A stretch of DNA of 64,000 nt from Candidatus Aenigmatarchaeota archaeon (GTDB lineage: Archaea; Aenigmatarchaeota; Aenigmatarchaeia; QMZP01; JAFGSV01), in NCBI GenBank assembly GCA_021163005.1, contig JAGGXP010000020.1, positions 164 through 64,163 on the forward strand, written 5' to 3'. The notes beneath the pieces were generated by a model. The model was not told the DNA's origin and searched no databases. It was given only the letters and a program-made list of their open reading frames with translations. This document shows positions 1 to 64,000 of this stretch, piece after piece (positions within the stretch are counted from its first letter, which is position 1; the number at the start of each line of letters is the position of its first letter). A program made the translations under genes and the position numbers.

Positions 1-213
1 ACAACGAGGGAACCCTGTTCCCGATGCTTCCGCGTGAGTGGATGCAAGGGAATTTATTCCCGATGCTTCCGCTTGCGCCAAAAGCTTAACGAAAACAAGC
101 CTTTTACAGGAGCTCCGTTCCCTCCGGAACTTCACGTCCGCAAAAGCCTTGAGGGAAAAATGAATATTTACATTATAACGTGCTGTCGGGGAAATTTATC
201 CGTGCCTTCGTGT

Positions 214-332
214 CTCGGGTCAAAAGGCTGCTGAGCTTCGGATAACAGATTGCGCTGTCCGAACTCATCTTTTCCGTTAACACTTAACCATTTTACGGGA
301 GTTGAAACGTCCGCCAAAAGCTTAACGAAAAT
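214..332. repeat. Intergenic repeat module copy A (CTCGG-TCAAAAGGCTGC-GAGCTTCGGATAAC..GCGCTGTCCGAAC..TTTTCCGTTAAC..CCAAAAGCTTAACGAAAA)
   Basis: About 85-90% identical to 21960-22068 and 22218-22300. Contains the hairpin GAGCTTCGGA/TCCGAACTC at 233-266. The CCAAAAGCTTAACGAAAA motif also occurs at 78-95. Confidence 0.75.
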
Positions 333-512
333 GGTAAGAACATACCAGCGGCATCTCTTCTTTCAGGAAGCCTGTTCCGGGAAGCGCCTTATATATTGGC
401 GGCAGCCGGACTTTTCGTTAACGTTTTTGGATGTTTCTGAATGCCAATTCGGAAACAAGGGGATGCATTTCTGCGCCTTATTCCCGCAGTTTATCCTGTC
501 CAAAAAGGTTAG

Positions 513-676
513 TGCGGAGGCGAGGGTTCGAACCTCGGAACCCACTAAGGGAGCAGGTCTTGAGCTTCGACTTCACCAAGCAAGCGCTTTCAGCGCTCAA
601 GAGGCAATCTGCCGCGTTTAGCCCCCGACTGCTACGCAACAACAGCCTGCGGGTTTGACCACTTCGCTACCTCCGC
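513..676 (-). tRNA. tRNA-like gene with ~90-nt internal insertion (putative intron-containing class II-type tRNA; anticodon unresolved)
   Basis: Minus strand reads GCGGAGG-TA-GCG-AAGTGGTCAAACC-CGC ... CGAGG-TTCGAAC-CCTCG-CCTCCGC-A. The 7-bp acceptor stem is perfect, the T-arm with TTCGAAC loop is canonical, and the D-arm resembles class II (Leu/Ser) tRNAs. A CCC-TTAGT-GGG long-variable-arm-like hairpin precedes the T-arm. About 90 nt of insert carries its own stems (CTTGAGC..GCTCAAG and GCGC-TGAAA-GCGC). I could not fold a clean anticodon arm by hand. Confidence 0.4.
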
Positions 677-718
677 ATTTACAATAAGTAATACAATCAA
701 TGGTTTTAAAAGCAGCAT

Positions 719-1138
719 CTAACCGGAAAGCGACTGCAACTCTGTCTTGAGCCTGTCTATCTGATCGTATATGCTCTTGACGTAGTTTTCCACGTCGTCG
801 GGTGGTTTTATTGACGAAGACGTGTCAGGAGACGGGCCGGACTTCTGGAGTAGCTTCATATCTATTGAGGAGATTATGATGTTGACCTTGTCAAGAACCT
901 TGTTCGTGAGGCTCATGGCGGTCTTGAATTCCTTTTCAATCTCTCCCATGGCATCAAGGGCGTCCCTGAGGCCGAGTGAATAGGACCTCAGCTTCTGTAT
1001 GTCGTCGAGGAGCTCTTTGTATCTCTCGACCTTTACAAAAACAGGCGGCACCTTGGGCTTGCTTGAAGGAACAGGGAGAACAGGTTTTGTCTGTACGGCC
1101 TTCTTTATCTGGGACTCAAAATCTTCTGCCATAACCAC
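719..1138 (-). CDS. hypothetical coiled-coil protein
   Basis: 139-aa ORF with a heptad-like charged composition and a Pro/Lys-rich N-terminal segment. No recognisable catalytic motif. Confidence 0.45.
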   Translation of the reverse strand: MVMAEDFESQIKKAVQTKPVLPVPSSKPKVPPVFVKVERYKELLDDIQKLRSYSLGLRDALDAMGEIEKEFKTAMSLTNKVLDKVNIIISSIDMKLLQKSGPSPDTSSSIKPPDDVENYVKSIYDQIDRLKTELQSLSG

Positions 1139-1178
1139 TCAACCAAAAAGCTATATCTTATCTTTCGGTCCCTGATTT

Positions 1179-1937
1179 TTAAATGTTAACCGCCGGACCC
1201 CTTGAAGACCTCCACAACTCCCTGAAAAACTGCCTGTATGACAGCGCGACCTTTTCGCTTCTTATGAGCGTTATGACTGGATGCTCGGACCAGACTATGA
1301 CCGCGACCTTGCCGCCGTAGACCCATGTCGTGGAAGGCGTGTCGTAAAGCGCCTTGTTGAACCTCATTTCAGCGTTATACACTGGTTCACGGGACTTTGG
1401 CGCCCTTATCTTGTCGCTGTATATTATCTTCATGTGGATACGTGCCTGCGCACGCCTCCTGTGCCAGTTCCTCGAATACACCCTGAACATGTCCATGAAG
1501 CGTCCCTCGGCGCCGAACACGAGAAGCTCGGTACCGCTCCTGAGCACATCCTCGGCCACGGTCTTAAGGCCTTTCCTTCCCGTATATACTGTAGCCTCCT
1601 GCTTCTCCTTTGAAAGCGTCCTCTTCATCTCAAGTTCCGGAACAATCTCCTCAAGCTTTTGGCGCCTCTCCCTCAACTCCTCTTCCCTTTCCTCAAGATA
1701 GTGAAGGAACTTGCTGGGAGAAGCGGCCTCGAAATACCTGCGCTCGGCCTTCTTTATGTAGCCGACTAGCCCTTTCTCCGCAAGGCTTCTGAGCGCGTCA
1801 TATACATTGGTCCTGTTGACGCCGGAAGCCTTTGCTATCTCGCCGGCTGTCACGGAGCCCAGATCAAGCAGCGCCAGGTATATCTTGGCTTCATTTCCGG
1901 CAAGGCCGGATTCCCGTAAAATCTTTTCTACATTCAT
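1179..1937 (-). CDS. TrmB-family transcriptional regulator (N-terminal wHTH)
   Basis: N-terminus LAGNEAKIYLALLDLGSVTAGEIAKASGVNRTNVYDALRSLAEKGLV is a typical TrmB HTH. Length 252 aa. Confidence 0.65.
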   Translation of the reverse strand: MNVEKILRESGLAGNEAKIYLALLDLGSVTAGEIAKASGVNRTNVYDALRSLAEKGLVGYIKKAERRYFEAASPSKFLHYLEEREEELRERRQKLEEIVPELEMKRTLSKEKQEATVYTGRKGLKTVAEDVLRSGTELLVFGAEGRFMDMFRVYSRNWHRRRAQARIHMKIIYSDKIRAPKSREPVYNAEMRFNKALYDTPSTTWVYGGKVAVIVWSEHPVITLIRSEKVALSYRQFFRELWRSSRGPAVNI

Positions 1938-2080
1938 AGTGTTGTAATATAATATTACAACATAATTATATATAAGTACGAAGTTATCCGTTTTTTATGA
2001 ACGAAGATCATAATGTTGGAATTTTTTCAGAAAATATTTATGAAAACAAATAGAATGCGTCGGCCGGGATTCCCAGCTCT

Positions 2081-2135
2081 CTGAACCGCAGGGGGCACAT
2101 CCCCCTTCAGTTCTAAGGTGTTCCTGATTCCCCCT
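2081..2135. repeat. 55-nt structured element, identical copy at 22131-22185
   Basis: Exact 55/55 match. The sequence CTGAA-CCGCA-GGGGG-CACAT-CCCCC-TTCAG forms an extended hairpin. Confidence 0.8.
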
Positions 2136-2344
2136 TTATTTTCTTCTTCCGGGGGAAACCTGGGCACCATTCCTCTCTTCCCTTTAACGGGGAATAATGC
2201 TTTAAGGGGGCGTATAAGCGTAAGCTATCGTGGCCCCCTTGAGCCTTTGAACCCGGGTTACAGCGTTGGCAACGCCGTGTCATAACCAGACTAAACTACC
2301 GACGCGTGTGTAATGTTCTTGTATGTCAATTAATAAAAGTTTTT

Positions 2345-2644
2345 TCATCCGAATATCGCGCCGAAGCCGTCCGCGGCGCTCGATTCCTGCTTCTCGATGA
2401 TGCCGATTATATCTTTCGCTTCCTTGTCCTTCAGCTCTTTCGCCGAGTCCTTGAGAATCTCCCTCGCCTTCTTTATGGCTTCATCTTCGCCGTCGAGGAG
2501 CATGTAATATCCTTCCTTTTCCTTTTCCACCGAAGAGTTGTCCCTTATCGTTATACTCTGCCTTGAAACGAGCTCGTCGCCGTAAAGTCTGTTCTTTGCG
2601 CTGCCGTACTTCTCCTTCTCCACGAAAAACACTGCCTTCATCAA
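2345..2644 (-). CDS. hypothetical small acidic protein
   Basis: 99-aa ORF rich in K/E. No confident family assignment. Confidence 0.35.
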   Translation of the reverse strand: MMKAVFFVEKEKYGSAKNRLYGDELVSRQSITIRDNSSVEKEKEGYYMLLDGEDEAIKKAREILKDSAKELKDKEAKDIIGIIEKQESSAADGFGAIFG

Positions 2645-2666
2645 AACACCTCACTTTGAAATTAAA

Positions 2667-4070
2667 TTAGAGTATCCTGCTTTTAAAATAATCGCCGAGA
2701 AATGACGCAAGGTTTTCATTTTTCGCAGCTTCCCTTACAACGCCGGGGCCTTTGGCTATGCTGAATCCGGAAGCAATCGATTCCGCAGGATGGGAAGATA
2801 TGCCATTGGCCCTCAGTGTTTTGATGTCATGCTTAAGCATATCCCTGAGAAGGGCGCCTGCATCTGTGTACTCTCTCTTTATTTCTGCCACGAGGTTTGC
2901 GCCTTCGACCCAGATGCGTCCCTTTCCCCTGTATTTCTTTGTGAATTCATCGCTGTGCTTCTTCGAGAACGTGGGCGGGCCTGCCAGCTTTTTTATCTTC
3001 GGAAGTTTCCACACCTCCAGCTCCATGAAAATCAGGCAGCGCTTAGCATCACACCATACATCGTGCCCGAGCACCTTGAAATCAGCATCCTCCAATACCC
3101 CTTTCAGTCGTCTGGAAGTCCTCCTGAGCTGCGGATATATGACATCGTCAACAACATCCGGCCTTTTGAAAAATATGCCCAGACACTCTGTTCCCCTCTT
3201 CTCCATCATGGATGAAAGCGCCTTTGTACTGACCTGCATTCTTTTCACACGGAAATACTTCTCGTCAGGGTCTTTCAGGAACTCCCTGGCAGCTTCCTTG
3301 AATTTCTCAAAATTGGCAGGAGAAAGAGCAGCGGCGACATTCCTTTTTGAATCGACAGGGTCTATGACCACTAGCGGCTGGCCGAGGTAAATCTTCTTCA
3401 GGTCGGGCACTGTCTTGTGGTGTTTCCTGAGGTCTATGAACACCTTTCCGGCTTCCCACGTGGAAGCATCTTTTAGGAGGTTAAGAAAGCTTCTGTATCG
3501 TATTATGAGAAGCTCTGAAAGGTATCCGGAAAATCCCTCCACCCTGAGGTCCGAACCGTAGATTCCGGCTGCTTTCAGGAATATCTTGAGCAGCCTGACC
3601 TCAGAGGAAAGTTCCGGTGTGAGATTCTGCAGTATGTATTTGTTGTGATGAGGTGTTCTGTCAACTGCCGACTTTATCTTTTCCGGGTTCTTTATGTCGT
3701 AGCAGGGAACAAAATCAACATCATAGCCGCCTATCTTCGCCCTTACATAAGGATGCTCGGCGTATGCGATCTCATAGGTTCCCTCGAGCCTTTCGACTAT
3801 TTCTTTTGCAAGCGAAAGTCCCTTCTTCTCGAGCTCTGCTCTCTGGACAGTTTCCGGGAAGAGTATGAATATGTCGAATTCCTTCTTGTCCTTCAGCCAA
3901 GTATCCCTGAGATATGAACCGGCAAGCGTGTAGATGAGGCCGGCATTCTCAGTAACCTCCTTTGTTGCTCGCCGTATGCCGGCAAGAACCTTTTCGGTCT
4001 TTTTTCTGTCGTTTTCTGTGGGTGTTATGCGCCTGAGTACGCGCTGCAGAACCATAGAGGCGTCTTTCAT
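2667..4070 (-). CDS. cca: CCA-adding tRNA nucleotidyltransferase (archaeal class I)
   Basis: 467 aa. N-terminal polymerase-beta-like region follows the archaeal CCA enzyme layout (..AGSYLRDTWLKDKKEFDIFILFP..). The long C-terminal body fits cca. Confidence 0.7.
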   Translation of the reverse strand: MKDASMVLQRVLRRITPTENDRKKTEKVLAGIRRATKEVTENAGLIYTLAGSYLRDTWLKDKKEFDIFILFPETVQRAELEKKGLSLAKEIVERLEGTYEIAYAEHPYVRAKIGGYDVDFVPCYDIKNPEKIKSAVDRTPHHNKYILQNLTPELSSEVRLLKIFLKAAGIYGSDLRVEGFSGYLSELLIIRYRSFLNLLKDASTWEAGKVFIDLRKHHKTVPDLKKIYLGQPLVVIDPVDSKRNVAAALSPANFEKFKEAAREFLKDPDEKYFRVKRMQVSTKALSSMMEKRGTECLGIFFKRPDVVDDVIYPQLRRTSRRLKGVLEDADFKVLGHDVWCDAKRCLIFMELEVWKLPKIKKLAGPPTFSKKHSDEFTKKYRGKGRIWVEGANLVAEIKREYTDAGALLRDMLKHDIKTLRANGISSHPAESIASGFSIAKGPGVVREAAKNENLASFLGDYFKSRIL

Positions 4071-4140
4071 GTTTATTGTTTGGGTGTGTTGGTTAAAATG
4101 TTTGGCTCGGTTTTTTATTTAATGCAAACAAGAATTTAGT

Positions 4141-4977
4141 ATGCTCAAACTCGGAAGCGGCAAATCGCTTAACATCTCCAAATGGGTGAAGAAGGATGCA
4201 GGCGTCCTTTTTGTGTCATCGAAGGCTCCTGTGACATGCTCGCCAGAGCAAAGGATAAAGGACATAGCACATATACTGGCCTCGAAATACAGAAGGCTTC
4301 CTGTTATGGACGAGAGCGGCCAGCTCAGGGGCATCCTGTCAGGCACAGATATTTTGAAGCTTCTCGTCGGGATGACCAAAAAGAAGAGGGGCATGAGAAG
4401 CCCTGCGGACATGAAGGTAAAAGACGTCATGAATCATCATGTCGTAAACATTGACAAGAATATGAAGCTCGAAGATGTCATAGATTTCTTCAAGAAGCAC
4501 CGGAGGGGCGCGTATCCTGTGACGTACAGGAAAAAGCTCGTCGGGCTGGTCTCTGAATGGGATTTGGTAAGACAGTTGAGGGGCAATACCGGCGTCCGCG
4601 TTTCTGATGTCATGGTAAAGAAGCCCATAATAGCGCGCGAAGACTTTTCAGTTGCTGACACCGCGAAGATGTTTGCAATGGGTGGTTTCAGGAGGCTTCC
4701 TGTTGCCAAGGGAGGCATACTGATTGGTATTGTAACAGCAAGGGATATTCTCGGTTTTCTTGTCAGGAACAGGCTTCTCGGAAAGCTTCCGGAGCAGAGG
4801 CAGAACATAGGAAAAATAATTGTAAGGGAGGTTTCGGCAACCACGGCGGATGCAGACATATACGAAGCTGCAAAGGTTATGGTTTCAGAGAGGGTTGGAG
4901 GACTTCCTGTTGTGGAGGACCACGAACTCACAGGCATATTGACTGAGAGGGACATCGTGGATGTCATTGAATTCTGA
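4141..4977 (+). CDS. CBS-domain protein (tandem CBS pairs)
   Basis: Repeated CBS-like segments (..RLPVMDESGQLRGILSGTDILK.., ..RLPVAKGGILIGIVTARDIL.., ..GLPVVEDHELTGILTERDIV..). Confidence 0.7.
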   Translation: MLKLGSGKSLNISKWVKKDAGVLFVSSKAPVTCSPEQRIKDIAHILASKYRRLPVMDESGQLRGILSGTDILKLLVGMTKKKRGMRSPADMKVKDVMNHHVVNIDKNMKLEDVIDFFKKHRRGAYPVTYRKKLVGLVSEWDLVRQLRGNTGVRVSDVMVKKPIIAREDFSVADTAKMFAMGGFRRLPVAKGGILIGIVTARDILGFLVRNRLLGKLPEQRQNIGKIIVREVSATTADADIYEAAKVMVSERVGGLPVVEDHELTGILTERDIVDVIEF

Positions 4978-4989
4978 GCAGGTATTTCA

Positions 4990-5421
4990 GTGAGGGCAAG
5001 CGGCTATTATCTGAGAAAGTGTCTCAGAGACCTTGAAGGAAAACTGATAGTGGTCGAGGGACTTAAAGACAGAAAGGCTTTAAAAAGCCTTGGTGTAAAA
5101 AATATTATGCATCTTGGCGGCAGACCGCTCGCCGATTTCACCCTTCATGTTTCAAAATCATTAGTTCACAACGACGCTGAATGTGATGAAGTAGTAATAT
5201 TGACAGATTTTGATTCTAAGGGCAGGGAAATTGCGGCGAGGCTCGGTCTTCTTTTCAAGAGGCATAAAATACGAGTGAACTCACGCGTAAGGAATGAGTT
5301 TATGAGATTTGGCAAAAGCTGTATAGAAGATTTTAAGGAAGGTGATGTTTATGGCAAAGCTGGCTCCAACATCAATAAAATACGTGGTGAAAGCCACAAT
5401 AAAGGCAAAGGGCGTGATTGA
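4990..5421 (+). CDS. small Toprim-domain protein (COG1658-like)
   Basis: Motifs LIVVEGLKDRKAL and VVILTDFDSKGREIA match the Toprim E and DxD signatures. About 140 aa. Overlaps the dnaG start. Confidence 0.5.
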   Translation: MRASGYYLRKCLRDLEGKLIVVEGLKDRKALKSLGVKNIMHLGGRPLADFTLHVSKSLVHNDAECDEVVILTDFDSKGREIAARLGLLFKRHKIRVNSRVRNEFMRFGKSCIEDFKEGDVYGKAGSNINKIRGESHNKGKGRD

Positions 5422-6565
5422 AAAGCCCGATGTCATAGGAGCTGTTTTTGGTCAGACAGAGGGACTGCTTGGTTCCGAACTTAACCTGAGGGACCTGCAG
5501 GAAACAGGCCGCATAGGCAGGGTTGAAGTGAAGGTCAGGTCAAAAGGCGGGCAGTCAGAAGGTGAAATAATAATACCAAGCTCGCTTGACGCAGCTGAAA
5601 CCGCGCTGATTGCTGCAACACTGGAGACCATAGAAAGGGTCGGCCCCTGCACAGCGACAATAACTGTCGATTCTGTTGAGGATACAAGGTCCGAGAAGAG
5701 AAAATATGTTGTTGAGAAGGCAAAGGAAATACTCAAAGGCCTTGTTGACAGTGGTGTTCCTGATGCGGACGACATATCAGAGGAAATCAAGGAAGCTGTC
5801 AGAACGCATGAGATAACCTCGTTCCAGGGGCTTCCCTGCGGACCTAATGCGCTCGATTCTGAGGAGATTATAATAGTCGAGGGACGGGCTGACATCATAA
5901 ATCTGCTCAAACACGGCATAAGGAACACCATAGCCATTGAAGGCGCAAGTGTTCCTCCTGCAGTCGCAGCGCTGTCAAAGGAAAAAGAAACAACAGCATT
6001 CATGGACGGCGACCGTGGCGGAGAACTCAATCTCAAAGGGCTGCTCGAGACAGCTGACATAGATTTCGTGGCGACTGCACCAGAAGGGAAGGAAGTGGAA
6101 GAACTCACAAAGAAGGAGATATACAAGGCCCTCAGGGAGAAGGTTCCTGCAGCACAATACAAATTCAAAAACAGCATGGGAAAGACCAGCAGGTCTGCGT
6201 CATCGACAAGGTCAGATAAGCAGACATCAAGGCCGCGCTCTTCAAGAAACGAAAGGACTGTCAGGGCGCCGAGACTCAGGAAGGACCAAAAGGAAAAATT
6301 CAGGAAGATACTTTCGGAGCTGGTTGGTTCAAGGGCTGCGTGCATCTACGACTCGAAGAACCAGCTTCTGGGAAAGGTTCCTGTAAGCGAGCTTATCAAC
6401 ACATTGAGAACAATAGATAATCCCAACACAATCGTATTCGACGGCAAAGTTGACCAGAAAATAAACGGCATTGCTGTTGAAAAAGGTGTCAAGTGTCTTG
6501 TAGGCATGGAAAAGGAAGAAATACACTCACCTGTAAACATAGTGAGCAAGAACGACCTGGAGTGA
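5351..6565 (+). CDS. dnaG: archaeal DnaG-like primase (Toprim)
   Basis: N-terminus ..KPDVIGAVFGQTEGLLG.. and IIVEGRADIINLLKHGIRNTIAIEG..FMDGDRGGELN are hallmarks of archaeal DnaG. Start is ambiguous among the ATGs at 5342, 5345 and 5351. Basic low-complexity tail. Confidence 0.85.
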   Translation: MAKLAPTSIKYVVKATIKAKGVIEKPDVIGAVFGQTEGLLGSELNLRDLQETGRIGRVEVKVRSKGGQSEGEIIIPSSLDAAETALIAATLETIERVGPCTATITVDSVEDTRSEKRKYVVEKAKEILKGLVDSGVPDADDISEEIKEAVRTHEITSFQGLPCGPNALDSEEIIIVEGRADIINLLKHGIRNTIAIEGASVPPAVAALSKEKETTAFMDGDRGGELNLKGLLETADIDFVATAPEGKEVEELTKKEIYKALREKVPAAQYKFKNSMGKTSRSASSTRSDKQTSRPRSSRNERTVRAPRLRKDQKEKFRKILSELVGSRAACIYDSKNQLLGKVPVSELINTLRTIDNPNTIVFDGKVDQKINGIAVEKGVKCLVGMEKEEIHSPVNIVSKNDLE

Positions 6566-6573
6566 GTATGAAT

Positions 6574-6660
6574 ATGCCGAATCTGCGCATGGAGCGCAGC
6601 AGTAAACGGATGCCGAATCTGCGCATGGAGCGCAGCAGTAAACGGATGCCGAATCTGCGG
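6574..6660. repeat. 36-bp tandem direct repeat (2.4 copies), each unit with CTGCGC-N5-GCGCAG palindrome
   Basis: ATGCCGAATCTGCGCATGGAGCGCAGCAGTAAACGG occurs twice, followed by a partial third copy. It lies between the dnaG stop and the M24 peptidase start. Confidence 0.85.
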
Positions 6661-6696
6661 CCCGGCAGGAAGAAAACAGAAGAACTGATATCCAAG

Positions 6697-7731
6697 ATGA
6701 CCGAAATGGGATTGGATGCTCTTGTTTTTGTAAACAATGAGCCGCTTCTGGACACGAACATAGCCTACCTCACGGGCTTCAGGGGCATGCTCAACGGCGC
6801 GCTGGTGTTCACACCCGACGGCACAACACTCATAACAACAGGGCTTGATTACAGCCGCGCCGAAAAAGAGGCAGAAGCAGATGAGATTGTCAAAATTCCC
6901 TCGTCCTCTGGATTCTACAAGTTTTTAGGCAGCAAAATAAAGGGCTACAAAAAACTGGGTGTAATCAAAAACCTGTTTAGTGTTGAAATGGCTGAAAAAA
7001 TGAGGCTTAAACTCGCGGCTCTTGAAGATGTAAAACCGATAATGTCCAAGCTCAGGTCAGTAAAAACTGAAGGGGAAATAGAGGCTATACGAAAGGCCGG
7101 CAGAATCTGCAACAAAGGGCTGGACATAATTTCAGGCATGCTTGCCAGGGAGGTAACTGAGACTGAAATAGCCGCGGAGCTTGAAAGTGAACTGAAAAAA
7201 TCAGGTTCTGAGCACCTTGCATTTGAAACAATTGTCACAAGCGGGAAGAGATCCGCGCTTGTCCATCCGGCTCCCCCTGCATCGCAGAAAGCTGTTGGCC
7301 GCGGACTGGGGCTTGTCGACTTCGGCGCTGTATATGATGGTTACTCAACAGATGTAACTGTGCCATTTGCATTGGGGAAAATTAACGCAAAGGAGGAAAT
7401 ACTCATAGAAACAGTAATTTCTGTCTGGGATGAACTCAGAAATCTTCTGAAGCATGGTACAAAAACCAGCAACCTCCATGACATTTATGTGAATCATATG
7501 AAAAGGGGGGGTCTTGAAGTGAGGCACTCGCTCGGCCACGGCGTGGGAATGGACGTTCACGAATATCCGAGCCTCAGCAGCCCTGAAAGCATGCTTGAGG
7601 AAGGCATGGTTGTGGCAGTCGAACCCGGCGCCTACCTTGACGGAGTGGGTGGCTGCAGGCTTGAAAACACAATACTGATAAAAAGGAAGGGATATGAAAT
7701 GCTCACGAAATCAAAGTTAATAAGGATGTAA
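6697..7731 (+). CDS. M24-family Xaa-Pro aminopeptidase/dipeptidase
   Basis: HSLGHGVGMDVHEYP metal-binding motif and the creatinase/prolidase architecture. I placed the start at the ATG downstream of the tandem repeat rather than at the long-ORF start 6493. Confidence 0.75.
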   Translation: MTEMGLDALVFVNNEPLLDTNIAYLTGFRGMLNGALVFTPDGTTLITTGLDYSRAEKEAEADEIVKIPSSSGFYKFLGSKIKGYKKLGVIKNLFSVEMAEKMRLKLAALEDVKPIMSKLRSVKTEGEIEAIRKAGRICNKGLDIISGMLAREVTETEIAAELESELKKSGSEHLAFETIVTSGKRSALVHPAPPASQKAVGRGLGLVDFGAVYDGYSTDVTVPFALGKINAKEEILIETVISVWDELRNLLKHGTKTSNLHDIYVNHMKRGGLEVRHSLGHGVGMDVHEYPSLSSPESMLEEGMVVAVEPGAYLDGVGGCRLENTILIKRKGYEMLTKSKLIRM

Positions 7732-7758
7732 AAACAATTCTAATTATAAGGTGATTTT

Positions 7759-8790
7759 ATGTTTGATAAGCTCAAAAAACTTGTGGATGCGGATTCCATA
7801 AGCGGTTATGAAGAAAGCATACAGGATGTTCTCACGCAGATGCTGAAAAAGCATGTGGATGAAATAAGAATCGACAAAATGGGGAATGTCATAGCCAGAA
7901 AGGGCAAAGGCTCGCCGGTCATCATGTTTGCTGCGCATATGGATGAAATAGGGCTGATTGTGAAGTATATTGACAAGGAAGGGTTCATATTTTTTGACAA
8001 GATAGGGGGCTGGGATGAAAGGATACTACCTACAAAAAAGGTTCTTGTTCATGGCTCAAAGGGACCTGTTCCAGGAGTTATTGGTTCGAAGCCGCCTCAT
8101 ATACAGGACAAGGACGAATCCAAAAAGCCTGTAAAGCTGAAAGACATGTTCATAGACATCGGGGCAAAAAATGAAGATGACGTGAAAAAGGCAGGCATAT
8201 CTGTCGGAGACTTCATAACAAGACAGGGAAGTGTTGACAGGCTGCTGGGAGAAAGGGTCACAGGGCGTGGTTTTGACAACAGGGTCGGATGCCTTGTAAT
8301 GACTGAAATAGCAAAAAGGTCTGATAAATTCAAGGGCACTGCCTATTTTGTCGGAACAGTGAAAGAGGAAATAGGTCTCATAGGAGTCAGGGGCTCTGCT
8401 TTCAGTATCAATCCTGATGTGCTTGTAGCCCTTGACACAAGCATTGCGGGTGATGTCCCTGGCATAAGCAAGCCGGAGGTTCCGCTGACAATATACGACG
8501 GTCCCGCACTTGACATAAAGGATGCCATGAGCATAATACATCCAAAAGTCAAGAAATGGGTAAAGGAGACCGCCGAGAAGAACAAGATAAAGCTTCAGTT
8601 TGATGTGATGTCCGGTGGCGCTACTGATGCCTCGGTGACGCCCACAATAAGAGAAGGCATACCATCAGGTGCTCTTAATGTTCCTGTGAGGTATATTCAC
8701 ACACCGATTGAAGTGGCTGACATGAAAACTGTTGAAAATGCTGTAAAGCTTGGTGTGAAAATGCTTGAAAGTGCCCACAAATATTTCTGA
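7759..8790 (+). CDS. M42-family (TET/FrvX-like) aminopeptidase
   Basis: FAAHMDEIGLIV and the GFDNRVGC motif. SD-like AAGGTGA precedes the ATG. Confidence 0.8.
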   Translation: MFDKLKKLVDADSISGYEESIQDVLTQMLKKHVDEIRIDKMGNVIARKGKGSPVIMFAAHMDEIGLIVKYIDKEGFIFFDKIGGWDERILPTKKVLVHGSKGPVPGVIGSKPPHIQDKDESKKPVKLKDMFIDIGAKNEDDVKKAGISVGDFITRQGSVDRLLGERVTGRGFDNRVGCLVMTEIAKRSDKFKGTAYFVGTVKEEIGLIGVRGSAFSINPDVLVALDTSIAGDVPGISKPEVPLTIYDGPALDIKDAMSIIHPKVKKWVKETAEKNKIKLQFDVMSGGATDASVTPTIREGIPSGALNVPVRYIHTPIEVADMKTVENAVKLGVKMLESAHKYF

Positions 8791-8833
8791 GTATCTGTGT
8801 TAACGTTCTGTGAAACAAATGTGAAATACATTG

Positions 8834-9220
8834 TCATGGTGTCGGTTTTATTTCAGGCCTTCCGGGAACAATCTGTAGCAGTCCCCTGTGAATTTCAACA
8901 GGTCCTGTGACAGTTATTTTTCTGTTTAATGACAACACGGATGAGACATTCATTTTCTGTTCAAGCGCCCTTCTTACACTGTCCCATAACACAACATCAA
9001 TTTCACATCCGCTGTCAGATAGCGTGAAGAATATGTTACCATTGCTCTCCGAAACTGCTGAAACAGTACCTGAAACAGTCACTGTCTTTCCCATGTGCTC
9101 AGTGCTCAAATCACATACAGAAACATCTTCGGATACGGCAGCAAGCACAAAAATGTAAAGCGCTGCGAGGCTCAGAATGCTCCCTGCGATGCAGAAGATT
9201 TTCAGCTGGCGCTCCTTCAT
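8834..9220 (-). CDS. hypothetical membrane-anchored protein with OB-fold-like C-terminal domain
   Basis: TM helix followed by a beta-rich domain. The start is uncertain; the ORF track extends to 9286. Confidence 0.35.
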   Translation of the reverse strand: MKERQLKIFCIAGSILSLAALYIFVLAAVSEDVSVCDLSTEHMGKTVTVSGTVSAVSESNGNIFFTLSDSGCEIDVVLWDSVRRALEQKMNVSSVLSLNRKITVTGPVEIHRGLLQIVPGRPEIKPTP

Positions 9221-9274
9221 CGTTAGCTTTTGTCTGGAAAAGTTTATAAAACCTATCGACAAATATGTGAAACT

Positions 9275-10357
9275 ATGAATCAACATGTATTCGGAAATGA
9301 AAAATACGTGAAGTTGTTCGGATGGGAAGGCAATCCATTCGTATTCAAGATACTGCCTGACCTTTTTGTGGGTTATGAAGATGAAATGAAATCGATGATA
9401 GAAAAGATATCGGGCGGTTGCAAGTTTTCAGTCATTCTGGGGCCTACGGGCTCAGGAAAAACCACCATGATGAAGAACCTGATAACAAAAATTGCCGGCT
9501 ACGGAAGGGTGTTCTATGTCCCAAAGCCGCCCAACAGCCCGGATGGCTGGAAAAAGATTTTTACGGAAATAGTCAGACCCGGTATTTTCAGAAGGCTGTT
9601 CATGAAGCCCAATATTGACAACATAACCATTTATGAAGTTGGTGAATGGGTAAACAAGAGGTCCAAAAACAAGAGGCTTCTTCTGCTTGTTGATGAATGT
9701 CACGAATCGACTAGGGAATCACTCGAATGGCTGAGGACACTTACGGATCAGATAGACAACCTCTCTCTTGTGCTTGCAGGGCTTCCTGTGTTTGAGAAGA
9801 GGCTCATGGAAGAGCTGGAGACATTCAGGAGGAGGATAGAGAACAAGCTGGAACTCACCAATCTCAGCTCGGCTGAAACACGAGAACTGATAAAAAAGAG
9901 GATAGAATGGGTTGGCGGTGAAGATGTGAAGCCTTTCACATCAAACAGCATCCAGTACATTTATGAAAAGACGAACGGATTCCCCCGAGAGGTCCTGAGG
10001 ATATGCAGCGAACTCATACAGAACGCCATTGAGAATAACATAACCACAATAGACACAGACTTCCTTAAAGAATCTTCACACAGCCACAAGAGGGAAACCA
10101 TGGAAATGATACAGGAGCTTCCGTACAGGCAGAAGAGCATACTTGAAATACTTTCAAAAGGCGGTGAAATGACGCCCTCGCAGATAGTCGAGGAGATGGA
10201 CCCGAAGGATTACACGGACACAGGAAATGCTGTGAGGTCTGTCAACAACATACTCAGAAGGCTGCTGAAAGACAAGATTGTCGTAAGGGAAAGACGCGGC
10301 AAGGCGTATAGGTATAAGATATCCCCAAAGTTCCAGACAATGTTCGTGAATGCATAA
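9275..10357 (+). CDS. AAA+ ATPase (ExeA/TniB/ORC-like P-loop NTPase with C-terminal wHTH)
   Basis: Walker A GPTGSGKTT and Walker B LLLLVDECHE. A C-terminal KGGEMTPSQIVEEM.. winged-helix-like segment. The ORF-track start is TTG at 9230; the first in-frame ATG is at 9275. Confidence 0.55.
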   Translation: MNQHVFGNEKYVKLFGWEGNPFVFKILPDLFVGYEDEMKSMIEKISGGCKFSVILGPTGSGKTTMMKNLITKIAGYGRVFYVPKPPNSPDGWKKIFTEIVRPGIFRRLFMKPNIDNITIYEVGEWVNKRSKNKRLLLLVDECHESTRESLEWLRTLTDQIDNLSLVLAGLPVFEKRLMEELETFRRRIENKLELTNLSSAETRELIKKRIEWVGGEDVKPFTSNSIQYIYEKTNGFPREVLRICSELIQNAIENNITTIDTDFLKESSHSHKRETMEMIQELPYRQKSILEILSKGGEMTPSQIVEEMDPKDYTDTGNAVRSVNNILRRLLKDKIVVRERRGKAYRYKISPKFQTMFVNA

Positions 10358-10402
10358 ATTTTTAAATAGTCTGTATCTATATTAAGCACAAGGGGTGTCA
10401 TC

Positions 10403-10663
10403 ATGGAAGAAAGAGTAAAAAGCAAGGAACTTGTCGGTAAGATTTTAATTTCTGAAGAATCCGGAAAAAAGTTTGGCGTAGTCGGTGACATCGACTACAT
10501 CATAGAATCAGGGGAACTCATAAACCTTGTGCTTGTTGAGCCGACTCAGCACATATCTGACCTGAACCTCAGGCAGGACGACAAAAACAGGATACTTGTT
10601 CCGTTCTCTGCAGTCAAGTCAGTCGGCGACTTCATCATAGTCAGCGAGCAGGACATTGTATAA
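10403..10663 (+). CDS. PRC-barrel domain protein
   Basis: 86 aa with a PRC-barrel-like pattern (..LVGKILISEESGKKFGVVGDIDY..). Confidence 0.5.
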   Translation: MEERVKSKELVGKILISEESGKKFGVVGDIDYIIESGELINLVLVEPTQHISDLNLRQDDKNRILVPFSAVKSVGDFIIVSEQDIV

Positions 10664-11147
10664 GATTATTGGCTGCCTCGATTCTGCAGCTTTCTGTTTT
10701 AAGTGAACTTATAGCAGAATGGATGTTGCCGCTTTCACCTGAGAGTATCTTCTTCATTACGTCCCCTGCATCAAAGATATCATAAACCCCTTCGTTCAGA
10801 AGCTTCTTTTTTATCCTGTTTATTACAGGAAGCGAACATCCATATGCAGTTACAGCAGCAGCCAAGGCATCCTTTTTGTGGCGCTCCCGTTCCGAAAGTC
10901 CGAATGACCTGACTATGCGTGATTTTGTGCGTTTCGAGAAATTTTCCTGCGGGGCGTAAACCTTTGCTGAAAACGCGGCAGCAACCTTTTCCACCAGCCG
11001 TGGAGCAGGAAATACATCGGACGCTATAACCAGTGGTGTGCATTCGGATGAAAGGAATTCCAGTATGCGCTCCAGGGAAAATCCCCTCTCGCTCCTCATG
11101 CCGACAATCCTGCCATTAAGGTCAAGAATAACAACTGCTGTCTTCAC
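10641..11147 (-). CDS. RNase H-fold (YqgF/DUF460-like) putative nuclease
   Basis: N-terminus MKTAVVILDLNGRIVGM resembles RuvC/YqgF-like resolvase folds. Weak assignment. Confidence 0.35.
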   Translation of the reverse strand: MKTAVVILDLNGRIVGMRSERGFSLERILEFLSSECTPLVIASDVFPAPRLVEKVAAAFSAKVYAPQENFSKRTKSRIVRSFGLSERERHKKDALAAAVTAYGCSLPVINRIKKKLLNEGVYDIFDAGDVMKKILSGESGNIHSAISSLKTESCRIEAANNLIQCPAR

Positions 11148-11225
11148 ACCAGGGTCTATGCCGACTATGGCGTTAACTCCCAGACAAACACCTTTTTATC
11201 ATTGGTTACACAGAATTAAATGCTT

Positions 11226-12002
11226 TCAGTGCTTCACATCAATAAATGCTTCTTCTTTTGGGTAAACCACGACACCGGTCTTTGTTATCTTGTATGGATG
11301 GAGGCTCTCTGAGTGACCGCTGCCCCTCATCTTCCAGACCTGTACAGCCCGCGTGAATGATGAATCGACCCTGCTGTAATAGAGCACGACAGCAGCGTCT
11401 GAAATGAATTCAGCCATACCTTCCCTTGAAAGTCCTGTGGATCCGACAGGTATCTCCGATATTATAAACGATGTGCATCCAAGTCTTTTCAGTGTATTCA
11501 TTATGTTGAACATCATTCTTCTGTAGTTCGTCTCTTCTCTTAGATAGAACTTGAGCGCCGAGATTGAGTCTATGACCACGCGTTTCGCCTTCATCTCCCT
11601 TATCTTGCCCTCCAGGTGGGTAGCAAGATCGTCAACATGGTACGGGTCGTATTTCACAAAGCTGAACTGGCCCGTGCTCTCCAGGTGGCCCATATCCATG
11701 CCGAATTTCAGATTGTTCTTCTTTATTGATTCCGGCGATTCTTCAAGTGACAGATACACCCCGGGTTCTTTGTATTTGACGACGCCTGTATAAAGGAACT
11801 GTGATGAAAGTATGGTCTTTCCAGTTCCGGCTGTTCCTGCTATCAGAACCGTGCTCCCGCGTGGTATGCCGCCGTTAAGTATGTCATCAAAACCCGGTAT
11901 GCCTGTGTTGACCCTGTCAGAAGCAACGGATGATGCTGGTTTATTTTTCAGGCTCACTACCTTTGTGATGTCGATTATGTTTGAATCTTTCATGGAAACC
12001 AT
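11226..12002 (-). CDS. KaiC/RecA-superfamily ATPase (ArlH/FlaH-like candidate)
   Basis: Walker A GTAGTGKT and the KaiC-domain layout. 258 aa. Confidence 0.6.
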   Translation of the reverse strand: MVSMKDSNIIDITKVVSLKNKPASSVASDRVNTGIPGFDDILNGGIPRGSTVLIAGTAGTGKTILSSQFLYTGVVKYKEPGVYLSLEESPESIKKNNLKFGMDMGHLESTGQFSFVKYDPYHVDDLATHLEGKIREMKAKRVVIDSISALKFYLREETNYRRMMFNIMNTLKRLGCTSFIISEIPVGSTGLSREGMAEFISDAAVVLYYSRVDSSFTRAVQVWKMRGSGHSESLHPYKITKTGVVVYPKEEAFIDVKH

Positions 12003-12062
12003 AATTAATTATGGGAGTGTTTAAATAAATGGGATACAAATCAGAAACGTGAAGGTGTGATT

Positions 12063-12473
12063 ATGAAATACAGGATAATAGATGACCTTACGTCAGATGT
12101 ACTTTTCAAGGCCCGGGGGAAGGATATGAAGGATGTTTTTGAAAATGCAGCACTGGCCATGTTCTCCGTGATATGCGAAGTTGAAAGGGTGAAACCGGAG
12201 AAAATGCTGGAGGTTGAGGTGCAGGCGGAAAGCGCTGACAGGCTCATGATAAACTGGCTTCAGGAGCTGATAGGACTTGTTGACACAGAATCAATGTTCT
12301 TTTCGAAGTTTGAGGTCACGGAAATAGGTGAAAAGCGTCTGAAGGCCAGAATATACGGCGAGGACATGACGCCGGAAAAGGGTGAAACAGTCGTCAAGGC
12401 CGTGACGTACTACAAATATAAATTCCAAAAGACTAAAGAAGGATACAGTGTGACAGTCAGCCTGGATATATAG
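12063..12473 (+). CDS. archease
   Basis: YRIIDDLTSDVLFKARGKDMKDVFENAALAM is typical of archease. It lies immediately upstream of rtcB. The ATG at 12063 is preceded by GAAGGTG. Confidence 0.8.
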   Translation: MKYRIIDDLTSDVLFKARGKDMKDVFENAALAMFSVICEVERVKPEKMLEVEVQAESADRLMINWLQELIGLVDTESMFFSKFEVTEIGEKRLKARIYGEDMTPEKGETVVKAVTYYKYKFQKTKEGYSVTVSLDI

Positions 12474-12481
12474 GAGATGTT

Positions 12482-13891
12482 ATGATGAAGGAAAAACTCG
12501 AAAGTGTCAATGAATTCGAATGGAGGTTGCCGAAAAGCGCCAGAAAGGAGATGAAGGTAGATGCGAGAATAATCGCCAACAGCAAAATAATGAATGCCAT
12601 AGAGGATGACGCTGTCCAGCAGCTCACCAATGTGGCATGCCTTCCGGGAGTGGTCGAACCTGTGATAGGGCTTCCGGACATGCACTGGGGTTACGGCCTT
12701 CCCATGGGAGCCGCTTCTGCATTCGACGCCAACGAGGGAATAATATCAGCCGGACTGTGTGGCTTTGACATAAACTGCGGCATAAACCTCATAAGAACCA
12801 ATCTTCCTTATGATGAAATCAAAAAGAAGCAGAAAGAGCTCGTCGAGGAGCTCTTCAGGGCAATACCCGTCGGCGTCGGCGCCAAGGGAAAGCTCAGGCT
12901 GACGAGGGACGAGCTTGAAGAGGTGCTTGTCAAGGGTATTGACTGGGCAGTTGAAAACGGCTATGCAACAAAGGACGACAAGAGGGCGACGGAAGAGAGC
13001 GGAAGGATGGATGGGGCTGACCCTTCAAAGGTCTCCGACCTCGCAAAGAAGAGGGGGCTGCCACAGCTTGGCACGCTCGGCGCGGGAAACCATTTCCTTG
13101 AAGTGCAGAGAGTGAGTGATGTCCTCGACAGCGAAACCGCGGATAAATGGGGTATAAGTGGTGAGAACCAGTCTCTCATAATGCTTCACTGCGGCTCAAG
13201 GGGCTTCGGCCATCAAATAGCAACAGACTACCTGAAGATACAGGAAGATGCTGTGAAAAAATACAGCATATGGCTGCCGGACAAGCAGCTTGCTTGTGCA
13301 CCAGTAAATTCCGACGAGGGTCAGGACTTCTTCGCAGCCATGCAAACCGCAGTCAACTATTCGTTCACCAACAGGGCTGTCATGACCAAATGGATAAGGG
13401 AAGTCTTTGAAAAGGTGTTCAGCCGCACATGGGAAGACATGGGCATGGATACCCTGTATGCCATAGCGCACAACATAGTCAAGCTTGAGGAATTCAAGAT
13501 TGACGGCAAGACGCGCAAGCTTTATGTTCACAGGAAGGGCGCAACAAGGTCGTATCCGGGCAAGCCTGTCATAATAGCCGGAAGTATGGGAACTAGTTCT
13601 TATCTTCTGCAGGGCACCGAAAACGCACTCAGGAAGACATTCGGCTCGTCAGCACACGGGGCCGGAAGGGCCATGAGCAGGCACAGCGCAATAAAGAAGT
13701 TCTGGGGCGGGAAGATAAAGGAGGAGCTTTCAGGCAAGGGGATTGAAGCAAGGAGTCCGAATCCGAAAAGCCTTGCAGAGGAGGCCCCGCTCGCCTACAA
13801 GGACGTGGAAGCTGTGGTTGATTCAGTGCACGGGGCCGATGTAAGCACGAAAGTGGCGAGGCTGGTGCCTGTATGCGTGGTCAAGGGATAG
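12482..13891 (+). CDS. rtcB: RtcB RNA-splicing ligase
   Basis: Motifs DINCGINL, HCGSRGFGHQ, HNIVKLE and SSAHGAGR. 469 aa. Confidence 0.9.
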   Translation: MMKEKLESVNEFEWRLPKSARKEMKVDARIIANSKIMNAIEDDAVQQLTNVACLPGVVEPVIGLPDMHWGYGLPMGAASAFDANEGIISAGLCGFDINCGINLIRTNLPYDEIKKKQKELVEELFRAIPVGVGAKGKLRLTRDELEEVLVKGIDWAVENGYATKDDKRATEESGRMDGADPSKVSDLAKKRGLPQLGTLGAGNHFLEVQRVSDVLDSETADKWGISGENQSLIMLHCGSRGFGHQIATDYLKIQEDAVKKYSIWLPDKQLACAPVNSDEGQDFFAAMQTAVNYSFTNRAVMTKWIREVFEKVFSRTWEDMGMDTLYAIAHNIVKLEEFKIDGKTRKLYVHRKGATRSYPGKPVIIAGSMGTSSYLLQGTENALRKTFGSSAHGAGRAMSRHSAIKKFWGGKIKEELSGKGIEARSPNPKSLAEEAPLAYKDVEAVVDSVHGADVSTKVARLVPVCVVKG

Positions 13892-13915
13892 ACCGAAAGA
13901 AATAAAGATATACAC

Positions 13916-13926
13916 TTATAATAAAT
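13916..13926 (+). promoter_or_regulatory. TATA-box-like CTTATAATAAA about 30 nt upstream of rps26e
   Basis: AT-rich octamer at the archaeal promoter distance. Confidence 0.3.
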
Positions 13927-13955
13927 GAGAATCAACATTTTAAGAGGTGAAATCA

Positions 13956-14222
13956 ATGCCGGTTAACAAAGGATACAGCAGGGGATGGAAGCATGGAAAG
14001 GAAAGGGGCAAGGAGACACTCGTGACGTGTGCATTTTGCGGCAGGAAGGTCCCGAAGTACAAGACATTCTCTGTTGTGCGTGGCTTCAGGATAACAGACC
14101 CCATGCTGAAGGAAGAACTTGGCAGGAAAGGCGGAAGGGGCGTATCGCTTATGAGCAACAAGATGTATGCCTGCCCTGGATGCGCCAGACACAGGCACAT
14201 AGTAAGAAGAAAGAAAAGGTAA
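13956..14222 (+). CDS. rps26e: 30S ribosomal protein S26e
   Basis: C-x2-C..VPKYK(T)F..C-x2-C pattern with a basic N-terminus and a RRKKR tail. SD AGGTGA lies 7 nt upstream of the ATG at 13956. Confidence 0.7.
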   Translation: MPVNKGYSRGWKHGKERGKETLVTCAFCGRKVPKYKTFSVVRGFRITDPMLKEELGRKGGRGVSLMSNKMYACPGCARHRHIVRRKKR

Positions 14223-14226
14223 ACGC

Positions 14227-15915
14227 ATGAAATTGTGGAGACTGGATTTCCTTAAGGGACTCGGGGAGCTTCTCAGGAAAGAAAAGGCAGCAGCCCATCC
14301 CAATTTCTATATCAGGGAGCCGGCATATTTGTTCAGCCTGCCTGTATCAAAGGACGTCAGGAAAGTTGATATAAGATATCCGCTTCTCGAACCGCTTGCA
14401 TCGGCCCACATAAAGTGGGACCCTGTAAAGAAGACGCTCATTTACCATGTTTCTGAACCGAAGCTCTCGAAGGCCGACAGGGAACTCATAGAGAAAGTCA
14501 AGACTGACATAACAGAGCTCATAGACGTCGAGCTGACAGCACTGAATGACAAGGGAAAGACGCTCGACTATATACAGGAAAAAGTAAGCAAGGTGCTTGA
14601 GGAAGAAAACATCAGGCCTGATTCGAAGAGCTACATAAAACTCATGTATTACATCTACCGGGATTTTGTGGGCCTCAATGAGATAGAGCCGCTGATGCAC
14701 GACCCTTACATAGAGGACATAGGCTGCGACGGCTTAAACAGCCCCATTTACGTTGTTCACAAAATCTTCGGCTCTGTTGAAACAAACATAAGATACACCA
14801 ACATGGATAATCTGAACAACTTTGTTGTAAAGCTTGCCGAGAGATGCGGCCGGTACATATCATATGCAAGACCGCTGCTTGACGGCTCGCTGCCTGACGG
14901 CTCAAGGATACAGGCGTCGCTTGCAAAGGACGTTACAACAAGAGGTCCTACGTTCTCAATAAGAAGGTTCAGGAAATTCCCGCTGTCGCCTGTGGAACTC
15001 ATGAATCTTGGAACGGCTGATTCTGATGTCATGTCGTATCTCTGGCTTGTCATGCAGTCGGGTGTCTCTATGCTGGCATGCGGCGGTGTGAGCACGGGAA
15101 AGACCAGCCTCCTCAATGCAATAACTCTTTTCATCCCCCCTGGCTCAAAAATTGTTTCAATTGAGGATACACGCGAGCTCAACCTGCCGCATGAAAACTG
15201 GATACCATCTGTTTCAAGAACAGGCTTCGGCGTCCCTGACTCCACGGGAAAAAGATACGGAGAGGTAACACTTTTCGAGATTCTGAAGGAGTCATTCAGG
15301 CAGAACCCCGATTATGTGATAGTAGGCGAGGTAAGGGGCAAGGAGGCATATGTAATGTTCCAGGGCATGGCTTCCGGACACCCGAGCATAGGGACAATAC
15401 ACGCCGGATCTGTCGATGATGTTATCAAAAGACTGGAGACTCCACCAATATCCATATCGCCCAGCCTCGTGGAATCACTTGACCTGCTCATAGTAATGGT
15501 AAAGTCAAAAGAGCGAGGCGAGTCCGCGCGAAGGATCAAGGAAGTGGTAGAGATACAATCTGTGGACATCGAGACAGGCAAGGCAAAGACGCTTAAAAGT
15601 TTTATGTGGGACCCTGCGACTGACAAGTTTCAGAGCAATATCACGGAATCCGAGCTTCTAAGAAAGATATCCTTTGACAAGGGACTCACATACCAGAAAA
15701 TAACAGAGGAGCTCAAGAACAGAAAAAGGGTGCTCGAATGGATGCAGCGCCACGGCGTGACCAACTACGGAAGCGTTGCAGAGTTCATTTACATGTACTA
15801 CAAGGACCCGAAGGTTCTCATGAAATGGGTGGAGAAGGACGTGCACCCCTTTGAGGCAAAAAGCAAGTCAAAGAAACTGCGGGGGTTCGTGACAAAACTA
15901 AAATCTCTTGAATGA
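14227..15915 (+). CDS. type IV filament (archaellum/pilus) secretion ATPase, FlaI/ArlI/PilB-like
   Basis: Walker A GGVSTGKTS followed by IVSIEDTRELNL, and the VirB11/GspE-family layout. 562 aa. Confidence 0.85.
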   Translation: MKLWRLDFLKGLGELLRKEKAAAHPNFYIREPAYLFSLPVSKDVRKVDIRYPLLEPLASAHIKWDPVKKTLIYHVSEPKLSKADRELIEKVKTDITELIDVELTALNDKGKTLDYIQEKVSKVLEEENIRPDSKSYIKLMYYIYRDFVGLNEIEPLMHDPYIEDIGCDGLNSPIYVVHKIFGSVETNIRYTNMDNLNNFVVKLAERCGRYISYARPLLDGSLPDGSRIQASLAKDVTTRGPTFSIRRFRKFPLSPVELMNLGTADSDVMSYLWLVMQSGVSMLACGGVSTGKTSLLNAITLFIPPGSKIVSIEDTRELNLPHENWIPSVSRTGFGVPDSTGKRYGEVTLFEILKESFRQNPDYVIVGEVRGKEAYVMFQGMASGHPSIGTIHAGSVDDVIKRLETPPISISPSLVESLDLLIVMVKSKERGESARRIKEVVEIQSVDIETGKAKTLKSFMWDPATDKFQSNITESELLRKISFDKGLTYQKITEELKNRKRVLEWMQRHGVTNYGSVAEFIYMYYKDPKVLMKWVEKDVHPFEAKSKSKKLRGFVTKLKSLE

Positions 15916-15918
15916 AAC

Positions 15919-16368
15919 TCAAATGCCTGTTATGTCATAAGCCCTTATGAGGTCGTAAGCACCCTGACATTCAACTGACCTTATTTCCATGAAATCAATA
16001 TCATGGGCATTCGTAATGCTTATGTTGTCAAGTATATAGGTCTCGAATGAGTTCGCATCAAGTGTGCCTTTGACATCCCAAGTTTGCGGCATGGGCGGAC
16101 CGTTGTCGTCGTATGTGAGCTGCGCCTGGAAGTCCCTCAGAGGGACAGTTCCCGCATTGTAGAGCATTATGCTCATGTTCTCGGTGGCGCTGTCATAAAC
16201 AGCCTTCTTGATAACCAGATTGGCACGAACGCATTTCTCAAGCATGCTTCTTTGCTCAGTTGCGAAGCGCGTCGCCCATCCTGCCAGAATACCAGCAACA
16301 ATCATCGTGAACGCTATAAGCATTATAACTGCAACGAGAGGTGAGATACCTTTTTGTTTTCTTGTCAT
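15919..16368 (-). CDS. pilin/flagellin-like protein with class III signal peptide
   Basis: N-terminus MTRKQKGISPLVAVIMLIAFTMIVAGILA. Confidence 0.7.
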   Translation of the reverse strand: MTRKQKGISPLVAVIMLIAFTMIVAGILAGWATRFATEQRSMLEKCVRANLVIKKAVYDSATENMSIMLYNAGTVPLRDFQAQLTYDDNGPPMPQTWDVKGTLDANSFETYILDNISITNAHDIDFMEIRSVECQGAYDLIRAYDITGI

Positions 16369-16402
16369 TTCTTCCCCATTTACTTATTGAACAAAGTTCC
16401 TT

Positions 16403-16855
16403 TTAAATATTTACAACTTTTATAGGTTCCGGTGAATACTCTGGGCATGATTCCGATATTACTGTCACTGTGCTTATCTCTGTTATGTTTGTGCTCGTTA
16501 TGTTTTGGTCTGTGAAATTTGTCTTTATGAGCTGCGTCCTGCCGGGCTGCAGCACGTAGCTGTCATCAGGCGATGTGGCCGTAAGTGCATCATAAACTGT
16601 TCCGTTGTAAACCTCGAACGTGAAATTTGAGATGCCGCTTTGGCCTGTGTTCTTAAGCTTCACTGCCAGATATCCGCTGCTTTCATTCACCTGCGCCTCT
16701 GATATTACATACATGGTTGTAAGTGCGCATGTGCTCTGCTGCGAATTCTGGTGTATGAAGGAGCTCAGCCATGAAGAAACAAGGCCGCCCAGCATGACGG
16801 CAATGCCTATGAGCAGAACAACCGCCACGACCGGTGATATGCCTTTTTTCGTCAT
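16403..16855 (-). CDS. pilin/flagellin-like protein with class III signal peptide
   Basis: N-terminus MTKKGISPVVAVVLLIGIAVMLGGLV. It is a paralog of the adjacent gene. Confidence 0.7.
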   Translation of the reverse strand: MTKKGISPVVAVVLLIGIAVMLGGLVSSWLSSFIHQNSQQSTCALTTMYVISEAQVNESSGYLAVKLKNTGQSGISNFTFEVYNGTVYDALTATSPDDSYVLQPGRTQLIKTNFTDQNITSTNITEISTVTVISESCPEYSPEPIKVVNI

Positions 16856-16889
16856 GTTATAAACTTTGGCATTTCTGCTTAAATATCGC

Positions 16890-17753
16890 TCAGAAGAAGC
16901 TGAACTGGACGTGTGATGCTATGGAGAATATGCTGTATCCTATGACTATAAGAACTATGGAATGCTTTATGCCGGCTATCACGGAACCTTCGGCCATCTT
17001 GCCTGTGGCGAGACCGGCGAAGAATCCCTGAATTATTATGAAGTTGATGAAAAGCTCAGGCGGGAACATCTCAGGGACTGCGCCGCCCGTCATGGTCGGC
17101 AGGCCCGTGACACCTGTCTGTGGCGTAAGAGCAGGTATAAGGAAGCTCTGCAGTATGACAAGTATGAAAATGAAAACGAAGTATATCAGATAGGACGTGA
17201 GTATCTGCGACTGAACCGATACGGACCTCTCGGCCTTTATCTTGTTTATCTCCATCAGGCTCTCGCCGACGGCTCTGAGTGTGTCCGATATCTTTCCTCC
17301 GACCTTGTATGTCTCTATTATGGTCGTTATGGCCCTTCTGACAGGAAGCGAGTCAACACTCTCGGAAAACATCCTTAAAGCGTCCCTGAAAGGGACACCC
17401 CAGTCCACCTGTGAAGAAAGTTTATTTATGTTCTGCGTGAGAAAACCGTAGTCTTTTCTGGAGCAGTATTTGAGCGCCATGGGCAAGGTCATGCCGGAAT
17501 CGATGGTCTCTGTGAAGTCTGATATGAATATGCTGAACTCCTTTTCAACCTCCTTGTTGAGCGTGTAGTGATTGTAAAATACAAGAACAGGAGGGACTAT
17601 TGCTATCAGAGCGCCGAGCAGGTTTATCATCGGTCCGACAAGACTGAAAATCTCTTCCGGCAGCAGAGACGGCAGAAGTAATATGTTAACGGCTATTATA
17701 AGCGACCCTGCCAAGACGCTTATCATCTCTACTACATATTTCTTCAGTTCCAT
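16890..17753 (-). CDS. FlaJ/TadC-like polytopic membrane platform protein (C-terminal half)
   Basis: T2SS-F-like TM layout. The ATG follows the TAG of the upstream half directly, in the same frame. Confidence 0.6.
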   Translation of the reverse strand: MELKKYVVEMISVLAGSLIIAVNILLLPSLLPEEIFSLVGPMINLLGALIAIVPPVLVFYNHYTLNKEVEKEFSIFISDFTETIDSGMTLPMALKYCSRKDYGFLTQNINKLSSQVDWGVPFRDALRMFSESVDSLPVRRAITTIIETYKVGGKISDTLRAVGESLMEINKIKAERSVSVQSQILTSYLIYFVFIFILVILQSFLIPALTPQTGVTGLPTMTGGAVPEMFPPELFINFIIIQGFFAGLATGKMAEGSVIAGIKHSIVLIVIGYSIFSIASHVQFSFF

Positions 17754-18686
17754 CTACACACCCGGATAAGTTATATGAATGAAAGCCAGAAAGCCTATAT
17801 TCATCAGCGGCAGCACGAGCCATGTCATTATTGTGACTATCTCTGACGTGCTGAATCCCATCACATCGCCGCCTATTATGCTCATGGTGGCGAGTGTTGA
17901 AAGAAGGAACAGGGGGGCAGCGACAAGCAAGGCCGTGTATATATCCGCGTATGTGGACAGCGTCTTCAGGTATTTCTCCCTCTTTATCCTGTAGTCGAAA
18001 AGCGCCTTGTCCGACATCTCCTTCAGGTATGCCGAAAGGTTGCCTCCGGTCTCTATTGTGGAGCTTATGCCGAGAAGCACCTCCCTCAGCTCTTTTGAAG
18101 GTGTCTGTGACGCGACTGTCTTCATGGCGGCCACGCTCGATGTCCCGAAGGTCTTTATGTTCTTTACAACCATCTGGGCCTCCTTTGAAATCTCTCCGTA
18201 TTCCTTGAAGCCTGCTATCAGGCTGAACATGAACTCAGGCGGTATGCCTGAAGATGCAGTGGCGGCCATGTGGGTTATGGCGAAGGGGAGGTTGTTGTTT
18301 ATGGATGTAGCCCGGCTCTTGGCCTTCTGGATGGGATATACATAAAATATGAGGAAAGTAAATGACGCGCCAAGTATGGGTATGAAAACCAGCATGATTA
18401 TATACAAAAGCGGGAAGAATTCTACGAAGAATCCGAGTGCTATTACACCTGCAAGCGTCACTATATATGACAGTGCCGTGGTGAAGAATATGACGCTCAC
18501 CCATGTCTTCAGAAGCATGTTTATCCTCGCGCCCCTGAGATGCTGCTTAAGGGGCTCGAAGTTTTCTATGTATTTTTCAACAAGCCATCCAAAAGACACC
18601 TTAGCCAGTTTTTCATATAACGGTAGCATGCCCTTCCTTTGATTATTGGGCTTTTTTATTATTAAGCTTGGTCTGGGACAAACCAT
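17754..18686 (-). CDS. FlaJ/TadB-like polytopic membrane platform protein (N-terminal half)
   Basis: T2SS-F-like. The start is possibly the internal Met at about 18629. Confidence 0.6.
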   Translation of the reverse strand: MVCPRPSLIIKKPNNQRKGMLPLYEKLAKVSFGWLVEKYIENFEPLKQHLRGARINMLLKTWVSVIFFTTALSYIVTLAGVIALGFFVEFFPLLYIIMLVFIPILGASFTFLIFYVYPIQKAKSRATSINNNLPFAITHMAATASSGIPPEFMFSLIAGFKEYGEISKEAQMVVKNIKTFGTSSVAAMKTVASQTPSKELREVLLGISSTIETGGNLSAYLKEMSDKALFDYRIKREKYLKTLSTYADIYTALLVAAPLFLLSTLATMSIIGGDVMGFSTSEIVTIMTWLVLPLMNIGFLAFIHITYPGV

Positions 18687-18712
18687 TTAAATCTGAGCGA
18701 CATCTTTTAGAC

Positions 18713-19741
18713 ATGCTTTCTGCAGACGAACTCATAACTGAAATTTCAGGCAAGTCGGGTAAGAACCCTGACGAAATAAAAAAGATGATAAAAGATAAGC
18801 AGCGCGAGCTCTCGGATCTTGTGTCAGAGGAAGGTGCCGCTTATATAGTCGGACGGGAGCTTGGCGTGGAACTCATAAAGGACACCAAAAGGGAACTCAA
18901 GGTCGCGAACATCGTGCCTGAGATGAGAAATGTAGACATAGTGGCAAGGATAGCCAGCATATTCGAGCCCAGGGAATTTAACAAGAACGGAAAGAAGGGC
19001 ATGGTGTCCAGCATAATACTTTCAGATGAAAGCGGGACCATAAGGCTTCCGCTGTGGAACGATGAGGTTTCCCTGATAGCTTCAAACGGTCTCAAGCAGA
19101 ACGACCTGATTGAGGTCAGCGGCGCGTGGGCAAAAAAAGACACATACAGGGATGGTGTGGAGCTGAGGCTCGGAAAGAGGGGCCGCATAAAGAAACTGGA
19201 AGACGGGCCGGCGCCGGAGCCCGACCTGCCGCATTCAGAGGATTATCCTGTTCCGCCGAAAGAGGCAAAAAGGATGGACATATCCATGCTTTCGCCCGGG
19301 CTGAATGCAATAGTCAAGGGCTGCCTTCTGCAGGTCTACCGCAAGAGACCGTTCTTTGAATCGTGCTCCCAGTGCGGCGGGAGGGTTGAGGAGAAGGACG
19401 GCATCTTCACATGCAAGGAGCACGGCCAGGTGGAACCCAAGTACAACCTCCTGCTCTCGGGCGTGATTGACGACGGCACCGGCAACCTTCGTGTCGTGTT
19501 CTTCAGGGAGCAAGCTGAAAAACTGTTTGGAAAGCCAGTTGAAGAAGTGAAAGCTGAATTCACGGAAAAAGGCCAGGATGCATTCTGGGACGGATTCACG
19601 GGAATCGGGAAGGAGCTTTTGGTAGAGGGGAGGATAAAGAGCAATGAGCTTACGAAAGAGATGGAAATACTCTGCAATAACGTCGAAGAGGTCAACACGA
19701 GGGAAGAAATAAAGAGGCTTCTCAGTGAAGTCGGGCAATAG
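18713..19741 (+). CDS. replication protein A-like ssDNA-binding protein (OB folds + zinc ribbon)
   Basis: OB-fold segments and a CSQCGGRVEEKDGIFTCKEHG Zn ribbon. I placed the start at the ATG at 18713 to avoid overlap with the divergent gene. Confidence 0.65.
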   Translation: MLSADELITEISGKSGKNPDEIKKMIKDKQRELSDLVSEEGAAYIVGRELGVELIKDTKRELKVANIVPEMRNVDIVARIASIFEPREFNKNGKKGMVSSIILSDESGTIRLPLWNDEVSLIASNGLKQNDLIEVSGAWAKKDTYRDGVELRLGKRGRIKKLEDGPAPEPDLPHSEDYPVPPKEAKRMDISMLSPGLNAIVKGCLLQVYRKRPFFESCSQCGGRVEEKDGIFTCKEHGQVEPKYNLLLSGVIDDGTGNLRVVFFREQAEKLFGKPVEEVKAEFTEKGQDAFWDGFTGIGKELLVEGRIKSNELTKEMEILCNNVEEVNTREEIKRLLSEVGQ

Positions 19742-19773
19742 TTGATGGGGTCAAAAACGGCTTCACTGCAAAA

Positions 19774-19782
19774 CTTATAAAA
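19774..19782 (+). promoter_or_regulatory. TATA-box-like CTTATAAAA about 35 nt upstream of radA
   Basis: AT-rich box. A second candidate, GATATAATT, lies at 19791-19799. Confidence 0.3.
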
Positions 19783-19813
19783 CATGGATTGATATAATTG
19801 GTAAGGTTGTTTT

Positions 19814-20752
19814 ATGGCTGAGAATTCGATAGAAAACGTTTCAGGAATCGGGGAAAAGACAGCTGAAAAACTCAGGGAAGCAGGCTTTACTGACCTTATG
19901 AGCATAGCTGCTTCTTCATCAGGTGTCCTTTCTGCAGCAGCCGGCATAGGCAACGACACAGCAGCGAAGATAATAGCAGACGCGAGGGCCAAGCTCAAGA
20001 TGGGTTTTGAACCGGCTACTGAAGTTATGAAAAAAAGGCTGAAGATGGGAAGGATAACCACAGGTTCCAAAGAGCTTGACAAGATGCTGGGAGGCGGCAT
20101 AGAGACGCAGGCCATAACAGAGATGCACGGGGCGTTCGGCTCCGGAAAGTCACAAATCGCTCTCCAGCTCGCGGTGAATGTCCAGCTTCCCAAAGAAAAG
20201 GGCGGGCTTGGCGCGAAGGCGATTTTCATAGACACAGAAGGCACATTCAGGCCCGAGAGAATCAGGCAGATGGCGCAGGGAGCAGGCCTGAATCCGGAAA
20301 AAGCTCTCCAGAACATTTACGTCGCCAAGGCCTACAACAGCGACCATCAGGTAATACTTGCTGAAAAGTCGGAGGAGCTTCTGAAAAAAGGCGATGTGAA
20401 GCTTATCATCGTAGACTCCATAACATCGGCATTCAGGTCCGACTACACAGGCAGGGGCACTCTTGCTGACAGACAGCAGAAGCTTAACAGGCACCTTCAC
20501 CAGCTGCAGAAGATGGCTGATGTTTACAACGCGGCTGTCTACATAACCAACCAGGTCATGTCAAGGCCGGATATTCTTTTCGGCGATCCCACAGCACCCA
20601 TAGGCGGCCATATACTTGGCCACCAGGCGACATTCAGGGTGTACCTCAGAAAGTCAAAGGGTGACAAGAGGATAGGAAGGCTCATAGACTCGCCGTCGCT
20701 GCCCGAAGGCGAGGCAGTATTCAGGGTCACGACAGAAGGCATAAGAGATTGA
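19814..20752 (+). CDS. radA: DNA repair and recombination protein RadA
   Basis: N-terminal HhH ([16 protein letters not shown]) and Walker [10 protein letters not shown]. 312 aa. Confidence 0.9.
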
Positions 20753-20766
20753 TATTTTTCGATACC

Positions 20767-21465
20767 ATGAAACGATCAAATCCCCGTTATAAAATAAAGA
20801 TGAAAGATATTCCTGTGCATGAAAGGCCCAGAGAAAGAATAATAAACAGCGGTGTGTCTTCTCTTAACAATTCGGAACTGTTGTCTGCTATTATAGGTTT
20901 CGGCAGCGGTGATGAGGGAGTAACGGAATTGTCGAACAGAATACTGTCAAAATACAGTCTGGAAAGGCTCGCGCGAGCGAGCGTCGGTGAACTCAATGAA
21001 ATATTTGGTATAAGTGATGCCAAGGCCTGCAGGATAGTAGCTGCCATGGAATTAGGAAGGAGAGCAGCAACCCCAAAATTTGGAAAGCGCATGACTCTGG
21101 ATAATTCCTCTGACGTTGCCGGGATAGTCGTACCTGAGATGCGGAACCTCAACAAAGAAATCCTGAGAGGCATTTATTTGGATTCAAAGAAACACATAAT
21201 AAAGAACGAAGTAATATCGGTTGGCGGACTCAACACCAACAACACACACCCAAGGGATATATTCGGTCCTGCTGTCAGGGAATCTGCAGCTGCCGTCATA
21301 GTAGTGCACAATCATCCTTCAGGAGATCCGACTCCCAGCAAAGGCGACATTGATGCAACGAAGAAGATTGTCAGGGTAGGAAAAATACTTGGTATAGATC
21401 TGCTGGATCATTTAATAATCGGAAAGAATGGATACGTGAGTTTAAGGGAAGAAGGGTTCTTATGA
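20767..21465 (+). CDS. RadC-like JAB/MPN domain protein
   Basis: JAMM motif HNHPSGDPTPSKGD. Confidence 0.8.
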   Translation: MKRSNPRYKIKMKDIPVHERPRERIINSGVSSLNNSELLSAIIGFGSGDEGVTELSNRILSKYSLERLARASVGELNEIFGISDAKACRIVAAMELGRRAATPKFGKRMTLDNSSDVAGIVVPEMRNLNKEILRGIYLDSKKHIIKNEVISVGGLNTNNTHPRDIFGPAVRESAAAVIVVHNHPSGDPTPSKGDIDATKKIVRVGKILGIDLLDHLIIGKNGYVSLREEGFL

Positions 21466-21750
21466 TTGACTCTTCTTCTGAAGTTTCTTAATATCTTCAG
21501 CGAGCCTGAGGGTGCTCTTGCCAACATCTGAAAGCTCATATACGGAAACGGGTCTCCTTCCTATCCTCTCAACATTGACCTTGACGAGGCCAAACTCCTC
21601 GAATTCCTTCAGCCTCTGTGCTCTCATCTTTTCTCCTCCACAGGCAGCAGAAAGGTCCTTGAATCTCTTAGGGGCATCGGCAAGGCTCTTGAGCATTTCA
21701 CGGGAGTATTTCTTGGAAACCAGATTAAGAACGTCCTTTTTCTTTTCCAT
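21460..21750 (-). CDS. small winged-helix transcriptional regulator (HxlR/MarR-like)
   Basis: 96 aa with a wHTH pattern (..FKDLSAACGGEKMRAQRLKEFEEFGLVK..). Confidence 0.5.
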   Translation of the reverse strand: MEKKKDVLNLVSKKYSREMLKSLADAPKRFKDLSAACGGEKMRAQRLKEFEEFGLVKVNVERIGRRPVSVYELSDVGKSTLRLAEDIKKLQKKSQS

Positions 21751-21959
21751 ATATAATTAGAATCCAGAGCTCTAAACTAATCCTTTTCCTAACATAAACA
21801 GTGTAATACTTACCTGATTGTAAAGTATTTAAATGAGTATGCATCAATATTGTTATGGAACAGAACGCACTGCTTTTGAAAAAACTTGTGAAAGAGATTG
21901 CTGCCATAAGGGCAGAACTTGCCGGATTAAGGAAAGACTTGAATAAATGACTGGCAGAA

Positions 21960-22068
21960 AAGGCTTACTGAGCTTCGGATAACTGTTTGCGCTGTCCGAA
22001 CTCATCTTTTCCGTTAACGCTTAACCTTTTTACGGCAGCTTCCGCTTGCACCAAAAGCTTAACGAAAA
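21960..22068. repeat. Intergenic repeat module copy B1
   Basis: Matches 214-332. Hairpin GAGCTTCGGA/TCCGAACTC at 21970-22003. CCAAAAGCTTAACGAAAA at 22051-22068. Confidence 0.75.
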
Positions 22069-22130
22069 TGTTAAGACTTTACCACTGCGCTGCATGTCTC
22101 GGCCAGAAAGCATCCGGGCTGCATTAACAT

Positions 22131-22185
22131 CTGAACCGCAGGGGGCACATCCCCCTTCAGTTCTAAGGTGTTCCTGATTCCCCCT
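22131..22185. repeat. 55-nt structured element (second identical copy)
   Basis: Identical to 2081-2135. Confidence 0.8.
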
Positions 22186-22217
22186 GAAAATGATAGGTTA
22201 ACCACGCCTTTAATGCC

Positions 22218-22300
22218 TCGGTCAGAAAAGGCTGCCGGGCTTCGGATAACTGTTTGCGCTGTCCGAACCCGTATTTTCCGTTAACGCTTTTTGGCAGTAT
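22218..22300. repeat. Intergenic repeat module copy B2
   Basis: Hairpin at 22236-22271 with GGG/CCC replacing GAG/CTC. A GTTTCTGAATG(T/C)CAATTCGGAAAC palindrome occurs at 22408-22436 and matches 433-460. Confidence 0.7.
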
Positions 22301-22617
22301 GGACAGAAAAGGGTTAAGCGGAGAAGGGGATTTCCACACACCTTTTGCCATTTGGTTACAAGACTTCTCTTTGTTGTCAACGGATGTTTCCGTCAACGCT
22401 TTTGTCCGTTTCTGAATGTCAATTCGGAAACAAGGGAACTCATCCTGCTTGTTCCCGAAGCTTGCTTTGGCAAAAGGGTTGTATCGAACCCCTCTGAATC
22501 GGTATCTATCGGTCATCAGCACAAGCCTACCAATACCGCCTGCAGCCGATCGCCTGAACCACTCGGCCATCTCCGCTTGGTATCCTAAATTAATAGGAGG
22601 AGTTTTAAATTAATTAT

Positions 22618-23445
22618 ATGGGCAATTTCGAGAGGATATGCAGTGACATCAAATCCGTGAAGATACAGGGTGCCGAGAATGTGGCCATAGCAGGCATAAA
22701 GGCTTTAATGATTAAGAGCGATGCTGCGTCTATAAAAAAGCTTCTCTCCTTAAGGCCGACGGAGCCGGCGCTCAGGAATGCCGTCAGATTCGCTCGGAAA
22801 GACCCCAAAAACCTCGGGCCAATCGCGCTGAAGCATTTTGAGGTATCGAAGAAAAAGCTGGCTGACTACGGAGCAGAGAAGATTGAGGACGGCATGAATG
22901 TCTTTACCCACTGCCATTCATCAAGCGTAGTTGCCATACTGAAAAAGGCAAAAGAGCAGGGCAAGAAGTTTGAGGTTTACAACACAGAAACAAGGCCGCT
23001 TTTTCAGGGAAGAAAAACAGCAAAGGAGCTGTCATCCATGGGCATCAGGGTGACCCATGTTGTTGATTCCGCAGCGAGGATTGCCCTAAAAGACTGTGAC
23101 ATGTTTCTGTTCGGTGCCGATGCCATAACCAGCGAGGGGAAGGTTGTGAACAAGATAGGGACCGAGATGTTCGCAGAGGTTGCTGAAAAATACGACACAG
23201 ATGTCTATTCATGCACTGACTCGTGGAAATACGACCCCCAGACTGTGTTCGGCAAAAAGGAGCCCATTGAAATAAGGGACGCGGGGGAAGTGTGGCCCGC
23301 CGCGCCGAAAGGTGTCCGTGTCCTGAACCTCGCTTTTGAGAGAGTCAAACCCGAGCTCATAACAGCTGTAATATCTGAACTGGGGGTCCATCCGCCCACT
23401 GTCTTCGTTCAGGAAGTGAGAAGGGTCTACCCGTGGATTGAATAG
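22618..23445 (+). CDS. ribose-1,5-bisphosphate isomerase (e2b2/eIF-2B family)
   Basis: eIF-2B-like fold pattern, and its position immediately upstream of form III RuBisCO and AMP phosphorylase. AGGAGG lies about 16 nt upstream. Confidence 0.7.
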   Translation: MGNFERICSDIKSVKIQGAENVAIAGIKALMIKSDAASIKKLLSLRPTEPALRNAVRFARKDPKNLGPIALKHFEVSKKKLADYGAEKIEDGMNVFTHCHSSSVVAILKKAKEQGKKFEVYNTETRPLFQGRKTAKELSSMGIRVTHVVDSAARIALKDCDMFLFGADAITSEGKVVNKIGTEMFAEVAEKYDTDVYSCTDSWKYDPQTVFGKKEPIEIRDAGEVWPAAPKGVRVLNLAFERVKPELITAVISELGVHPPTVFVQEVRRVYPWIE

Positions 23446-23475
23446 CTTTTATTTGCAGTCCTCCAATATAGTATA

Positions 23476-24741
23476 TTGATAATTATGGGTTACATACAGA
23501 CTGGTTACAGGCCGGACAAGAACGACCTTGTCTGCGAGTTCTATATCGAGCCCGCAAAGGGCTCCACTGTAAAGAAAGCGGCGGAGCACGTGGCTTCCGA
23601 ATCCAGCACAGGCACATGGACTGACGTCGCCACAATGAAGCCGCGTATCAGGAATCTCGGCGCGAAGGTATTTGAGATAAAAGGCAAATGGGTGAAGATT
23701 GCCTATCCGTCCGAGCTGTTCGAGGGCGGCAACATGCCCCAGATATACAGCTCCATAGCCGGCAACATATTCGGAATGAAGATTGTCAGAAACCTAAGGC
23801 TCGAGTCGATGCACTGGCCGAAGAGCATAATGAAATCGTTCAGGGGTCCGATGTTCGGCATACCCGGTGTCAGGAAGCTGCTCAAGGTAAAGAACAGGCC
23901 CCTGCTGGGGACAATAGTAAAGCCGAAACTCGGCCTCAACGAGAAAGAGCATGCAAAGGTCGCTTATGATGCATGGAGAGGAGGGCTCGACATAGTCAAA
24001 GACGACGAGAACCTCTCCAGCATGAAGTTCAACCACTTTGAGAAAAGGGTAAAAGAGACATTAAAGATGAGAGACAGGGCAGAAAGGGAGACCGGAGAGA
24101 GAAAAATGTACATGCCCAACGTGACAGCCGAAAGCCGGGAAATGCTCAGAAGGGCCAGGTTCATCAGGGACAACGGCGGGGAATACATGATGGTTGACAT
24201 AGTCACAGCCGGATGGTCAGGACTTCAGACGCTGAGGGAAGAGAACCAGGACCTGAAGCTTGTCATGCATGCGCACAGGGCCGAACATGCCGCATTCACC
24301 AGGAACCCAAAACACGGCATCTCCATGCTGGTCCTGGCTGAGAGCGCGAGGCTGATAGGTGTGGACCAGATACACATAGGGACTGTTGTCGGGAAGATGG
24401 AAGGGAAAAAAGAGGACGTAATGGACACAGAGGATGAAATCGAGCATCGCATCATAAGGGAACACGGGCACGTGCTTGCCGATGACTGGGGAAGCATCAG
24501 GCCTGTTTTCGCTGTGTGCTCAGGCGGGCTCCATCCCGGACACCTGCCAAAGCTCGTTGCGATACTCGGCACCGACATCATAGCGCAGTTCGGCGGCGGC
24601 TGCCACGGTCATCCCGGAGGAACGGTTAAAGGCGCTGCAGCCATTAGGCAGGCCGCGGAGGCTGTCATGGAGGGCATTGATTTAAAGGAGGCTGGAAAAA
24701 GTAATTATGAACTCAGGGAAGCCTTGAAGAAGTGGTCATGA
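23476..24741 (+). CDS. rbcL: ribulose-1,5-bisphosphate carboxylase large subunit, form III
   Basis: GGLDIVKDDENL, KPKLGL and HAHRA motifs. 421 aa. Confidence 0.85.
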   Translation: MIIMGYIQTGYRPDKNDLVCEFYIEPAKGSTVKKAAEHVASESSTGTWTDVATMKPRIRNLGAKVFEIKGKWVKIAYPSELFEGGNMPQIYSSIAGNIFGMKIVRNLRLESMHWPKSIMKSFRGPMFGIPGVRKLLKVKNRPLLGTIVKPKLGLNEKEHAKVAYDAWRGGLDIVKDDENLSSMKFNHFEKRVKETLKMRDRAERETGERKMYMPNVTAESREMLRRARFIRDNGGEYMMVDIVTAGWSGLQTLREENQDLKLVMHAHRAEHAAFTRNPKHGISMLVLAESARLIGVDQIHIGTVVGKMEGKKEDVMDTEDEIEHRIIREHGHVLADDWGSIRPVFAVCSGGLHPGHLPKLVAILGTDIIAQFGGGCHGHPGGTVKGAAAIRQAAEAVMEGIDLKEAGKSNYELREALKKWS

Positions 24742-26282
24742 TGAAGCTTAAAGTGAAGATCCTTGGTCTTGAGGCCGAGAAGCCGGTCGTTGTAATCAAC
24801 AAATCCGATGCCGAAGAAATAGACGTGAGGCCGCTTGACAGGGTTGACATGACAACAGGCAGGAGAAAGGGGACAGCCATTGTCAATGTTGCCACGCATT
24901 TCATAAGGCCGGGTGAGATAGGGCTTTACAGCGAGATAGCTGACCACATGAAAGCCGCCAACAATGAAACCATCGATGTACTGCCTTCGAACCCGCCGTC
25001 ATCACTCATACACATAAGGGAGAAGCTTGCCGGAAAGCCGCTTGATGAGAAGGGGATGAGAAAAATCGTTGAGGATGCTGTAGCGAGGAAGCTTTCCGAC
25101 ATCGAGATGACGGCGTTCGTCACAGCCCTGTATAATCACGGCATGACGACAACGGAGGTTGCCGCTTTGTCAAAGTCCATGGCGTTCACGGGGAAGACGC
25201 TCGACCTCGGTAAAAAGGAAATATTCGACAAGCATTCAATAGGCGGCGTTCCTGGGGACAAGACATCGATGATGCTCGTTCCCATAATAGGGGCGGCAGG
25301 CCTTACAATACCGAAGACATCCAGCAGGGCCATAACGTCTCCAGCAGGAACAGCCGACAGATTTGAATGTCTTGCGCCTGTTGATCTCAAGCTTGAGGAG
25401 ATAAAGGCTGTGGTTAAAAAAGTGAATGCCTGCCTCGTCTGGGGAGGGGCAGTTGACCTTGCGCCTGCAGATGACCTTTTCATAAAAATAGAGTACCCGT
25501 TGTCGATAGACCCGCTTCTTCTGCCTTCTGTGATGTCGAAGAAGAAGGCGGTAGGCGCGAAGTATCTCGTCATAGACATACCGACCGGAGAAGGCACGAA
25601 AATCAAGAGCACCAAGGAGGCTGAGGTGCTTGCTGAAAAATTCATAGCCCTTGGAAAAAGCCTGGGTATAAAGACTGTCGGTGCCTCTACTTTCGGAGAA
25701 CAGCCAATAGGGCATGCAATAGGACCGGCTCTCGAGGCGCGGGAGGCTCTCTCGACGCTCATGGACGGCAAAGGCCCGGCAGATGTCGTGGACAAGGTAA
25801 CCAACGTTGCCGGCATGCTTCTTGACTTTAAGCTAAGGAAAGGAGGCAAGCAGGAGGCATTGAGGATTCTCAAGACAGGGAAGGCCTACAAAAAGCTCAG
25901 GGAAATAATAGAGGCGCAGGGCGGAAATCCTGACATAAAGCCGGATGACCTCGCTCTTGGCGCAAAGCGCATCGAACTGAAATCATCAGTCAGCGGTGTC
26001 GTTTCATGGATAGACAACAGAGCGATAGTCGAGGTGGCGAGGGCGGCGGGCACGCCGAAGGACAGGGGCTCCGGCATATACATACACAAAAAGATGGGTG
26101 ACAGCGTAAAGAAGGGTGACACGCTTCTAGAGATATACGCCGAGAAGGAATACAAACTTGAGAGGGCGCTGAAAATAACAAAGGAAGTCAGGGTAATGGG
26201 AATCGGCAAGAAGGTTGATATGCTTCTGGAAAAGATACCAAGGATGGTTGAGCATCCGAAATACTTCATACTGGAAAGGTAA
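24741..26282 (+). CDS. AMP phosphorylase (thymidine phosphorylase family)
   Basis: MKLKVKILGLEAEKPVVVIN N-terminus and SIGGVPGDKTSM. ATGA overlap with the rbcL stop. Confidence 0.8.
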   Translation: MKLKVKILGLEAEKPVVVINKSDAEEIDVRPLDRVDMTTGRRKGTAIVNVATHFIRPGEIGLYSEIADHMKAANNETIDVLPSNPPSSLIHIREKLAGKPLDEKGMRKIVEDAVARKLSDIEMTAFVTALYNHGMTTTEVAALSKSMAFTGKTLDLGKKEIFDKHSIGGVPGDKTSMMLVPIIGAAGLTIPKTSSRAITSPAGTADRFECLAPVDLKLEEIKAVVKKVNACLVWGGAVDLAPADDLFIKIEYPLSIDPLLLPSVMSKKKAVGAKYLVIDIPTGEGTKIKSTKEAEVLAEKFIALGKSLGIKTVGASTFGEQPIGHAIGPALEAREALSTLMDGKGPADVVDKVTNVAGMLLDFKLRKGGKQEALRILKTGKAYKKLREIIEAQGGNPDIKPDDLALGAKRIELKSSVSGVVSWIDNRAIVEVARAAGTPKDRGSGIYIHKKMGDSVKKGDTLLEIYAEKEYKLERALKITKEVRVMGIGKKVDMLLEKIPRMVEHPKYFILER

Positions 26283-26286
26283 GCTC

Positions 26287-26682
26287 ATGAAGATTGTTCT
26301 CAAGGCAGTTTTCGGCTCGATAGACAAAGACGGGAATCTGCTGTCAAGGAATGTCAAAGACAAGGATGCTGAATATCTCGCCGAGGTTCTGGACTGGACA
26401 GAGATAGACGGTGTGAGATTCGATGTAAGACCGGGGAACGGCGGGCTTCGTATAGAAATGGGAGGGGGAAAACTCTATCCTGACATCACGCTGAATTACA
26501 CGGAAAAGCTCAATGTTGTCAAGCAGATAGTTCACAAGAGCGAGGATGCAAAGTTCACGTCAAGCGTGCTGAACAAGTTCATAAGGAAATGCACGAAAAT
26601 ACTTAATGATGAGCCCTGCAACCGCGGAAAGGAAACGCCGCCGAACATCGTACTGATAAAGGATGTTGACGTCATTGAATAA
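26287..26682 (+). CDS. hypothetical protein
   Basis: 131 aa starting at the ATG at 26287. No assignment. Confidence 0.4.
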   Translation: MKIVLKAVFGSIDKDGNLLSRNVKDKDAEYLAEVLDWTEIDGVRFDVRPGNGGLRIEMGGGKLYPDITLNYTEKLNVVKQIVHKSEDAKFTSSVLNKFIRKCTKILNDEPCNRGKETPPNIVLIKDVDVIE

Positions 26683-28195
26683 GGCTTGTTCCTGTCATTT
26701 CTTTTGGCTTCTCAAGAGCCATGACATCGAGAACCGTCGGCGCTATGTCTTTCATGCCCCCGTCTGCGACAGCGGCCTTCGGGTTGCCTATTAATGTCAG
26801 CCTTACAGGATTAAGGCCATGAGACGGGTCGGGGCTGCCGTCGTCATAAACCATATGGTCGGCATTGCCGTGGTCAGCCATAAGGAAGGTGGTATATCCC
26901 CGGGAAAGTGCTTTTTTTACGATTCTTCCGATGCATTCATCAACTACCTCGCACGCCTTCACAGCAGCGCTGAAGACACCTGAATGACCCACAAGATCGG
27001 GATTGGCATAGTTGACAAGTATGAAGTCATACCTGCCTATATTTGGGAGCAGCTTTTCTGTTATCTGGTATGCAGACATTTCTGGCTTCTGGTCATATGA
27101 AGCCACCTTCGGCGAGGGTACCATTATCCTGTCTTCACCCTTGTTCGGCTCCTCAATCTGGCTGTTGAAGAAGAAGGTGACATGGGCATATTTCTCAGTT
27201 TCTGCTATTCTCAGCTGCTTCAGGTCTGCAGATGATATGACCTGCCCGAGGTTGTTCTTTACACTCTCCTGCCGGAATGCCACAGGCAGGTGCCATTTAT
27301 CATCGTACGAAGAGAAGCATACATAATGGAGCTTAACGGTTTTGGATGGCCTGACGGGGCAATAAGGCAGGGAGTTTACCATGGCTGTTATCTGCCTTGA
27401 CCTGTCGCTCCTGAAGTTGTACCATATCATTGAATCGCCATTCTCCAGTGTTGCCACAGGCTTCCCCTTCTCCTTTATTACAATGGGCCTGATGTAGTAG
27501 TCGGTCTTGTCACCCCGTTCGTATGCCGCTTTTATACCCTCTTCAGCAGAGGCGGCGCTGAATCCATTGCCCTCAGCCATCATGTCATAGAAGGCGGCAG
27601 TTCTGTCCCAGTTGCCGTCCCTGTCCATGCCGTAGTAGCGACCGGCAAGGCTGGCTATTTTTCCCGTGCCTGTCTCCTTTATCTTTTTGTTAAGCTGCCT
27701 GACAAACCTGAGCGCAGACCTTTCAGGTACATCCCTTCCGTCAAGGCATAGATGTATGAAGACGCGCCTGAAGTTCTGTTTTGCAGCAAGCTCCAGCAGG
27801 GCAAACATGTGCCTTATATCGGCGTGTATGCCCTGATCTGAAAAGAGGCCGGAAATGTGCAGATTGCTTCTGTTCCTCCTGCAGTTTTCGATAGCCTCCA
27901 AAAGCACTTTGTTCCTGAAGAATGAGCCGGATTTTATCTCCCTGTTTATGAGTTCATAGGGCTGCCAGACTATCCTGCCCGCTCCCATGGTCAGATGCCC
28001 GACCTCAGAGCCGCCCTGAACACCTTTGGGATTGCCTACATCATTGCCGGTGCATTTGATGATCGCAGTTGGATAATGCTTTGCATAATAATCATCATTC
28101 GGTGTTTTTGCCTGCAGGACGGCATTGCCCTTCCTTTTCGTGCTGTATCCCCAGCCGTCCCTTACTATCAGCAATACCCTTTTGGCCTTCTTCAC
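26672..28195 (-). CDS. gpmI: 2,3-bisphosphoglycerate-independent phosphoglycerate mutase (bacterial-type GpmI)
   Basis: [12 protein letters not shown]-terminal motif, and the metal-binding [12 protein letters not shown] and ADHGN motifs. I moved the start to the GTG at 28195, where it overlaps the enolase stop as GTGA. Confidence 0.8.
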
Positions 28196-29433
28196 TGACT
28201 GAGCACTTCCTCTATTCTCAAAAGCTGGTTGTACTTTGACAGCCTCTCGGACCTGCACGGCGCTCCGGACTTTATAATGCCGGCGCCTATGCCCACCACC
28301 AGGTCAGCTATGAAGTTGTCGCATGTCTCGCCGGACCTGTGGGAAACCATTACCTTCCATTCATTGTTCATGGCGTATTTTGCTGCTTCCATAGCTTCTG
28401 TCACGGTGCCTATCTGGTTAACCTTAAGCAGCAGGCCGTTGCAGGCGCCCATCTCAACTGCCTTCTCTATCCTCTTTATGTTCGTTACAAGAAGGTCGTC
28501 ACCTATTATAGCGACCTTTTTTCCAAGCTTCTCCGTAATATCGATGAAGCCATGCCAGTCCTCCTCCGCAAACGGGTCCTCAAGCAGTATCACCGGGTAC
28601 CTTTTCGTGAGGTCCTCGTAGAAGTCAAGCATCTCGGATGTGTCCAGCTTCCTGCCCTCAAGGTGATACGCGCCGCTTTTGTAGAAGCCTGATGCAGCAG
28701 AGTCGATGGCCAGCTCTATCTTTCCATGGTAGCCCGTCTCCTCTATGGCCTTCATGATAAGCTCCAGTGCTTCGTCGGCCTTGTCTATCGGTGGTGCGAA
28801 GCCGCCCTCGTCTCCGACATTAACGGCATTGAGTCCGTGCTTCTTCTTTATTATGCCTTTAAGCGTATGGTAGGTTTCCGCAGCCATCCTCAGCGATTCC
28901 GCAAAGGTGCTCCCAAAGGGCTGTATCATGAACTCCTGTATGTCCAGCTTGTTGCCTGCATGGGCCCCGCCGTTTATGACATTCATGGACGGGATGGGCA
29001 TCTTCAATTCCTTGTTTTCCATGAGCTTGGCAAGATACCCGAAGAGTGGCATGTCACTGCCTGCAGCAGCTGCCCTGCATACAGCCATGCTCACGCCTAG
29101 AAGGGCGTTTGCACCGAGTTTGGACTTGTTTTCGGTTCCGTCGAGCTCCCTCAGCACATCATCCAGCTCTCCCTGCTCCCTGACATCCCTGCCTGAAAGC
29201 ATCTTCGCTATGATTGTGTTTACGTTTTCCACAGCCTGCAGGACGCCCTTTCCGCCGTAGCGCTTTCCGCCGTCCCGAAGCTCCACTGCCTCATGCTTTC
29301 CTGTGCTGGCTCCGCTTGGCACAGCAGACCTGTACATGCCGTGACCGGTATGAACGTCAACCTCTACCGTCGGATTTCCCCTTGAATCAAGAATCTCTCT
29401 TGCGTGTATTTTTTTGATTTTGAATTTGTCCAC
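28192..29433 (-). CDS. eno: enolase
   Basis: [19 protein letters not shown] and other enolase signatures. GTG start. Confidence 0.9.
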
Positions 29434-29529
29434 AAAACCACCCCTTAACGTTTCCTAATACTAAATGTTGCTCGCGTGGTTTAAATGATTAAAGCCGCGG
29501 CTGAAATGAAAAAATAAAATGGTCAGGAA

Positions 29530-29976
29530 TTACTTCCTGAGCACTATGTCTATTGTAGAAACGTTCAGCTTGTTCTTGTTGTCATCCATTATTTCATCTG
29601 TGCCTATCTGAACGTCCGTTCTGGCTGACTGGATGAACCTGTTCCTAACCACTTCGGCGACATCCACGGCCCTGCTTATGCTTCGTCCCCTGGCCTTGAT
29701 GTGGATCTCGTCCATGCCGTCGGAGAACTGCGTGACCGCCGCAAGAACATAGCTCATTGTGGGCTTCTTGCCCACAAGCACTACATTTTTGCCTATCTTT
29801 TCCCGCCTGCTTTCGGGCTTCTCTTTCTGTGGGTTCTCAGGTTCAGCGGGGGTTTCTGCTGTCTGCTGGACTACTGACTCGGTTTCTGGCTTCTTTGCGT
29901 TCTCTTCGTCAGCAGGTTCTTTCTGTTCTGCCTGTTCATTGAGAACGTTGTCAAGTGCTGTCTGTTCGTCTGCCAT
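29530..29976 (-). CDS. albA: Alba chromatin protein with ~50-aa acidic N-terminal extension
   Basis: Core ..[40 protein letters not shown].. ATG at 29976. Confidence 0.75.
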
Positions 29977-30056
29977 AAAGTTACACCTCCATATCGCTGT
30001 TTATCACTGACCGCAAACGCGGTGTTAGAATCATGGTGAATCTATTTTTTAAATCT

Positions 30057-30848
30057 TCATGGCTGGTTAATTGTTGTAATTGTTATCGGCTTCATGACTG
30101 CCTTCCCATTATCATAGACGGGGAATTTCTGCTTTGTCACTGCTGTGACATTCACCACGCATCCATTTTCGCTGCTGATTATTGCGGTTTCAACTGTGCA
30201 GCAGAAGGTTTCATGCTTCTGGTTTATCTCACCGGGATTGCACGCCTCCAGCTTTGTTCTGGCAGATTCGGCAGCATCCTTCAACTGCCTGTAAAGCTCA
30301 ATGAAGGGGGCATTGACCGTTATGTTTATCAGCGAGCTTCTCTGTATTGTGATGTCCTGAGTTTGGGATATGCGCTTGACTGTGACAGGCGAATCTCCAT
30401 GTGCAACTATCCTCAGCGAGCCTCCGTTAGGGTAAATCCTCACATTCCTGTAAAACGGGATTTCAGCAGGGAACACGAATGTCCCTGTATATTCCTTTGT
30501 GTATTTTTCCATATTTTTGGTTGTCGCGTCCGCAAGGGCCTGAATAAGGACGGCCTCGCCGGTCGCGCTGTCTGCGCTTCCGTCAGACCATAGAGCATTT
30601 CCTCCAGGTATCTCTCCTGACTTTCCCAAGTCGTACATGGCCTGGTAAAGCGACAGCTTCGCAGACTCTTCGAGATAGAGCTTTGCAAGCAATGCAGAGT
30701 CGTCCATTATGTAAACTATGTTGTTTATGCGTATTTCGGTGCTGCTCTTCTGCCAGTTAGAAGCGGATTTCAGGATGAATACTCCAATGACTATGAAAAT
30801 GAGTATAAGGAACGACATGTAAATGATGTTTGCATAAGCCTTCCGCAT
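30057..30848 (-). CDS. secreted/membrane-anchored hypothetical protein (first gene... last in operon)
   Basis: N-terminal TM anchor. The start overlaps the upstream stop. Confidence 0.5.
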   Translation of the reverse strand: MRKAYANIIYMSFLILIFIVIGVFILKSASNWQKSSTEIRINNIVYIMDDSALLAKLYLEESAKLSLYQAMYDLGKSGEIPGGNALWSDGSADSATGEAVLIQALADATTKNMEKYTKEYTGTFVFPAEIPFYRNVRIYPNGGSLRIVAHGDSPVTVKRISQTQDITIQRSSLINITVNAPFIELYRQLKDAAESARTKLEACNPGEINQKHETFCCTVETAIISSENGCVVNVTAVTKQKFPVYDNGKAVMKPITITTINQP

Positions 30849-31822
30849 CAGTCAGTCACCCCCTCATTGAGGTTCCTTATGTCCTGCATGGCTGCATTCA
30901 TGCTTGACTCGCTCGGTATCATCCACTCGAAGTGCATGGCATCCTTCACTGAGTTGAAGTCGCATCCCCAGCGGAAATGATGATTCCTGAAGGCGTCTAC
31001 GACGCATTTCGGGATGTCTGTTATGCAGGTGTTCCTGCCGTTGCATTTGGGATCCTTCGGGCAGTTCGGGTTGTTGCCGGGATTGATGTCTATTGCCAGA
31101 CCGTAGGAATGCATGCTCATCACCTCTGGGTTGTTGGTATTGGGTCTGCAGCTGTATGTGCCTGCATCCCCGGCACCTGCACTTTCGTTCCAGAAGTCGT
31201 ATTTCTTTGTTTCCTCGTCCGTGCATTTCTTTATGTCTTTAACAACTTCCTCGAAGTCATCTGCTGCCAGCTTGTTGACGTACACATCCCTGCCCATGAA
31301 GTTGATGCTGACAAGGTGGTTCCTTATGTATTGGTCATCTCCCTCGGCTCTGCAGTCACCGAACAGCTTGCTCCTCTGCGAAAACGACGAGAAGTCTGTA
31401 GATATGCGGGGAATCGCGAAGGCCGCCTTTCCTGTCCTGCCCCCCGGAAGCGGTATGTCGACATACACCAGCTCCCCTGTCTCGGTGTTGCCATACTTTT
31501 TTACTTCCTTCATGGTTTCATCGTAAAGCCGTATGCCCGTGTCCATGGATGCGGCAAGTTCTTCTATGCCGCTGTCGCTGCAGCCCAGTCCTTCAATGAT
31601 GCATGAGATTATCTCGAGGTTGCTGAACGGTTCCGTCTTTGCCTTCAGCAGCGGCCCGATTTTTCCTGTGCCGTCGTTGATTGAAACAGATATGTCTGCA
31701 TGGGCCTTCAACTGCACAGCCTTTGACAGGAACGGAATGGTGTGAATAATCATCACCACTGCCAGCACTGCCAGAGACACTAATATCAGCCCCGCAAATC
31801 CTATTGAAGCCTTCTTCATCAT
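30848..31822 (-). CDS. membrane-anchored LAS/M15-family peptidase (D-Ala-D-Ala carboxypeptidase/L-Ala-D-Glu endopeptidase-like)
   Basis: N-terminal TM helix. SMHSYGLAIDIN (SxHxxGxAxD) and FRWGCDF..DAMHFEW motifs match the M15/VanY-type zinc peptidase signatures. Confidence 0.6.
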   Translation of the reverse strand: MMKKASIGFAGLILVSLAVLAVVMIIHTIPFLSKAVQLKAHADISVSINDGTGKIGPLLKAKTEPFSNLEIISCIIEGLGCSDSGIEELAASMDTGIRLYDETMKEVKKYGNTETGELVYVDIPLPGGRTGKAAFAIPRISTDFSSFSQRSKLFGDCRAEGDDQYIRNHLVSINFMGRDVYVNKLAADDFEEVVKDIKKCTDEETKKYDFWNESAGAGDAGTYSCRPNTNNPEVMSMHSYGLAIDINPGNNPNCPKDPKCNGRNTCITDIPKCVVDAFRNHHFRWGCDFNSVKDAMHFEWMIPSESSMNAAMQDIRNLNEGVTD

Positions 31823-31826
31823 GACA

Positions 31827-33278
31827 TCACCCTGAAAGAGCCTTCCTCAGCTCGCCATACCTCAGCATGACCATCTCCACGTAATTGTCGTGCTCCCTCT
31901 TTACATTATCATTGTCTGTGTCCGGGCATCCCCAGCCCACGTATCCCCTGACAGCCGCCTTCCAGCCGCTGTATTGGAGCGTTCTGAAGCATCCCTCTGC
32001 CGAATGCCCATTCTTGTAGGTGTCGTATTTTTCACTGAGCAGCTTTATGCCCTCCCTGATATTCGTTTCAGGGTCATCATAACCTCTGACGTCTTTTGAT
32101 ATCTGCATCAGCCCGCAGTATCCGTAGTCATTGCATAGGCTGCCCTGGGAAGGCTCTTGGGTGCATGATGATTCCTGCATCATTATTGACAGGGGAAGCA
32201 GCGGGTCTGGTATGCCGTATTCCTTGGAATACTCCACAATCCACGAGGCGTAATCACTGCACGAGGTGCCGCAGGAGCATCTCCTGTTTATTATGAGGCC
32301 GATCGTGTTGGCATGGTGTATCGCACTGAGAACATCCGCAGGCGTCCTGTCTGCTGGCGTGACCTCAATGCCTGCCGCGTCGCTCCATTCACTTCCGCTG
32401 CCGGAACCGCCAAAGCCTCCCCCTCCGTAATCAAAGCCGCTTGTGTATTCGGCACGTCTTTCCATGTCGATGTCCAGCTTCAGAGGGACGGCGAAATCAC
32501 CGGCGAAGCGTATGCATACCTTCTTCCCGCGGGTGCTGTCACACTCCCAGCTGCCGCTGAAAGTCTCGGTGACTATCCTTTTCAATCCTGAGTTCGGCAG
32601 TATTTCCTTTGCGCTTATCCCTGCCTCGGGCTCAATCCAGGCAAGGATGTCATCCTCGCCGTTGAAGACAGGCGTGACTATCTGTTTCTTTATGTCGTCT
32701 GCGCCCATGAGCTGATTCTGAAGCACAGAGAGGCTGCTGCAGGCAACTGGTCTGTAGTTTCCATTCACGGCAGCGGTGTCACTGCATGTGTAGCTGCTGT
32801 AGATGTCGACAGCCATGTTGTGCTCATCGAGCCTGTAGGCATGGATGACGTAATCCCTTCCACTTTCGAGTATGGTCTGCTTCTTGTCGAGCACGGGCAT
32901 TATCGGTGATTTCATCGTCAGGTAGACAGTATGTTCAACTCTTCCCTTTTTCCCGTCAAAAACCCATGTTCCTCCCGAAGGTATGGTACTTAGCTTCATG
33001 AAATTGTCGGATAGCCCGAGCGACTGCGGACCCTCCGTGGACATGGAACTCATCTTAAGGTATTCCGTCTCAGTGCCGGTGCCTGCGAATGCCGCCAGCC
33101 TGCCTGCGGCGAGGTTTGCATATTCCATCGACCGTAGCTCGTCGCTTGATGTCGCTGTGTTAATGGAGAAGGCTATAAGCGGGGCAACTACCAGTGTGAG
33201 CAGCAGCAGCAGTATGGCTATGAATATGATTGTGCCGGCGGAGAATTCTATGTCTATGTCCATCTGCCCTTTCAGCAT
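31827..33278 (-). CDS. membrane-anchored protein with C-terminal SLT lytic transglycosylase domain
   Basis: MMQESSCTQEPSQGSLCNDYGYCGLMQIS contains the catalytic E-S..GLMQ motif of family 1 SLT/GH23. N-terminal hydrophobic anchor and a Gly-rich linker GGGGFGGSGSGS. Confidence 0.65.
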   Translation of the reverse strand: MLKGQMDIDIEFSAGTIIFIAILLLLLTLVVAPLIAFSINTATSSDELRSMEYANLAAGRLAAFAGTGTETEYLKMSSMSTEGPQSLGLSDNFMKLSTIPSGGTWVFDGKKGRVEHTVYLTMKSPIMPVLDKKQTILESGRDYVIHAYRLDEHNMAVDIYSSYTCSDTAAVNGNYRPVACSSLSVLQNQLMGADDIKKQIVTPVFNGEDDILAWIEPEAGISAKEILPNSGLKRIVTETFSGSWECDSTRGKKVCIRFAGDFAVPLKLDIDMERRAEYTSGFDYGGGGFGGSGSGSEWSDAAGIEVTPADRTPADVLSAIHHANTIGLIINRRCSCGTSCSDYASWIVEYSKEYGIPDPLLPLSIMMQESSCTQEPSQGSLCNDYGYCGLMQISKDVRGYDDPETNIREGIKLLSEKYDTYKNGHSAEGCFRTLQYSGWKAAVRGYVGWGCPDTDNDNVKREHDNYVEMVMLRYGELRKALSG

Positions 33279-33706
33279 GCGTCCACCTCGGCATAAGGCA
33301 TTTCAGGCCTCTTGGTTATGCAGATAGATTGTGGTTTTGTTATGGTCTTTTCAAAGCCCCCGCTGGCGGGAAGCGTGTTTATCCTGCTCGGGCTCTTCGA
33401 GGTCTTGCCGGATATTTTGTATTCGTTTATAACATACCACCCGGCCCTCTCAATCTCATAGCCGTCCTTTTTTCCCTTCTCCTCATAGGATATGCTCAGA
33501 GATTCTACGGAGTCCAGAGCCACCGGTATGCGCACAGAGCCCGCCTCTAAAGACGAAAGCGTGTCTATGTACAGCGCCACTGTGTCGCCGAGGCTGAAGG
33601 GATTGTCTTCGCTTAACGGGCCCACAACCCTCGTTGCTATGATGAAGAAGAAAAGCGATATGATTATTGCGAATGCCACGACAACAGCCAGCCTGGATGC
33701 CTCCAT
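33272..33706 (-). CDS. small membrane-anchored hypothetical protein
   Basis: N-terminal TM. ATGA coupling with the upstream gene. Confidence 0.45.
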   Translation of the reverse strand: MEASRLAVVVAFAIIISLFFFIIATRVVGPLSEDNPFSLGDTVALYIDTLSSLEAGSVRIPVALDSVESLSISYEEKGKKDGYEIERAGWYVINEYKISGKTSKSPSRINTLPASGGFEKTITKPQSICITKRPEMPYAEVDAC

Positions 33707-34318
33707 TCAACCACCACTGCCCGTGCTTTCAGAATAAACTATGCGGCAGGTCTTGCCTTCTGGGGACGCTTTTACGTAAAGCGGATACGTGCGGCTGAAG
33801 GTTTCTCCGCCGTTTCCCGGGATGCACTCCCAGCTTCCCGTCACCACGTTCCTTTCGCAGGTCTCAATGCCCGGCTGGAGCCCTGTGAAATCGCATTTCA
33901 TTGTGAAGACCGCCGGCTCCGAGTCCCTGAGATACCTGATATCCCTATGTGCCCATGCCTCCTTGATTTTGTCTAATTTCCTCGGCAGTGCTATTATGAA
34001 CGTGCCTGCTCTGCTGTCATCGCAGGCATTTATGCAGGCGCTCGTCTTTTCCGTGCCGTATTGGTTGCATGTGAGCTTGCAGACATTGGAATCACCAGTG
34101 AAGACGATTTTGTAGACACACTGCGAATCAAGCTCCAGGTTCGCCTGAGCACGTATCCTCCCTTCAAGTGGGGCAAGCCCTTTGAGCACCTTGGACCAGC
34201 AGGGATTCGATGTCAGGAGGGACGCCTTGAAAGCGAAAACTACAATCAGAAACAGCACGAACATTATGCCAAGCACTGTTGTCATGGTTTTTACAACAGG
34301 CGCGAGTCCCTTTTGCAT
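33707..34318 (-). CDS. Cys-rich secreted protein with pilin-like N-terminus
   Basis: N-terminus MQKGLAPVV..VLGIMFVLFLIVVFAF has a KG-hydrophobic signature. About 12 Cys. Confidence 0.5.
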   Translation of the reverse strand: MQKGLAPVVKTMTTVLGIMFVLFLIVVFAFKASLLTSNPCWSKVLKGLAPLEGRIRAQANLELDSQCVYKIVFTGDSNVCKLTCNQYGTEKTSACINACDDSRAGTFIIALPRKLDKIKEAWAHRDIRYLRDSEPAVFTMKCDFTGLQPGIETCERNVVTGSWECIPGNGGETFSRTYPLYVKASPEGKTCRIVYSESTGSGG

Positions 34319-34510
34319 ATAGAATAATTGAAGGGCATGTCTTAAATGGGTTTCATCATGAGACGAATGTTGTTATCACATTGAGCACTATGATGCCTAG
34401 CACGAGCGCGAGAATTATGCCTGCTATCATGAGAAACATCGTGGGCAGTGTATCGCCTTTGTGCATAACAATAATTTGCCGGCATGGCTTTTAAATGGGA
34501 ACGAGGCGCG

Positions 34511-35158
34511 TCAGGCGCTGTACCTGCGTATCGTCATCGTGTACTGCGGCACGTTCTGCACCCACGGCCGGCAGTAGCCGCCCTCCCAGCAGTAGCAGTG
34601 GGTCGTCCTGCCGGTATCCGGCACGCATCCTATCTCCGCTATGGTGTCCTGACCGTACTGGTCCACATAGCTTGTCCTTATCAGTTTGTAGAACGCTTCT
34701 ATGCCCTCCTGCGGGGTTTCGTATTTTGCCCACTTCCCGCAGCTCTCCTGCCCCTCCTTCGCCATAATGCAGAAGAAGTTGTTGCAGTCCTCTGTTATGC
34801 CCTCGCATGTGGCCTTTCCGAGTGATGTCTCCTGCTGCGAGACTGCCACGGCAAAAGCAGGGTCTATGTCGTAACTGACGCCGTATTTGTAGAAGGCGTG
34901 GCCCTTGTATTTCAGCTTGGGGCCGCCGTTATGCATCAGGTAGTCCACTATCTGCTTCTCCGTGACCTTCGGGTAGGATGCCGAGAATACAACGCTGCCA
35001 GACGATTCGCCGTAGCTTCCTTGGTAATCGCCACCGCTGCCTGCCGCTTTGTTCACTTCAGGAGCCTTCTTGGACAGCACGGCTGTCGCCACTATTATGG
35101 CTATGACAATCGTAAAAAAGATGAAAATAGACTTTGACAGCTCAATCTGTCCCTTCAT
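34511..35158 (-). CDS. class III signal peptide (prepilin-like) protein with putative murein hydrolase-like domain
   Basis: N-terminus MKGQIELSKSIFIFFTIVIAIIVA. The FAVAVSQQETSLGK segment weakly recalls the catalytic Glu region of GH73/SLT-type hydrolases. That domain call is low confidence. Confidence 0.5.
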   Translation of the reverse strand: MKGQIELSKSIFIFFTIVIAIIVATAVLSKKAPEVNKAAGSGGDYQGSYGESSGSVVFSASYPKVTEKQIVDYLMHNGGPKLKYKGHAFYKYGVSYDIDPAFAVAVSQQETSLGKATCEGITEDCNNFFCIMAKEGQESCGKWAKYETPQEGIEAFYKLIRTSYVDQYGQDTIAEIGCVPDTGRTTHCYCWEGGYCRPWVQNVPQYTMTIRRYSA

Positions 35159-35217
35159 AATTAGTTATGGGCAGGGGCGAATAAAAAATTAAGATGGGAA
35201 ACAGCTGGATTTAGTTG

Positions 35218-35544
35218 TCACTTCTTTACTAAGCTGCATGTACAGGGTGGATAATCCTTCATTATTTCGGAACATTTATTTGAAATTGCATTTGTATTAT
35301 CGGTATTGTCTACCTTGACTGAAAACTGAGACCAGTCTGCTCCCGGAGAACCCGGGTTCAGCTGGCAGTATGTAGCGCACTTCTGCTGGCAGAGGTTTAC
35401 TTTCATCGTGTCTGTGGACCAGATGCCGAGAACGCCCATTATGTTGCCCATCTGCGTCCCGAAGATTGTCATTATGACCAGTGCTGTCACAAGAAGAACT
35501 ATGGCTATTATGACAATGGTCAGTGTGAGCGACAATCCTTTCAT
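35218..35544 (-). CDS. small pilin-like protein with class III signal peptide
   Basis: N-terminus MKGLSLTLTIVIIAIVLLVTALVIM. 108 aa with several Cys. Confidence 0.6.
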   Translation of the reverse strand: MKGLSLTLTIVIIAIVLLVTALVIMTIFGTQMGNIMGVLGIWSTDTMKVNLCQQKCATYCQLNPGSPGADWSQFSVKVDNTDNTNAISNKCSEIMKDYPPCTCSLVKK

Positions 35545-35773
35545 AGTTTATTTATGTCAAAGGGCACTTAAAAATATATTTCCCGTGAGCGTGTCCGGTC
35601 CTTCCGATAATCCACCGTCAGTTGCCGCCTATAAGCACGTCCCTCAGCGGCTTTAGTCCTGATGAGAACCATTGCATGCTGTTGGAGTTCCATGTGAGCA
35701 TTATGCTGGCTATCAAGAGTGTGGCCACGAAAAGCATCACCAGCACAATCACAGTCCTCAGCGTGAATTCCAT

Positions 35774-38263
35774 TCAACCGCCCCCTGCGTTGGGCCATTT
35801 GGTAGATAGTTCAGCACCTACTTGTAATGCACCACCGGTTGCACCAGTTGCTGCCACCAGTGCAATAGCAGTTCCGCCTGACAAAAAGCCCGCGGCTATC
35901 GTGCCTCCCACCGTCACTGCCTGCCCTGCTATATTCAGGGCTATGCTTCCTCCGGTAGGCTGTGCATAGCAGTAGTTGTCTTCCTCAACGCTTCTTTTGT
36001 CGAAATCCGTTACAATGACAGCATCAGGCATCCTGCAGTCTGTCATTGTGTATGTCTCGAATTCAATCCCTGTTCCGGTGTCCATGAATTCCAGCAGTTG
36101 GTGTATTGTGTTTCCAAACTCGGGGTTGATGATACCGCTGCTTATCCCTATCTTGTCGGGATAATAGTCTCCGTTGTTTTCAGTAAGCTCTACCCAGTAG
36201 CCGGCATGTGTACTCATTCCACTGTCAGCAGGGGAACCAAGAGCACTTATACTCCAGTTGTCGCCGTATCTGAAATTAGTGTAAACTGTATTTTTAGTCC
36301 CCATCATATCAGAATAGGTGAATGCTCTGTCATTCATATCTTCTATCATCTTGCAGATTGTGTCACTCTCTCTTTCACTCTTTTCACACCTTTCATAAAC
36401 TCCTGCATACCCAAGGCACCCGGCTCCCGGCATGAATGCGAAGTTCCTGGTTCCATCAATGTTTTTTGGGTTGTAGCTTTCAAGGTATTTTTCTCCGTCA
36501 GCAGTTATTATGCATTTTTTGTCGAAATCGTCAAATCTCAGGAATATTTTGGCATCTTTATATGTGGCCTCTGCCTCCAGATAAGCGCTCGTGTCTGTGT
36601 CGCTCTTCACGATGGGAACTTTCGTTACTCCCGAACCTGTGTCAAAAATGAGATAAGCGTCTTCCAGTGTGTGCCCAGGCCGTGTGTCGAACACCGCGTA
36701 GACGCCGTCAGAGAGCAGAACAGTGGCCCTGTTGTTCCCCACCTGCATGAACTCCGGAAGCTTACCGTCCGCGAAATCAAGGACCTCCCTGACTATCGGG
36801 TCCCTGGCAGGGTCGGCCCTGAAGCTTCCGCCGTTTGTCCTCAGGTATGTGTCCGGCTCAGTACATAACGGGTATTTGTCATTTTTAACAACGGGCTCAT
36901 TGCAGGTTATATCGCCATCTTCATTTGCATAGTATCCGCAAATCACTTCATCGCTCCTCTTCACTTTCATGCTGCTTAGGTAGCATGGAGATGCAAGAAC
37001 GAGTGTTGGTGTGGATTTTCTGAACAGGTGTCTTTTGTACCTGATTATGACCGGCACATCCTTTTCCATATTGAACTGTTCGGGCTCCTCATCCCCTGCC
37101 CGCTTAAACAGTATTGAGTTTTTGTGAGAAGTCAGCTTGCCAATCCAGCTGTCAAGCACATCAGCGGCAGAAAGGGTTGCTATAGCGCCAAGGCCAGTAA
37201 CCACTTTTCCTCCCTGCCTAAAGGCAGCCCCAGGCTTCCCAACGGCTGCCAGCAGCTTGTCCTTCATGTCTTTTTTAATTGCTTCTGCTATTTGTCTTCG
37301 TCCATTAACCTCGGCATCTTTTATGAAGTTCCTTGCTATGTATTTGTCAACAGTAGCAGATCTTTTAATCGCATTCTTTATTCCTCCCATTGCAATTTTC
37401 TCAGCCTCGCTCACTGCGGCCTTTCCGGTAATTGCTCCTATCTTTCCTATTGGAATTGCGGAAGCAGCTATTATAAGTCCGTACATCCACCATGAATCAT
37501 GGAACGTCCACGTATCCTCGCTCATGGGGAACTTCTGCCAGTATACGAGGTACTTCGGGTCGCCGTAGTAGGGTATCCAGTCCTCCGCTTCGGTAATTGT
37601 CTGTGGCAGGTTGAAGTTGTTAACAGTGCATTCCGTGCCGCCGGGAGTTTCCTCACAGGTAACATATGGCTTCATCGGAACGAGCCTCGTGCATTCACAA
37701 TCATCACGGACTGACCTGTCCGGTACAAGTAAGGGATTTCTCTTATGGTATCTCCCGCTGTATGCGATGCAGCCGGGGATTTCGCCGCATACCTTTTCGT
37801 AGTTGTTCGGATCCGTGCATTGTTCCTCGCACTCTTTGTCCGTCTTGATACCTGATTTCCTGTGTATGTAAACTTCCTCCATGAAATAGTCATTCACCAT
37901 CTGCTCCGGTGTGAGCTGGTTTATGTCTGTCGGGAGTGTTGCCTGCGACCCGTAGTAATCCTTGCAGGCAGTTTCCCCCACGCTTCCATAATACTGACTG
38001 CCCTGGGTCACGGAGTTCACTGCGCACACGAGTGCCTCCGTGGACATCTTGGCTGCTTTATAATCGTCTGACGCCGGGGTGTTGATATCTTTGCAGGCAG
38101 GTGAATCAGGCGTCACCTTGCATATGATGCTGCGCATGTTCTCATTGTCATTCACAGAAACGAAAGTCGCGAACATAGCGCCCGCTCCCACTATGAAGAT
38201 GAGCACAAGAATTATCCTCAGTGTCTGGCCCGCAGTAAACTCCATTATGCCCTTTGAAGCCAT
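35774..38263 (-). CDS. large Cys-rich secreted protein with prepilin-like N-terminus and C-terminal Gly/Ala-rich hydrophobic segment (putative filament tip/adhesin)
   Basis: N-terminus ..MASKGIMEFTAGQTLRIILVLIFIVGAGAM. More than 40 Cys. The ORF track starts at 38284; the start is uncertain. Confidence 0.55.
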   Translation of the reverse strand: MASKGIMEFTAGQTLRIILVLIFIVGAGAMFATFVSVNDNENMRSIICKVTPDSPACKDINTPASDDYKAAKMSTEALVCAVNSVTQGSQYYGSVGETACKDYYGSQATLPTDINQLTPEQMVNDYFMEEVYIHRKSGIKTDKECEEQCTDPNNYEKVCGEIPGCIAYSGRYHKRNPLLVPDRSVRDDCECTRLVPMKPYVTCEETPGGTECTVNNFNLPQTITEAEDWIPYYGDPKYLVYWQKFPMSEDTWTFHDSWWMYGLIIAASAIPIGKIGAITGKAAVSEAEKIAMGGIKNAIKRSATVDKYIARNFIKDAEVNGRRQIAEAIKKDMKDKLLAAVGKPGAAFRQGGKVVTGLGAIATLSAADVLDSWIGKLTSHKNSILFKRAGDEEPEQFNMEKDVPVIIRYKRHLFRKSTPTLVLASPCYLSSMKVKRSDEVICGYYANEDGDITCNEPVVKNDKYPLCTEPDTYLRTNGGSFRADPARDPIVREVLDFADGKLPEFMQVGNNRATVLLSDGVYAVFDTRPGHTLEDAYLIFDTGSGVTKVPIVKSDTDTSAYLEAEATYKDAKIFLRFDDFDKKCIITADGEKYLESYNPKNIDGTRNFAFMPGAGCLGYAGVYERCEKSERESDTICKMIEDMNDRAFTYSDMMGTKNTVYTNFRYGDNWSISALGSPADSGMSTHAGYWVELTENNGDYYPDKIGISSGIINPEFGNTIHQLLEFMDTGTGIEFETYTMTDCRMPDAVIVTDFDKRSVEEDNYCYAQPTGGSIALNIAGQAVTVGGTIAAGFLSGGTAIALVAATGATGGALQVGAELSTKWPNAGGG

Positions 38264-38296
38264 AATTATTATTTGAAACAGCACTTTAAATGGTTG

Positions 38297-40399
38297 TCAA
38301 GCGCCGAGAGTCTTCATGGCGCCCTCTATCATGCCGCCGAAAGCCATGCTCGAGCCTATGGCCACGAGCACGTATATAATCATGGAAACCATGAGCATCT
38401 TTCCCGCAAGGTTCCACTGCATGGCCCTGTCGTCTCCGCGGTTGACCTTCGTGACGAACATGGCTATTATGATTATGACTTCTATCAGGTAGAATCCCAC
38501 TATTATCTGGAACATGGTGGACGATATGGAGGTGGAGGAGCCGAGAAGCTTGCCGGCGTCTATGGTGAAAGTTTCCTGGAATCCCATGTCATTCAGCCGG
38601 CCGCCGAGGAAGACCAGCACCTGTATTATGACCTGCGACATCGCGACGATGAGCCCCGTCACAAGGGGTGCCATTGCGTATGCCTGGAACTGCATGCTGC
38701 TCGTGGTCTCTGACAGCAGTCCCCTCATGTATTCCTGCGTCTCCCTGACGTTCTTGAGGTACCTCGACACCGTCAGCATGGACTGCGAAGCGAACTGCAC
38801 GCCCTTCTTTGCTGTATCCGTTATGGTGCGCATGACATTCTGTATCAGCCTGCTCGGATAGAACCTGAGGGCTCCGCTCTGCGGGTCCATAAGCGCCCGC
38901 TCGAATGTCATGTTGAAGTTCCGCATGTTTCTGAGGATTATCCCGAACATGCGCGATATCTCGAGGTCCTTTACATCCTCGTTTGCCTTTTCAATGGCGA
39001 TTTCCAGGGGCGTCCCGCCGGATATGCGGTTGCCCAGCTGGAACAGCGCCAACTCGAACTCCGATTCCATTTTGTATACAGAGTCCTCGACGCGCAGGCG
39101 CTGGTAGTTGGACATGATGAAGAATATGGAAAGGCCAACTGCTGTTCCCAGGATGGGCAGTATTGACATGAGCAGCGAGAAGAACGGGTCCGGGTCTTCG
39201 ATGCGCTCGTTAGAGATGACACCGTTCTCAACCTTCTGCGGAACTATCAGGTATTCGGGATGCTCTATGAAATACAGTATGCCGGGAAGGGCTATCAGCA
39301 GGCCGATTATCAGTGCTATTGGAAGAACCGGAAGGACTATTCTGCTGTTGCCCGTCTTCAGCATGAACGTTCCCTTCGGTGGCAGGTTCGGGTGCTTCGA
39401 AACGTCAACCTTCGAGAATGTCACCGGCCTCTTGCTCAGTATGTTGTTTATAAACCATATGAGCAGAAGCGGCAGGACTATGTTGTAGCCCACTATGAAA
39501 TGTATGGGGCTGACACTGTCAGCCATGAAGATAGCAGCCATCGGCGCCATTACAGACCCGAGTATCGGCAGCACTATGCCCATCATGTGTATTACAGTGA
39601 CAGGCATCTGGAGTTCCTGGGCATAGTGCTTCATCCTGTCCCTTGTGCCGTCAAGAACGACCCTCAGTGCTTCATCAAGCGTCTTTTCTGCCTTCTCCGG
39701 CACCTGCTTCTGGGACTCCATTATCAGCCGCAGGGCCTCTGAAAACTCCTCGTTCTCCGGCTTCCATTTATTGATATAGTCCATCATGGCCTCGTTGGCA
39801 GAGTAGTAGCGGCCCATCTGTATGTCCCACAGGAGTTTCCTTATGTCCCATGCGAGAACCCCTGATATGTTCGACGATGTGAACTTCAGAGCCCCTTCCA
39901 CATTTGGAGATATGCGCATGCTCACGACCATGTAGAGTATGGCCAGAACCACCTGCGAGCTTGCCTGTATTCTCATGGACTTCATGAGGCTCTTCGGATA
40001 GTTCATGAGGTAGTATCCGACTCCGAGGCCCAGCGCAGCTGCGAGCGCTATGCCGAAGACGTTCTTGAGCACACCAAAAGCAAACAGGAAGCCTGAAGCA
40101 AACGAAAAGAAGATGACAGAAAGCAGGAAAAGGGCAACAGGCGCGTTGGGTTTTATTCTCAGTCCCGTGAAGTCTATGGCTGCCTTGAGTTCCATGCTCG
40201 TCTTTTCGTCAAAGCTTATGTCCATCAGGCTTCCGGCGAACCTCGCGAGTACCTCATACCATGTCAGCTTTACATCTGTCCTTTTCCTGAATATCCTGTA
40301 GTCGCGCGATGTGACGTCTATGGTATGCTGCGAAGGAGAAACACCCGGAGCTGCGTAACGGGCACTCCTATGTTTGTTTTTATTGCCGAAGAGTCCCAT
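38297..40399 (-). CDS. FlaJ/TadC-like polytopic membrane platform protein (enlarged, 700 aa)
   Basis: Two T2SS-F-like TM bundles with large cytoplasmic domains. Confidence 0.7.
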   Translation of the reverse strand: MGLFGNKNKHRSARYAAPGVSPSQHTIDVTSRDYRIFRKRTDVKLTWYEVLARFAGSLMDISFDEKTSMELKAAIDFTGLRIKPNAPVALFLLSVIFFSFASGFLFAFGVLKNVFGIALAAALGLGVGYYLMNYPKSLMKSMRIQASSQVVLAILYMVVSMRISPNVEGALKFTSSNISGVLAWDIRKLLWDIQMGRYYSANEAMMDYINKWKPENEEFSEALRLIMESQKQVPEKAEKTLDEALRVVLDGTRDRMKHYAQELQMPVTVIHMMGIVLPILGSVMAPMAAIFMADSVSPIHFIVGYNIVLPLLLIWFINNILSKRPVTFSKVDVSKHPNLPPKGTFMLKTGNSRIVLPVLPIALIIGLLIALPGILYFIEHPEYLIVPQKVENGVISNERIEDPDPFFSLLMSILPILGTAVGLSIFFIMSNYQRLRVEDSVYKMESEFELALFQLGNRISGGTPLEIAIEKANEDVKDLEISRMFGIILRNMRNFNMTFERALMDPQSGALRFYPSRLIQNVMRTITDTAKKGVQFASQSMLTVSRYLKNVRETQEYMRGLLSETTSSMQFQAYAMAPLVTGLIVAMSQVIIQVLVFLGGRLNDMGFQETFTIDAGKLLGSSTSISSTMFQIIVGFYLIEVIIIIAMFVTKVNRGDDRAMQWNLAGKMLMVSMIIYVLVAIGSSMAFGGMIEGAMKTLGA

Positions 40400-40440
40400 G
40401 CTAATTATTTTGTTGCCGCTGCTTTAATTTGTTGAAAGAA

Positions 40441-42687
40441 TCAGCTAATGTTCTTTTTGAACCAGTGAAGCCAGTCATCGTAAACCCTCTTGGATTCGGC
40501 GCTGCCCACTTCCTTGACAGCTGCTTCAGAGAACATGTGGAACATCGAATTCGACTTGGTGACCCATCCCGCCTCGAGCAGTTCCGGCTTCTTCAGCTTT
40601 GTGCTCATGTCGACCATGGTCTTCTTTATCCGCGCCCTCAGGTTTATGTTGTCCCAGACTGCCTGCCAGTCGCCGTGCCAGTCGCTGACATAGCTGGCTA
40701 TCCTGTTTATGGTCTCTGACTCCCCGTTTACAAGCGTGTCGGTGGGCTTCAGCGCATCCTCTTTGGCCGAGTATTCGAAAAGGTTGACAAAGCCTCCCTC
40801 CTTGTCGGGATTCTTCTCCCACTTCTTTCTGATTTCGGTTATCTCTGTCATCCTTCTGTACCTGTGCAGGCCGTCGGCGGACCTGAGTGTCTTGCATATC
40901 GGGATTATATCAGTCGCCTTGAATGATGTCATGGGAACGCCAAGATCGTTCACGACCCTGTCGAAAACACCGTATGCGGACTCGCCGTGTATGGTACCCA
41001 TGACCACATTCGAAAGCGCACCTATTCGCATAGCCTCGTAAAGTGCCTTTGCCTCAGTGGACCTGACCTCTCCGAGTACAAGCGCTGAGTCTCCCAGCCT
41101 GAGTGCTGTCCTAAGCGCCTCGTCCGAGGCTACCTCTGTCTCCACCATGGTAAGAACTGATCTCGACTTCAGCCGTTCTATGTTATAGCCGAGTTCCCTC
41201 AGCTGCTCTGTGGGAAGCTCAAGTGTGTCCTCTATTGAAACTATGCGCGTCTTCGGCAGCATCTCCACCATGAAAGCCGCCAGCATGGATGTCTTGCCGG
41301 CGCCCCTGCCCCCGGCTATGAGCATGCTGGCTGTGCCGTCTATGAAGAACGAAATCACACCCGCGGCCAGCGGTGTCAGCGCCTTGTTCTTTATGAAAAG
41401 AGGCAGCGTCCACGGCTTGTCCCTGTGCCTCCTTATGGCGAAGCCGAGGCCGTGCGGCGACAGCGACCTTGTGATTATGCAGAACCTTGCCTTTCCGCCA
41501 GGCACTGTGATGTCAGTGTCCAGGACGGGATTTGCCTCATCCAGCGGCCTTCCAGACTGCATCCTCAGACGGGTTGCCCAGGCCTCTGCATCATCCTGTG
41601 TTGGTATGAGATTCGTCCGGCATTCCTCGAACTCTGAGTGGGTAATCATTATGGGCTGAGACTCCACAGGCGAGTTTATGTATATGTCCTGGACGTTCTC
41701 GTCAGCCAAAAGAAGCTCGAGGACGCCGAGTCCGGCGGTGTATCTCGTCAGTATCACGGCGAGCTGCTCAAGCTCGTCTTTCGAGAGATACACATGCTGG
41801 TGGTCAGCCACCTCGCGTATCATGTCGCGGCCTATGTTGTAGAACACGTCCCTTATTTTCCCTGTCCTGACGAACTCCTCGCTCTTCGGCTTGTGAGTGG
41901 CCATGTACCTTCTTGCAGCATCAAGGACAGCGTATTTGTCCTCGCTCAGGACGAACTCAGGGGGAAGCACGTAATAAAAGTATTCAGCCCTGTCAGGAAG
42001 CTTGAATATCTCCACCTCTATGTCGCCGACATTGTAGCGCTTCACAGACTTGCCGTTTTCCGGAGGGGTTATCATGTACCTCGTAAGCATGAAGTTCGGT
42101 CTGACACTCGGCACGAAAATGTCCCTGTAGAGCGACCTGTCGCCGGTGTGGTATCCTGCCAGCTGGGACTTGACCATGCCTATCATGCGCGTCTCTGCCA
42201 GACGCTTCATTATGACCCCGAGGACATTCTTTATGTAATCTGAGTACAGCACCCTGGCACTGGGATGCCTCGTCTCTTTCATGCGCACGCGAAGGCGCCT
42301 TATCTCCCTTACTATCTCGACATATGCTCCTATGGGATCCCTTCTCATCAGGTTGACGACTATATTCTGCAGACGGGCGTTGAGCTCGGGGTACAGCTTT
42401 CTCTGTATGTTGTCCCTGATTTTCAGCCTCGTCATGAGCCTTTCCCTGACTATGTCCTCTATGACCCTGGCTATTTCCACGAGCATCTCGGTCTGCTCGG
42501 GGCCGTACTCGTATTCCCTGTCCTTTGTGAGAATTATGGTTTTTACATTCTTGACCTCCAGAATCCTGTCAATCACGTCAGCCATGCACTCTGCAAAGTC
42601 CTCTATGCTGGCCCCATAAATCGAACCCAAGTAGTTTATCTTGAGCTTCTGCTCATCCTCGTCATAAGTATAGTTGCCTGAAGGCAT
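40441..42687 (-). CDS. FlaI/VirB11-family secretion ATPase with long N-terminal extension (748 aa)
   Basis: Walker A GGRGAGKTS followed by IVSIEDTLELP. The N-terminal ~250 aa is extra relative to typical FlaI. Confidence 0.8.
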   Translation of the reverse strand: MPSGNYTYDEDEQKLKINYLGSIYGASIEDFAECMADVIDRILEVKNVKTIILTKDREYEYGPEQTEMLVEIARVIEDIVRERLMTRLKIRDNIQRKLYPELNARLQNIVVNLMRRDPIGAYVEIVREIRRLRVRMKETRHPSARVLYSDYIKNVLGVIMKRLAETRMIGMVKSQLAGYHTGDRSLYRDIFVPSVRPNFMLTRYMITPPENGKSVKRYNVGDIEVEIFKLPDRAEYFYYVLPPEFVLSEDKYAVLDAARRYMATHKPKSEEFVRTGKIRDVFYNIGRDMIREVADHQHVYLSKDELEQLAVILTRYTAGLGVLELLLADENVQDIYINSPVESQPIMITHSEFEECRTNLIPTQDDAEAWATRLRMQSGRPLDEANPVLDTDITVPGGKARFCIITRSLSPHGLGFAIRRHRDKPWTLPLFIKNKALTPLAAGVISFFIDGTASMLIAGGRGAGKTSMLAAFMVEMLPKTRIVSIEDTLELPTEQLRELGYNIERLKSRSVLTMVETEVASDEALRTALRLGDSALVLGEVRSTEAKALYEAMRIGALSNVVMGTIHGESAYGVFDRVVNDLGVPMTSFKATDIIPICKTLRSADGLHRYRRMTEITEIRKKWEKNPDKEGGFVNLFEYSAKEDALKPTDTLVNGESETINRIASYVSDWHGDWQAVWDNINLRARIKKTMVDMSTKLKKPELLEAGWVTKSNSMFHMFSEAAVKEVGSAESKRVYDDWLHWFKKNIS

Positions 42688-42752
42688 TAAAACACCTTGA
42701 CTGCTATTTAAACAGCTGTGTACTATTTTATATTGTGGTGCTCTAAATAAAA

Positions 42753-43154
42753 ATGACCGGAGTGTTGCCTATGCCAGTTTTCGGTGAAGACCAAAAAAAG
42801 AAGGAAGGAGGCGCTGTTCCTGTTGTCAATGAGATAGTCGGCAGGGTCAATGACAACACGAAAAGGCTCCGCCTGCTCGAACAGAGGGAGAAGCTTCTTA
42901 CAAGCCGCATAAGCTCAATGGACGAGTCGTTCGCTTCGAGAATCGACGGCATCGACAATTCCCACAAGGACATGACCAGGAAGCTCGCAGACCTTGAAAG
43001 CAAGGTGACCACAATCAACAACACTCTCAAGGAAGCCCTGAAACAGCTCCAGTTCACGGCGAAGAAAAGCGAACTAATGAAGGTCGAGGAAACCATTAAA
43101 ATACTCGAGTCAGCGCTGCCCGCGCTCACCGGAGAGGAAAGCAGCGTCAAGTAA
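42753..43154 (+). CDS. coiled-coil protein
   Basis: 133 aa, heptad-rich. Diverges from the pilus operon. Confidence 0.5.
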   Translation: MTGVLPMPVFGEDQKKKEGGAVPVVNEIVGRVNDNTKRLRLLEQREKLLTSRISSMDESFASRIDGIDNSHKDMTRKLADLESKVTTINNTLKEALKQLQFTAKKSELMKVEETIKILESALPALTGEESSVK

Positions 43155-43201
43155 AACTTTAAGTAGGCGAAAACCAAAATATAAAAAGGCTGGTACTGAT
43201 T

Positions 43202-44170
43202 ATGCTGGGATTTGGGAAAAAGAAAAACAATCCGCCCCCGTCTGCTCAAGGCGCGGGAATGGCTATTCCGACACAGAAGGTGCTAGCTCTTTCATCCCAG
43301 GGATTCTCAGAGCCGGAAATCGTCAAAAAGCTCAGGGAGGAAGGCTTTTCCCCTCTTCAGGTAGACAGGGCCATGAAGGACGCTATGCGTTCCGGTGCCG
43401 CGGCAAAGCCGGCTCCAACACCTGCTCCCCCGCAGCCGCCTGCCCCCCGGCCGCCACAGCCTCAGGCAGCTCCGGATGCAATGTCAGGACCGCCGACGCC
43501 GGAAAGTTTTTTTGCTCCACCGCCTCAAAGAGCGGCATTCCCCGATGATGACCTTGATGACATAGACGACATTGACATAGACAAAATACCGGACAAGTCC
43601 AAGCTCGGCCCGAATGCCATGATGGCTGACATAGACAAAACCATTCCTGAACCTCTTGGCCAAGAGCCGGAGCCGCTTCCCTTCGCAAAGCCGCCGCTTC
43701 CGAAAGACAAGGAAGACAGGGAAAGGGCTCTGAGAGACAGGAAGCGCAGGGAAATAGAAGAGATGACAGAGGAGATAGTCGAGGAAAAGTGGAAGGATGT
43801 CATGAGCAGGATACAGGTTCTCGAGGAAAATGTTGAAAAGCTCTCAAATGATGTGAAACATTACAGCCATGGAGCAACATCTGAGGCCGCTGCCCCTGAA
43901 ATCAAAGGGCTAAAGGACGAAATCGCAAGGCAGAAGGAGAGCATCGACGAAACCAATGCCCGCATAGATTCGCTCGAAGAGGTTGTCAAGGGTTCGCTTG
44001 CTCCGATGATAGAATCAGTAAGGAAATTCAATAAGCTGTCAAAAACTCCTCCAGCATCTCCGAATCCTCCTGCTGCATCCGTACATAAGAATGCCCCGGA
44101 AGAAAAGCCAGAACCTGAAGAGCCACCGCGCTATGCACCGAAAGGCAAAGCCGGCGCTACTTCTAAATAA
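43202..44170 (+). CDS. proline-rich/acidic/coiled-coil protein
   Basis: PAPTPAPPQPPAPRPPQPQ tract, a DDDLDDIDDIDID acidic patch, and a C-terminal coiled coil. Confidence 0.5.
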   Translation: MLGFGKKKNNPPPSAQGAGMAIPTQKVLALSSQGFSEPEIVKKLREEGFSPLQVDRAMKDAMRSGAAAKPAPTPAPPQPPAPRPPQPQAAPDAMSGPPTPESFFAPPPQRAAFPDDDLDDIDDIDIDKIPDKSKLGPNAMMADIDKTIPEPLGQEPEPLPFAKPPLPKDKEDRERALRDRKRREIEEMTEEIVEEKWKDVMSRIQVLEENVEKLSNDVKHYSHGATSEAAAPEIKGLKDEIARQKESIDETNARIDSLEEVVKGSLAPMIESVRKFNKLSKTPPASPNPPAASVHKNAPEEKPEPEEPPRYAPKGKAGATSK

Positions 44171-44192
44171 GATAAAAAAAGTAAATGAAAAA

Positions 44193-44741
44193 TTACTCGC
44201 TAGGTTTTTCGCCGCCTGAGCTGCCACCAGTGTCACTGCCACCCACGAACCAGAAGATTATCGCGATTATCACAATCACGAATATCACGGTCCACAGGTC
44301 GCTGCCGGTAAGCCAGTACGGCAGGTATGCTGAGAACAGACCTCCCTGACCAAGAATGGCCATGAGCACAAGGTAAATTACAATAAGCACTACCAAGTAC
44401 TTTATCCAGTTGTTCTTCTTATCCCCGAAAAGGTCGTGAAGGTTAATTCCAAGCAATGCGAGCACCAGCACAAGCAACAGCACAACTGTTGCGAAACCGA
44501 GCCATACGCCTGACGTTGTGGTCAGGAATGTGTAAAGCCATGGGTTGTAGCTGGAGTACAGCATCACGAAGAACGAGAGGACGATTGCGATAAGTGTGTG
44601 CACCCTCTTGCCCCCAAGGCCCTCCTTGAAAACCCACTGAAGAAGTCCGTACAGAAGTGCGAACGACAGCAGGAACGGGAACAGATACTGGAAGAATTCC
44701 ATTCTCTGCATATTCTGAACCATTGTTTCGAATAGTCCCAT
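44193..44741 (-). CDS. small polytopic membrane protein
   Basis: Four to five TM helices and a Gly/Ser tail. Confidence 0.45.
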   Translation of the reverse strand: MGLFETMVQNMQRMEFFQYLFPFLLSFALLYGLLQWVFKEGLGGKRVHTLIAIVLSFFVMLYSSYNPWLYTFLTTTSGVWLGFATVVLLLVLVLALLGINLHDLFGDKKNNWIKYLVVLIVIYLVLMAILGQGGLFSAYLPYWLTGSDLWTVIFVIVIIAIIFWFVGGSDTGGSSGGEKPSE

Positions 44742-44789
44742 AACAGATTATTAGCCGGAAATACTTATAAACTTTTGGTGATTTGCACG

Positions 44790-45116
44790 CTACTTCCTGA
44801 AAATTGCCGATACATTTATGCCTGCCAGCTTAAGCACAACGACCACCAGCAGGAAGATAACAGCGACGGCGACAGCAAGAACTGAAAGGAAACTTGCGGA
44901 ATCGGCCGCATACGGAGCGAACGGAAAGTAGAGGAGAGCTGTGACAAGCGCGGAAATCAGCAGTGAAACGAGCTGCCTGTGCGTCTGCCTTGAAATCTTC
45001 TCTTTCAGAAAGGCGAGGAGCGCGTAGAAGAGCAGTATGAAAAGCAGGAAATATGCAAGCACTGTGAAAAAGCCGTGGGCGGAAAGAAATGACACTGCTA
45101 GGCTGAATATACCCAT
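44790..45116 (-). CDS. small membrane protein
   Basis: Three TM helices. Confidence 0.4.
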   Translation of the reverse strand: MGIFSLAVSFLSAHGFFTVLAYFLLFILLFYALLAFLKEKISRQTHRQLVSLLISALVTALLYFPFAPYAADSASFLSVLAVAVAVIFLLVVVVLKLAGINVSAIFRK

Positions 45117-45125
45117 ATACTCACT

Positions 45126-45566
45126 TCATCTTGGTTCAGACTTCATCCTGTATGCTGCGAACAGTATGGCCGCCACGAAAACGACGCCGACTATCCATAA
45201 CAGTTCATTGTACTGGTAAAGGCCGAAGCCGCCGTAGGAGTTCCCCAGTCCTGCCAGAAATATCATGATGAGCGCTATGATTATGATTATCATGGTGTTG
45301 TCCTTTTCATTGCCGCTGAGGGAGCGCTTTGCAAAGCCCACCATGAAAACCAGAAGGAATATTATGGCTGCATAAGGCAGCAGGCTGTTTATGGTCTGGA
45401 GTATGTAGTAGTTGGTTATAGCGAAAAACCCGAAAACAACTGAGACTATGGCTTTGAGGGCTTTGTTCCTGAATATGCCGGATGTCTCGAGTCCGCCGTA
45501 GACAACAGCTATAACAAGTGCAAACGGCAGGAGCATTTCCATTGTAAGAAAGTCTAACATCAACAT
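45126..45566 (-). CDS. small membrane protein
   Basis: Four TM helices. Confidence 0.4.
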   Translation of the reverse strand: MLMLDFLTMEMLLPFALVIAVVYGGLETSGIFRNKALKAIVSVVFGFFAITNYYILQTINSLLPYAAIIFLLVFMVGFAKRSLSGNEKDNTMIIIIIALIMIFLAGLGNSYGGFGLYQYNELLWIVGVVFVAAILFAAYRMKSEPR

Positions 45567-45575
45567 ATGCGCACC

Positions 45576-46301
45576 TCAGTCACTTGGAGCCTTGCTCTGT
45601 ATCTCCTGCAGCCTCTTTATGGCCTTGTCAATCTTTGATTCATACTGCTTGAATTTCCCGCCGTAAGTGAGACCACCGGGACCCTTCAGTATTGCTATGT
45701 AGTCCTTTCTCAGGGAATGCAGCCTTTCGAGCAGAGTTGCCGCCATCCGCCATGCCTGCGTGTCACCTCTCTTGACAGAACTTTCAACGACCTTCAGTTC
45801 GTTTAGGGACATATCTATCTCCTTTTCAAGGTTTTTGGTTTCCCCCCTGATATCCTTGCCGACTCTCGCCAGAATGCTTCCGCCAATACCGGCTCTGCCC
45901 AGTGATTCAGCTGTCCTTGCTCTGCCATCGCCACTGCCCCTGCTTCCTACAAAAGTATGCATGAGTATCCAGAAGAAACCCAGAAGTACGATGACATAAA
46001 GCCACAGCTTGCCCAGCATCATGAAAAAGCCGTACCAGCCCTGAAGTATGATGAACGCGAAGACAGCGACTGCTATGAGTATCCTGAATTTCGTGTTCTC
46101 CCTGAATGTTCCGAGCGCCGATGATATGATGTAGACAAACAGGAGTATGAAAAGTATGGGGAAGAAAACGGCATAGAATATGCCCTCCATGGGCTTGTAG
46201 GCGTACTGCTGGAACTGCTGCATGCATTGCGAGTTGTTGTAGCACAGGAACTGCTGGAGAAGCGTGAGGACATCGGCCATAATAAAATAATGGCCAAGCA
46301 A
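45576..46301 (-). CDS. membrane protein with C-terminal coiled-coil
   Basis: Three to four TM helices, then a soluble helical tail. Confidence 0.45.
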   Translation of the reverse strand: MLGHYFIMADVLTLLQQFLCYNNSQCMQQFQQYAYKPMEGIFYAVFFPILFILLFVYIISSALGTFRENTKFRILIAVAVFAFIILQGWYGFFMMLGKLWLYVIVLLGFFWILMHTFVGSRGSGDGRARTAESLGRAGIGGSILARVGKDIRGETKNLEKEIDMSLNELKVVESSVKRGDTQAWRMAATLLERLHSLRKDYIAILKGPGGLTYGGKFKQYESKIDKAIKRLQEIQSKAPSD

Positions 46302-46322
46302 AGTTTAATAAGTTTGGATGCG

Positions 46323-47309
46323 TCACATAGAAAGGCGGAGCTGTATGGGGTTCGGAATTCCGTCGTCTCTGTACCCCGCTATGCTCTCATTTGGACCGTG
46401 TGGAATGTAGTTTCCAAGAGTCATTTTTATGCTTCTTTTCGCCTCTCTTTTGTAAATGTCCTGTCCTGCCATTCCTCCGAGCACTTTTTCTGCTGCTTTG
46501 GCCGTGGTTGTGACAGCTGTGTAGTACAGGTCCATCTTGGTGTAGTATTTCATGAACTCGTTAGCAGACGGCTTCTCGTACCTGTATACATTATCACCCG
46601 AAGATGTCTGCCCTACAAGTGTCCTTTTGCCCCTTGCGCCTATGAACGCCAGTTCTCCTTTCATATAGGCAGGCTTAAGGCTGGTTATTTCAACAAAATC
46701 TTTTTTTAGCGAGTCTTCATCTGTAAGCTCTGCATAAACATTTGCCTGTTCAGCATTCCAGTCACTATAGTCGATAGCACCATTTACCACATTTTCGTGA
46801 TTCATTGCATATTCTCTTTCGTTTCCTGAAATTCCTTCTGCTGCCTGTATAATACTGTTAATTTGCATTGGTTCATCGTCTTTTTGTATTGCGAGAACAT
46901 ATTCATTTCCGCCGTGCTCAACTGTGTAAAAGGAATCTATGGTAGTGAGACCGTCCTTCAGGTGGTAAAGAGACCAGAAGTTCTGAACAACTCTCTTCGT
47001 TCCCGGTATGTCATTTTTGAATGCGGCTTTTCCGTATTTATGTTTCTCGGCACTTAATGACGTTTTCAAACCTGATTTAAGACCGTTATACAGGCTGGCT
47101 GGAATACTATCACCCTGCGCATCAGGAAATGCTGACACTATGGATTCGCCCATCTTGTTCAGAAGCATCTTCCCCATAGCTCTGAGCCTGCCTGACGGCT
47201 GTCTGTCTTTTATGCGCTCGTCATAGAGCACTGCCTCCCTGCTCCTGTTGCCGTAGAGCAGTTCTTCCCTGCTCGTGTGGCCGTAAAGATTGTTTCTTAT
47301 GTTTCCCAT
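46323..47309 (-). CDS. hypothetical protein
   Basis: 328 aa with no known motif. Last gene of a three-gene minus-strand operon. Confidence 0.45.
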   Translation of the reverse strand: MGNIRNNLYGHTSREELLYGNRSREAVLYDERIKDRQPSGRLRAMGKMLLNKMGESIVSAFPDAQGDSIPASLYNGLKSGLKTSLSAEKHKYGKAAFKNDIPGTKRVVQNFWSLYHLKDGLTTIDSFYTVEHGGNEYVLAIQKDDEPMQINSIIQAAEGISGNEREYAMNHENVVNGAIDYSDWNAEQANVYAELTDEDSLKKDFVEITSLKPAYMKGELAFIGARGKRTLVGQTSSGDNVYRYEKPSANEFMKYYTKMDLYYTAVTTTAKAAEKVLGGMAGQDIYKREAKRSIKMTLGNYIPHGPNESIAGYRDDGIPNPIQLRLSM

Positions 47310-47321
47310 GGTTACCGCCTT

Positions 47322-47507
47322 TTAGGAATTACTCTTAAGATTCTTTAACCTGATGTCCTCTGCCTCGAGCTGATAGAGCATGCTGTTTTCTTTGTCGTTG
47401 AATGGCTTCGTGCTGTCCGAAACGAGTGAGAGCAGCCTGTCCGGATCCTTCCAGTAGGAGCCGAGCTTGTAGTTTTTGGGTTTCATACTAAGCCGCCCTC
47501 CTGGCAT
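47322..47507 (-). CDS. small hypothetical protein
   Basis: 61 aa. Start overlaps the upstream gene. Confidence 0.3.
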   Translation of the reverse strand: MPGGRLSMKPKNYKLGSYWKDPDRLLSLVSDSTKPFNDKENSMLYQLEAEDIRLKNLKSNS

Positions 47508-48189
47508 TGTTCACAGCGAATGCCACAGCCGAATCGCCCTTGTTCAGGTAGGTCTTAAGCCTTCTCACTCCGGCCTCTTCAGCCTTTGCCTCATCCACTA
47601 TTCCACCCATGTAATGACCATCGTATTCGTGGCCATCCGTCACTATTGCCTCAACGAAGTCTCCGGCGTACTTCCTTGCCTTCTCTTTTGCGCCTTCCCA
47701 GTAGCTTTTGAGATACTTTCCTGCTTTTTCAGCCAGCGTCTCGTCTATGTATGTGCCCTCATCTTCTCCTTTCTCAACAGAAGCGCCGAACACGTATTTG
47801 CCTATCTTTCCTGTCACGTATTGGAGCCAGTTCTGCTTTGCTGGCTTTGACTTTATGTAGGGCTCAAGCGTCGTTCCGACGGTGTAATCAGTGTCAATTC
47901 CTGTGTCTGCCGGTGTGTAAAAGCCGCCAGGACCACTGTAAGAGAACGTCCTTGCCCTCGCGCCCCTTGTTGCGGCTGTCTTTATCATCTTCCCGCCTGC
48001 TTTGAGCACGCCTTCAATTAGAGAACCTGTCCTTGCCCTTGCAGGATTTATCTTATCAGAGAAAAGCTCATTCTCTGCCCTCACGAGGCTGTGAGGACCG
48101 AATGACATGTCAGCCACAGAGTTAGGCCTGACGCTGACATCTCCCCAGCTTCCCTTTCCTGCAGACTTGTTTCCTGTCATCATATTCAC
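47488..48189 (-). CDS. hypothetical protein
   Basis: 233 aa, Gly/Lys-rich. Confidence 0.45.
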   Translation of the reverse strand: MNMMTGNKSAGKGSWGDVSVRPNSVADMSFGPHSLVRAENELFSDKINPARARTGSLIEGVLKAGGKMIKTAATRGARARTFSYSGPGGFYTPADTGIDTDYTVGTTLEPYIKSKPAKQNWLQYVTGKIGKYVFGASVEKGEDEGTYIDETLAEKAGKYLKSYWEGAKEKARKYAGDFVEAIVTDGHEYDGHYMGGIVDEAKAEEAGVRRLKTYLNKGDSAVAFAVNNARRAA

Positions 48190-48226
48190 CTATAATTTTA
48201 TTTCCTGTATAGTAGTTAATTTTAGT

Positions 48227-48237
48227 CTTTATAAAGG
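48227..48237 (-). promoter_or_regulatory. TATA-like CTTTATAAAGG with upstream GCGCTA-AAA-TAGCGC palindrome
   Basis: Conserved with the region upstream of the next gene (48850-48860). Confidence 0.35.
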
Positions 48238-48291
48238 TTGTGCTTGTTCGGTTGTTGTCGGTTTTGCATGAAAAATGCGCTATTTTAGCGC

Positions 48292-48828
48292 TTAGTTCAG
48301 GCTTATTTTTCCGTAGACATCTGAAATAACTGAGCTGAAAAGCTCTGCACTGTTCTTTTCTTCTGCTATTTTCAGAGCCTTTCTGATATCGTGCCTGTAA
48401 TCACCAGGACCGAATGTTTCTGTATCCACAGACAGTTTTCCTGTAGCTAAGTTGTCGGAGCTGATGTCACCGTGGATATAACCGTTGTCGTGAACCCTTT
48501 TCAGGTTGCTAAATATCTCGTTAAGGGCGCTGTAATCACCACTCTGCAAAGCTTTTCCGAATGTGATGCCTTCATTTACGTACTCCTGCTTGACGGCATT
48601 TTCGGCTATTTTCTCGGTTTCGGGGAACAGATCCGGGAACGTCCTGTAAGCATTGACAGATGCCTCTATTCTTTCATCAACATTCCAGTCATGGTGAGGG
48701 CTGTCGGCGTGCAGTTCCGGCTCGAGAACCTTGATAACGCTATCGCTATACCCGTTTTTGGCACGATATACCTTCTGGTTGTTTCCACCGATAAGCTCAA
48801 GGTTATTGTAATCATTCATAGTTTTCAC
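48292..48828 (-). CDS. mini protein-kinase-like protein (RIO/Bud32/Kdo-kinase-like catalytic loop)
   Basis: YIHGDISSDNL resembles the HxD..N kinase catalytic loop, and a downstream DTE sits where DFG would be. 178 aa. Confidence 0.4.
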   Translation of the reverse strand: MKTMNDYNNLELIGGNNQKVYRAKNGYSDSVIKVLEPELHADSPHHDWNVDERIEASVNAYRTFPDLFPETEKIAENAVKQEYVNEGITFGKALQSGDYSALNEIFSNLKRVHDNGYIHGDISSDNLATGKLSVDTETFGPGDYRHDIRKALKIAEEKNSAELFSSVISDVYGKISLN

Positions 48829-48849
48829 TTAATGATAGTTAATTTGGTG

Positions 48850-48860
48850 CTTTATAAGCC
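48850..48860 (-). promoter_or_regulatory. TATA-like CTTTATAAGCC with upstream ATGCC-N10-GGCAT palindrome
   Basis: Paralogous to 48227-48237. Confidence 0.35.
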
Positions 48861-48953
48861 TTATTAGTGTCCGCATGGTATCGGTTAACATGAAAAAAAT
48901 GCCTGTTTTTTTGGCATTTTTCTACTTTTAGAAATCGGTACCAAGAGACGCTG

Positions 48954-49685
48954 TTAAGCACCTTTGAGGAATTCCTCTTCTGTGAAGTGCATCTTTCCGG
49001 GGAGTATGAGCACAGCCGGGGGCTCAAGGGGCTTTTTCAAAAGCTCCAGCGCCTTGTCATAGAGCACCGTGCTTTTCTGTGTCCCCAGCCATGAGGCAGC
49101 TATGAAATACTTGTCGGAATCTATGAGCCCCTGCTTCTTTTTCTGCTCTATCTTCATGAGTATCTCGAGAGCCTCGCCTGTATCCATATCGACATCAAGA
49201 AGAAAGAGCGTGTGCATCCCAAGCTTCCTGTTCTGCACTGCCGCATCATAGAAAGAGGTCGGAGCGTATTCCTTTGACGGCCGGACAACCGTAACGGTCT
49301 TGCCGAAATTGTAGAGGCTCAGCCCTGTCTCGGCGACTGCCGTGAGTATTGAAGAGGAATGGATGATCTCGGTTTTGACTTTTTGCCTGCGCGCCTCCAT
49401 GAGCACGTTCAGGTGCGTGGTGGCACTGAGAGGGTCGCCCGGAACCAGAACAGCTATGTCTGTGTTTTTTCCCAGCTTCACGAGCTGTTTCACTTCCTCT
49501 TCCATGTTCCTGCGATTTATGAGCGTTATGCTCTTTTTGATGAGCCTCTCAAGCCTTTTCAGGTTCCCGGGCCAGCGGTCTGTGTACAGCTCCGCGTAAA
49601 CCTCCTTGACATTCCTGCAGGTTTCAGCGCCATGCAGCGATATGTCCAGTTCGCTTCCGATGCCAAGTCCTATGAGGTAAATCAT
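48954..49685 (-). CDS. dphB: diphthine synthase
   Basis: MIYLIGLGIG N-terminus, VLVPGDPL and TLFLLD motifs of the tetrapyrrole-methylase-family diphthine synthase. Start chosen at the internal Met. Confidence 0.75.
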   Translation of the reverse strand: MIYLIGLGIGSELDISLHGAETCRNVKEVYAELYTDRWPGNLKRLERLIKKSITLINRRNMEEEVKQLVKLGKNTDIAVLVPGDPLSATTHLNVLMEARRQKVKTEIIHSSSILTAVAETGLSLYNFGKTVTVVRPSKEYAPTSFYDAAVQNRKLGMHTLFLLDVDMDTGEALEILMKIEQKKKQGLIDSDKYFIAASWLGTQKSTVLYDKALELLKKPLEPPAVLILPGKMHFTEEEFLKGA

Positions 49686-49689
49686 GCAA

Positions 49690-50847
49690 TCACTTCGAGA
49701 ATATAATCTCCACAACATCCCCGCTTTTAAGCTCGTAGTCTGCCCCGAGCCTCCTCTTGCTCAGGTTCAGGCCGCCGATGAACTTGTCCGCCATGGTGCT
49801 GTGAACCTTTGCGGCAAGCTCTTTCATGGTTGTGCCTTTCTTCACCAGATGCACATCGGGCAGCACATTTCCCTTGCTGTCCGAAAGCCTGCTTATGCTG
49901 GCAACAGGATATACAGGAATGTATTGGAGCTTGTCGAAAACCAGTGTGTTCAGTGCCTTCTGGACGCCTGTCGAGCCGTATTTCGACAGAACATTGGCCC
50001 TGATGAATTCCAGCGCCTCATTCTGCTTTGGGCTCAGCTCGCCCTTCACAGTGAAGCTGCTGTCTCCCGGCTGGTAGTCTATGAGTCCTGCGCCGGCCGC
50101 TTCTCTAAGCGCAAGCTCGAGGTCTGCTGATGTCGGCACCATGCCCTCGTGGCTGCTCTTTAGCTGCTCATAATTCGCCTGCGCACTCTCTTTGTCTATC
50201 TTGTTCGCTGCTATTACAATGGGTTTTGACTCCTTCCTGAGAATGGTGGCGAATTCCCTGCTTTTGATGTCTGCTTTTGCAGCAGCGCGCTTTATGTCAT
50301 CCTCTGTGATGCCGAGGCCTGAGAGCTTCTCGGCCAGCAGGCGTTCCACAGGCAGCTTCTTCATCCTTGCAAGATTTTCAACCTTGTCCAAGTTGTTTTG
50401 GATGATGCCGAAAAGCCATTCGTCTATTTCTGTTTCCAGCACTTCTATATTTCTTTCAGGATCCCACGGATCCTCCTTGGGTCTTTCCCTGCCTTCGGAG
50501 TCTGTCATTCCCGAAACATCCAGAACATGGATAAGACCATCGGCCTGCCTGAGGTCGTCAAGAAACTTGTTTCCAAGGCCTTTGCCTTCATGGGCTCCCG
50601 GCACAAGCCCGGCCACATCAAGAATCTTCACGGGTATCCATCTCTTTCCGTCTACGCATTTTGAATTCTGCGGGTTGCAGGTAACGCCCAGAGATTTGCA
50701 GGGGCACTCAGTGATGACATACCCAACTGCCTGATTGGGCTCTATGGTTGTGAACGGATAGTTGGCTATCTGCACATCAGCAAGCGTGGCTGCCTTGAGC
50801 ATTGTTGATTTTCCGCTGTTCGGCAGTCCAACGAATCCCAGAAGCAT
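49690..50847 (-). CDS. ychF: Obg-family GTPase YchF/OLA1-like with C-terminal TGS domain
   Basis: G1 motif GLPNSGKST, G3 DVAGLV, and a C-terminal SGDVVEIIF TGS-like tail. Confidence 0.7.
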   Translation of the reverse strand: MLLGFVGLPNSGKSTMLKAATLADVQIANYPFTTIEPNQAVGYVITECPCKSLGVTCNPQNSKCVDGKRWIPVKILDVAGLVPGAHEGKGLGNKFLDDLRQADGLIHVLDVSGMTDSEGRERPKEDPWDPERNIEVLETEIDEWLFGIIQNNLDKVENLARMKKLPVERLLAEKLSGLGITEDDIKRAAAKADIKSREFATILRKESKPIVIAANKIDKESAQANYEQLKSSHEGMVPTSADLELALREAAGAGLIDYQPGDSSFTVKGELSPKQNEALEFIRANVLSKYGSTGVQKALNTLVFDKLQYIPVYPVASISRLSDSKGNVLPDVHLVKKGTTMKELAAKVHSTMADKFIGGLNLSKRRLGADYELKSGDVVEIIFSK

Positions 50848-50876
50848 AAACTATTCTTTTCAGCCTGATATAAAAA

Positions 50877-51701
50877 TCAGAGCGCCAGCCATTTCTTTTT
50901 CTTCAGCTGAAAATAGAGCTCTGTGAAGAACTTCAGCTCAAATGATGTTTTCAGGGAAGCTCCGAACAAGAGGGAAAAGACTGCCATATAGAACGGCGCT
51001 CCGAGCGAAGCCAGACCCATGTAATCCAGGGTTTCAAGCGCACCGGCAGATAAGCCTGACACCAAGAACATAAGAGGCGCCATGAAAATCCCGTAGATTA
51101 TGGTGCTGAGAACAGCGTCAGTGACCCATCCTGCAACAACCACCCCCGGCTTTTTCCTGAGCGCCGATGCGCTTGCTCTAAGGGCGCTGTAGAATCCTTT
51201 GTCCCCGAAAATGATTACCTGCATGGCGAACATGAAAGCAATGGATGCTATGAATGTAAAAAATATACCAATGACGGGTATTACAGACAGAAGCACCATC
51301 ACTGTGATTATGGCTACAGATGCTCCGACAAGCGAAGAGAGTCGTGAAAATGACGTTTTCCAGCTTTCCCTATAGCTGCCTGTGCTGCGGCTTAAGTGTA
51401 TGACCGCCCCTGATACGAACGGCCCGACTATCAGCGTGAACAGCAGCATGGCTGTGATGAGAATCCCCATGTTCACGATGTCCGCTGTGGTCAGGTAAGA
51501 CAGTGCCTGGGTATCTGACAAGACGGCGAATGTGCCTAATTGTGCGCTTATGCCCAGCACAAACGCATTGACTATAAGAAGCGGTATGAATGCCTTGGGA
51601 TTCACGCAGAACCTGAAGCTTCCGGAGACAATCTCCTTCCATCTGACGCTTTTCACGTCATTAAAGCATTTCCTGCACTTCTTCATCAAATCCGATGCCA
51701 T
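50877..51701 (-). CDS. polytopic membrane protein of unknown function
   Basis: About 7 TM helices. Confidence 0.45.
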   Translation of the reverse strand: MASDLMKKCRKCFNDVKSVRWKEIVSGSFRFCVNPKAFIPLLIVNAFVLGISAQLGTFAVLSDTQALSYLTTADIVNMGILITAMLLFTLIVGPFVSGAVIHLSRSTGSYRESWKTSFSRLSSLVGASVAIITVMVLLSVIPVIGIFFTFIASIAFMFAMQVIIFGDKGFYSALRASASALRKKPGVVVAGWVTDAVLSTIIYGIFMAPLMFLVSGLSAGALETLDYMGLASLGAPFYMAVFSLLFGASLKTSFELKFFTELYFQLKKKKWLAL

Positions 51702-51759
51702 AACTATTCTTGGCTTCTGCTAATATAAATTTCAGGCAGGATAGTAAATTATAAATAGA

Positions 51760-52278
51760 TTGCCGCAGAAGGTTTTTGTCATGAAAGCTCCCATATGTGA
51801 GATATGCATAAAGTCCGGAATACTATGCAAGTCATGTGAAGAGAAGCTACGGAAAGGCGAGATAAGCAAAGCAGATGTGAGGGTATCGTCCGTGCTTCTT
51901 GGTCTGTCCGGAGAAAAGAAAATGCTCAGGGATGCCACGCTGGTCAGGGTCATTGAGCTTCCCGATATGTACGTGCTTATAGCCGGGAATGGAGATGCTC
52001 CAAAGATAATAGGTGCAAATGGCCAGACCGCAAGAAGACTGGAGAAGGAGCTCGGGAAGCGCGTGATGATTGTCGAACAGGCAGGGGATATGAAAGAGTT
52101 CATGGAGAATCTCGTCAAACCTTTCAGGGTTGTTTCTGTAAGCACTGTATACAAGGACGGGCATGAAGTGCTCAGGCTTAATATAGGCAAGGGACGCGGT
52201 GCAAGGATATCGTCTGCTGATTTCAGCAGCATAGTAAAAGCCATATACGGAAAGGACGCCGAGCTTTTCAGCGAGTGA
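51760..52278 (+). CDS. Zn-ribbon + KH-domain protein (NusA-like KH)
   Basis: N-terminal CEICIK..CKSCEE Zn ribbon and a KH GxxG motif IGANGQTARRLEKELGKRV. Confidence 0.45.
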   Translation: MPQKVFVMKAPICEICIKSGILCKSCEEKLRKGEISKADVRVSSVLLGLSGEKKMLRDATLVRVIELPDMYVLIAGNGDAPKIIGANGQTARRLEKELGKRVMIVEQAGDMKEFMENLVKPFRVVSVSTVYKDGHEVLRLNIGKGRGARISSADFSSIVKAIYGKDAELFSE

Positions 52279-52283
52279 TTCTG

Positions 52284-54056
52284 ATGCAAAAGAGGATTGC
52301 CGTCATAGACAGGGAAGTCTGCAAGCCTGATGTGTGCGGCCATTTGTGCAAGCGGGTCTGCCCCATAAACAGGTCCGGCGAGGACTGCATAATCATAAGC
52401 AGTGCTGACAACAAGCCAAACATAGATGAGTCGCTGTGCATAGGATGCGGGATATGCGTAAACAAGTGCCCGACAAAGGCCATATCAGTGATAAACCTTC
52501 CCGGCGAACTCACCGAGCCGCCTGTTTACAAATACGGAAAGAACCAGTTCCAGCTCTTCAGGCTGCCTGTGCCAAAAAAGAGGATGGTTGTCAGCCTGAT
52601 AGGCCAGAACGGTGTCGGCAAATCCACTGCTGTAAAGATACTTTCCGGGAGGCTCCGTCCTAATCTCGGCGTCCCTGACAGGGATGTCCCGTTCAGTGAA
52701 ATAATGGAGCTTTTCAGGGGCTCCGAGCTCCAGAATTACTTCACAGAGCTGGAGAAGGACATCATCAGCGTGGCATACAAGCCGCAGAACATAGATGAAA
52801 TACCGAAAGTCTGGAAAGGGCCGGTATCAAAGCTTCTGGAAAAAGCAGGGGAAAGCGAACGGCTTAAGGAGATTATGCAGATACTGCTCATAGGAGACAT
52901 GCTTGACAAGGACGTGGGCAGCCTTTCAGGAGGCGAACTGCAGCTGCTCGCTGTGACGGCGACACTGATGAAGGATGCTGATTTGTATTTCTTTGACGAG
53001 CCGAGCTCCTATCTTGATGTGGAGCAGAGGCTGAGGGTCGCTGCAGCCATAAGGAGGTTGTCGAAGGAGCGCATGGTCATGGTTGTGGAGCACGACCTCG
53101 CAGTTGCCGACTACCTTGCAGATCAGGTGCACATGCTCTACGGCAAGCCCGGAGTTTTCGGGGTGATATCAAAGCCGTACGGCGTGCGCGTGGGCATAAA
53201 CACATATCTCGACGGCTATATCAGGGAGGAAAACGTGCGCTTCAGGGACGATGAGATAACATTCAGCCGGAGGGCGCCGGACAGCATGAAGACCAAGCTT
53301 TTCATGACATTCCCGCGGTTCACCAAGAAATTCGGCGGCTTTTCCGTGACAACTGAAAGCGGAAACCTTTACAGGGGGGAAATCATAGGTGTTCTCGGAC
53401 CGAATGCGACAGGCAAGAGCACTTTCATAAACATGCTTGCGGGAAAGGTCAAGCCGGACGAAGGTGAATCACCGGAAGAGCTCAGGCTCGCATACAAGCC
53501 GCAAAGGAGCATGCTCAAAAATGATGAAAAGGACTTTACAGTCAGGATGTACCTTGACAGGGAAATGTCGGACAAGTCCATGAAGCAGAGAGTGGTGCAC
53601 ATGCTTGACCTTGAAAGGCTCATGGAGAAGCGCCTCGGCGCGCTGTCAGGCGGCGAGCTGCAGAGCGTTATGATAGCGGCAACTCTTGGCAAGGATTTTG
53701 ACATACTGCTTCTTGACGAGCCCACAGCATTTCTGGATGTGGAGCAGAGGCTGAGGGTATCCAAGCTTATACGAGAGGTTGTGGAAACAAAGGATGTTGC
53801 TGCTTTTGTTGTTGACCATGACCTCCAGATGCTTGACGCCATGTCTGACAGGCTTATGATTTTCGAAGGCCAGAGGAGCGTAAAAGGACATGCACTGCCT
53901 CCCATGAACTCAAAGGAAGGCATGAACCACTTCCTCAAGAAGATAGGAATCACTTTCAGAAGGGACCCGCAGACGGGCAGGGCACGGGCGAACAAGCCCG
54001 GCTCGCAGAAGGACAGCGAACAGAAAGAAAAAGGTATCTATTATTATGCTGTGTGA
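52284..54056 (+). CDS. abcE1: ABCE1 (RNase L inhibitor-like ribosome recycling factor)
   Basis: N-terminal FeS domain (CGHLCKRVCP.., CIGCGICVNKCP) plus two ABC cassettes (GQNGVGKST, GPNATGKST, LSGGELQ). Confidence 0.9.
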   Translation: MQKRIAVIDREVCKPDVCGHLCKRVCPINRSGEDCIIISSADNKPNIDESLCIGCGICVNKCPTKAISVINLPGELTEPPVYKYGKNQFQLFRLPVPKKRMVVSLIGQNGVGKSTAVKILSGRLRPNLGVPDRDVPFSEIMELFRGSELQNYFTELEKDIISVAYKPQNIDEIPKVWKGPVSKLLEKAGESERLKEIMQILLIGDMLDKDVGSLSGGELQLLAVTATLMKDADLYFFDEPSSYLDVEQRLRVAAAIRRLSKERMVMVVEHDLAVADYLADQVHMLYGKPGVFGVISKPYGVRVGINTYLDGYIREENVRFRDDEITFSRRAPDSMKTKLFMTFPRFTKKFGGFSVTTESGNLYRGEIIGVLGPNATGKSTFINMLAGKVKPDEGESPEELRLAYKPQRSMLKNDEKDFTVRMYLDREMSDKSMKQRVVHMLDLERLMEKRLGALSGGELQSVMIAATLGKDFDILLLDEPTAFLDVEQRLRVSKLIREVVETKDVAAFVVDHDLQMLDAMSDRLMIFEGQRSVKGHALPPMNSKEGMNHFLKKIGITFRRDPQTGRARANKPGSQKDSEQKEKGIYYYAV

Positions 54057-55691
54057 TTACTTGCCCGGGCACTGCGAAGCAATCTCCGGGGCTATCTTGC
54101 CGGCGTAGACCCTGTCGAAATGCGCTGAAAAGTCGTCTGCAAGCGCCCTTGCGCGCCTGTCAAATGCTTTTTTGTCCTTCCATGTATTCCTTGGGTTCAG
54201 TATCCTGTCGGGAACACCCGGGCATGTGCGCGGCACCATAATATGAAACAGTGTGTCCTCGTCATATTCGGCGTTCTCCAACGCGCCATCAAGGGCTGCG
54301 CGCACAATGGACCTTGTGATGTTTATGTCCATTCTCTTTCCTGTGCCGTAGGGTCCCCCGCTCCATCCCGTGTTGACGAGATAGACGGAAGTTCCGTGCT
54401 TCTTCATCTTTTTCCCGAGCAGAAAAGCATATATATCAGGATTGCGGGGCATGAAAGGCTCGCCGAAGAACCGGGAGAAAGTGCTGACAGGCTTGGTTAT
54501 GCCTGTTTCGGTTCCTGCGAGCTTGCTTGTGTATCCCATGAGGAACCACAGCATTGCCTGCTGGGGTGTGAGCTTTGCAACAGGGGGGATTACACCATTG
54601 GCATCAGCTGTGAGGAAAAGTATGGTTTTTGGGTGCGCCCCGACTGGGCTCTTTTTGACATTTTTGAGGTATACGAGCGGATAGGATGCTCTTGAATTCG
54701 GCGTGTACCTGTCATCGTCAACGTCCACATGTCCCGAAGGGTAGACCATGCAGTTCTCGATTATGACGCCGTGCTTTTCATAAGGAGAGTCATGGAAAAC
54801 CGCGTCCCATATCTCAGGCTCCTTGTCCCTTCTCAGGTGTATGAGTTTTGCATAGCATCCGTTCTCGAAGTTCGCTATGCCACTCTCGCTCCAGCCGTGC
54901 TCATCGTCTCCCAGAAGCCTGCGCTCCGGGTCAGCCGAGAGTGTTGTCTTTCCTGTGCCTGACAGCCCAAGGAGCAGTGCGGTGTCGCCTGAAGGTCCCT
55001 CATTTGCTGAGCAGTGAAGCGGGAGTATGCCTTCAGCCGGAAGCATGTAGTTCATGACTGTGAACATGAGCTTCTTGACGCTGCCGGCATAAGCGGAGCC
55101 TATGATGACGCCCATGTTTCTGTCAAAATCCATGGCAACAGCTATGTCAGATGTCTTTCCGTCAGGCAGCTGCCGGAGCCTGCCATTGTACTTCCCGCTG
55201 TCCAGTTTGTCATATGGCAGGACAAGAAGCGTGAAGAGCGTCCTGGAGAATATACTTTTTCCGGCATCTTTCGGCACCGGCCTGAACATGTTGTCCGTGA
55301 ACAGAGCCGTAAGAGCACTGTCTGTGACTGTTCTGACGCGGAGTGCATAGGAAGGGTCAGCGGACAGCGCCCTGTCTGTGACATAGATTCTCTGCTTTTT
55401 GGACAGCATGCTGAGGGCATCCTCAACCAGCATGTCAAAGGTGTCCGGCTTCATGGGTATGTTGTTTGGTGAATCCCAGTCTATGTTTTTCTCGCTTTGC
55501 TTTCTGCGCACGATATACGTGTCTCTGGGGCTTCTGCCTGTTGAGTCTGCCGGCGTCCATGTGGCAAGCGCCCCGCAGGAACTGACTATGGCTTCCCTGT
55601 TTTCAACAGCGTCCCTTATCATCCCGGAGCGGGATATGTCTGCAAAAACATGCCTGTGGCTCTTGAGCAGCTCTTCAACTGTCAGTGCCAT
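54057..55691 (-). CDS. pckA: phosphoenolpyruvate carboxykinase (ATP)
   Basis: GLSGTGKTTLS kinase-1a motif and the NTGWSGGPYG motif. Confidence 0.85.
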   Translation of the reverse strand: MALTVEELLKSHRHVFADISRSGMIRDAVENREAIVSSCGALATWTPADSTGRSPRDTYIVRRKQSEKNIDWDSPNNIPMKPDTFDMLVEDALSMLSKKQRIYVTDRALSADPSYALRVRTVTDSALTALFTDNMFRPVPKDAGKSIFSRTLFTLLVLPYDKLDSGKYNGRLRQLPDGKTSDIAVAMDFDRNMGVIIGSAYAGSVKKLMFTVMNYMLPAEGILPLHCSANEGPSGDTALLLGLSGTGKTTLSADPERRLLGDDEHGWSESGIANFENGCYAKLIHLRRDKEPEIWDAVFHDSPYEKHGVIIENCMVYPSGHVDVDDDRYTPNSRASYPLVYLKNVKKSPVGAHPKTILFLTADANGVIPPVAKLTPQQAMLWFLMGYTSKLAGTETGITKPVSTFSRFFGEPFMPRNPDIYAFLLGKKMKKHGTSVYLVNTGWSGGPYGTGKRMDINITRSIVRAALDGALENAEYDEDTLFHIMVPRTCPGVPDRILNPRNTWKDKKAFDRRARALADDFSAHFDRVYAGKIAPEIASQCPGK

Positions 55692-55754
55692 AATAAGTCT
55701 ATTAGGAGTGTCTTAAAAATAAGTAGTTTTGTGTGGTGAAAAACAGGGCGAGGT

Positions 55755-56705
55755 TTACTTGTTCTGCGACTCTTCCTCTTCTTCCTTGACTTTCTCTTCG
55801 ACCTCTTCCCTGATGCCCAGCTTGTCAACAATTTCCTTGTATCTGTTCCTTATGGTTACCTCTGTGACGCCTATGGCATCTGCGACTTCCCTCTGGGTCT
55901 TCTTCTCGCCGCCAAGCACAGCAGCTATGTAAAGGGCTGCAGCAGCGACGCCTATCGGACCCTTGCCTGAGGTGACGTCATACTGGCCTGCCTCGTCAAG
56001 CACATGAACAGCCCTGACCTGGACCCTCTCTGAAAGTCCAAGAAGTGAACCGAACCTTGGGACATAATCCTGGGATTTTGCAGGAAGTATCCTCATGCCG
56101 AGTTTCCTTGCAACATACCTGTAAGTCTTGCCTATGTCGCGCCTGTTTATGCCGGAAGCCTTTGATATCTCGTCGAGTGTCCTCGGTGCGCCTTCTTCCC
56201 TGCACACAGTGTAAAGGAGCGCTGCGATTATGGATTCTGTGCTCCTTCCCCTGACCAGGCCGCCCTCGACTGCCTTTTCGTACAGCTTGGCGACTTTTTC
56301 GTGGATAGCCTGGGAAAGTCCCAGGAATGATATGAGCCTCTGGAGCTCTGAAAACGCGAAGGAAAGGTTTCTGTCCTTTGACTTTATGAGCCTCTTGTGC
56401 CATTTGGTGAGCCTGTAATACTGCGCCCTCTTCTTCGGGGCAACTTTGAAAAGCTCTCCGCGGCCCTTTCCCATTTCGGTGGTTATGCCCTGGTCGTGCT
56501 TTGTGGGTGTGAGCGGAGCGCCTGTCCTGACCCTTCTGGACCTCTGGTCCTCGTCAAACGCCCTCCACTCCTGAGTGACATCTATCATTGACTCGTCAAC
56601 AACAAGACCGCATTTCATACATACGGATTCGCCCTTGCCGGGGTCGTATTGGATGTTCTCGCTTCCGCATTCAGGGCATTTTATCTTTTTCTTTTCCTGC
56701 ACCAT
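55755..56705 (-). CDS. tfb: transcription initiation factor TFB (TFIIB)
   Basis: N-terminal Zn ribbon CPECGSENIQYD..CMKCG and two cyclin-like repeats. Confidence 0.9.
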   Translation of the reverse strand: MVQEKKKIKCPECGSENIQYDPGKGESVCMKCGLVVDESMIDVTQEWRAFDEDQRSRRVRTGAPLTPTKHDQGITTEMGKGRGELFKVAPKKRAQYYRLTKWHKRLIKSKDRNLSFAFSELQRLISFLGLSQAIHEKVAKLYEKAVEGGLVRGRSTESIIAALLYTVCREEGAPRTLDEISKASGINRRDIGKTYRYVARKLGMRILPAKSQDYVPRFGSLLGLSERVQVRAVHVLDEAGQYDVTSGKGPIGVAAAALYIAAVLGGEKKTQREVADAIGVTEVTIRNRYKEIVDKLGIREEVEEKVKEEEEESQNK

Positions 56706-56825
56706 GTTACTCCTTTCCAGTGAATATACAATAAAGTGTTATAAACTATCGGCCAATCTATTTATAAAGTTATCGGTACTTCACTATATACTTTTTTTCA
56801 GAAGATATAATGGAAACTGCTGGTT

Positions 56826-57158
56826 TTATTTTTTGGAAGCGTTTTTTACTGCGCTGAGAATTGCCTGCTTTTCATTGTCTTCAAGGACTATCCTATCATT
56901 TGCGAACAGCAGCCTGAGGTCATCCTCGTCCTGAGGAAGCATCTCCACTATAGCCACTATGTGCTTGTCCTGCAGCTTTTCGTTCTTCCTAAGCTCTTCA
57001 ACAAGCGCCTGCACATTCTTCTCCGGCAGCTTCTTGAATTTATTCAGGTAGTCCAGGGCATTCTTCTGTTCGTAGTTGAGCTCTGCATCCTTTTCCCTCT
57101 TCCTGAGGACTTTCTTCGCCTCGTATGATGTTATCAGTCTTTCATTTATTATATCCAT
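56826..57158 (-). CDS. rpoF: DNA-directed RNA polymerase subunit F (Rpo4)-like
   Basis: 110 aa, helical. The conserved gene order places it next to rpl21e. Confidence 0.5.
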   Translation of the reverse strand: MDIINERLITSYEAKKVLRKREKDAELNYEQKNALDYLNKFKKLPEKNVQALVEELRKNEKLQDKHIVAIVEMLPQDEDDLRLLFANDRIVLEDNEKQAILSAVKNASKK

Positions 57159-57166
57159 GAAATCAC

Positions 57167-57451
57167 CTAAGCTGGCATGAGGTGCTCCGGCCTGGCTATT
57201 ACGGTTTTCGCCTTTCCGCCTGTCTTTACCTCAACGAGATAGGCGTCACCTCTCCTCTCCTTTATTATACCCGAAGCTCCCTTGAACCTGAAATGAGGCA
57301 TTCCGTTGTGTGATGACGGGTTTGGCATGACCGTCACCTTGTCGTTCTCCGAGAACTGCCTGAGGTAGCTCGTGACAGTGAACTTGTCCCTGAACCCCTT
57401 CTTGAGCTTTCTTCTTGTCCCGGTCCTCAGACCCTTTGAAGATTTTACCAT
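57167..57451 (-). CDS. rpl21e: 50S ribosomal protein L21e
   Basis: MVKSSKGLRTGTRRKL.. matches the L21e N-terminus. Confidence 0.8.
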   Translation of the reverse strand: MVKSSKGLRTGTRRKLKKGFRDKFTVTSYLRQFSENDKVTVMPNPSSHNGMPHFRFKGASGIIKERRGDAYLVEVKTGGKAKTVIARPEHLMPA

Positions 57452-57455
57452 ATTA

Positions 57456-58616
57456 TCATTTCCATATCTTTGTCACATCAAGCTCTGTGACTTTGGCTTC
57501 GATGCCGAGCAGGGACGCAACAGAAGGCACTGACCTCCCGTCATCGCCGCTTACCAGTTCCTTAATGTATAACCCGGCTTCTCCTTTTATTAGTAACTCA
57601 AAGTTTTTATTATTAATCCTCTTCCATGAGAGGTCCAGCACCTTTCTTTTCCTCACTTTGTCGGCCCTTCTGTGGGCGACCCTGTTGGGTGTTCTCTGCT
57701 CCACGACAGCGCCTTTCAGCTTCCCAAGCTTCTCTATGTTCGTGACGGGCCTGCTGAATTCAACAAGAGCCCTGTAGCTCTTGTCAGGTCTCATGCCCTT
57801 GACTTTTGCTACTTCCCTGCGGGCTGTGAAAGAGAGATTCAGCACGCGCACCTTTTTGGTTTTGTTTATGGAAGCTGCCATGCTTTCAAGGTCTATGCCG
57901 CGCTTTTTTGGGTTGCCTATCTCAAGCACAAACGGCCTTCCGTCAAGGCATCTTGCATCAATGTCTTCCCTTCCGCTTGCATGCAATGAATGCGAATCGC
58001 CGCCAGTGGCTTTCATGAACGGCGCTGCTATTATGCCTTCCACTGTCTCTTCGTACTTGTCCCACTTCGTCTGGGGTATGCCGCGGACGAGCTTCATGTA
58101 TTCGCCCCTGACAAAAAGCGGCCTTATCTCAAGCTCTATCCTCTCCTTGTCGAGATTCAGAATGACGACAACATCAGGGTTGCCGAGGTCGTGATCTTTT
58201 TTGACCCTGTCATAAATGAGCTTACCAAGCTCCCTGTTGAGCTCGCTCTTTATGGATTCACAGTATTCTATGCCTATGTCCTCCCACAGCGACTCCTCCT
58301 CTGAAATAAGCCCGCTGCTCAGCTTTGTGCCCACAAGGAAGGTCGAGTATTCCAGCTTCTTCAGGAGGGATGTAGCATTGTCGGCATATTCCGGCAGCTT
58401 TGCAAATATATTGCCGCAGACAGGGCATTTCCCGCTTTTCTCCGGGACACTGAGAAAACTTCTGACTATGCGTCCCCTTTCATCATTGGTCATGCCTGTA
58501 GACACGCGCGCGAACTGTCTGCCGAGGCAGTGGTCGCAGAGGTTACCGTGCTTCAGGGCAGCCCTGGCTGTCTCAAGTATCTTCCTTTTGTTGAATTCGC
58601 TTTTTTTTCCTGCCAT
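57456..58616 (-). CDS. pus10: tRNA pseudouridine synthase Pus10
   Basis: N-terminal CDHCLGRQF Zn ribbon/THUMP-like region and the C-terminal catalytic domain pattern. Confidence 0.7.
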   Translation of the reverse strand: MAGKKSEFNKRKILETARAALKHGNLCDHCLGRQFARVSTGMTNDERGRIVRSFLSVPEKSGKCPVCGNIFAKLPEYADNATSLLKKLEYSTFLVGTKLSSGLISEEESLWEDIGIEYCESIKSELNRELGKLIYDRVKKDHDLGNPDVVVILNLDKERIELEIRPLFVRGEYMKLVRGIPQTKWDKYEETVEGIIAAPFMKATGGDSHSLHASGREDIDARCLDGRPFVLEIGNPKKRGIDLESMAASINKTKKVRVLNLSFTARREVAKVKGMRPDKSYRALVEFSRPVTNIEKLGKLKGAVVEQRTPNRVAHRRADKVRKRKVLDLSWKRINNKNFELLIKGEAGLYIKELVSGDDGRSVPSVASLLGIEAKVTELDVTKIWK

Positions 58617-58646
58617 GCTTTCACTTAAAGAAGTGCCACACGGCTT

Positions 58647-59087
58647 TTAAAGGTTCTCCGGCAGTGTGACATCATCGCCCGGGCTGAAGTCATATGCCTC
58701 TCCGGCATTCACCTCAAGCACGTACCTTGCATATGCCGGTGGTGTTATGCTGGGGCATGGCTGGAGTGGTTCGCAGGGCTGGGTGTAGCTGCTTATGTAA
58801 ACTATTTTCCCCTCTCCGCTTATCCATACAATGTCGAGAGGGAACTTCATATCCTTCATCCAGAACGAGTAGTTCCTCTCTTCGGGAAATACAAAAAGCA
58901 TGCCGGTTCCCTTTGCAAGCGACTGTACTCCCATCAGGCCTTTCTGCCTCGCTTCAGGGGTGGCTGCCAAAGTAACGTGGAAGCACTTTCCGCTTATGCA
59001 GACGTCTGTCTTCTTTTCACTTGTGCATCCTGATGTCAGCAGCAGAGCAACAAAAACCAGAATCATCCATTTCATTCTATCACTCAT
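58647..59087 (-). CDS. DUF192 (COG1430) lipoprotein
   Basis: Lipobox LLTSGC, and FPLDIVWI typical of DUF192. Confidence 0.6.
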   Translation of the reverse strand: MSDRMKWMILVFVALLLTSGCTSEKKTDVCISGKCFHVTLAATPEARQKGLMGVQSLAKGTGMLFVFPEERNYSFWMKDMKFPLDIVWISGEGKIVYISSYTQPCEPLQPCPSITPPAYARYVLEVNAGEAYDFSPGDDVTLPENL

Positions 59088-60711
59088 GCTTTGCAGCTAT
59101 GGGAATTCTGCGCCCCTGACCAAAGGCCTTGGATGTGACCTTGAGTCCCGGCGGCGCCTGCTTTCTCTTGTACTCATTCCTGTTGACAGCTTTCACGATC
59201 CAGTCAACTGTGTCTGCGTCAAAGCCCATGCGTTTTATCTCATCAGGGCTGGCGCCCTCATCGACATAGTGATGCAGTATGCCATCAAGTATGTCGTAAG
59301 GCGGCAGTGTGTCCTGGTCTTTCTGGTCAGGCCTGAGCTCAGCAGACGGCGGCTTTGTGATGGTGCTCTTTGGTATGACCGCATTGTCCCTGTTTATGTA
59401 TTCTGCAAGTCTGTAGACCATTGTCTTCGGGACATCAGATATAACAGAAAGCCCGCCGCTCATGTCACCGTAAAGGGTGCAGTAGCCGACAGCCATTTCA
59501 CTCTTGTTGCCTGTTGAAAGCACTATGTGGCCGAACTTGTTGGAAAATGCCATAAGGATGTTTCCCCTTATTCGTGCCTGTATGTTCTCCTCTGTCACGC
59601 CTGCCTTGGTGCCCCTGAAATGGGGTGAAAGCGTCTTAAGGTAGGCATCGTGTATCGCCTTTATCGGTATAACCCTGAAATCTATGCCAAGGTTTTCCGC
59701 GAGGGTCCTTGAGTCATCTACGCTTCCCGCGGAAGAGAACTTTGACGGCATTGATATGCCTGTGACGTTCTTTTTTCCGAGTGCCCTGACAGCGAGCGTG
59801 CATGTGACAGCAGAGTCTATGCCGCCTGAAAGCCCCACTACAGCCTTGCTGAAGCCGCACTTCCTGAAGTAGTCCTTTATGCCAAGAACAAGAGCTTTTT
59901 CGAGTGTCTCCATCACATCGTCTGGTCTGTACCCCGCACTTCCTGAAGCATCTGTATCTATGGTTGCGACATGTTCCTCAAAGGCCGGAAGTGCTTTCAC
60001 CAGCCGCCCTGAACTGTCAACAAAGAAACTCCTTCCGTCAAATATGATTTCATCATTTGCGCCCGTCTGGTTGACATAGACAAAAGGCACTTTGCGCCGC
60101 TTTGCATGCGTGCCTATGAGCCTGAAGCGCACCTTCTCCTTTTCAAGATGGAAGGGGGACGCGGATATGTTAATCATTAATGTTGCGCCTTTGCCGGCAA
60201 GAGCCTCAATGGGGTCAGTCGCATACTGTTTCCTGTGCCACAGCTCCGAGTCGTTCCAGGCATCCTCACATACAGAAATGCCCAGCTTCTCGCCCATGAA
60301 ATCGACAACATCTATTGACTTTGCAGGCTCAAAATACCTCGCCTCGTCAAAGACGTCGTATGTGGGCAGCAGGGACTTGTGCTGCACCATAAGCATTTTC
60401 CCGTTCTGCATCAGAACGGCTGCGTTATACAATTCCATGCCCTCGTTGCTGTTTCTAACAGGAGCGCCGAAAAGTATTCCTGTTTTCGGAAAGCGTCTGG
60501 AGAACTCGGTTATGGAGGCTACTGCTTTTTCCACCCTTCCGATGAAACCGTGCTTCTCAAGCAGGTCCCTTGGAGGGTATCCTGTTATGAACATTTCCGG
60601 AAACACTACTATATCTGACTTAGCATTTGCCTCCACCGTGTCCATGAGTTTTTTGACATTACCGCCTATGTCTCCGACAGTGGGGTTCAGCTGAGCCATG
60701 GTTATTTTCAT
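59080..60711 (-). CDS. nadE: glutamine-dependent NAD+ synthetase (CN-hydrolase + NAD synthase domains)
   Basis: Nitrilase-type N-terminal domain (VVFPEMFITGYP) and the SGGIDS PP-loop. Confidence 0.85.
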   Translation of the reverse strand: MKITMAQLNPTVGDIGGNVKKLMDTVEANAKSDIVVFPEMFITGYPPRDLLEKHGFIGRVEKAVASITEFSRRFPKTGILFGAPVRNSNEGMELYNAAVLMQNGKMLMVQHKSLLPTYDVFDEARYFEPAKSIDVVDFMGEKLGISVCEDAWNDSELWHRKQYATDPIEALAGKGATLMINISASPFHLEKEKVRFRLIGTHAKRRKVPFVYVNQTGANDEIIFDGRSFFVDSSGRLVKALPAFEEHVATIDTDASGSAGYRPDDVMETLEKALVLGIKDYFRKCGFSKAVVGLSGGIDSAVTCTLAVRALGKKNVTGISMPSKFSSAGSVDDSRTLAENLGIDFRVIPIKAIHDAYLKTLSPHFRGTKAGVTEENIQARIRGNILMAFSNKFGHIVLSTGNKSEMAVGYCTLYGDMSGGLSVISDVPKTMVYRLAEYINRDNAVIPKSTITKPPSAELRPDQKDQDTLPPYDILDGILHHYVDEGASPDEIKRMGFDADTVDWIVKAVNRNEYKRKQAPPGLKVTSKAFGQGRRIPIAAKHE

Positions 60712-60720
60712 GATTACACC

Positions 60721-62055
60721 TCAAATGCCCATACCAAGCTGCTTGGCTATCTTGGCGAACGGACCGCGTTTGAAGGCTTTTCCGCCCTTTGTCATCTTCA
60801 TTACCTTCTTTATCTGCTTGTAGGACTTCATGAGCTGGCGCACTTCGTGCTCCTTCAGGCCGGAGCCTGCAGCTATTCTTTTTATCCTGCTCGAGTTTAT
60901 CTCGTCCGGATTCTCCCTCTCTTTGGCTGTCATGGAATTGATGGCATGCTCCCATTTCTTCATCATGCCTTCCTGCGCGTCAAGGAAGCCGTCCGGGAGC
61001 TTCTTCTTTATGGCTGAAGAGCCGCCGGGAAGCATGTCAAGCATCTTGCTCATGGAGCCCATGCCCTTCATGGACTTAAGCTGCTCCCGGAAGTCCATCA
61101 TGGTAAATTTGCCTTCAAGCATGCGCTTTGCCGCTTCTTCATTAAGGCCGGCATCCTTTGCCTTCTCCATCAGACCCTCTATGTCGCCGTAGCCGATGAG
61201 CCTTCCTATGAAGCGCTTGGGGTCATAAAGCTCAAGGTCGCCTATCTTTTCTCCTGTCCCTATAAACATGACTTTTGCGCCGGCAGCCCTGCATGCAGCA
61301 AGGGCAGCACCGCCCTTGGCAGTTCCGTCCATCTTCGTGACTATTATTCCTGTTATGCCCACGAGCCTTGAGAATTCAGCCGCCTGCCTGCCTGCATCCT
61401 GTCCCATCTCCGCAGGTATGACAAGAAAAACCTCGTCCGGCTTGACAATTTTGGCGAGTTCCCTGAGTTCCTTTGCGAGCTCGCCGTCAAGGGCGTCCCT
61501 GCCGGCAGAATCGAATATCATCACACCTTCGCGGCTTTTTTTGAGGGCTTCCCTTGCCACGCCTTCGGCACCTTTCCCGTCCCTGTAGACAGTCACTTTA
61601 AGCCGGCTTCCTATCTGTTCAAGCTGCTCCTTGGCGGCTGGCCTGTGAACATCACATGCAACCAGCGCAGGCTGAAGGCCGCGTATCTGGAACCATTTAG
61701 CCAGCTTGCCTGCAGTTGTCGTCTTTCCTGAACCGAAAAGCCCTATGAGCATTATGCGCTGGTTCCTGACAGCAAGCGAGGCCTTCTCAGCGCCAAGAAA
61801 CCACACAAGTTCGTCATAAAGCGTCTTTACCAGAACCTCCTTCATGGTCATTCCTTTCGGAAGCTCTGTCTTGAGTACCGTCTTCTTTATCCTCTCTGTA
61901 AGCTCTGCAACAAGTGTTATGTCAACATCTGCGTGTATAAGCACCCTCTGAAGCTCCAGTATAAGTGATTCCACCTTTTCCTTGTCAACTAGAGAATAGC
62001 CGGTGACCTTGCTGAAAACCTTCTTTAGCGAATCGCCGAATGTGTCAAGAACCAC
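60721..62055 (-). CDS. srp54: signal recognition particle protein SRP54
   Basis: GLFGSGKTTTAGKLA, a DTAGR-like DSAGRD, and a Met-rich M domain. Confidence 0.9.
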   Translation of the reverse strand: MVLDTFGDSLKKVFSKVTGYSLVDKEKVESLILELQRVLIHADVDITLVAELTERIKKTVLKTELPKGMTMKEVLVKTLYDELVWFLGAEKASLAVRNQRIMLIGLFGSGKTTTAGKLAKWFQIRGLQPALVACDVHRPAAKEQLEQIGSRLKVTVYRDGKGAEGVAREALKKSREGVMIFDSAGRDALDGELAKELRELAKIVKPDEVFLVIPAEMGQDAGRQAAEFSRLVGITGIIVTKMDGTAKGGAALAACRAAGAKVMFIGTGEKIGDLELYDPKRFIGRLIGYGDIEGLMEKAKDAGLNEEAAKRMLEGKFTMMDFREQLKSMKGMGSMSKMLDMLPGGSSAIKKKLPDGFLDAQEGMMKKWEHAINSMTAKERENPDEINSSRIKRIAAGSGLKEHEVRQLMKSYKQIKKVMKMTKGGKAFKRGPFAKIAKQLGMGI

Positions 62056-62066
62056 GAAACCACCGC

Positions 62067-62831
62067 CTAGTTTTTGCCTTCAAGTTTGTAGGAAACCACG
62101 CCGTTTTTGGCTTCAACAGCTTCCTTCACCTTCTGGCATCTGTCTTCCAGCATCTCCCGCAGGCCCTTTATGTCCTTCCCGGAAGCCTTTAGCTGGTATT
62201 TTGGTGCTGAGATGTATTTCACCTCAACGCCGTCCTTTGCAGCGCCGAGAAGCGCCTTTTTGATGATATTAAGCCCGTCAGGCTCGTAAGAATGTATGTC
62301 GAGTATTGCCTTTATTTCATATGTCTTCTCGACAAAGTTCTTCTGCGCAATGTTTATTATCTCATCGGCCCATTTGCTGTCTATGCCCTTTTCTTTCAAC
62401 AGGCCTGGATTCTTGAGCGCAATTTCAAATGTCTTGTTCAGGGAACCGAATTTGTCCTGAAGCTCATAACCCACTTCCTCGTAAACATCATCGAGGGACT
62501 TGCCCATTTTCTTGCCAATCTGTACAAGGAACTTTTCGGCATTTCTTTCCCGTTTGAACTCCTGCAGGCGTCTGTCAGCCTGGTTCCTGTTTACGCGCTT
62601 TATGGACAGGGATATGGAATCGCCTTCAACCCTGCCTACCTTGCATACAAGGAGCTGCCTTTCCTTGACGAACTCGCGTATGTTCTTGACCCATCGTTTG
62701 GCTACCTCAGAAACATGTATCATTCCGCTTCTGTCGTACTCCAGAAGCTTCGCAAATGCGGAGTTGGGATTTATCTTGGTTATCTCACAGACGACCATCT
62801 CGTCCCGTTCCGGCATGCCGCGCTTTCTCAT
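62067..62831 (-). CDS. eif2a: translation initiation factor 2 alpha subunit
   Basis: N-terminal S1 domain (..VVCEITKINPNSAFAKLLEYD..GMIHVSEV). Confidence 0.8.
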   Translation of the reverse strand: MRKRGMPERDEMVVCEITKINPNSAFAKLLEYDRSGMIHVSEVAKRWVKNIREFVKERQLLVCKVGRVEGDSISLSIKRVNRNQADRRLQEFKRERNAEKFLVQIGKKMGKSLDDVYEEVGYELQDKFGSLNKTFEIALKNPGLLKEKGIDSKWADEIINIAQKNFVEKTYEIKAILDIHSYEPDGLNIIKKALLGAAKDGVEVKYISAPKYQLKASGKDIKGLREMLEDRCQKVKEAVEAKNGVVSYKLEGKN

Positions 62832-62878
62832 ACGATAACATAGAGAAGAGGAATATTTAAAAAGGTGCCAAAATCCGT

Positions 62879-63046
62879 TCAGCTAAGCGTCCTGACCTTT
62901 TTGGCTGTTATTTCAGCTGCGCCGCCGGTATTCTTTGCAAGCACTGCGCCGCAGACAAGGCACTTTACCTCGCCGGCAGGCTTTGAGAATATCACCTGCT
63001 CGTTCTTGCATTCTTCACATTTGACTTTTATGAATTCACCTGGCAT
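62879..63046 (-). CDS. rps27e: 30S ribosomal protein S27e (not in ORF track, 55 aa)
   Basis: My manual translation gives MPGEFIKVKCEECKNEQVIFSKPAGEVKCLVCGAVLAKNTGGAAEITAKKVRTLS, which has the C4 Zn-ribbon typical of S27e. The ATG lies 1 nt from the rpl44e stop. Confidence 0.7.
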   Translation of the reverse strand: MPGEFIKVKCEECKNEQVIFSKPAGEVKCLVCGAVLAKNTGGAAEITAKKVRTLS

Positions 63047-63047
63047 G

Positions 63048-63350
63048 TCACTTACCCTTTAATTCGAACTTTTTGACCCTGAATGTTCCCTTGCTCTTTG
63101 TGTGGCTCTTGCTGCATTCCTTGCACTTGAGCCTTATGTCTATCTTTTTGGTGGGCTTTCCGTCACCCTTCGGGTTTGGCCTTGGGAATGATCCGTATCC
63201 CCTGAGCTTGGCCTTGAACCTTCTCTGGGCCTCTGACATGGGCCTTGCCTTGCCCCTTGCCTTTCTGCTGCTTGTGCCGACTGTATGCTCGGTGTGCTTC
63301 CGGCAGTGAGGGCAGTATGTGTTCATGGTTTTCGGGTATTTCATGGTCAA
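63048..63350 (-). CDS. rpl44e: 50S ribosomal protein L44e
   Basis: ..MKYPKTMNTYCPHCRKHTEHT..CKECSK matches the C4 L44e pattern. The true start is probably the Met at 63344. Confidence 0.75.
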   Translation of the reverse strand: MTMKYPKTMNTYCPHCRKHTEHTVGTSSRKARGKARPMSEAQRRFKAKLRGYGSFPRPNPKGDGKPTKKIDIRLKCKECSKSHTKSKGTFRVKKFELKGK

Positions 63351-63423
63351 TCACGTATCTCTAATTATACTGGGTAATGTTAATAAATGTATGGTTTTTA
63401 AAGCTTGTGTATTTTCTCTTTTT

Positions 63424-63738
63424 ATGGATTACACAGGCGAGGTCGAATACGCAGGAAAGATTGTCATGAACAAGACAACTGTGAATACCGGCGTGTGCGT
63501 CGATGTCGCCTACGAGGTCCACAAAATAGTGGGACTCCCTGTTGTCATAGGTTACATCACATCAGGCGGAAAGAAAGTGATGCATGCGCTCAACGAAGAC
63601 CCGGACACAGGAAAATATTACGACATGCACCGGGCCCTTAAAGGGGAGATAGGCTCTGTCAGGATGCCTGCGGGTTCCCCGGAGGCAGGGATGTTCGAGG
63701 TGCTTTTCAGGCCGGATGACACGCCGTTCAGATATTAA
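63424..63738 (+). CDS. hypothetical protein
   Basis: 104 aa from the internal ATG. The upstream portion of the long ORF is hydrophobic and probably not translated. Confidence 0.35.
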   Translation: MDYTGEVEYAGKIVMNKTTVNTGVCVDVAYEVHKIVGLPVVIGYITSGGKKVMHALNEDPDTGKYYDMHRALKGEIGSVRMPAGSPEAGMFEVLFRPDDTPFRY

Positions 63739-63763
63739 TTAACTCACATGACAAGTGATAGTT

Positions 63764-64000
63764 ATGAGAATGCCGGAAATATTCAGGAAGCTGTCCCGCG
63801 GGCCGCAGATTGTCACCCTCAAGGACGCAGGAATCATTGCGGCGTATACAGGATTGTCCCCCGGAGACCTGGTGGTTGACGCAGGCTCCGGCTCCGGATT
63901 CCTTGCGATTTTCATGGGCAACATCGTGAGGCCTGAAGGGAGGGTCGTCTCCTACGAGGTCCGTGAGGATTTTTCAAAGATTGCCGCGCGCAATGTGAAG
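63764..64000 (+). CDS. SAM-dependent methyltransferase, TrmI (tRNA m1A)-like, 3' truncated by window end
   Basis: My translation MRMPEIFRKLSRGPQIVTLKDAGIIAAYTGLSPGDLVVDAGSGSGFL.. has a class I MTase motif I (VDAGSGSG). Confidence 0.5.
   Translation, partial: MRMPEIFRKLSRGPQIVTLKDAGIIAAYTGLSPGDLVVDAGSGSGFLAIFMGNIVRPEGRVVSYEVREDFSKIAARNVK

Follow-up and report, generated by a model that had tools for sequence, protein, structure and literature searches.

What would murein hydrolases be doing beside a filament-assembly machine in an archaeal genome? The question is raised by a 64,000-nt stretch of DNA (the window) from Candidatus Aenigmatarchaeota archaeon (GCA_021163005.1, contig JAGGXP010000020.1, positions 164 to 64,163), for which a preliminary description proposed a pilus-borne murein-degrading apparatus that interacts with bacterial cell walls. 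Positions 30057-42687 of the minus strand hold a single compact cluster of 11 co-oriented genes, encoding an ATPase, a platform protein and nine exported proteins (Table 1), with intergenic distances of -7 to 192 nt. All of the reading frames named earlier lie where they were placed on this strand; one 76-aa frame (35568-35798) is probably spurious and is superseded by a conserved 51-aa gene at 35618-35773. The junctions that had been read as ATGA overlaps coupling translation are instead two TGAATG arrangements (gap 0), one 7-nt overlap and one 1-nt TGATG overlap. A TATA-box-like element upstream of the ATPase gene may be the operon promoter, as judged by pattern match; a sigma-70 promoter scan is inapplicable to archaea.

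Table 1. Features of the cluster, in order of transcription. A slash marks the putative processing site; L numbers denote related loci.
Feature	Position	Strand	Sequence	Details	Conserved in
TATA-box-like element	42705..42712	-	TTTAAATA	18-25 nt upstream of ATPase start codon; read from sequence	
Assembly ATPase, 748 aa, TadA/GspE2/FlaI-type secretion ATPase	40441..42687	-		Pfam T2SSE 4e-14	
Platform protein, 700 aa, polytopic membrane	38297..40399	-		two T2SSF-like repeats (about 155-286, about 404-553)	
Cys-rich exported protein, 836 aa (829 aa from Met8)	35774..38284	-	MASKG/IMEF	class III-like N-terminus	L005, L009-L012, L038, L054, L056 (859-1153 aa, same position)
Single-helix membrane protein, 51 aa	35618..35773	-	MEFTLRTVIVLV...	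conserved	L003, L004, L054, L056 (49-51 aa, same position)
Candidate major pilin, 108 aa	35218..35544	-	MKG/LSLTLTIVIIAIVLLVTALV	class III-like motif; 6 Cys	L004, L005, L009, L010, L012, L054, L056
Pilin-signal GH73 N-acetylglucosaminidase, 215 aa	34511..35158	-	MKG/QIEL	helix (2-30), disordered linker (31-56), GH73 domain (about 34514-34981)	
Pilin-like protein, 203 aa	33707..34318	-	MQKG/LAPV	class III-like motif; 10 Cys; no enzyme domain	L005, L011, L054, L056
Membrane-anchored protein, 144 aa	33272..33706	-	MEASRLAVVVAF...	K/R-G motif absent	L005, L010, L011, L012, L054, L056 (36-39% identity)
Carrier module 1, Gly-rich linker and SLT lytic transglycosylase	31827..33278	-	MLKG/QMDIDIEF	carrier 1 to about 290 (32409-33278); SLT about 310-483 (31830-32351)	
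Carrier module 2 and Peptidase_M15_4 (LAS-type zinc peptidase)	30848..31822	-	MMKKA/SIGF	carrier 1 to about 150 (31373-31822); M15_4 231-300 (30923-31132)	
Carrier module 3 alone, 263 aa	30057..30848	-	MRKA/YANIIY	no effector in this genome	

The FlaI-like ATPase and FlaJ-like platform proposed earlier are both supported by domain matches. The ATPase has additional N-terminal (about 1-285) and C-terminal (about 620-748) regions, and its nearest solved structures in a PDB profile search are A. fulgidus GspE2 (2oap, 2e-27), CpaF (2.3e-21) and FlaI (3.6e-14). It is not an archaellum motor, because its score against the NCBIfam FlaI equivalog (137.6 bits) falls far under the cut-off of 550. Homologues with 65-83% identity occur in many Aenigmatarchaeota MAGs, closed genomes among them. 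The platform protein of the window reaches only 0.012 against Pfam T2SSF; 25 of the 44 family members match this model (best 3.3e-7), and the second repeat aligns with the window's own canonical T2SSF protein in hhalign (3.5e-5). Through the platform we found 47 related loci, nearly all titled Aenigmatarchaeota. More distant Aenigmatarchaeota possess the ATPase and platform without an adjoining hydrolase and carrier cluster, which weighs against the reading favoured below. These matches support a type IV filament (TFF) locus and lead us to reject a T4SS or conjugative element, given the T2SSF-repeat platform and the absence of VirB4, VirD4 and relaxase from the cluster proteins in Pfam and NCBIfam domain searches.

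Three cluster proteins carry murein hydrolase domains, and HMM, profile or structure searches upheld the fold of each. The Peptidase_M15_4 domain exceeds its Pfam cut-off (9.5e-17), and the zinc-ligand motifs that had suggested a LAS/M15 peptidase, SxHxxGxAxD and HFE, align with those of the phage Ply500 L-Ala-D-Glu peptidase (0.004). With 38-40% identity, tape-measure proteins of Rhizobium phage are the closest phage matches of this domain. The lytic transglycosylase first noticed as an E-S..GLMQ motif scores just below threshold in the window protein (4.8e-4, 20.1 bits against a cut-off of 21.3) and above it in its L056 orthologue (22.5 bits), PF01464 is annotated in three relatives (P0124-P0126), and the family profile finds MltC (1.9e-7), then MltE and Slt70, in the PDB. 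The alignment conserves ES, GLMQ and RGY[NV]G; the AF2 model of this protein is poor (pLDDT 47), with MltF as its best Foldseek match (E 0.3). The segment that had been called GH73/SLT-like is resolved as GH73. Although it scores 28.0 bits against the Pfam Glucosaminidase cut-off of 30.2 (3.9e-6), several of its 15 homologues have precomputed PF01832 matches and one is called glucosaminidase by NCBI, the family profile finds LytB and AtlE in the PDB (5e-6), and the top Foldseek matches of its AF2 model (pLDDT 71.5) are all GH73 enzymes (LytB at 3.9e-5, then AtlE, SagB and FlgJ). The catalytic Glu, within QQETSLGK, is invariant in the family alignment.

Most of the exported proteins share a class III-like N-terminus. 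A [KR][GA] motif followed by a hydrophobic stretch is found in seven of the nine, compared with three of the 60 other ORFs of the window (Fisher p = 3.7e-6), two of these three being true Pilin_N pilins; the earlier count of at least three proteins with prepilin-type signals becomes seven. The motif is retained at low identity in three families (40/47, 14/16 and 6/7 members), and the Gly/Ala at -1 is conserved among families sharing <30% identity. Cys makes up 2.5-5.6% of seven of the nine exported proteins, against 0.5% of the ATPase and none of the platform, which we count as further support for pilus-borne hydrolases. The largest, in which the 22 Cys confirm the earlier label of Cys-rich, likely starts at Met8 and has a Gly/Ala-rich, hydrophobic C-terminus. 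It has no Pfam, NCBIfam or PDB match, and its terminal parts are kept in its equivalents around a variable middle; it is a candidate adhesin or tip component. The 108-aa protein is the best-conserved small subunit (42-54% overall identity, first 30 residues nearly invariant), which makes it a candidate major pilin.

Comparison of related genomes extends the preliminary proposal by showing that the hydrolases are exchanged, as effector domains, on carriers that are conserved and pilin-like: three N-terminal modules bear differing enzymes, or none. Residues 1-280 of the first (~280 aa) match SLT-free proteins of 270-285 aa in L005, L010, L011, L012 and L054, and are fused to SLT also in L056. 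The second (~145 aa) bears M15_4 in L054, M23 in L005, L010, L012 and L056, and only the Gly linker in the 168-aa form of L004. The third (~263 aa), which stands alone in the window, is the N-terminus of a 504-aa protein in L056 with a GDSL/SGNH domain at 324-487, and of a 1203-aa protein (P0150, L003) with PKD, YkuD and Amidase_3 domains. Only 47 representatives of its family occur in a set of 1.84 billion proteins, every match being N-terminal, and the identifiable fused domains (Amidase_3, SLT, GDSL, M23, YkuD, PKD and M64) are mostly wall-active enzymes. The order of ATPase, platform and carriers is kept in L003/L005, L004/L011, L010, L012 and L056, and from the platform onward in L054. 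In a lineage made up of L052 and the related L055, the ATPase and platform are 55% and 32% identical to those of the window, and M23 and SLT proteins lie amid small pilin-like proteins; the K/R-G/A and hydrophobic start is present in each of the eight proteins of L052 and in most of those of L055, and a Peptidase_A24 (prepilin peptidase) gene lies within about 8 kb. This lineage appears to repeat the design independently. On two metagenome contigs (L062, L066), large GH73 proteins are encoded at most about 6 kb from a T2SSE ATPase and from genes for small pilin-like proteins.

Gene order, domain identities, the conserved N-terminal motif and the exchange of enzymes on carriers are direct observations. 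Together, they support the proposal of the preliminary description, and our favoured reading, held with some confidence, is that this archaeon uses a TFF machine to present exchangeable murein hydrolases, mounted on pilin-like carriers, to bacterial walls. In such a mechanism eight exported proteins would enter the membrane via the class III-type signal, which we infer is cleaved after K/R-G/A by a PibD/Peptidase_A24 enzyme whose gene would lie in another part of the genome. The ATPase and platform would polymerise the 108-aa protein into a pilus or short pseudopilus, with the 203-aa and 144-aa proteins and the three carrier modules priming or capping the filament as minor subunits. Flexible Gly-rich linkers would then present enzymes that cut the glycan of peptidoglycan as well as its peptides (GH73, SLT and M15_4 here, with M23, Amidase_3, YkuD or SGNH esterase included in relatives), and on contact with a bacterium these would open the sacculus locally, the possible gain being tight attachment, access to membrane or cytoplasm, killing or muropeptide release. 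The arrangement resembles modular pilins and bindosome-type functionalised filaments.

That likeness also admits a use in feeding. Surface-displayed hydrolases could digest free peptidoglycan or dead walls as a bindosome-like organelle and not as a device of attack or attachment, an auxotrophic cell harvesting amino sugars and amino acids. In favour of this, DPANN genomes encode a reduced metabolism, that seen in the window is of the salvage type (form III RuBisCO, AMP phosphorylase, peptidases M24 and M42), archaeal TFF machines with class III substrate-binding proteins have been proposed for nutrient capture (bioRxiv 10.64898/2026.04.22.720090), and the authors of an experimental study of archaeal peptidoglycan hydrolases left scavenging open (PMC12352652). 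We nevertheless judge it unlikely: transporter and muropeptide-catabolic genes are absent from the cluster, the fast swapping of effector domains is more like an arms-race or host-range pattern, and the enzymes remain joined to a membrane helix, a tethering that speaks for action by contact.

Tethering could itself be all there is to explain, if the K/R-G start were an uncleaved signal anchor of ordinary anchored or secreted hydrolases that adjoin pilus genes, the TFF machine being uninvolved. No cluster protein, the 108-aa protein included, matches the Pilin_N or Class_III-signal HMMs (the window's two canonical pilins match Pilin_N), and no prepilin peptidase was found within the 64-kb window. 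The GH73 model shows an N-terminal helix and a long disordered linker before the enzyme and no lollipop pilin fold, a layout that would suit a simple tethered enzyme equally well; AF2 gave no confident structure for the carrier modules, so that their pilin fold is putative. What makes this explanation improbable is the Gly/Ala at -1 in such divergent families, the restriction of the motif within the window, with one exception, to cluster proteins and true pilins, the conserved order of ATPase, platform and carriers with its recurrence in L052 and L055, and the enzyme-free carriers, which indicate an independent role for the carriers. We infer that the proteins are built into a filament and not simply anchored at the surface.

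In bacteria, machines that cross the envelope often come with a lytic transglycosylase or GH73 enzyme of their own (BfpH, R64 PilT, VirB1 and FlgJ are examples), and by analogy the cluster's enzymes might let the filament pass through the archaeon's own wall, a layer resembling murein or pseudomurein; the YkuD L,D-transpeptidase domain of a relative could in principle build cross-links in such a layer. We hold this very improbable. The only known producers of pseudomurein are Methanobacteriales and Methanopyrales (PMC10117817), and neither the window nor the flanking sequence (roughly 20 kb) of the annotated loci contains a murein synthesis gene. An enzyme dedicated to the machine would not need three to five differing, rapidly swapped hydrolase classes, and sister genomes that share the machine (L004/L011) would not lack it.

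It is scarcely credible that the target is the pseudomurein of methanogen hosts and not bacterial murein. Pseudomurein contains beta-1,3-linked N-acetyltalosaminuronic acid, in which C6 is a carboxylate, so that SLT could not form its 1,6-anhydro product; its amino acids are exclusively L, so that M15, M23 and amidase enzymes would act on it poorly. This argument is from established chemistry and not from an assay here. Known pseudomurein lysins are PeiW/PeiP-type cysteine isopeptidases, and the cluster domains match murein-acting enzymes. The point in favour of such a target is that every DPANN host proven so far is archaeal (PMC8407114).

The contig is native Aenigmatarchaeota (DPANN), and neither bacterial, viral nor T4SS. 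Archaeal genes run all through the window (TFB, aIF2-alpha, SRP54, Pus10, archaeal CCA-adding enzyme, RadA, RPA, Alba and form III RuBisCO), the GC content and codon usage of the cluster are those of the housekeeping genes, and in several Aenigmatarchaeota assemblies, the closed genome CP070804.1 among them, the cluster adjoins Alba and enolase. Although the hydrolase families are typically bacterial or phage-borne, as the phage matches of the M15 domain illustrate, these findings, the lack of relatives of the GH73 family in viral contigs and the absence of T4SS genes make it exceedingly improbable that the contig is a contaminant from bacteria or CPR, or that the cluster is a lysis cassette of a provirus or a conjugative T4SS island.

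For the display of hydrolases on a TFF machine, living bacteria would be the target, and we know of no bacterial partner for any Aenigmatarchaeota. One study argues against bacterial hosts (PMC8407114). Murein hydrolases in DPANN and other archaea have already been published (PMC9723730, PMC12352652), killing of bacteria by archaeal peptidoglycan hydrolases has been demonstrated, and Sec or Tat signals occur in only 32% of these hydrolases, so that the export route of most is unexplained (PMC12352652). The earlier view that no such archaeal system had been described therefore holds for the link to a pilus machine and class III signals, of which we found no description in the literature searched, and not for archaeal murein hydrolases as such. 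Because pilin-like subunits carry interchangeable wall-cutting enzymes, these DPANN archaea probably use contact with bacteria to attack them, to attach to them or to feed on them, a behaviour that would be new to the phylum Aenigmatarchaeota, for which it is undescribed.

The 11 genes of the cluster are co-oriented, with junctions of −7 to +192 nt. The preliminary description had several members coupled by ATGA overlaps; among the junctions there are in fact two TGAATG, one 7-nt overlap and one 1-nt TGATG overlap. It had placed the cluster correctly and missed the gene for the 51-aa single-helix protein, the 76-aa ORF there being probably spurious. A TTTAAATA box, identified by pattern match only, lies 18–25 nt before the ATPase start codon, and a sigma-70 promoter/terminator scan was disregarded as inapplicable to an archaeon. 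Downstream of the cluster are the Alba and enolase genes.

Coordinates of features in the window and in related genome loci (L numbers); cluster genes are in operon order, and the slash in each N-terminus follows the [KR]-[GA] motif
Sequence	Coordinates	Strand	Feature	Size	Details
Window	513–676	−	Probable intron-containing archaeal tRNA	164 nt	Rfam, 30.4 bits, barely above gathering score
Window	12057–13891		RtcB ligase and archease		
Window	14227–18686		Conventional archaeal type IV pilus locus		Beside RPA and RadA
Window			PilB3-type ATPase of that locus	562 aa	T2SSE 2.9e-30 plus PilB3_C
Window			Two Pilin_N pilins of that locus	149, 150 aa	
Window			Two separate T2SSF platforms of that locus	287, 310 aa	
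Window	22618–26282	+	AMP-salvage set		IF-2B-family ribose-1,5-bisphosphate isomerase-like, form III RuBisCO, AMP/thymidine phosphorylase-like
Window	30057–42687	−	Cluster	11 genes	
Window		−	ATPase	748 aa	
Window		−	Polytopic membrane protein (predicted platform)	700 aa	
Window		−	Cys-rich protein	836 aa	MASKG/IMEF
Window		−	Single-helix protein	51 aa	
Window		−	Candidate major pilin	108 aa	MKG/LSLT
Window		−	Predicted GH73 protein	215 aa	MKG/QIEL
Window		−	Exported protein	203 aa	MQKG/LAPV
Window		−	Exported protein	144 aa	
Window		−	Carrier 1 with predicted SLT domain	483 aa	MLKG/QMDI
Window		−	Carrier 2 with predicted M15_4 domain	324 aa	MMKKA/SIGF
Window		−	Carrier 3	263 aa	MRKA/YANI
Window	30851–31201	−	M15_4 domain of the 324-aa protein		
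Window	42753–43154	+	Divergent pair, coiled-coil protein	133 aa	
Window	43202–44170	+	Divergent pair, second protein	322 aa	Pro-rich linker, C-terminal coiled coil
Window	44193–46301	−	Four small polytopic membrane proteins	182, 108, 146, 241 aa	Directly upstream of the ATPase region
Window	34491–34808	−	Long ORF, probably not a gene		
Window	35568–35798	−	Long ORF, probably not a gene		
Window	42743–43249	−	Long ORF, probably not a gene		
Window	51732–52343	−	Long ORF, probably not a gene		
L001 (CP070804.1)	12288–12660		Platform residues 1–121, after the ATPase		
L054 (CP070804.1)	4602–6302		Platform residues 137–698, heading the pilin/hydrolase cluster		
L056	12485–13999		Carrier-3 ortholog with SGNH/GDSL domain		1.4e-13

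The gene content of the window is archaeal from end to end, with genes for TFB, aIF2-alpha, SRP54, Pus10, a CCA-adding enzyme of archaeal type, RtcB, archease, RadA, RPA and Alba, together with the AMP-salvage set around form III RuBisCO. Homologs of the ATPase number in the thousands; the top 120 share 60–100% identity, those that are named coming from Aenigmatarchaeota, and the 47 genome loci retrieved via the platform protein are almost all from the same phylum, including the closed genomes CP070804.1 and CP070801.1. The GC content of the cluster (0.45–0.55, against 0.505) and its codon usage, which resembles that of housekeeping genes, are native. These lines of evidence agree that the contig is archaeal, as had been assumed, and rule out a bacterial contaminant or a recent island.

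The AMP-salvage genes, which flank the cluster in the related locus L056, fit a nucleotide-scavenging lifestyle. The Rfam tRNA match, which contains an insertion, was not accompanied by any tRNA in an ARAGORN scan of the window. Neither protein of the divergent pair has a Pfam match; a pair alike in size and orientation adjoins the ATPase in L001–L004, with homology judged by position and size only, and in CP070801.1 such a pair is still beside the ATPase, although ATPase and platform are there more than 380 kb apart. The pair may encode partners or regulators of the ATPase. No family match was found for the four small polytopic proteins, and similar-sized genes occupy the corresponding place in L001, L003 and L004. 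The four long ORFs dismissed in the table are of low complexity or odd composition and overlap better-supported genes that lie on the opposite strand or in a different frame.

Profile searches place the ATPase in the TadA/GspE2/FlaI secretion-ATPase family. It matches Pfam T2SSE at 4e-14, a PDB search returned GspE2 at 2e-27 followed by CpaF and FlaI, and the NCBIfam TadA and FlaI models match at 1e-35 to 1e-40 without reaching their equivalog cut-offs; no other protein of the cluster was named by NCBIfam. Its score against the FlaI equivalog model, 137.6 bits, is so far under the cut-off of 550 that we do not read it as an archaellum motor, and neither Pfam nor NCBIfam detected an archaellum accessory family (FlaH, FlaF/G, FlaC/D/E or FlaX, archaellins) among the cluster proteins; an archaellum was rejected on both counts. 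The 700-aa protein itself matches T2SSF weakly (0.012), the family is matched by 25 of 44 platform orthologs (best 3.3e-7), and a second T2SSF repeat aligns by hhalign with one canonical T2SSF protein of the window (3.5e-5, 71.6% probability); we assign the protein as a platform with two such repeats. The pairing of a FlaI-like ATPase with a FlaJ-like platform in the preliminary description is therefore upheld at the level of family. The alternative it had raised, a type IV secretion system or conjugative element, was rejected: no VirB4, VirD4, relaxase or other T4SS family was found in the cluster proteins with Pfam or NCBIfam, the similarity of the ATPase to the VirB11 family is weak and below that to TadA and FlaI, and a T2SSF platform is present instead. 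The cluster is thus predicted to be a type IV filament (TFF) locus. Membership of the Bas system was also rejected, the ATPase scoring 55.2 bits against the BasE model (cut-off 1000) and Pfam finding no solute-binding domain in the cluster proteins; the system may nevertheless work like a bindosome.

Elsewhere in the window is another type IV pilus locus, of the conventional archaeal kind, so that the organism would possess an ordinary adhesion pilus besides the hydrolase-bearing system. Several ATPase orthologs of ~1260–1284 aa (P0023, P0024, P0105, P0111 and P0116–P0118) carry intein and homing-endonuclease domains (PF14528, PF14890), and the query coverage of 65–73% in these long proteins would fit an insertion within the ATPase. 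The platform gene of CP070804.1 is split into two fragments ~300 kb apart, with an integrase gene close to the one that heads the pilin/hydrolase cluster. Either a rearrangement or faulty assembly seems to account for the split, and in this genome the system may be inactive. An Amidase_2 gene beside the ATPase in that genome was rejected as an effector and not counted as a member of the system, since its product bears a Tat-like RREFIRM signal rather than a class III one and the gene sits at the rearrangement that splits the platform.

Three of the exported proteins are predicted to carry murein hydrolase domains. The 324-aa protein matches Peptidase_M15_4 (PF13539) at 9.5e-17 (61.8 bits, cut-off 25), and the SxHxxGxAxD and HFE zinc motifs align with those of the Listeria phage Ply500 L-Ala-D-Glu peptidase, so that the motif set first noticed in the sequence is now assigned to a LAS/M15_4 zinc peptidase domain. 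An exact-sequence look-up of this protein returned no record, and its genomic context was therefore taken from homologs. When the M15_4 domain was searched against 50,697 phage records, the sole matches were Rhizobium phage tail tape-measure proteins (38–40% identity, E 6e-7), in which the domain also serves penetration of the wall from outside and not lysis from within. The C-terminus of the 483-aa protein scores 20.1 bits against Pfam SLT (cut-off 21.3), its L056 ortholog 22.5, and relatives at 37–40% identity carry PF01464. The family profile matches MltC in the PDB (1.9e-7), then MltE and Slt70, and the motifs MMQESS, GLMQI and AAVRGY[NV]G are conserved. An AlphaFold2 (AF2) model from a 7-sequence alignment was too poor to use (pLDDT 47; best Foldseek match MltF, E 0.3), and the assignment of an SLT (GH23) lytic transglycosylase domain, already suspected from its motif, therefore rests on profiles and motifs. 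The 215-aa protein falls below the Pfam Glucosaminidase (PF01832) cut-off (28.0 against 30.2); its family profile matches LytB and AtlE at 5e-6, with a Glu that is invariant in 16 sequences aligned to the catalytic Glu of LytB. The AF2 model (pLDDT 71.5) has an N-terminal helix (residues 2–30), a disordered linker (31–56) and then a domain for which the top 20 Foldseek matches are nearly all GH73 enzymes (best LytB, 3.9e-5). What had been described as a GH73/SLT-like segment with a prepilin signal is accordingly predicted to be a GH73 N-acetylglucosaminidase, not SLT, and does begin with the expected pattern. A provirus lysis cassette was rejected, the GH73 family being absent from viral contigs. 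Between them the three predicted enzymes would attack murein at its glycan bonds as well as in its peptide stem.

The pattern M-x(0-3)-[KR]-[GA], with a strongly hydrophobic helix after it, stands at the N-terminus of seven of the nine proteins encoded downstream of the platform. The same test was positive for 3 of 60 other ORFs of the window (Fisher p = 3.7e-6), two of the three being the Pilin_N pilins of the conventional locus. The motif is kept in 40 of 47 relatives in the family of the 263-aa protein, in 14 of 16 GH73 family members and in 6 of 7 proteins of the SLT set, and the exceptions look mostly like truncated gene calls. Because the motif is specific to these proteins within the window and outlasts the rest of their sequence, we read the N-termini as predicted class III (prepilin-type) signals, which would be processed. 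This bears out the pattern in the preliminary description, without recognition by a pilin HMM: Pfam gave no Pilin_N or Class_III-signal match for any cluster protein. A phmmer search with the Peptidase_A24 protein of L052 found no prepilin peptidase within the 64-kb window. The 108-aa protein is the best conserved, its first 30 residues being almost invariant, which makes it the candidate major pilin. The 836-aa protein has no match in Pfam, NCBIfam or the PDB. Cysteine makes up 2.5–5.6% of seven of the nine exported proteins and 1.4–1.5% of the 144-aa and 263-aa proteins; it is absent from the 51-aa protein and the platform, and accounts for 0.5% of the ATPase.

Local searches across related loci showed that three of the pilin-like proteins are built on carrier modules, whose C-terminal enzyme varies between genomes. 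HMMER, run exhaustively against 1.84 billion representative proteins, recovered only 47 members of carrier 3, all matching at the N-terminus and ranging from 202 to 1203 aa. The sole Pfam domains among them are Amidase_3 (2), SLT (2), GDSL (2) and M23, YkuD, PKD and M64 (1 each), from which carrier 3 is predicted to be a specialised carrier for mostly wall-active enzymes. A class III-like signal, a conserved N-module (modelled by AF2 with pLDDT <50), a linker and a swappable effector can be recognised in the sequences. The genome of L056, in which the carrier-3 ortholog bears an SGNH/GDSL domain, also has an SLT fusion. Some SGNH esterases are peptidoglycan O-acetylesterases, and these unblock lytic transglycosylases; the domain could equally be a lipase acting on a host membrane.

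C-terminal effectors on the three carrier modules in the window and related loci (P0122 is a homologous protein)
Carrier	Effector	Found in
1 (~280 aa)	SLT after Gly-rich linker	window, P0122, L056
1	none	L005, L010, L011, L012, L054
2 (~145 aa)	M15_4	window, L054 (CP070804.1)
2	M23	L005, L010, L012, L056
2	poly-Gly tail only	L004
3 (~263 aa)	none	window, L054, L012, L011
3	SGNH/GDSL esterase	L056
3	Ig/PKD + YkuD + Amidase_3 (1203-aa protein)	L003/L005

A comparable design recurs elsewhere. In L052 (ATPase 55% and platform 32% identical to those of the window) M23 and SLT proteins lie among small pilin-like proteins, and the related L055 has the same arrangement. All eight L052 proteins and most of those in L055 start with K/R-G and a hydrophobic stretch, and in both loci a Peptidase_A24 gene is ~8 kb or less from the cluster. 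The hydrolase cluster is near RPA and RadA in both. On the metagenome contigs L061–L074 the same GH73 subfamily forms the C-terminus of proteins of 755–1697 aa, which in L062 and L066 are encoded ~6 kb or less from a T2SSE ATPase and small class III-like genes. These proteins may correspond to the 'large' murein-degrading proteins of Woesearchaeota (PMC9723730). Among the 47 platform loci, the compact hydrolase cluster downstream of the platform is confined to the close clade of the window; more distant Aenigmatarchaeota have the platform alone or beside unrelated genes, and a phylum-wide association of hydrolases with this locus was dropped after this survey.

The arrangement has partial counterparts in bacteria. 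BfpH, R64 PilT, VirB1, FlgJ and EtgA are machine-dedicated muramidases of envelope-spanning systems, and resemble the cluster in having an SLT or GH73 gene within the operon that encodes a filament or secretion machine. These enzymes have Sec signals, cut the sacculus of their own producer and are usually present as one per machine, whereas the cluster belongs to a producer without known murein and encodes several enzyme classes that are swapped between genomes. The bacterial T6SS delivers wall-degrading effectors by contact (Tae, Tge and Tlde1-type amidases, glycosidases and proteins of L,D-transpeptidase fold) and shares the association of interchangeable peptidoglycan-targeting effectors with a cell-surface nanomachine. 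The cluster differs in encoding a TFF rather than a contractile sheath and in the lack of evident immunity genes, for which a murein-free organism would have no need. Saccharibacteria, which are ultrasmall symbionts, engage a bacterial host with type IV pili in a pilus-dependent episymbiosis (PMC9894109; PMC11623550); in contrast to both these and T6SS bearers, the producer here is archaeal. Bacterial modular type IV pilins such as PilB (vWA) and PilC (lectin) of Streptococcus sanguinis (PMC8179133) consist of a class III-signal carrier, a short linker and an effector likely at the tip, with many architectures generated by domain grafting, a layout that the predicted carriers of the cluster resemble. 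Those pilins are bacterial, defined by the IPR012902 N-methylation motif and mostly adhesive, whereas the cluster is archaeal, has three carriers in one operon and bears predicted catalytic, wall-degrading effectors that are exchanged between close relatives.

Among archaeal systems the closest is the bindosome of Sulfolobales (BasEF with BasABC), likewise a TFF ATPase and platform with small pilin-like proteins. Its cargo is solute-binding proteins rather than murein hydrolases, and unlike it the cluster has its cargo genes inside the machine operon, on dedicated carriers, and no ABC transporter. Class III substrate-binding proteins have been proposed to functionalise archaeal TFF machines in this way (bioRxiv 10.64898/2026.04.22.720090), and neither that survey of archaeal type IV pili nor another (PMC4858521) mentions peptidoglycan or hydrolases. 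The record of murein hydrolases in DPANN goes back to the Woesearchaeota AR20 genome, according to PMC9723730, which describes GH23 'lytic murein transglycosylases' in Woesearchaeota and proposes a predatory or 'vampiristic' DPANN lifestyle. According to a survey of 2025, ~5% of archaeal genomes, Nanoarchaeota most prominently, encode peptidoglycan hydrolases, of which only 32% have Sec/Tat signals and about two thirds have none, and Woldo and Danwoldo of Halogranum were shown to kill bacteria (PMC12352652). The cluster and its counterparts in relatives share with these archaea M23, GH73 and GH23 enzymes in producers without known murein. The reported enzymes are soluble, have Tat, Sec or no recognised signals, contain peptidoglycan-binding domains and are often plasmid-borne, whereas those of the cluster have no binding domains, are joined to pilin-like carriers and are encoded in a chromosomal TFF operon. 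Neither paper links hydrolases to pili or class III signals (PMC12352652; PMC9723730), and our search of open-access papers and preprints found nothing that ties either to murein hydrolases in archaea, in keeping with the earlier impression that no such archaeal architecture had been described. We regard the system as an archaeal and catalytic form of the bindosome and modular-pilin concepts.

In the mechanism we propose, a PibD-type peptidase would trim the exported proteins once they are in the membrane, and the 108-aa pilin would be polymerised by the ATPase and platform. Minor subunits, among them the three carriers, would prime or cap the filament and present their enzymes on flexible linkers, and when the filament meets a bacterium the enzymes would cut its sacculus locally. 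What the sequences show is the organisation of the operon, the identity of the domains, the conservation of the N-terminal motif and the modularity of carriers and effectors. The pilus-borne apparatus against bacterial walls envisaged at the outset is supported as far as sequence analysis reaches; archaeal M23 and GH73 enzymes have been shown to kill bacteria (PMC12352652). That living bacteria have their walls breached by Aenigmatarchaeota, and by one further DPANN lineage or more, with a pilus or pseudopilus whose tip carries exchangeable hydrolases is a tentative proposal, which we consider possible but less likely than not. Attachment, penetration, killing or feeding on wall fragments would each be a purpose compatible with the sequences, and the same display of enzymes might be used for scavenging, a reading we consider unlikely. 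It is distinctly improbable that these are plain membrane-tethered enzymes which merely neighbour pilus genes: Gly/Ala at −1 persists even between very divergent families, carriers occur also without any enzyme, and gene order is preserved in a design that recurs independently. Remodelling of the producer's own wall has very little to recommend it. Archaea are not known to make murein. Pseudomurein is a slightly poorer candidate still, its chemistry being ill suited to attack by SLT, M15, M23 and amidase enzymes. It is moreover confined to two methanogen orders (PMC10117817). An artefact we regard as having almost no chance of explaining the data.

All DPANN hosts proven to date are archaea, and the genomic study devoted to Aenigmarchaeota, which reported no more than FlaG/I/J-like genes, argued against bacteria as hosts (PMC8407114). 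A murein-cutting kit that is conserved, dedicated and fast-evolving, carried on a pilus machine, would be direct genomic evidence that members of this phylum engage bacterial walls. The ingredients are known singly; it is the joining of a dedicated pilus-type machine to swappable murein-cutting subunits in a phylum thought to be archaeal-hosted that would surprise specialists. If the proposed wall-breaching function is true, cross-domain parasitism or predation of an archaeon on bacteria would have its first molecular apparatus here, and the export of the many archaeal peptidoglycan hydrolases without Sec/Tat signals (PMC12352652) would be accounted for; class III signals and a TFF machine offer a possible route. 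The modular-pilin and bindosome ideas, hitherto concerned with adhesins and binding proteins, would then cover catalytic effectors as well. The carrier-linker-enzyme design and the compact Cys-rich hydrolases are a possible source of new antibacterial enzymes, and the effector repertoire might aid prediction of host range. The 'vampiristic' DPANN hypothesis (PMC9723730) gains a concrete, testable mechanism, by which parasitism of archaea on bacteria becomes directly accessible to experiment.

What the first reader, a model, noticed from the sequence alone, without database searches (positions are those of the whole stretch)
30848..33278. Adjacent SLT-domain and M15-peptidase-domain membrane-anchored proteins
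The sequence shows MMQESSCTQEPSQGSLCNDYGYCGLMQIS (catalytic Glu-Ser and GLMQ) in the 483-aa protein. The 324-aa protein has SMHSYGLAIDINPG and FRWGCDFNSVKDAMHFEW. Both proteins have N-terminal hydrophobic anchors, so the domains would be exposed outside the cell. A glycan-strand cutter paired with a peptide-stem cutter is the classic complete murein-degrading combination seen in phage endolysins and predatory bacteria. The many cysteines and the GGGGFGGSGSGS linker suggest an extracellular, disulfide-stabilised modular enzyme.
Basis: partly seen in the sequence, partly recalled or inferred. Interest (0 to 1): 0.75.

Follow-up and report, generated by a model that had tools for sequence, protein, structure and literature searches.

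The report
Archaeal pilus operon carrying cell-wall cutters
A tiny DPANN-type archaeon, which has no bacterial-type cell wall of its own, encodes a glycan-cutting enzyme and a peptide-cutting enzyme for bacterial cell walls, each with a pilin-like front end inside a type IV pilus operon, which suggests a surface machine for attacking bacteria.

Summary
Two adjacent minus-strand genes, 31827-33278 (483 aa) and 30848-31822 (324 aa), encode an SLT/GH23 lytic-transglycosylase-like domain and an M15 (VanY/Ply500-like) zinc peptidase. Their catalytic residues are intact and conserved in relatives.

The interpretation needs revising on three points:
- **Host organism.** It is a DPANN archaeon, with Aenigmatarchaeota-like synteny. 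It is not a phage or a bacterium.
- **Gene context.** The two genes are the 9th and 10th genes of an 11-gene operon. A type-IV-filament ATPase and platform protein head it. Eight or nine proteins with one N-terminal hydrophobic helix follow, and seven of them have a prepilin-type [KR][GA] motif in front of it.
- **A third enzyme.** A lysozyme/GH73-like protein (215 aa) sits in the same operon.

In relatives the same operon slots and N-terminal modules carry M23, CHAP, NlpC/P60, Amidase_2, LysM or GDSL domains instead. M15 and SLT are fused in some proteins. A prepilin peptidase gene lies next to the cluster in seven related loci.

SLT proteins in DPANN are already published. I found no paper linking them to the pilus machinery or describing swappable wall-cutting heads.

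My best reading is a filament or "bindosome"-like surface machine that displays peptidoglycan hydrolases against bacteria. Cleavage, assembly and target are inferred, not shown.

The parts
40441..42687 (-). Type-IV-filament (TFF) secretion ATPase, 748 aa, first gene of the operon
   Evidence: Pfam T2SSE, E=4e-14. NCBIfam FlaI 137.6 bits, TadA 121 bits and BasE 55 bits, all below the equivalog cut-offs. The Walker A region aligns (GGRGAGKTS). It is only 27% identical to the canonical TFF ATPase at 14227..15915. Orthologues stand upstream of SLT genes in L003, L004, L009, L016, L019 and L029.
38297..40399 (-). Polytopic platform protein (TadC/FlaJ-like), 700 aa
   Evidence: Weak Pfam T2SSF match, E=0.012. 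Many hydrophobic segments. Orthologues at E=1e-74 to 1e-91 sit next to the ATPase or upstream of SLT in eight related loci.
35774..38263 (-). 829-aa Cys-rich protein with a prepilin-like N-terminus (MASKG|IMEF..) and a Gly/Ala-rich hydrophobic C-terminus; function unknown (tip or adhesin candidate)
   Evidence: The JGI gene call is 829 aa. Motif and helix. No Pfam or NCBIfam hit. Homologues of 1013-1042 aa occupy the same slot in L003 and L032.
35618..35773 (-). 51-aa hydrophobic mini-protein
   Evidence: Called by JGI. Translation. A 50-51-aa gene sits in the same slot in L003 and L032.
35218..35544 (-). 108-aa candidate major pilin (MKG|LSLTLTIVIIAIVLLVTALV)
   Evidence: Class III-like motif followed directly by the helix. 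The N-terminus is nearly identical in L032. Homologue in L003 at E=3e-35. No Pfam pilin model hit.
34511..35158 (-). 215-aa prepilin-like protein with a lysozyme/GH73-like domain (third putative peptidoglycan glycosidase)
   Evidence: Pfam Glucosaminidase, E=3.9e-6, 28 bits, below the cut-off of 30.2. Weak PDB matches to g-type lysozyme and a phage cell-wall hydrolase, with the catalytic-Glu position (QQET) aligned. Orthologues in L032 and L033 at E=7e-50 and 1e-67.
33707..34318 (-). 203-aa Cys-rich prepilin-like protein (MQKG|LAPV..), function unknown
   Evidence: Orthologues in L003, L032 and L033.
33272..33706 (-). 144-aa protein with an N-terminal helix and no [KR][GA] motif; overlaps the SLT gene by 7 nt
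   Evidence: Orthologues in L003, L032 and L033.
31827..33278 (-). 483-aa prepilin-like SLT protein. Signal and helix at residues 1-44 (MLKG|QMDIDIEF..); lineage-specific N-module to about residue 283 (nt 32430-33278); Gly-rich linker at residues 285-296, within the 284-296 span computed as nt 32391-32429; SLT/GH23 domain at about residues 305-483 (nt 31830-32366)
   Evidence: The catalytic E369-S370 and G389-LMQ392 are invariant in A1. In L032 and L033 the N-module exists without an SLT domain, as 270-282-aa proteins.
30848..31822 (-). 324-aa prepilin-like M15 zinc peptidase. Signal and helix (MMKKA|SIGF..); N-module at residues 1-147 (nt 31382-31822); M15/LAS catalytic domain at about residues 150-305 (nt 30908-31375)
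30057..30848 (-). 263-aa prepilin-like protein (MRKA|YANI..), last gene of the operon; overlaps the M15 gene by 1 nt
   Evidence: It equals the N-terminal 280 aa of a 504-aa GDSL/SGNH-hydrolase protein in L003: 31% identity, E=8e-33.

Best explanation
The two genes belong to an 11-gene operon (42687 to 30057, minus strand) of a DPANN archaeon.

**What the operon encodes**
- A dedicated type-IV-filament (TFF) machine: a secretion ATPase and a polytopic platform protein.
- Behind them, eight to nine proteins whose N-termini follow the prepilin blueprint. That blueprint is a short basic leader, [KR][GA], then a hydrophobic helix of about 20 or more residues.
- Three of these proteins carry peptidoglycan-cleaving heads. 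The 483-aa protein has a GH23/SLT lytic-transglycosylase-like domain, which cuts the MurNAc-GlcNAc bond. The 324-aa protein has an M15/LAS zinc peptidase, which cuts the stem peptide or cross-link. The 215-aa protein has a lysozyme/GH73-like domain.

**Proposed mechanism**
1. A class III signal peptidase trims the leaders.
2. The ATPase and platform extract the helices from the membrane. They assemble the subunits into a short filament or a bindosome-like surface array. The 108-aa protein would be the bulk subunit, and the large-headed enzymes would be minor, tip or surface-tethered subunits.
3. The displayed enzymes locally dismantle the peptidoglycan of a bacterium that the archaeon touches. 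The purpose could be attachment, access to the cytoplasm, killing, or harvesting muropeptides.

**Shown:** gene order, domain identities, conserved catalytic residues, the N-terminal motif, and the modular swapping of heads.

**Inferred:** leader cleavage, filament incorporation, a bacterial target, and the physiological purpose.
For: **Domains and catalytic residues**
- M15_4 scores 61.8 bits.
- H238, D245, D294 and H297 are invariant in 11 homologues. They align to the Ply500 zinc-binding motifs.
- The SLT-domain profile hits MltC, MltE and Slt70 at 4e-10 to 3e-6, with the catalytic Glu aligned. MMQES[SG]C and GLMQ are invariant in 20 DPANN domains.

**TFF context**
- T2SSE ATPase and T2SSF-like platform head the operon.
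- Genes abut or overlap from 34318 down to 30057.

**Prepilin-like N-termini**
- Seven of the eight ORFs of 80 aa or more downstream of the platform have [KR][GA] just before the helix. So do the two canonical Pilin_N pilins elsewhere in the window. The three other ORFs with an N-terminal helix, one of them the operon's 144-aa protein, lack it.
- Of 111 full-length SLT-family members, 94 have an N-terminal helix. In 85 of those, [KR][GA] precedes it, with the consensus ..N[KR][KR]G|DIPITILVIG.

**Conserved linkage**
- The SLT gene lies downstream of an orthologous ATPase and/or platform in eight further independent loci: L003, L004, L009, L016, L019, L029, L030, L031.
- A Peptidase_A24 prepilin peptidase gene lies within a few kb in L004, L009, L010, L019, L025, L030 and L031.
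- Nearly every ORF between the platform and A24 in those loci starts with [KR][GA] plus a helix.

**Modularity pointing to peptidoglycan**
- The same operon slot and N-module carry M23 instead of M15 in L003.
- The N-module also occurs alone. Elsewhere it is fused to M23, to CHAP, to an NlpC/P60-like region in P0211 (recognised from sequence motifs only, no Pfam hit), or to NlpC/P60+M23+M14/M99-like.
- Amidase_2 sits next to SLT in L031, and LysM-SLT occurs in L016.
- M15 and SLT are fused in L021 and P0139.

**Organism**
- It is archaeal: TFIIB, Pus10, RadA, Alba and form III RuBisCO are present.
- All 22 genome hits are DPANN.
Against: - No Pfam or NCBIfam pilin or class III model hits any of the operon proteins. 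The two canonical pilins in the same window do hit Pilin_N.
- No prepilin peptidase was found among the window ORFs scanned.
- In several operon proteins 5-10 polar or acidic residues lie between the putative cleavage site and the helix. This is atypical for many archaeal pilins.
- In the Aenigmatarchaeota genome CP070804.1 no ATPase gene was called upstream of the platform within the locus fetched.
- The 483-aa structure model is poor (pLDDT 47). Its fold search gave only suggestive MltF matches at E about 0.3.
- The single-sequence SLT score is below Pfam's cut-off.
- No bacterial partner, enzyme activity or expression data exist.
Confidence: 0.6

Rival explanations
1. The proteins are plain membrane-tethered ectoenzymes. 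The N-terminal helix is an uncleaved signal-anchor. The enzymes sit on the archaeal membrane and act on bacterial walls on contact. Co-location with the TFF genes reflects co-regulation only.
For: - Each protein has a single N-terminal helix.
- No pilin model hits.
- The N-module looks Cache/PAS-like, a fold typical of membrane-anchored extracytoplasmic domains.
- No A24 gene was found in the window.
Against: - A signal-anchor does not need a conserved [KR]G followed by a conserved +1 residue. Yet 85 of 94 family members with an N-terminal helix have that motif, and 66 of the 85 have Asp at +1.
- Linkage to the ATPase, the platform and A24 recurs in many diverged loci.
Confidence: 0.2
2. The TFF machine acts as a secretion device, like a bacterial type II secretion pseudopilus. 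Alternatively the heads are released by proteolysis. Either way the enzymes are soluble bacteriolysins used for killing competitors or scavenging muropeptides at a distance, rather than contact-dependent filament-borne tools.
For: - Archaeal secreted peptidoglycan hydrolases that kill bacteria are documented in PMC12352652.
- The Gly-rich linker between the N-module and the SLT domain could be a cleavage or flexibility site.
Against: - The enzymes themselves carry the prepilin-like N-termini, rather than Sec or Tat signals.
- For an ultrasmall cell, diffusible enzymes give poor return. This point is an inference.
Confidence: 0.12
3. The enzymes remodel a cell wall of the archaeon itself, or the pseudomurein of a methanogen host. 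They would let the pilus pass through, as the specialised lytic transglycosylases of bacterial secretion systems do.
For: - The SLT profile also hits EtgA (a type III secretion-associated lytic transglycosylase) and a phage tape-measure domain.
- A close M15 relative sits in a bacterial T4SS-like locus.
Against: - The host is an archaeon, and no murein synthesis genes were seen in the 64 kb.
- From established chemistry: pseudomurein has no MurNAc C6-OH for 1,6-anhydro formation and has only L-amino acids. It is therefore a poor substrate for lytic transglycosylases and M15/M23 enzymes.
- The breadth of heads (M15, M23, CHAP, NlpC/P60, Amidase_2, LysM) matches bacterial murein.
Confidence: 0.05
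4. The pair is a prophage or viral endolysin cassette, or a recent transfer from a phage.
For: - The M15 domain is 32-33% identical to domains inside Rhizobium phage tape-measure proteins.
- It aligns with the Listeria phage endolysin Ply500.
Against: - There are no phage genes around the pair.
- The cluster is syntenic with Alba, enolase and iPGM in several diverged archaeal MAGs.
- The SLT domain has no phage match.
- GC content is unremarkable across the locus.
Confidence: 0.02

Closest known systems
DPANN 'murein-like lytic transglycosylase' proteins (Castelle 2015 AR20; Castelle 2021 fam00969, PMC8204110; Vigneron 2022 GH23, PMC9723730)
   Same: - Same SLT/GH23 domain family. The giant 1,100-2,300-aa forms were recovered here in about a dozen loci with the same MMQES[SG]C/GLMQ domain.
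- Same proposed target, bacterial murein.
   Different: - The published descriptions concern large extracellular proteins, or the mere presence of GH23.
- Here the protein is a 483-aa prepilin-like form inside a TFF operon. It is paired with M15 and lysozyme-like partners, and relatives carry swappable heads.
- None of the papers read mention pili, pilins or class III signals in this context.
Sulfolobus bindosome (Bas system): functional proteins with class III signal peptides assembled by a dedicated TFF ATPase and platform
   Same: - Non-pilin functional domains sit behind a pilin-like N-terminus.
- A dedicated ATPase and platform pair serves them. The preprint 10.64898/2026.04.22.720090 describes this logic.
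   Different: - The cargo there is sugar-binding proteins encoded elsewhere in the genome. Here the cargo is hydrolases encoded in the operon.
- The ATPase scores only 55 bits to BasE against a cut-off of 1000, so it is not a member.
Virion-associated and secretion-system-associated peptidoglycan hydrolases (phage tape-measure lysin domains; VirB1/EtgA/PrgK-type enzymes)
   Same: - Glycosidase and peptidase domains are mounted on a penetrating or extruding machine to breach murein locally.
- M15 relatives occur in phage tape-measure proteins and in a bacterial T4SS-like locus.
- The SLT profile hits a tape-measure protein and EtgA.
   Different: - Those machines are tails or T3SS/T4SS, and they breach either the target wall (phage) or the producer's own wall.
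- Here the carrier is an archaeal type IV filament system, and the producer has no murein.
Phage endolysins such as Ply500 (M15C L-Ala-D-Glu peptidase)
   Same: - Same catalytic fold and zinc-binding motifs: SxHxxGxAxD and DxxH.
   Different: - There is no cell-wall-binding domain of the endolysin type.
- There is no holin or lysis cassette.
- The protein has an N-terminal prepilin-like helix and an N-module, and it is chromosomal and archaeal.
Type IV pili of episymbiotic Saccharibacteria (CPR)
   Same: - An ultrasmall, host-dependent cell uses type IV pili for contact with a bacterial host (PMC9894109 and PMC11623550, listed).
   Different: - The machine is bacterial.
- As far as I read, the pilins are not described as carrying peptidoglycan hydrolase domains.

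Membership tests
SLT / GH23 family-1 lytic transglycosylase (PF01464) | Catalytic Glu in the E-S motif at the end of the first conserved helix | tested here: met
   E369-S370 is invariant in A1 and A3. It aligns to the catalytic Glu of MltC, and the E217Q mutant 4cfo has Q in that column.
SLT / GH23 family-1 lytic transglycosylase (PF01464) | GLMQ motif and AYNxG-type third motif | tested here: met
   G389-L-M-Q392 is invariant. The third motif reads AA[VLI]RGYNGWG in relatives and AAVRGYVGWG in the window protein, so N is replaced by V there.
SLT / GH23 family-1 lytic transglycosylase (PF01464) | Score above Pfam's gathering threshold, or a significant profile match | tested here: inconclusive
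   The single sequence scores 20.1 bits against a cut-off of 21.3. Relatives score 26.9-50.3 bits. The family profile hits MltC at 4e-10.
SLT / GH23 family-1 lytic transglycosylase (PF01464) | Lysozyme-like helical fold | tested here: inconclusive
   In the AF2 model only residues 305-483 are moderately confident. The top Foldseek hits are MltF, but at E about 0.3.
SLT / GH23 family-1 lytic transglycosylase (PF01464) | Produces 1,6-anhydroMurNAc (lytic transglycosylase rather than hydrolytic lysozyme) | not testable with these tools
   This needs muropeptide analysis of digestion products.
Peptidase M15 (LAS zinc peptidases; PF13539 M15_4, VanY/Ply500-like) | Zinc ligands H-x6-D and a C-terminal H, with the D-x-x-H catalytic Asp | tested here: met
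   SMH238SYGLAID245 and D294AMH297FE are invariant in 11 sequences. They align to the Ply500 motifs SNHNYGVAVD and DYPHFE.
Peptidase M15 (LAS zinc peptidases; PF13539 M15_4, VanY/Ply500-like) | Score above the curated threshold, and the LAS fold | tested here: met
Peptidase M15 (LAS zinc peptidases; PF13539 M15_4, VanY/Ply500-like) | Which peptide bond is cut (L-Ala-D-Glu, D-Ala-D-Ala or a cross-link) | not testable with these tools
   Sequence similarity spans enzymes with different specificities.
Archaeal type IV pilin-like proteins (class III signal peptide substrates) | Short basic leader, [KR][GA] at -2/-1, then a hydrophobic helix of about 20 residues | tested here: met
   Seven of the eight ORFs of 80 aa or more downstream of the platform have it. 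So do all 11 M15-family members and 85 of 94 SLT-family members with an N-terminal helix.
Archaeal type IV pilin-like proteins (class III signal peptide substrates) | Match to curated pilin N-terminal models (PF07790 Pilin_N, PF04021 and similar) | tested here: not met
   No hit at E<=0.1 in Pfam or E<=1 in NCBIfam. The canonical pilins at 15919..16855 do hit Pilin_N.
Archaeal type IV pilin-like proteins (class III signal peptide substrates) | Encoded together with a TFF ATPase and platform protein | tested here: met
   They share an operon in the window. The same holds in eight related loci.
Archaeal type IV pilin-like proteins (class III signal peptide substrates) | Class III signal peptidase (Peptidase_A24) available | tested here: inconclusive
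   None was found among the window ORFs scanned. One is present within a few kb of the SLT gene in seven related loci.
Archaeal type IV pilin-like proteins (class III signal peptide substrates) | Pilin-type head fold; actual cleavage and filament assembly | tested here: inconclusive
Phage endolysin / lysis cassette | Phage genomic context (holin, structural genes) | tested here: not met
   The neighbours are TFF genes, Alba, enolase and iPGM. This synteny is conserved in archaeal MAGs.

The most novel reading that the evidence does not exclude
This operon family may be a dedicated archaeal "cell-wall drill". That would be a type IV filament whose minor or tip subunits are interchangeable peptidoglycan hydrolases (SLT, GH73-like, M15, M23, CHAP, NlpC/P60, Amidase_2). 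Some DPANN archaea would use it to breach, and live on, bacterial rather than archaeal hosts. It would be a molecular basis for cross-domain archaeon-on-bacterium episymbiosis or predation.
Probability: 0.35. Interest if true: 0.85.

Novelty: new variant of a known kind. Interest (0 to 1): 0.66.

Why it matters
All cultivated DPANN archaea live on other archaea. Whether some live on or prey upon bacteria is an open question. So far it rests mainly on the bare presence of SLT genes (PMC8204110, PMC9723730, PMC10936187).

This locus turns that hint into a concrete, testable apparatus:
- a specific ATPase and platform pair;
- a candidate filament subunit;
- a modular set of wall-cutting subunits whose heads are all murein-specific.

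It extends the "functionalised type IV filament" idea from binding proteins (the bindosome) to lytic enzymes. The 2025 survey of archaeal peptidoglycan hydrolases predicted signal peptides with SignalP 6 and reports only Sec and Tat classes. It found no signal in about two thirds of the proteins (PMC12352652). Prepilin-type leaders may account for part of that gap.

The enzymes are also candidate antibacterial lysins from an unexplored source.

Tried and rejected
- **Direct PDB sequence search with the 483-aa protein.** It gave only a spurious Gly-linker hit. A profile of 20 domains was needed.
- **AF2 model of the 483-aa protein from 7 sequences.** Too poor (pLDDT 47) to say anything about the N-module (residues 45-283). 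Its fold search was only suggestive.
- **Pilin fold for the M15 N-module.** Looked for and not found. The nearest folds are Cache/PAS-like.
- **Prepilin peptidase in the window.** Searched with two A24 seeds and with Pfam on about 50 ORFs. None was found. Small or unscanned ORFs remain.
- **Phage origin.** Rejected for the locus as a whole.
- **Taxonomy of the nearest M15 catalytic-domain relatives.** Cluster names were almost all empty. Context shows at least one is bacterial and T4SS-associated, so the direction of transfer cannot be resolved.
- **The single \"Patescibacteria\" label (P0091).** Its contig carries a DPANN-like platform protein and an A24 gene. I treat the label as doubtful.
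- **Literature.** Searches for any paper linking archaeal class III signals or TFF with peptidoglycan hydrolases returned nothing relevant. The library does not cover all subscription journals.

Full report
**1. Observation**

The coordinates 30848-33278 exactly span two adjacent minus-strand ORFs: 31827..33278 (483 aa) and 30848..31822 (324 aa). Each protein has one N-terminal hydrophobic segment, and they hold 12 and 10 cysteines.

Pfam gives Peptidase_M15_4 for the 324-aa protein (E=9.5e-17, 61.8 bits). For the 483-aa protein it gives a borderline SLT match (E=4.8e-4, 20.1 bits against a cut-off of 21.3).

**2. Are the enzymes real?**

*M15 protein*
- The direct PDB hit is the Listeria phage endolysin Ply500. 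SMHSYGLAID and DAMHFE align to its zinc-binding motifs.
- H238, D245, D294 and H297 are invariant in 11 full-length homologues.

*SLT protein*
- The single sequence finds nothing useful in PDB.
- A profile of 20 homologous domains, collected from genomes, hits MltC (4e-10), MltE (1.3e-6) and Slt70 (3e-6). The catalytic Glu column is aligned.
- The family signature is RxCxCGxxCxxYA, MMQES[SG]C, GLMQ, NIxxG, AAxRGYNGWGC, YVEEV.
- The whole-protein AF2 model is poor (pLDDT 47). Its fold search only hints at MltF.

*Third enzyme*
- The 215-aa protein at 34511..35158 has a weak Glucosaminidase/lysozyme-like match with an aligned catalytic Glu.

**3. Context**

The window is archaeal: TFIIB, Pus10, RadA, RPA, Alba, ABCE1, SRP54, form III RuBisCO and AMP phosphorylase are present. 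An identical copy of the 483-aa protein occurs in JGI metagenome 3300016457.

The two genes are near the end of a tight minus-strand operon, 42687 to 30057. In order it encodes:
- a T2SSE-type ATPase (748 aa; best NCBIfam matches FlaI, TadA and BasE, all below their cut-offs);
- a polytopic T2SSF-like platform protein (700 aa);
- an 829-aa Cys-rich protein;
- a 51-aa mini-protein;
- a 108-aa pilin candidate;
- the 215-aa lysozyme-like protein;
- 203-aa and 144-aa proteins;
- the SLT protein;
- the M15 protein;
- a 263-aa protein.

Alba, enolase and iPGM follow.

A second, canonical TFF locus lies at 14227-18686. It has an ATPase, two Pilin_N pilins and two platform genes. Its ATPase is only 27% identical to the 748-aa one.

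**4. The N-termini**

Seven of the eight ORFs of 80 aa or more downstream of the platform start with a short basic leader. A [KR][GA] pair follows, then a long hydrophobic helix: MLKG|QMDIDIEF.., MMKKA|SIGF.., MKG|QIEL.., MKG|LSLTL.., MQKG|LAPV.., MASKG|IMEF.., MRKA|YANI... In the window only the two canonical pilins share this pattern. The three other ORFs with an N-terminal helix lack it.

The pattern holds in all 11 M15-family members. The SLT-domain family has 262 clusters at E<=1e-5. Every named one is DPANN except one doubtful "Patescibacteria" label. Of 111 full-length members, 94 have an N-terminal helix. In 85 of those, [KR][GA] precedes it, with the consensus ..N[KR][KR]G|DIPITILVIG. 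That degree of conservation is expected for a class III (prepilin) processing site. It is not expected for a generic anchor.

Three points count against this reading:
- No curated pilin model hits these proteins.
- No A24 peptidase was found in the window.

**5. Comparative genomics**

All 22 genome loci with this SLT signature are DPANN: Woese-, Pace- and Aenigmatarchaeota, and Undinarchaeales.

*Linkage to the TFF machine*
- In eight further independent loci the SLT gene lies downstream of an orthologous ATPase and/or platform: L003, L004, L009, L016, L019, L029, L030, L031.
- In seven loci a Peptidase_A24 gene lies a few kb away.
- The ORFs in between almost all begin with [KR][GA] plus a helix.
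- In about a dozen other loci the SLT domain ends giant 1,100-2,300-aa proteins, with no TFF genes detected in the fetched flanks. These are the published "large extracellular" forms (PMC8204110).

*Modularity*
- In L003 the M15 slot holds an M23 peptidase that shares the N-module: 33% identity over residues 27-128.
- The 263-aa protein equals the N-terminal part of an L003 GDSL/SGNH hydrolase.
- In L032 (Aenigmatarchaeota CP070804.1) and L033 the SLT-slot protein is the N-module alone, with no SLT domain.
- An exhaustive HMM search shows the M15 N-module also stands alone, as 147-188-aa proteins.
- The same search shows it fused to M23, to CHAP, to an NlpC/P60-like region in P0211 (recognised from sequence motifs only, no Pfam hit), or to NlpC/P60+M23+M14/M99-like. 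All these proteins have prepilin-like N-termini.
- L031 has Amidase_2 next to SLT, and L016 has LysM-SLT.
- L021 and P0139 fuse M15 and SLT in one chain.
- Every swapped head except the GDSL domain is specific for murein. This argues strongly for bacterial peptidoglycan as the substrate.

**6. Origin**

The M15 domain's only phage matches are domains inside Rhizobium phage tape-measure proteins, at 32-33% identity. One close relative sits in a bacterial T4SS-like locus. The SLT domain has no phage match. Its profile weakly hits a tape-measure protein and EtgA.

These are all envelope-breaching machines, so the functional analogy is good. The direction and date of any transfer cannot be resolved here. 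The locus itself is not a prophage, because its synteny with housekeeping genes is conserved.

**7. Mechanism**

I commit to the following, at about 0.6 for the TFF-dependent part:
1. A class III peptidase processes the leaders.
2. The dedicated ATPase and platform assemble or display the subunits. The 108-aa protein is the bulk subunit, and the large-headed enzymes are minor, tip or bindosome-like subunits.
3. The enzymes then breach bacterial murein locally. SLT and the lysozyme-like enzyme cut the glycan. M15 (or M23, CHAP, NlpC/P60 or Amidase_2 in relatives) cuts the peptide.

The GDSL partner in L003 could remove O-acetyl groups that block lytic transglycosylases. That is speculation from the known biology of Ape1-type SGNH esterases.

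Domain identity and a peptidoglycan target are well supported. Cleavage, assembly and the ecological role are inferred.

**8. Novelty**

SLT/GH23 genes in DPANN, and their interpretation as anti-bacterial, are published (PMC8204110, PMC9723730, PMC10936187). Archaeal peptidoglycan hydrolases that kill bacteria are also shown (PMC12352652).

Three sources do not link these enzymes to prepilin signals or TFF operons:
- the 2016 census of archaeal type IV pili;
- a 2026 preprint census of archaeal TFF systems;
- targeted literature searches.

I therefore rate this a new variant of a known kind. The caveat is that the searchable library is incomplete.

Noticed in passing
window 14227-18686: A second, canonical archaeal type IV pilus locus. 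It has an ATPase (T2SSE+PilB3_C, + strand), two Pilin_N pilins (15919..16368 and 16403..16855) and two separate T2SSF platform genes (16890..17753 and 17754..18686). The genome therefore carries two distinct TFF systems within 30 kb.
   Followed up: partly
window 22618-26282: A nucleotide-salvage trio typical of DPANN. It comprises an IF-2B-family protein (likely ribose-1,5-bisphosphate isomerase), form III RuBisCO (23476..24741) and AMP/thymidine-phosphorylase-like protein (24732..26282). The same genes flank the cluster in L003 and L033.
   Followed up: no
window 513-676 (- strand): Rfam reports a tRNA spanning 164 nt, just above threshold (30.4 bits). ARAGORN found no tRNA in the window. 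It is possibly an intron-containing archaeal tRNA.
   Followed up: no
L021 2-967 (Woesearchaeota RIFOXYA1_FULL_29_14) and protein P0139 (919 aa): The M15_4 and SLT domains are fused in a single polypeptide. This is a Rosetta-stone link between the two enzymes of the finding.
   Followed up: yes
protein P0200 (780 aa), P0236 (313 aa), P0211 (348 aa): The N-terminal module of the window's M15 protein is reused with other heads. P0200 has NlpC/P60+M23+M14/M99-like carboxypeptidase. P0236 has CHAP. P0211 has an NlpC/P60-like region seen by eye only, with no Pfam hit.
   Followed up: partly
L032 9178-9990 (Aenigmatarchaeota CP070804.1) and L033 2146-2994: In these syntenic clusters the protein in the SLT slot is only 270-282 aa. 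It is the N-module without any SLT domain, so the SLT head was gained or lost within this lineage. In L032 no ATPase gene was called upstream of the platform gene.
   Followed up: partly
L016 9059-10594: A TFF-linked SLT protein with two LysM (peptidoglycan-binding) domains. Its signal looks Sec-like rather than prepilin-like, so different export routes exist within one family.
   Followed up: no
L035 (GCA_054042585.1): A close M15-domain relative (237 aa) lies inside a bacterial T4SS-like conjugation locus (PrgI, TraC-like, VirB4-like) next to dnaN. It is possibly from a Patescibacteria-type genome.
   Followed up: no
window 35774-38263: An 829-aa protein with 22 cysteines, no detectable domain, and a Gly/Ala-rich hydrophobic C-terminal tail. 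It is the largest prepilin-like protein of the operon, and 1013-1042-aa homologues occupy the same slot in relatives.
   Followed up: no
window 20749-21465 and 11226-12002: A RadC-like JAB protein lies directly after RadA. A KaiC-like ATPase lies near the canonical pilus locus.
   Followed up: no

Follow-up and report, generated by a model that had tools for sequence, protein, structure and literature searches.

A type IV filament-like operon of a DPANN archaeon encodes pilin-like proteins bearing putative murein-cleaving domains

A 12-gene operon of an Aenigmatarchaeota-type DPANN archaeon encodes an ATPase of FlaI/TadA-like type, a membrane protein with weak similarity to PilC/TadC, and 10 proteins that have a single N-terminal hydrophobic helix, three of which carry C-terminal domains related to murein hydrolases. 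We propose, with a probability of roughly 60%, that the operon encodes a type IV filament (TFF) or bindosome-like apparatus that presents muralytic enzymes to bacterial cell walls. Gene content, sequence motifs, catalytic residues, synteny and the swapping of domains between loci were observed directly and are described first.

Results

Operon layout and genomic setting

The operon lies on the minus strand of the window (the whole 64-kb stretch of DNA that was analysed) and runs from 42687 to 30057, enclosing the block at 34511-38284 that the initial annotation had described. All 12 genes are on one strand, with ends that abut or overlap. They are listed in order of transcription, a slash marking the putative class III cleavage position:

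40441..42687, minus strand: secretion-superfamily ATPase, 748 aa (Pfam T2SSE), the first gene of the operon
38297..40399, minus strand: polytopic membrane protein, 700 aa, 0 Cys, many hydrophobic segments, sub-threshold T2SSF match
35774..38263, minus strand: p829, 829 aa (836 aa from a GTG at 38284), class III-like N-terminus SKG/IMEF
35618..35773, minus strand: p51, leaderless 51-aa membrane peptide, MEFTLRTVIV, beginning one base past the p829 stop codon
35218..35544, minus strand: p108, N-terminus MKG/LSLTLTIVIIAIVLLVTALVIMTIFG (LSLTLTIVIIAIVLLV) and a small 6-Cys head (ORF and orthologue alignment)
34511..35158, minus strand: p215, MKG/QIELS, glucosaminidase/lysozyme-like domain (Pfam PF01832)
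34356..34466, minus strand: p36, 36-aa ORF absent from the initial ORF list, MHKG/DTLPTMFLMIAGIILALVLGIIVLNVITTFVS, with orthologues at the equivalent position
33707..34318, minus strand: p203, pilin-like, MQKG/LAPVV, 10 Cys, no recognised domain, orthologues in L001, L005 and L016
33272..33706, minus strand: p144, pilin-like, MEA/SRLAVVVAF, the ME[AG] N-terminus being kept in L001, L005 and L016
31827..33278, minus strand: p483, EppA-type site MLKG/QMDIDIEF, C-terminal SLT lytic-transglycosylase domain (Pfam SLT)
30848..31822, minus strand: p324, MMKKA/SIGFAG, scaffold 1-141, C-terminal LAS/M15 metallopeptidase (Pfam Peptidase_M15_4)
30057..30848, minus strand: p263, pilin-like, MRKA/YANIIY, scaffold-only, the last gene of the operon (alignment to an L005 protein)

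The surrounding genes are archaeal (Alba, form III RuBisCO with AMP phosphorylase, RtcB, an archaeal CCA-adding enzyme and RLI), and the GC content of the operon (0.48-0.53) matches that of the remainder of the window. The host is an Aenigmatarchaeota-type DPANN archaeon, and the operon is kept across this lineage. No mur genes were found in the window, and the archaeon itself is not expected to synthesise murein.

The ATPase has an N-terminal extension of ~440 aa and exceeds the T2SSE cut-off (E 4e-14, 52.5 bits; cut-off 24.9). Its best NCBIfam matches were FlaI (5.5e-40), TadA (5.1e-35) and BasE (4.9e-15), all under the equivalog cut-offs. Orthologues occupy the identical position in six related loci (L001, L002, L004, L005, L015 and L016), and in all syntenic loci that have the ATPase its gene is directly followed by that of the 700-aa protein. 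The latter scored below the cut-off for T2SSF (E 0.012, 16 bits; cut-off 25.2) and is a probable platform of the PilC/TadC/FlaJ type. A bacterial type II secretion system was ruled out, as secretin and GspC/L/M domains were absent from the operon in Pfam and NCBIfam profile searches and the organism is an archaeon.

Class III-like N-termini across the operon

A [K/R/E][G/A] site immediately before the hydrophobic helix was present in nine of the 10 helix proteins, in a layout of K/R/E at -2, G/A at -1 and then a hydrophobic helix of ~20 residues. K-G is used by six of the operon proteins and also by the two Pfam Pilin_N pilins of the window. Motif calls were made with our own rule-based scan (motif plus helix) of 86 non-overlapping window ORFs, 10 of which matched: eight within the operon, and the two Pilin_N pilins outside it. 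No further ORF among the 86 had both motif and helix, and the G/A site was absent where other window proteins had a hydrophobic N-terminus. Because matches are confined to the operon and the two Pilin_N pilins, the class III-like N-termini exceed chance.

The initial annotation had assigned three N-termini of this block to the archaeal class III layout. All three are present (MKGQIELSKSIFIFFTIVIAIIVA in p215, MKGLSLTLTIVIIAIVLLV in p108, and MASKGIMEFTAGQTLRIILVLIFIVGAGAM contained in the large ORF), and the assignment gains from two observations: orthologues keep the layout, with G/A after K/R/E in 53 of 80 p829 relatives, and the genes lie directly downstream of a TFF ATPase and a platform-like gene. 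The KGQ sites of the operon match the published EppA processing sites KGQ[VLI], and the sites of the operon also resemble the published KAIS and RALS (PMC4371748). In p829, p215, p483 and p203, 3-6 residues separate G/A from the hydrophobic core, a longer spacer than in textbook archaeal pilins. The operon proteins did not match the Pfam Class III signal or Pilin_N profiles, and neither the scaffolds nor p108 matched known pilins in Pfam or in profile searches against the PDB. Neither a family A24 class III signal peptidase (PibD/FlaK/EppA) nor a multi-TM ORF with a conserved GxGD motif was found in the 64-kb window; the sole candidate, u241, was rejected as the conserved Asp residues are missing.

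The same N-termini might instead be plain Sec signal anchors or peptides, with the enzymes and p829 exported independently of the ATPase and platform, and with their co-location reflecting shared regulation or phylogenetic inertia. Sec signals share the arrangement of a basic n-region ahead of a hydrophobic stretch, yet G/A right after K/R/E persists across orthologous groups and is missing from the remaining window proteins with a hydrophobic N-terminus. Homologues of p215 show a small-x-small (AxA-like) pattern close to the helix end, which speaks for Sec export, but the hydrophobic stretches are at least ~20 aa long and contain this pattern within them, like bona fide pilin helices. The lack of a prepilin peptidase gene in the window also fits Sec export, as does that of a recognisable adjacent ATPase gene in L023 and in the complete genome CP070804.1 (L025); in most loci, however, the ATPase and platform genes directly precede the module. 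On balance, we consider Sec export unlikely and favour class III signals.

Murein-cleaving domains on pilin-like scaffolds

The hydrolase-like character that the initial annotation had given to the 215-aa protein was borne out. p215 matched the Pfam Glucosaminidase profile (PF01832) with E 3.9e-6 and 28.0 bits, just short of the 30.2 cut-off, and several of its homologues are annotated with PF01832 in precomputed data. Its alignments with goose-type lysozyme and with a phage cell-wall hydrolase include the catalytic Glu, and both the catalytic-type Glu (E110, in SQQETSLG) and 8 Cys are invariant among 13 homologues. Nearly all homologues have [KR][GA] at the N-terminus, and the only named one belongs to Aenigmatarchaeota.

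In p483, a conserved scaffold of ~270 aa is followed by a Gly-rich linker, GGGGFGGSGSGS, and then by SLT. The match to Pfam SLT (PF01464) fell slightly under the cut-off (4.8e-4, 20.1 bits; cut-off 21.3); residues 305-446, however, are 36% identical to a domain of L002 that scores 1.2e-15 and 57.6 bits against SLT, and the MMQES and GLMQ motifs are retained. By sequence criteria, the C-terminal domain is thus an SLT lytic transglycosylase. Orthologues in L001, L005 and L016 end past the scaffold, at 274-288 aa.

The C-terminal domain of p324 matched Peptidase_M15_4 well above the cut-off (9.5e-17, 61.8 bits; cut-off 25). It aligns with the L-Ala-D-Glu peptidase of Listeria phage Ply500 (2vo9), SMHSYGLAID and MHFE corresponding to SNHNYGVAVD and PHFE (H-x6-D...H zinc ligands), and is 32-33% identical to peptidase modules within Rhizobium phage tape-measure proteins. 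Its scaffold is 39% identical to that of an L001 protein bearing M23 in place of M15. The SLT and M15 cargoes, together with five more pilin-like genes of the same operon, had been missed in the initial annotation.

Exchange of the C-terminal module extends to other MAGs, where equivalent N-terminal scaffolds bear M23, SLT, PKD+YkuD+Amidase_3 or no module. The scaffold-only p263, for example, aligns over its full length with residues 1-273 of an L005 protein of 1203 aa, the remainder of which consists of PKD, YkuD and Amidase_3. No recognisable hydrolase was found in the related loci L015, L016 and L024. Across the loci, the scaffold set bears six murein-related enzyme families, five of them hydrolases and the sixth the L,D-transpeptidase fold YkuD. 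Glucosaminidase, SLT, M15, M23, Amidase_3 and YkuD have MurNAc-GlcNAc glycan or D-amino-acid stems as substrates, neither of which occurs in pseudomurein or S-layers. Because all six share one scaffold set, established enzymology points to murein as the target.

Conservation of the gene neighbourhood

The gene order is common to several independent MAG loci, with the module directly behind the ATPase and platform genes in most of them. A divergent locus retains the p829 homologue, small pilin-like genes, SLT and M23 but has no adjacent ATPase gene.

Since the M15 domain resembles phage endolysin and tape-measure peptidase modules, one alternative is an integrated virus or mobile element in which the endolysin-like genes form a lysis or entry module. 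We regard this as highly improbable: the operon block holds no capsid, terminase or integrase gene, its GC content is typical of the window, a search of p215 against phage proteins gave no match, and distant MAGs, at protein identities of 25-60%, have kept the order beside Alba, enolase and iPGM. A conserved cellular operon fits these observations better.

Small proteins of the operon

Across eight orthologues of p108, the 6 Cys are invariant and the first 30 residues near-invariant; Pfam and PDB sequence searches with p108 gave no match. From its sequence it is the probable major pilin. Orthologues of p36 (43-56 aa, with a [KR]G site) occur at the same place in L026, L005 and L023, making it a candidate helix-only mini-pilin. 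p51 probably is not a class III substrate, because the [KR][GA] site is missing; its orthologues (MEFT[LFMI][RK]T start) lie behind the p829 homologue in L001, L002, L005, L015, L016, L023 and L024. The stop codon of p144 overlaps the start of p483.

p829, a large conserved component

This protein had been annotated as an 836-aa, Cys-rich protein and suggested to be an adhesin. The 836-aa length assumes a GTG start that is probably wrong, because a database protein 99% identical to p829 has 829 aa, which fits an ATG start giving MASKG; the ATG 7 codons past the GTG is the most likely start. The ORF is a single genuine gene and not a product of frame-shifts, its full-length homologues (829-1134 aa) aligning end to end. 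The annotated count of more than 40 Cys was too high, as we counted 22 (2.6%). p829 consists of two Cys-bearing globular parts, a helical middle that is basic and free of Cys, and a C-terminus rich in Gly/Ala that ends in KWPNAGGG; the hydrophobic Gly/Ala-rich stretch described earlier corresponds to the final 61 residues, which are 46% Gly+Ala and moderately hydrophobic. Additional semi-hydrophobic segments could hold the protein in the membrane.

The initial annotation had also suggested a search for homologous large proteins in archaeal MAGs, which revealed a DPANN family, so far uncharacterised, that comprises at least 511 sequence clusters. No Pfam match and no structural match was obtained for p829, its model having no pilin-like structural match, and for this reason "adhesin" is unsupported. 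Judged by its sequence conservation, p829 is a core component of the gene neighbourhood, and it is structurally novel; it may be a subunit associated with the base or the tip.

Discussion

These observations are consistent with an apparatus in which the FlaI/TadA-like ATPase and the PilC-like platform would build a short filament, a pseudopilus or a bindosome-like surface array. Its subunits would carry class III (prepilin-type) signals, which a peptidase with its gene outside the window would cut after K/R/E-G/A. Most of the structure would consist of p108, possibly together with p36, and the larger subunits would be modular, joining a pilin-like helix and a conserved scaffold to an exchangeable C-terminal effector. 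The glucosaminidase-like domain of p215 and the SLT domain of p483 would cut the glycan strand, and the M15 domain of p324 the peptide stem. Here we infer signal cleavage, assembly by the operon ATPase, location in a filament and a bacterial target. Because the archaeon is not expected to make murein, we read the apparatus as acting on foreign bacterial walls, for attachment, entry into a bacterial host or prey, or harvest of wall material.

A more specific form of this proposal, which we put forward tentatively, is a contact-dependent nanomachine dedicated to breaching walls (a "muralytic pilus"), for attaching to and opening the sacculus of a bacterial host or prey. The enzyme-tipped pilin-like subunits would serve as an exchangeable tool kit, and the fold-novel p829, with its Gly/Ala-rich C-terminus, would act on the target envelope or membrane.

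Alternatively, the class III enzymes could be real but have a substrate other than bacterial murein, such as the archaeon's own envelope or that of an archaeal host (e.g. pseudomurein), or could clear a path for filament assembly in the manner of bacterial FlgJ and VirB1. In bacteria, trans-envelope machines often come with a glucosaminidase or SLT enzyme of their own, and the known hosts of cultivated DPANN are archaea. The enzyme families of the operon, however, target features missing from pseudomurein and S-layers, and the window holds no mur genes. Archaeal hydrolases of such kinds are described, in passages of PMC12352652, as killing bacteria and as scarce in pseudomurein producers. A non-murein substrate therefore appears improbable to us, and bacterial murein is the preferred target.

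A conserved filament operon with murein-specific enzymes leads to the hypothesis that Aenigmatarchaeota interact with bacteria. The partners and mode of attachment of most DPANN lineages are hardly documented, and the operon offers a hypothesis that can be tested. The roles known so far for archaeal type IV filaments are motility, adhesion, DNA exchange and sugar binding; the apparatus proposed here would extend them to an enzymatic, offensive function. If the wall-breaching form of the proposal is true, it would be the first cross-domain attack organelle based on an archaeal type IV filament, and the partners of the lineage would be bacteria and not archaea. The analysis also defines the p829-like proteins as a large uncharacterised family, and the small disulfide-rich muralytic domains are possible antibacterials. 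According to passages of PMC12352652, a Sec or Tat signal is recognised in only 32% of archaeal peptidoglycan hydrolases; class III signals would provide an export route for part of the remainder.

Comparison with known systems

Murein hydrolases in murein-free archaea have precedents. Passages of the published studies report archaeal peptidoglycan hydrolases that kill bacteria (PMC12352652) and propose that DPANN lytic transglycosylases attack bacteria (PMC9723730, PMC8204110), so that bacteria are the believed target of such enzymes and, in one case, the demonstrated one. Those described there are stand-alone or giant proteins with Sec/Tat or unrecognised signals, and the passages on pili and class III signals in the three papers do not connect such hydrolases with class III signals or a TFF operon. 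Murein hydrolases of phage tape-measure and tail proteins likewise place a wall-cutting domain on a penetrating or extended structure; their carrier is a tail protein, in contrast to the cellular pilin-like scaffold found here outside any phage context.

The bindosome (Bas) of Sulfolobales resembles the operon in the weak BasE match of the ATPase (55 bits against a cut-off of 1000). The 748-aa ATPase and 700-aa platform are far from the Bas equivalog cut-offs, the giant p829 is present here, and the lineage is DPANN. Bas cargo consists of ABC-transporter substrate-binding proteins, whereas the cargo here is murein hydrolases encoded inside the operon. Membership of the Bas system was rejected on the BasE score and the hydrolase cargo, although the apparatus may still work in a bindosome-like manner.

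EppA-dependent (Epd) pili of Methanococcus (archaeal TFF 'system 1') share the KG/Q site with nearby acidic residues, as in p215, p483 and many p829 relatives, and have multiple minor pilin-like genes in one locus (PMC4371748). They differ in having two platform genes, as opposed to one large gene here; the operon has enzyme-bearing subunits, and the window no EppA gene.

The modular pilins of bacteria (S. sanguinis PilB/PilC, CofB, GspK) likewise attach a functional module to a pilin signal and helix through a short linker, and 264 architectures have been described, a peptidase module among them (PMC8179133). This arrangement is seen in p483, in which GGGGFGGSGSGS precedes SLT; in p324, M15 follows the scaffold. 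Modular pilins have a globular pilin-fold module between the helix and the grafted module, whereas the scaffolds here are pilin-like by their N-terminus and matched nothing in PDB profile searches. The bacterial proteins carry the IPR012902 motif and mostly binding modules; here, in contrast, an archaeal-type signal is combined with a murein-cleaving battery that is swapped between orthologous scaffolds.

A single operon encodes a type IV filament-type ATPase, a probable platform protein and ten further proteins

The four open reading frames within 34511-38284 form the middle of a single minus-strand operon that runs from 42687 to 30057. Operon gene ends touch or overlap, as in p829/p51, p203/p144, p144/p483 and p324/p263 (pN denotes the operon protein of N amino acids).

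Genes of the operon in order, with the N-terminal sites discussed below (slash, putative cleavage position)
Operon gene 1, minus: ATPase, 748 aa (Pfam T2SSE, 4e-14)
Operon gene 2, minus: polytopic protein, 700 aa, probable platform (weak T2SSF match, E 0.012)
35774-38284, minus: large ORF of 836 aa, with p829 starting later within it; SKG/IM
35618-35773, minus: p51
35218-35544, minus: p108; MKG/LS
34511-35158, minus: p215; MKG/QI
34356-34466, minus: p36, a 36-aa ORF missed by a 50-aa listing threshold; HKG/DT
After p36, minus: p203; QKG/LA
After p203, minus: p144; MEA/SR
After p144, minus: p483; LKG/QM
After p483, minus: p324; KKA/SI
After p324, minus: p263; RKA/YA

An NCBIfam search of the operon proteins yielded a name for the ATPase alone, with matches to FlaI (5.5e-40), TadA (5.1e-35) and BasE (4.9e-15), none of which reaches its equivalog cut-off. 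Genes flanking the operon are archaeal and typical of DPANN genomes (Alba, enolase, iPGM, form III RuBisCO with AMP phosphorylase, RtcB, archaeal CCA-adding enzyme and RLI). A block at 42753-47309, encoding small membrane and coiled-coil proteins without Pfam matches (u133, u322, u182, u108, u146, u241 and u328), lies in conserved synteny with the operon at every close locus and is possibly part of its system. At 513-676 (minus), Rfam detects a 164-nt tRNA at 30.4 bits, barely over the gathering score, where ARAGORN reports none; this element is probably an intron-containing archaeal tRNA.

Class III-like signals on the operon proteins

Each of the ten proteins encoded after the probable platform gene contains exactly one strongly hydrophobic N-terminal helix, and in nine of them a charged residue followed by Gly or Ala stands just ahead of it. 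The three N-termini quoted in the initial annotation as prepilin-like were all present verbatim in the interval. Published archaeal processing sites are KGQ[VLI] for EppA and KAIS, RALS, RAVS and DAVS for PibD (PMC4371748); the operon sites are of the same kinds, which supports their reading as class III (prepilin-type archaeal) signals. Two Pilin_N pilins elsewhere in the window, one over the Pfam cut-off and one barely under it, served as an internal control. They begin MTKKG/ISPVVAV and MTRKQKG/ISPLVAV, so that K-G/ is the site type of this organism's pilin-like proteins. In our rule-based scan of 86 window ORFs, motif and helix coincided in ten, comprising eight operon genes and the two Pilin_N pilins, and nowhere else. 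The motif is kept in operon orthologues and occurs in 53 of 80 p829 relatives, frequently as KGQ, RGQ or KAQ. The polar spacer in some operon proteins is longer than usual, at 3-6 residues. As a sequence class, the assignment of these N-termini to class III is well supported, and we infer that the signals are processed. The exception is p51, which begins MEFT without a leader and is probably not a class III substrate. That the N-termini are instead ordinary Sec anchors, independent of any filament machine, is unlikely in view of the conserved -2/-1 site and the operon context.

The control pilins come from a separate type IV pilus locus, of canonical archaeal type, at 14227-18686.

Genes of the canonical pilus locus
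Within 14227-18686, plus: PilB3-type ATPase (T2SSE and PilB3_C)
15919-16368 and 16403-16855, minus: Pilin_N pilins
16890-17753 and 17754-18686, minus: half-size T2SSF platform genes

No gene for an A24-type prepilin peptidase (the PibD/FlaK/EppA family) was found within the 64-kb window. The flanking protein u241, with a GSGD motif and three transmembrane segments, was considered for this role and rejected because neither the motif nor the Asp residues are conserved. The small p36 consists of a KG site and one helix, falls below the usual ORF thresholds, and keeps its position in loci L005, L023 and L026 (L numbers denote comparison loci from other genomes); it is possibly a Flp-like mini-pilin.

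Predicted murein hydrolase domains as cargo

The 215-aa protein, initially described as hydrolase-like, matches Glucosaminidase (PF01832) slightly under threshold and aligns with goose-type lysozyme and a phage wall hydrolase over a region that includes the catalytic Glu. Thirteen homologues all keep this Glu and eight Cys residues. p483 has a C-terminal SLT domain with MMQES and GLMQ motifs, 36% identical to a domain of an orthologous system that scores SLT at 1.2e-15; a comparison of p483 with PDB sequences gave no match. The C-terminus of p324 is a Peptidase_M15_4 domain (9.5e-17) in which SMHSYGLAID and MHFE line up with the corresponding motifs of Ply500, a Listeria phage endolysin, and it is also similar to peptidase modules within phage tape-measure proteins. 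Searching PDB sequences with profiles of p108 and of the p263 scaffold returned nothing. Together, p215, p483 and p324 would act on bacterial murein at both its glycan strands and its peptide stems.

Cargo domains are exchanged on conserved scaffolds

The order ATPase, platform, p829, p51, p108, p215, (p36), p203, p144, p483, p324, p263, followed by Alba and enolase, recurs in several independent MAG loci (L001/L006, which are one and the same contig, L002/L003, L004, L005, L015, L016, L025 and L026) at protein identities of about 25-60%. It is very improbable that the block is a viral or mobile lysis module: viral genes are absent, GC is normal and the synteny beside housekeeping genes is deep. 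A phage or mobile-element origin was accordingly rejected.

Between loci the N-terminal scaffolds are orthologous, while the C-terminal domains are swapped. In L001 and L005, the scaffold of p324 (residues 1-141, 39% identity) bears M23 in place of M15, the p215 slot in L002 holds an SLT protein, and p483 orthologues elsewhere end after the scaffold. In L005 (17073-20684), a p263 orthologue of 1203 aa continues from the same scaffold into PKD, YkuD (L,D-transpeptidase fold) and Amidase_3 domains. Six murein-related families, five hydrolase families and the YkuD fold, are therefore borne by one set of pilin-like scaffolds. At the more distant locus L023, a p829 homologue is encoded along with small [KR]G-helix proteins, one SLT protein and one M23 protein, with no adjacent ATPase; no recognisable hydrolase was seen in related loci L015, L016 and L024. 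A word-indexed search limited to the p324 scaffold matched only two near-identical proteins, from which a swapping frequency cannot be derived; the loci were used instead.

In the complete 742-kb Aenigmatarchaeota genome CP070804.1 (L025), the module follows a ribosomal-protein operon together with a 566-aa gene without Pfam match. No recognisable ATPase gene adjoins it, and the machinery genes can therefore be unlinked from the module. The orthologous ATPase of an Aenigmatarchaeota MAG (L001, 3129-6914) is 1261 aa long because of an inserted intein (Intein_splicing and LAGLIDADG_3).

The large protein p829 defines a conserved family

The large ORF, initially given as 836 aa, is a real single gene, and its length is better modelled as 829 aa. 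Exact look-up of the 836-aa product found no record; a database protein of 829 aa, 99% identical, fits an ATG start giving MASKG. Homologues of 829-1134 aa align end to end, ruling out an artefact of frame-shifted genes. The protein contains 22 Cys, confined to residues 48-212 and 427-765, rather than the more than 40 first counted; the Gly/Ala-rich C-terminus was borne out (46% Gly+Ala over the final 61 residues).

A word-indexed search returned only 15 relatives, the named ones among these first matches belonging to MAGs of Aenigmatarchaeota (943 aa, 36% identity) and Woesearchaeota. The proposed search for large homologues in DPANN and other archaeal MAGs was productive once profiles were used: among 1.84 billion cluster representatives, 511 matched at E <=1e-3 and 209 at <=1e-30, named members being annotated as hypothetical in MAGs of Aenigmarchaeota or "Nanoarchaeota". 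Family members share the N-terminal helix, a Cys-bearing domain and the motif C.V.NF.LPQ...GDP..LVYWQ.FP..EDTW, which is invariant. After these come a segment that is semi-hydrophobic, a helical stretch that is basic (18% K+R) and free of Cys, another Cys-bearing region, beta-rich and containing LASPC, and the Gly/Ala-rich C-terminus with a near-invariant W-P at its end. Nothing in these results supports the adhesin role first suggested. A first AF2 model (12 sequences; poor, pLDDT 57) gave no Foldseek match against PDB at E <=0.001, all TM-scores being <0.1. p829 is a conserved core component and appears structurally novel.

A five-pass membrane topology was considered as a possibility; in 80 relatives the first helix is the sole reliably hydrophobic, transmembrane segment, the others being marginal (median hydrophobicity 1.0-1.7). 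p829 may either leave the membrane as a pilin would or stay as a base component. Tandem paralogues of 909 and 1297 aa occupy a single locus (L016, 9549-16278), and homologues in L011, L014 and L020 are solitary, remote from any pilin-like genes. A split homologue (493 and 209 aa; L007, 9605-11832), with no pilin-like genes around it, lies on a contig assigned by binning to 'Nitrospirae bacterium JdFR-85' and could reflect misbinning, horizontal transfer or a pseudogene.

Discussion

The operon is best explained as a type IV filament (TFF) machine displaying modular subunits that hydrolyse murein, a reading drawn in silico from MAG-type sequence to which we assign a probability of about 0.6. 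The operon ATPase and platform would assemble p108, whose first 30 residues are almost invariant, and perhaps also p36 into a filament, a pseudopilus or a bindosome-like array. Modular subunits would be incorporated and their C-terminal domains would hydrolyse murein. The gene content, the motifs and catalytic residues, the synteny and the swapping of modules are observed in the sequences, and signal cleavage, reliance on this ATPase, placement within the structure and the target are inferences. Murein synthesis is not expected in these archaea, and the enzyme families concerned act specifically on MurNAc-containing glycan and on D-amino-acid stems; the likely target is therefore the bacterial wall. 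Action on the cell itself or on pseudomurein, or clearing of an assembly path, is improbable given these specificities and published work (PMC12352652). Display of such enzymes would help the cell to attach to a bacterial partner or prey, to penetrate it, or to scavenge.

Published studies of peptidoglycan hydrolases from archaea, DPANN included, describe Sec/Tat or unrecognised signals and propose predation on bacteria; term searches of them gave no instance of "pili" or, where searched, "class III" (PMC12352652, PMC9723730, PMC8204110). A 2026 survey of archaeal TFF systems describes substrate-binding proteins with class III signals and lacks the terms "hydrolase", "lytic" and "murein" (bioRxiv 10.64898/2026.04.22.720090). 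No description linking murein hydrolases to class III signals or a TFF operon was found among the open-access papers and preprints searched. The operon is a member of neither of the two systems it most resembles. Bacterial modular pilins are alike in grafting a module onto a carrier helix (PMC8179133). Closest in its working, by analogy, would be the Sulfolobus bindosome, in which a TFF ATPase and platform serve functional proteins that carry class III signals but are not pilins.
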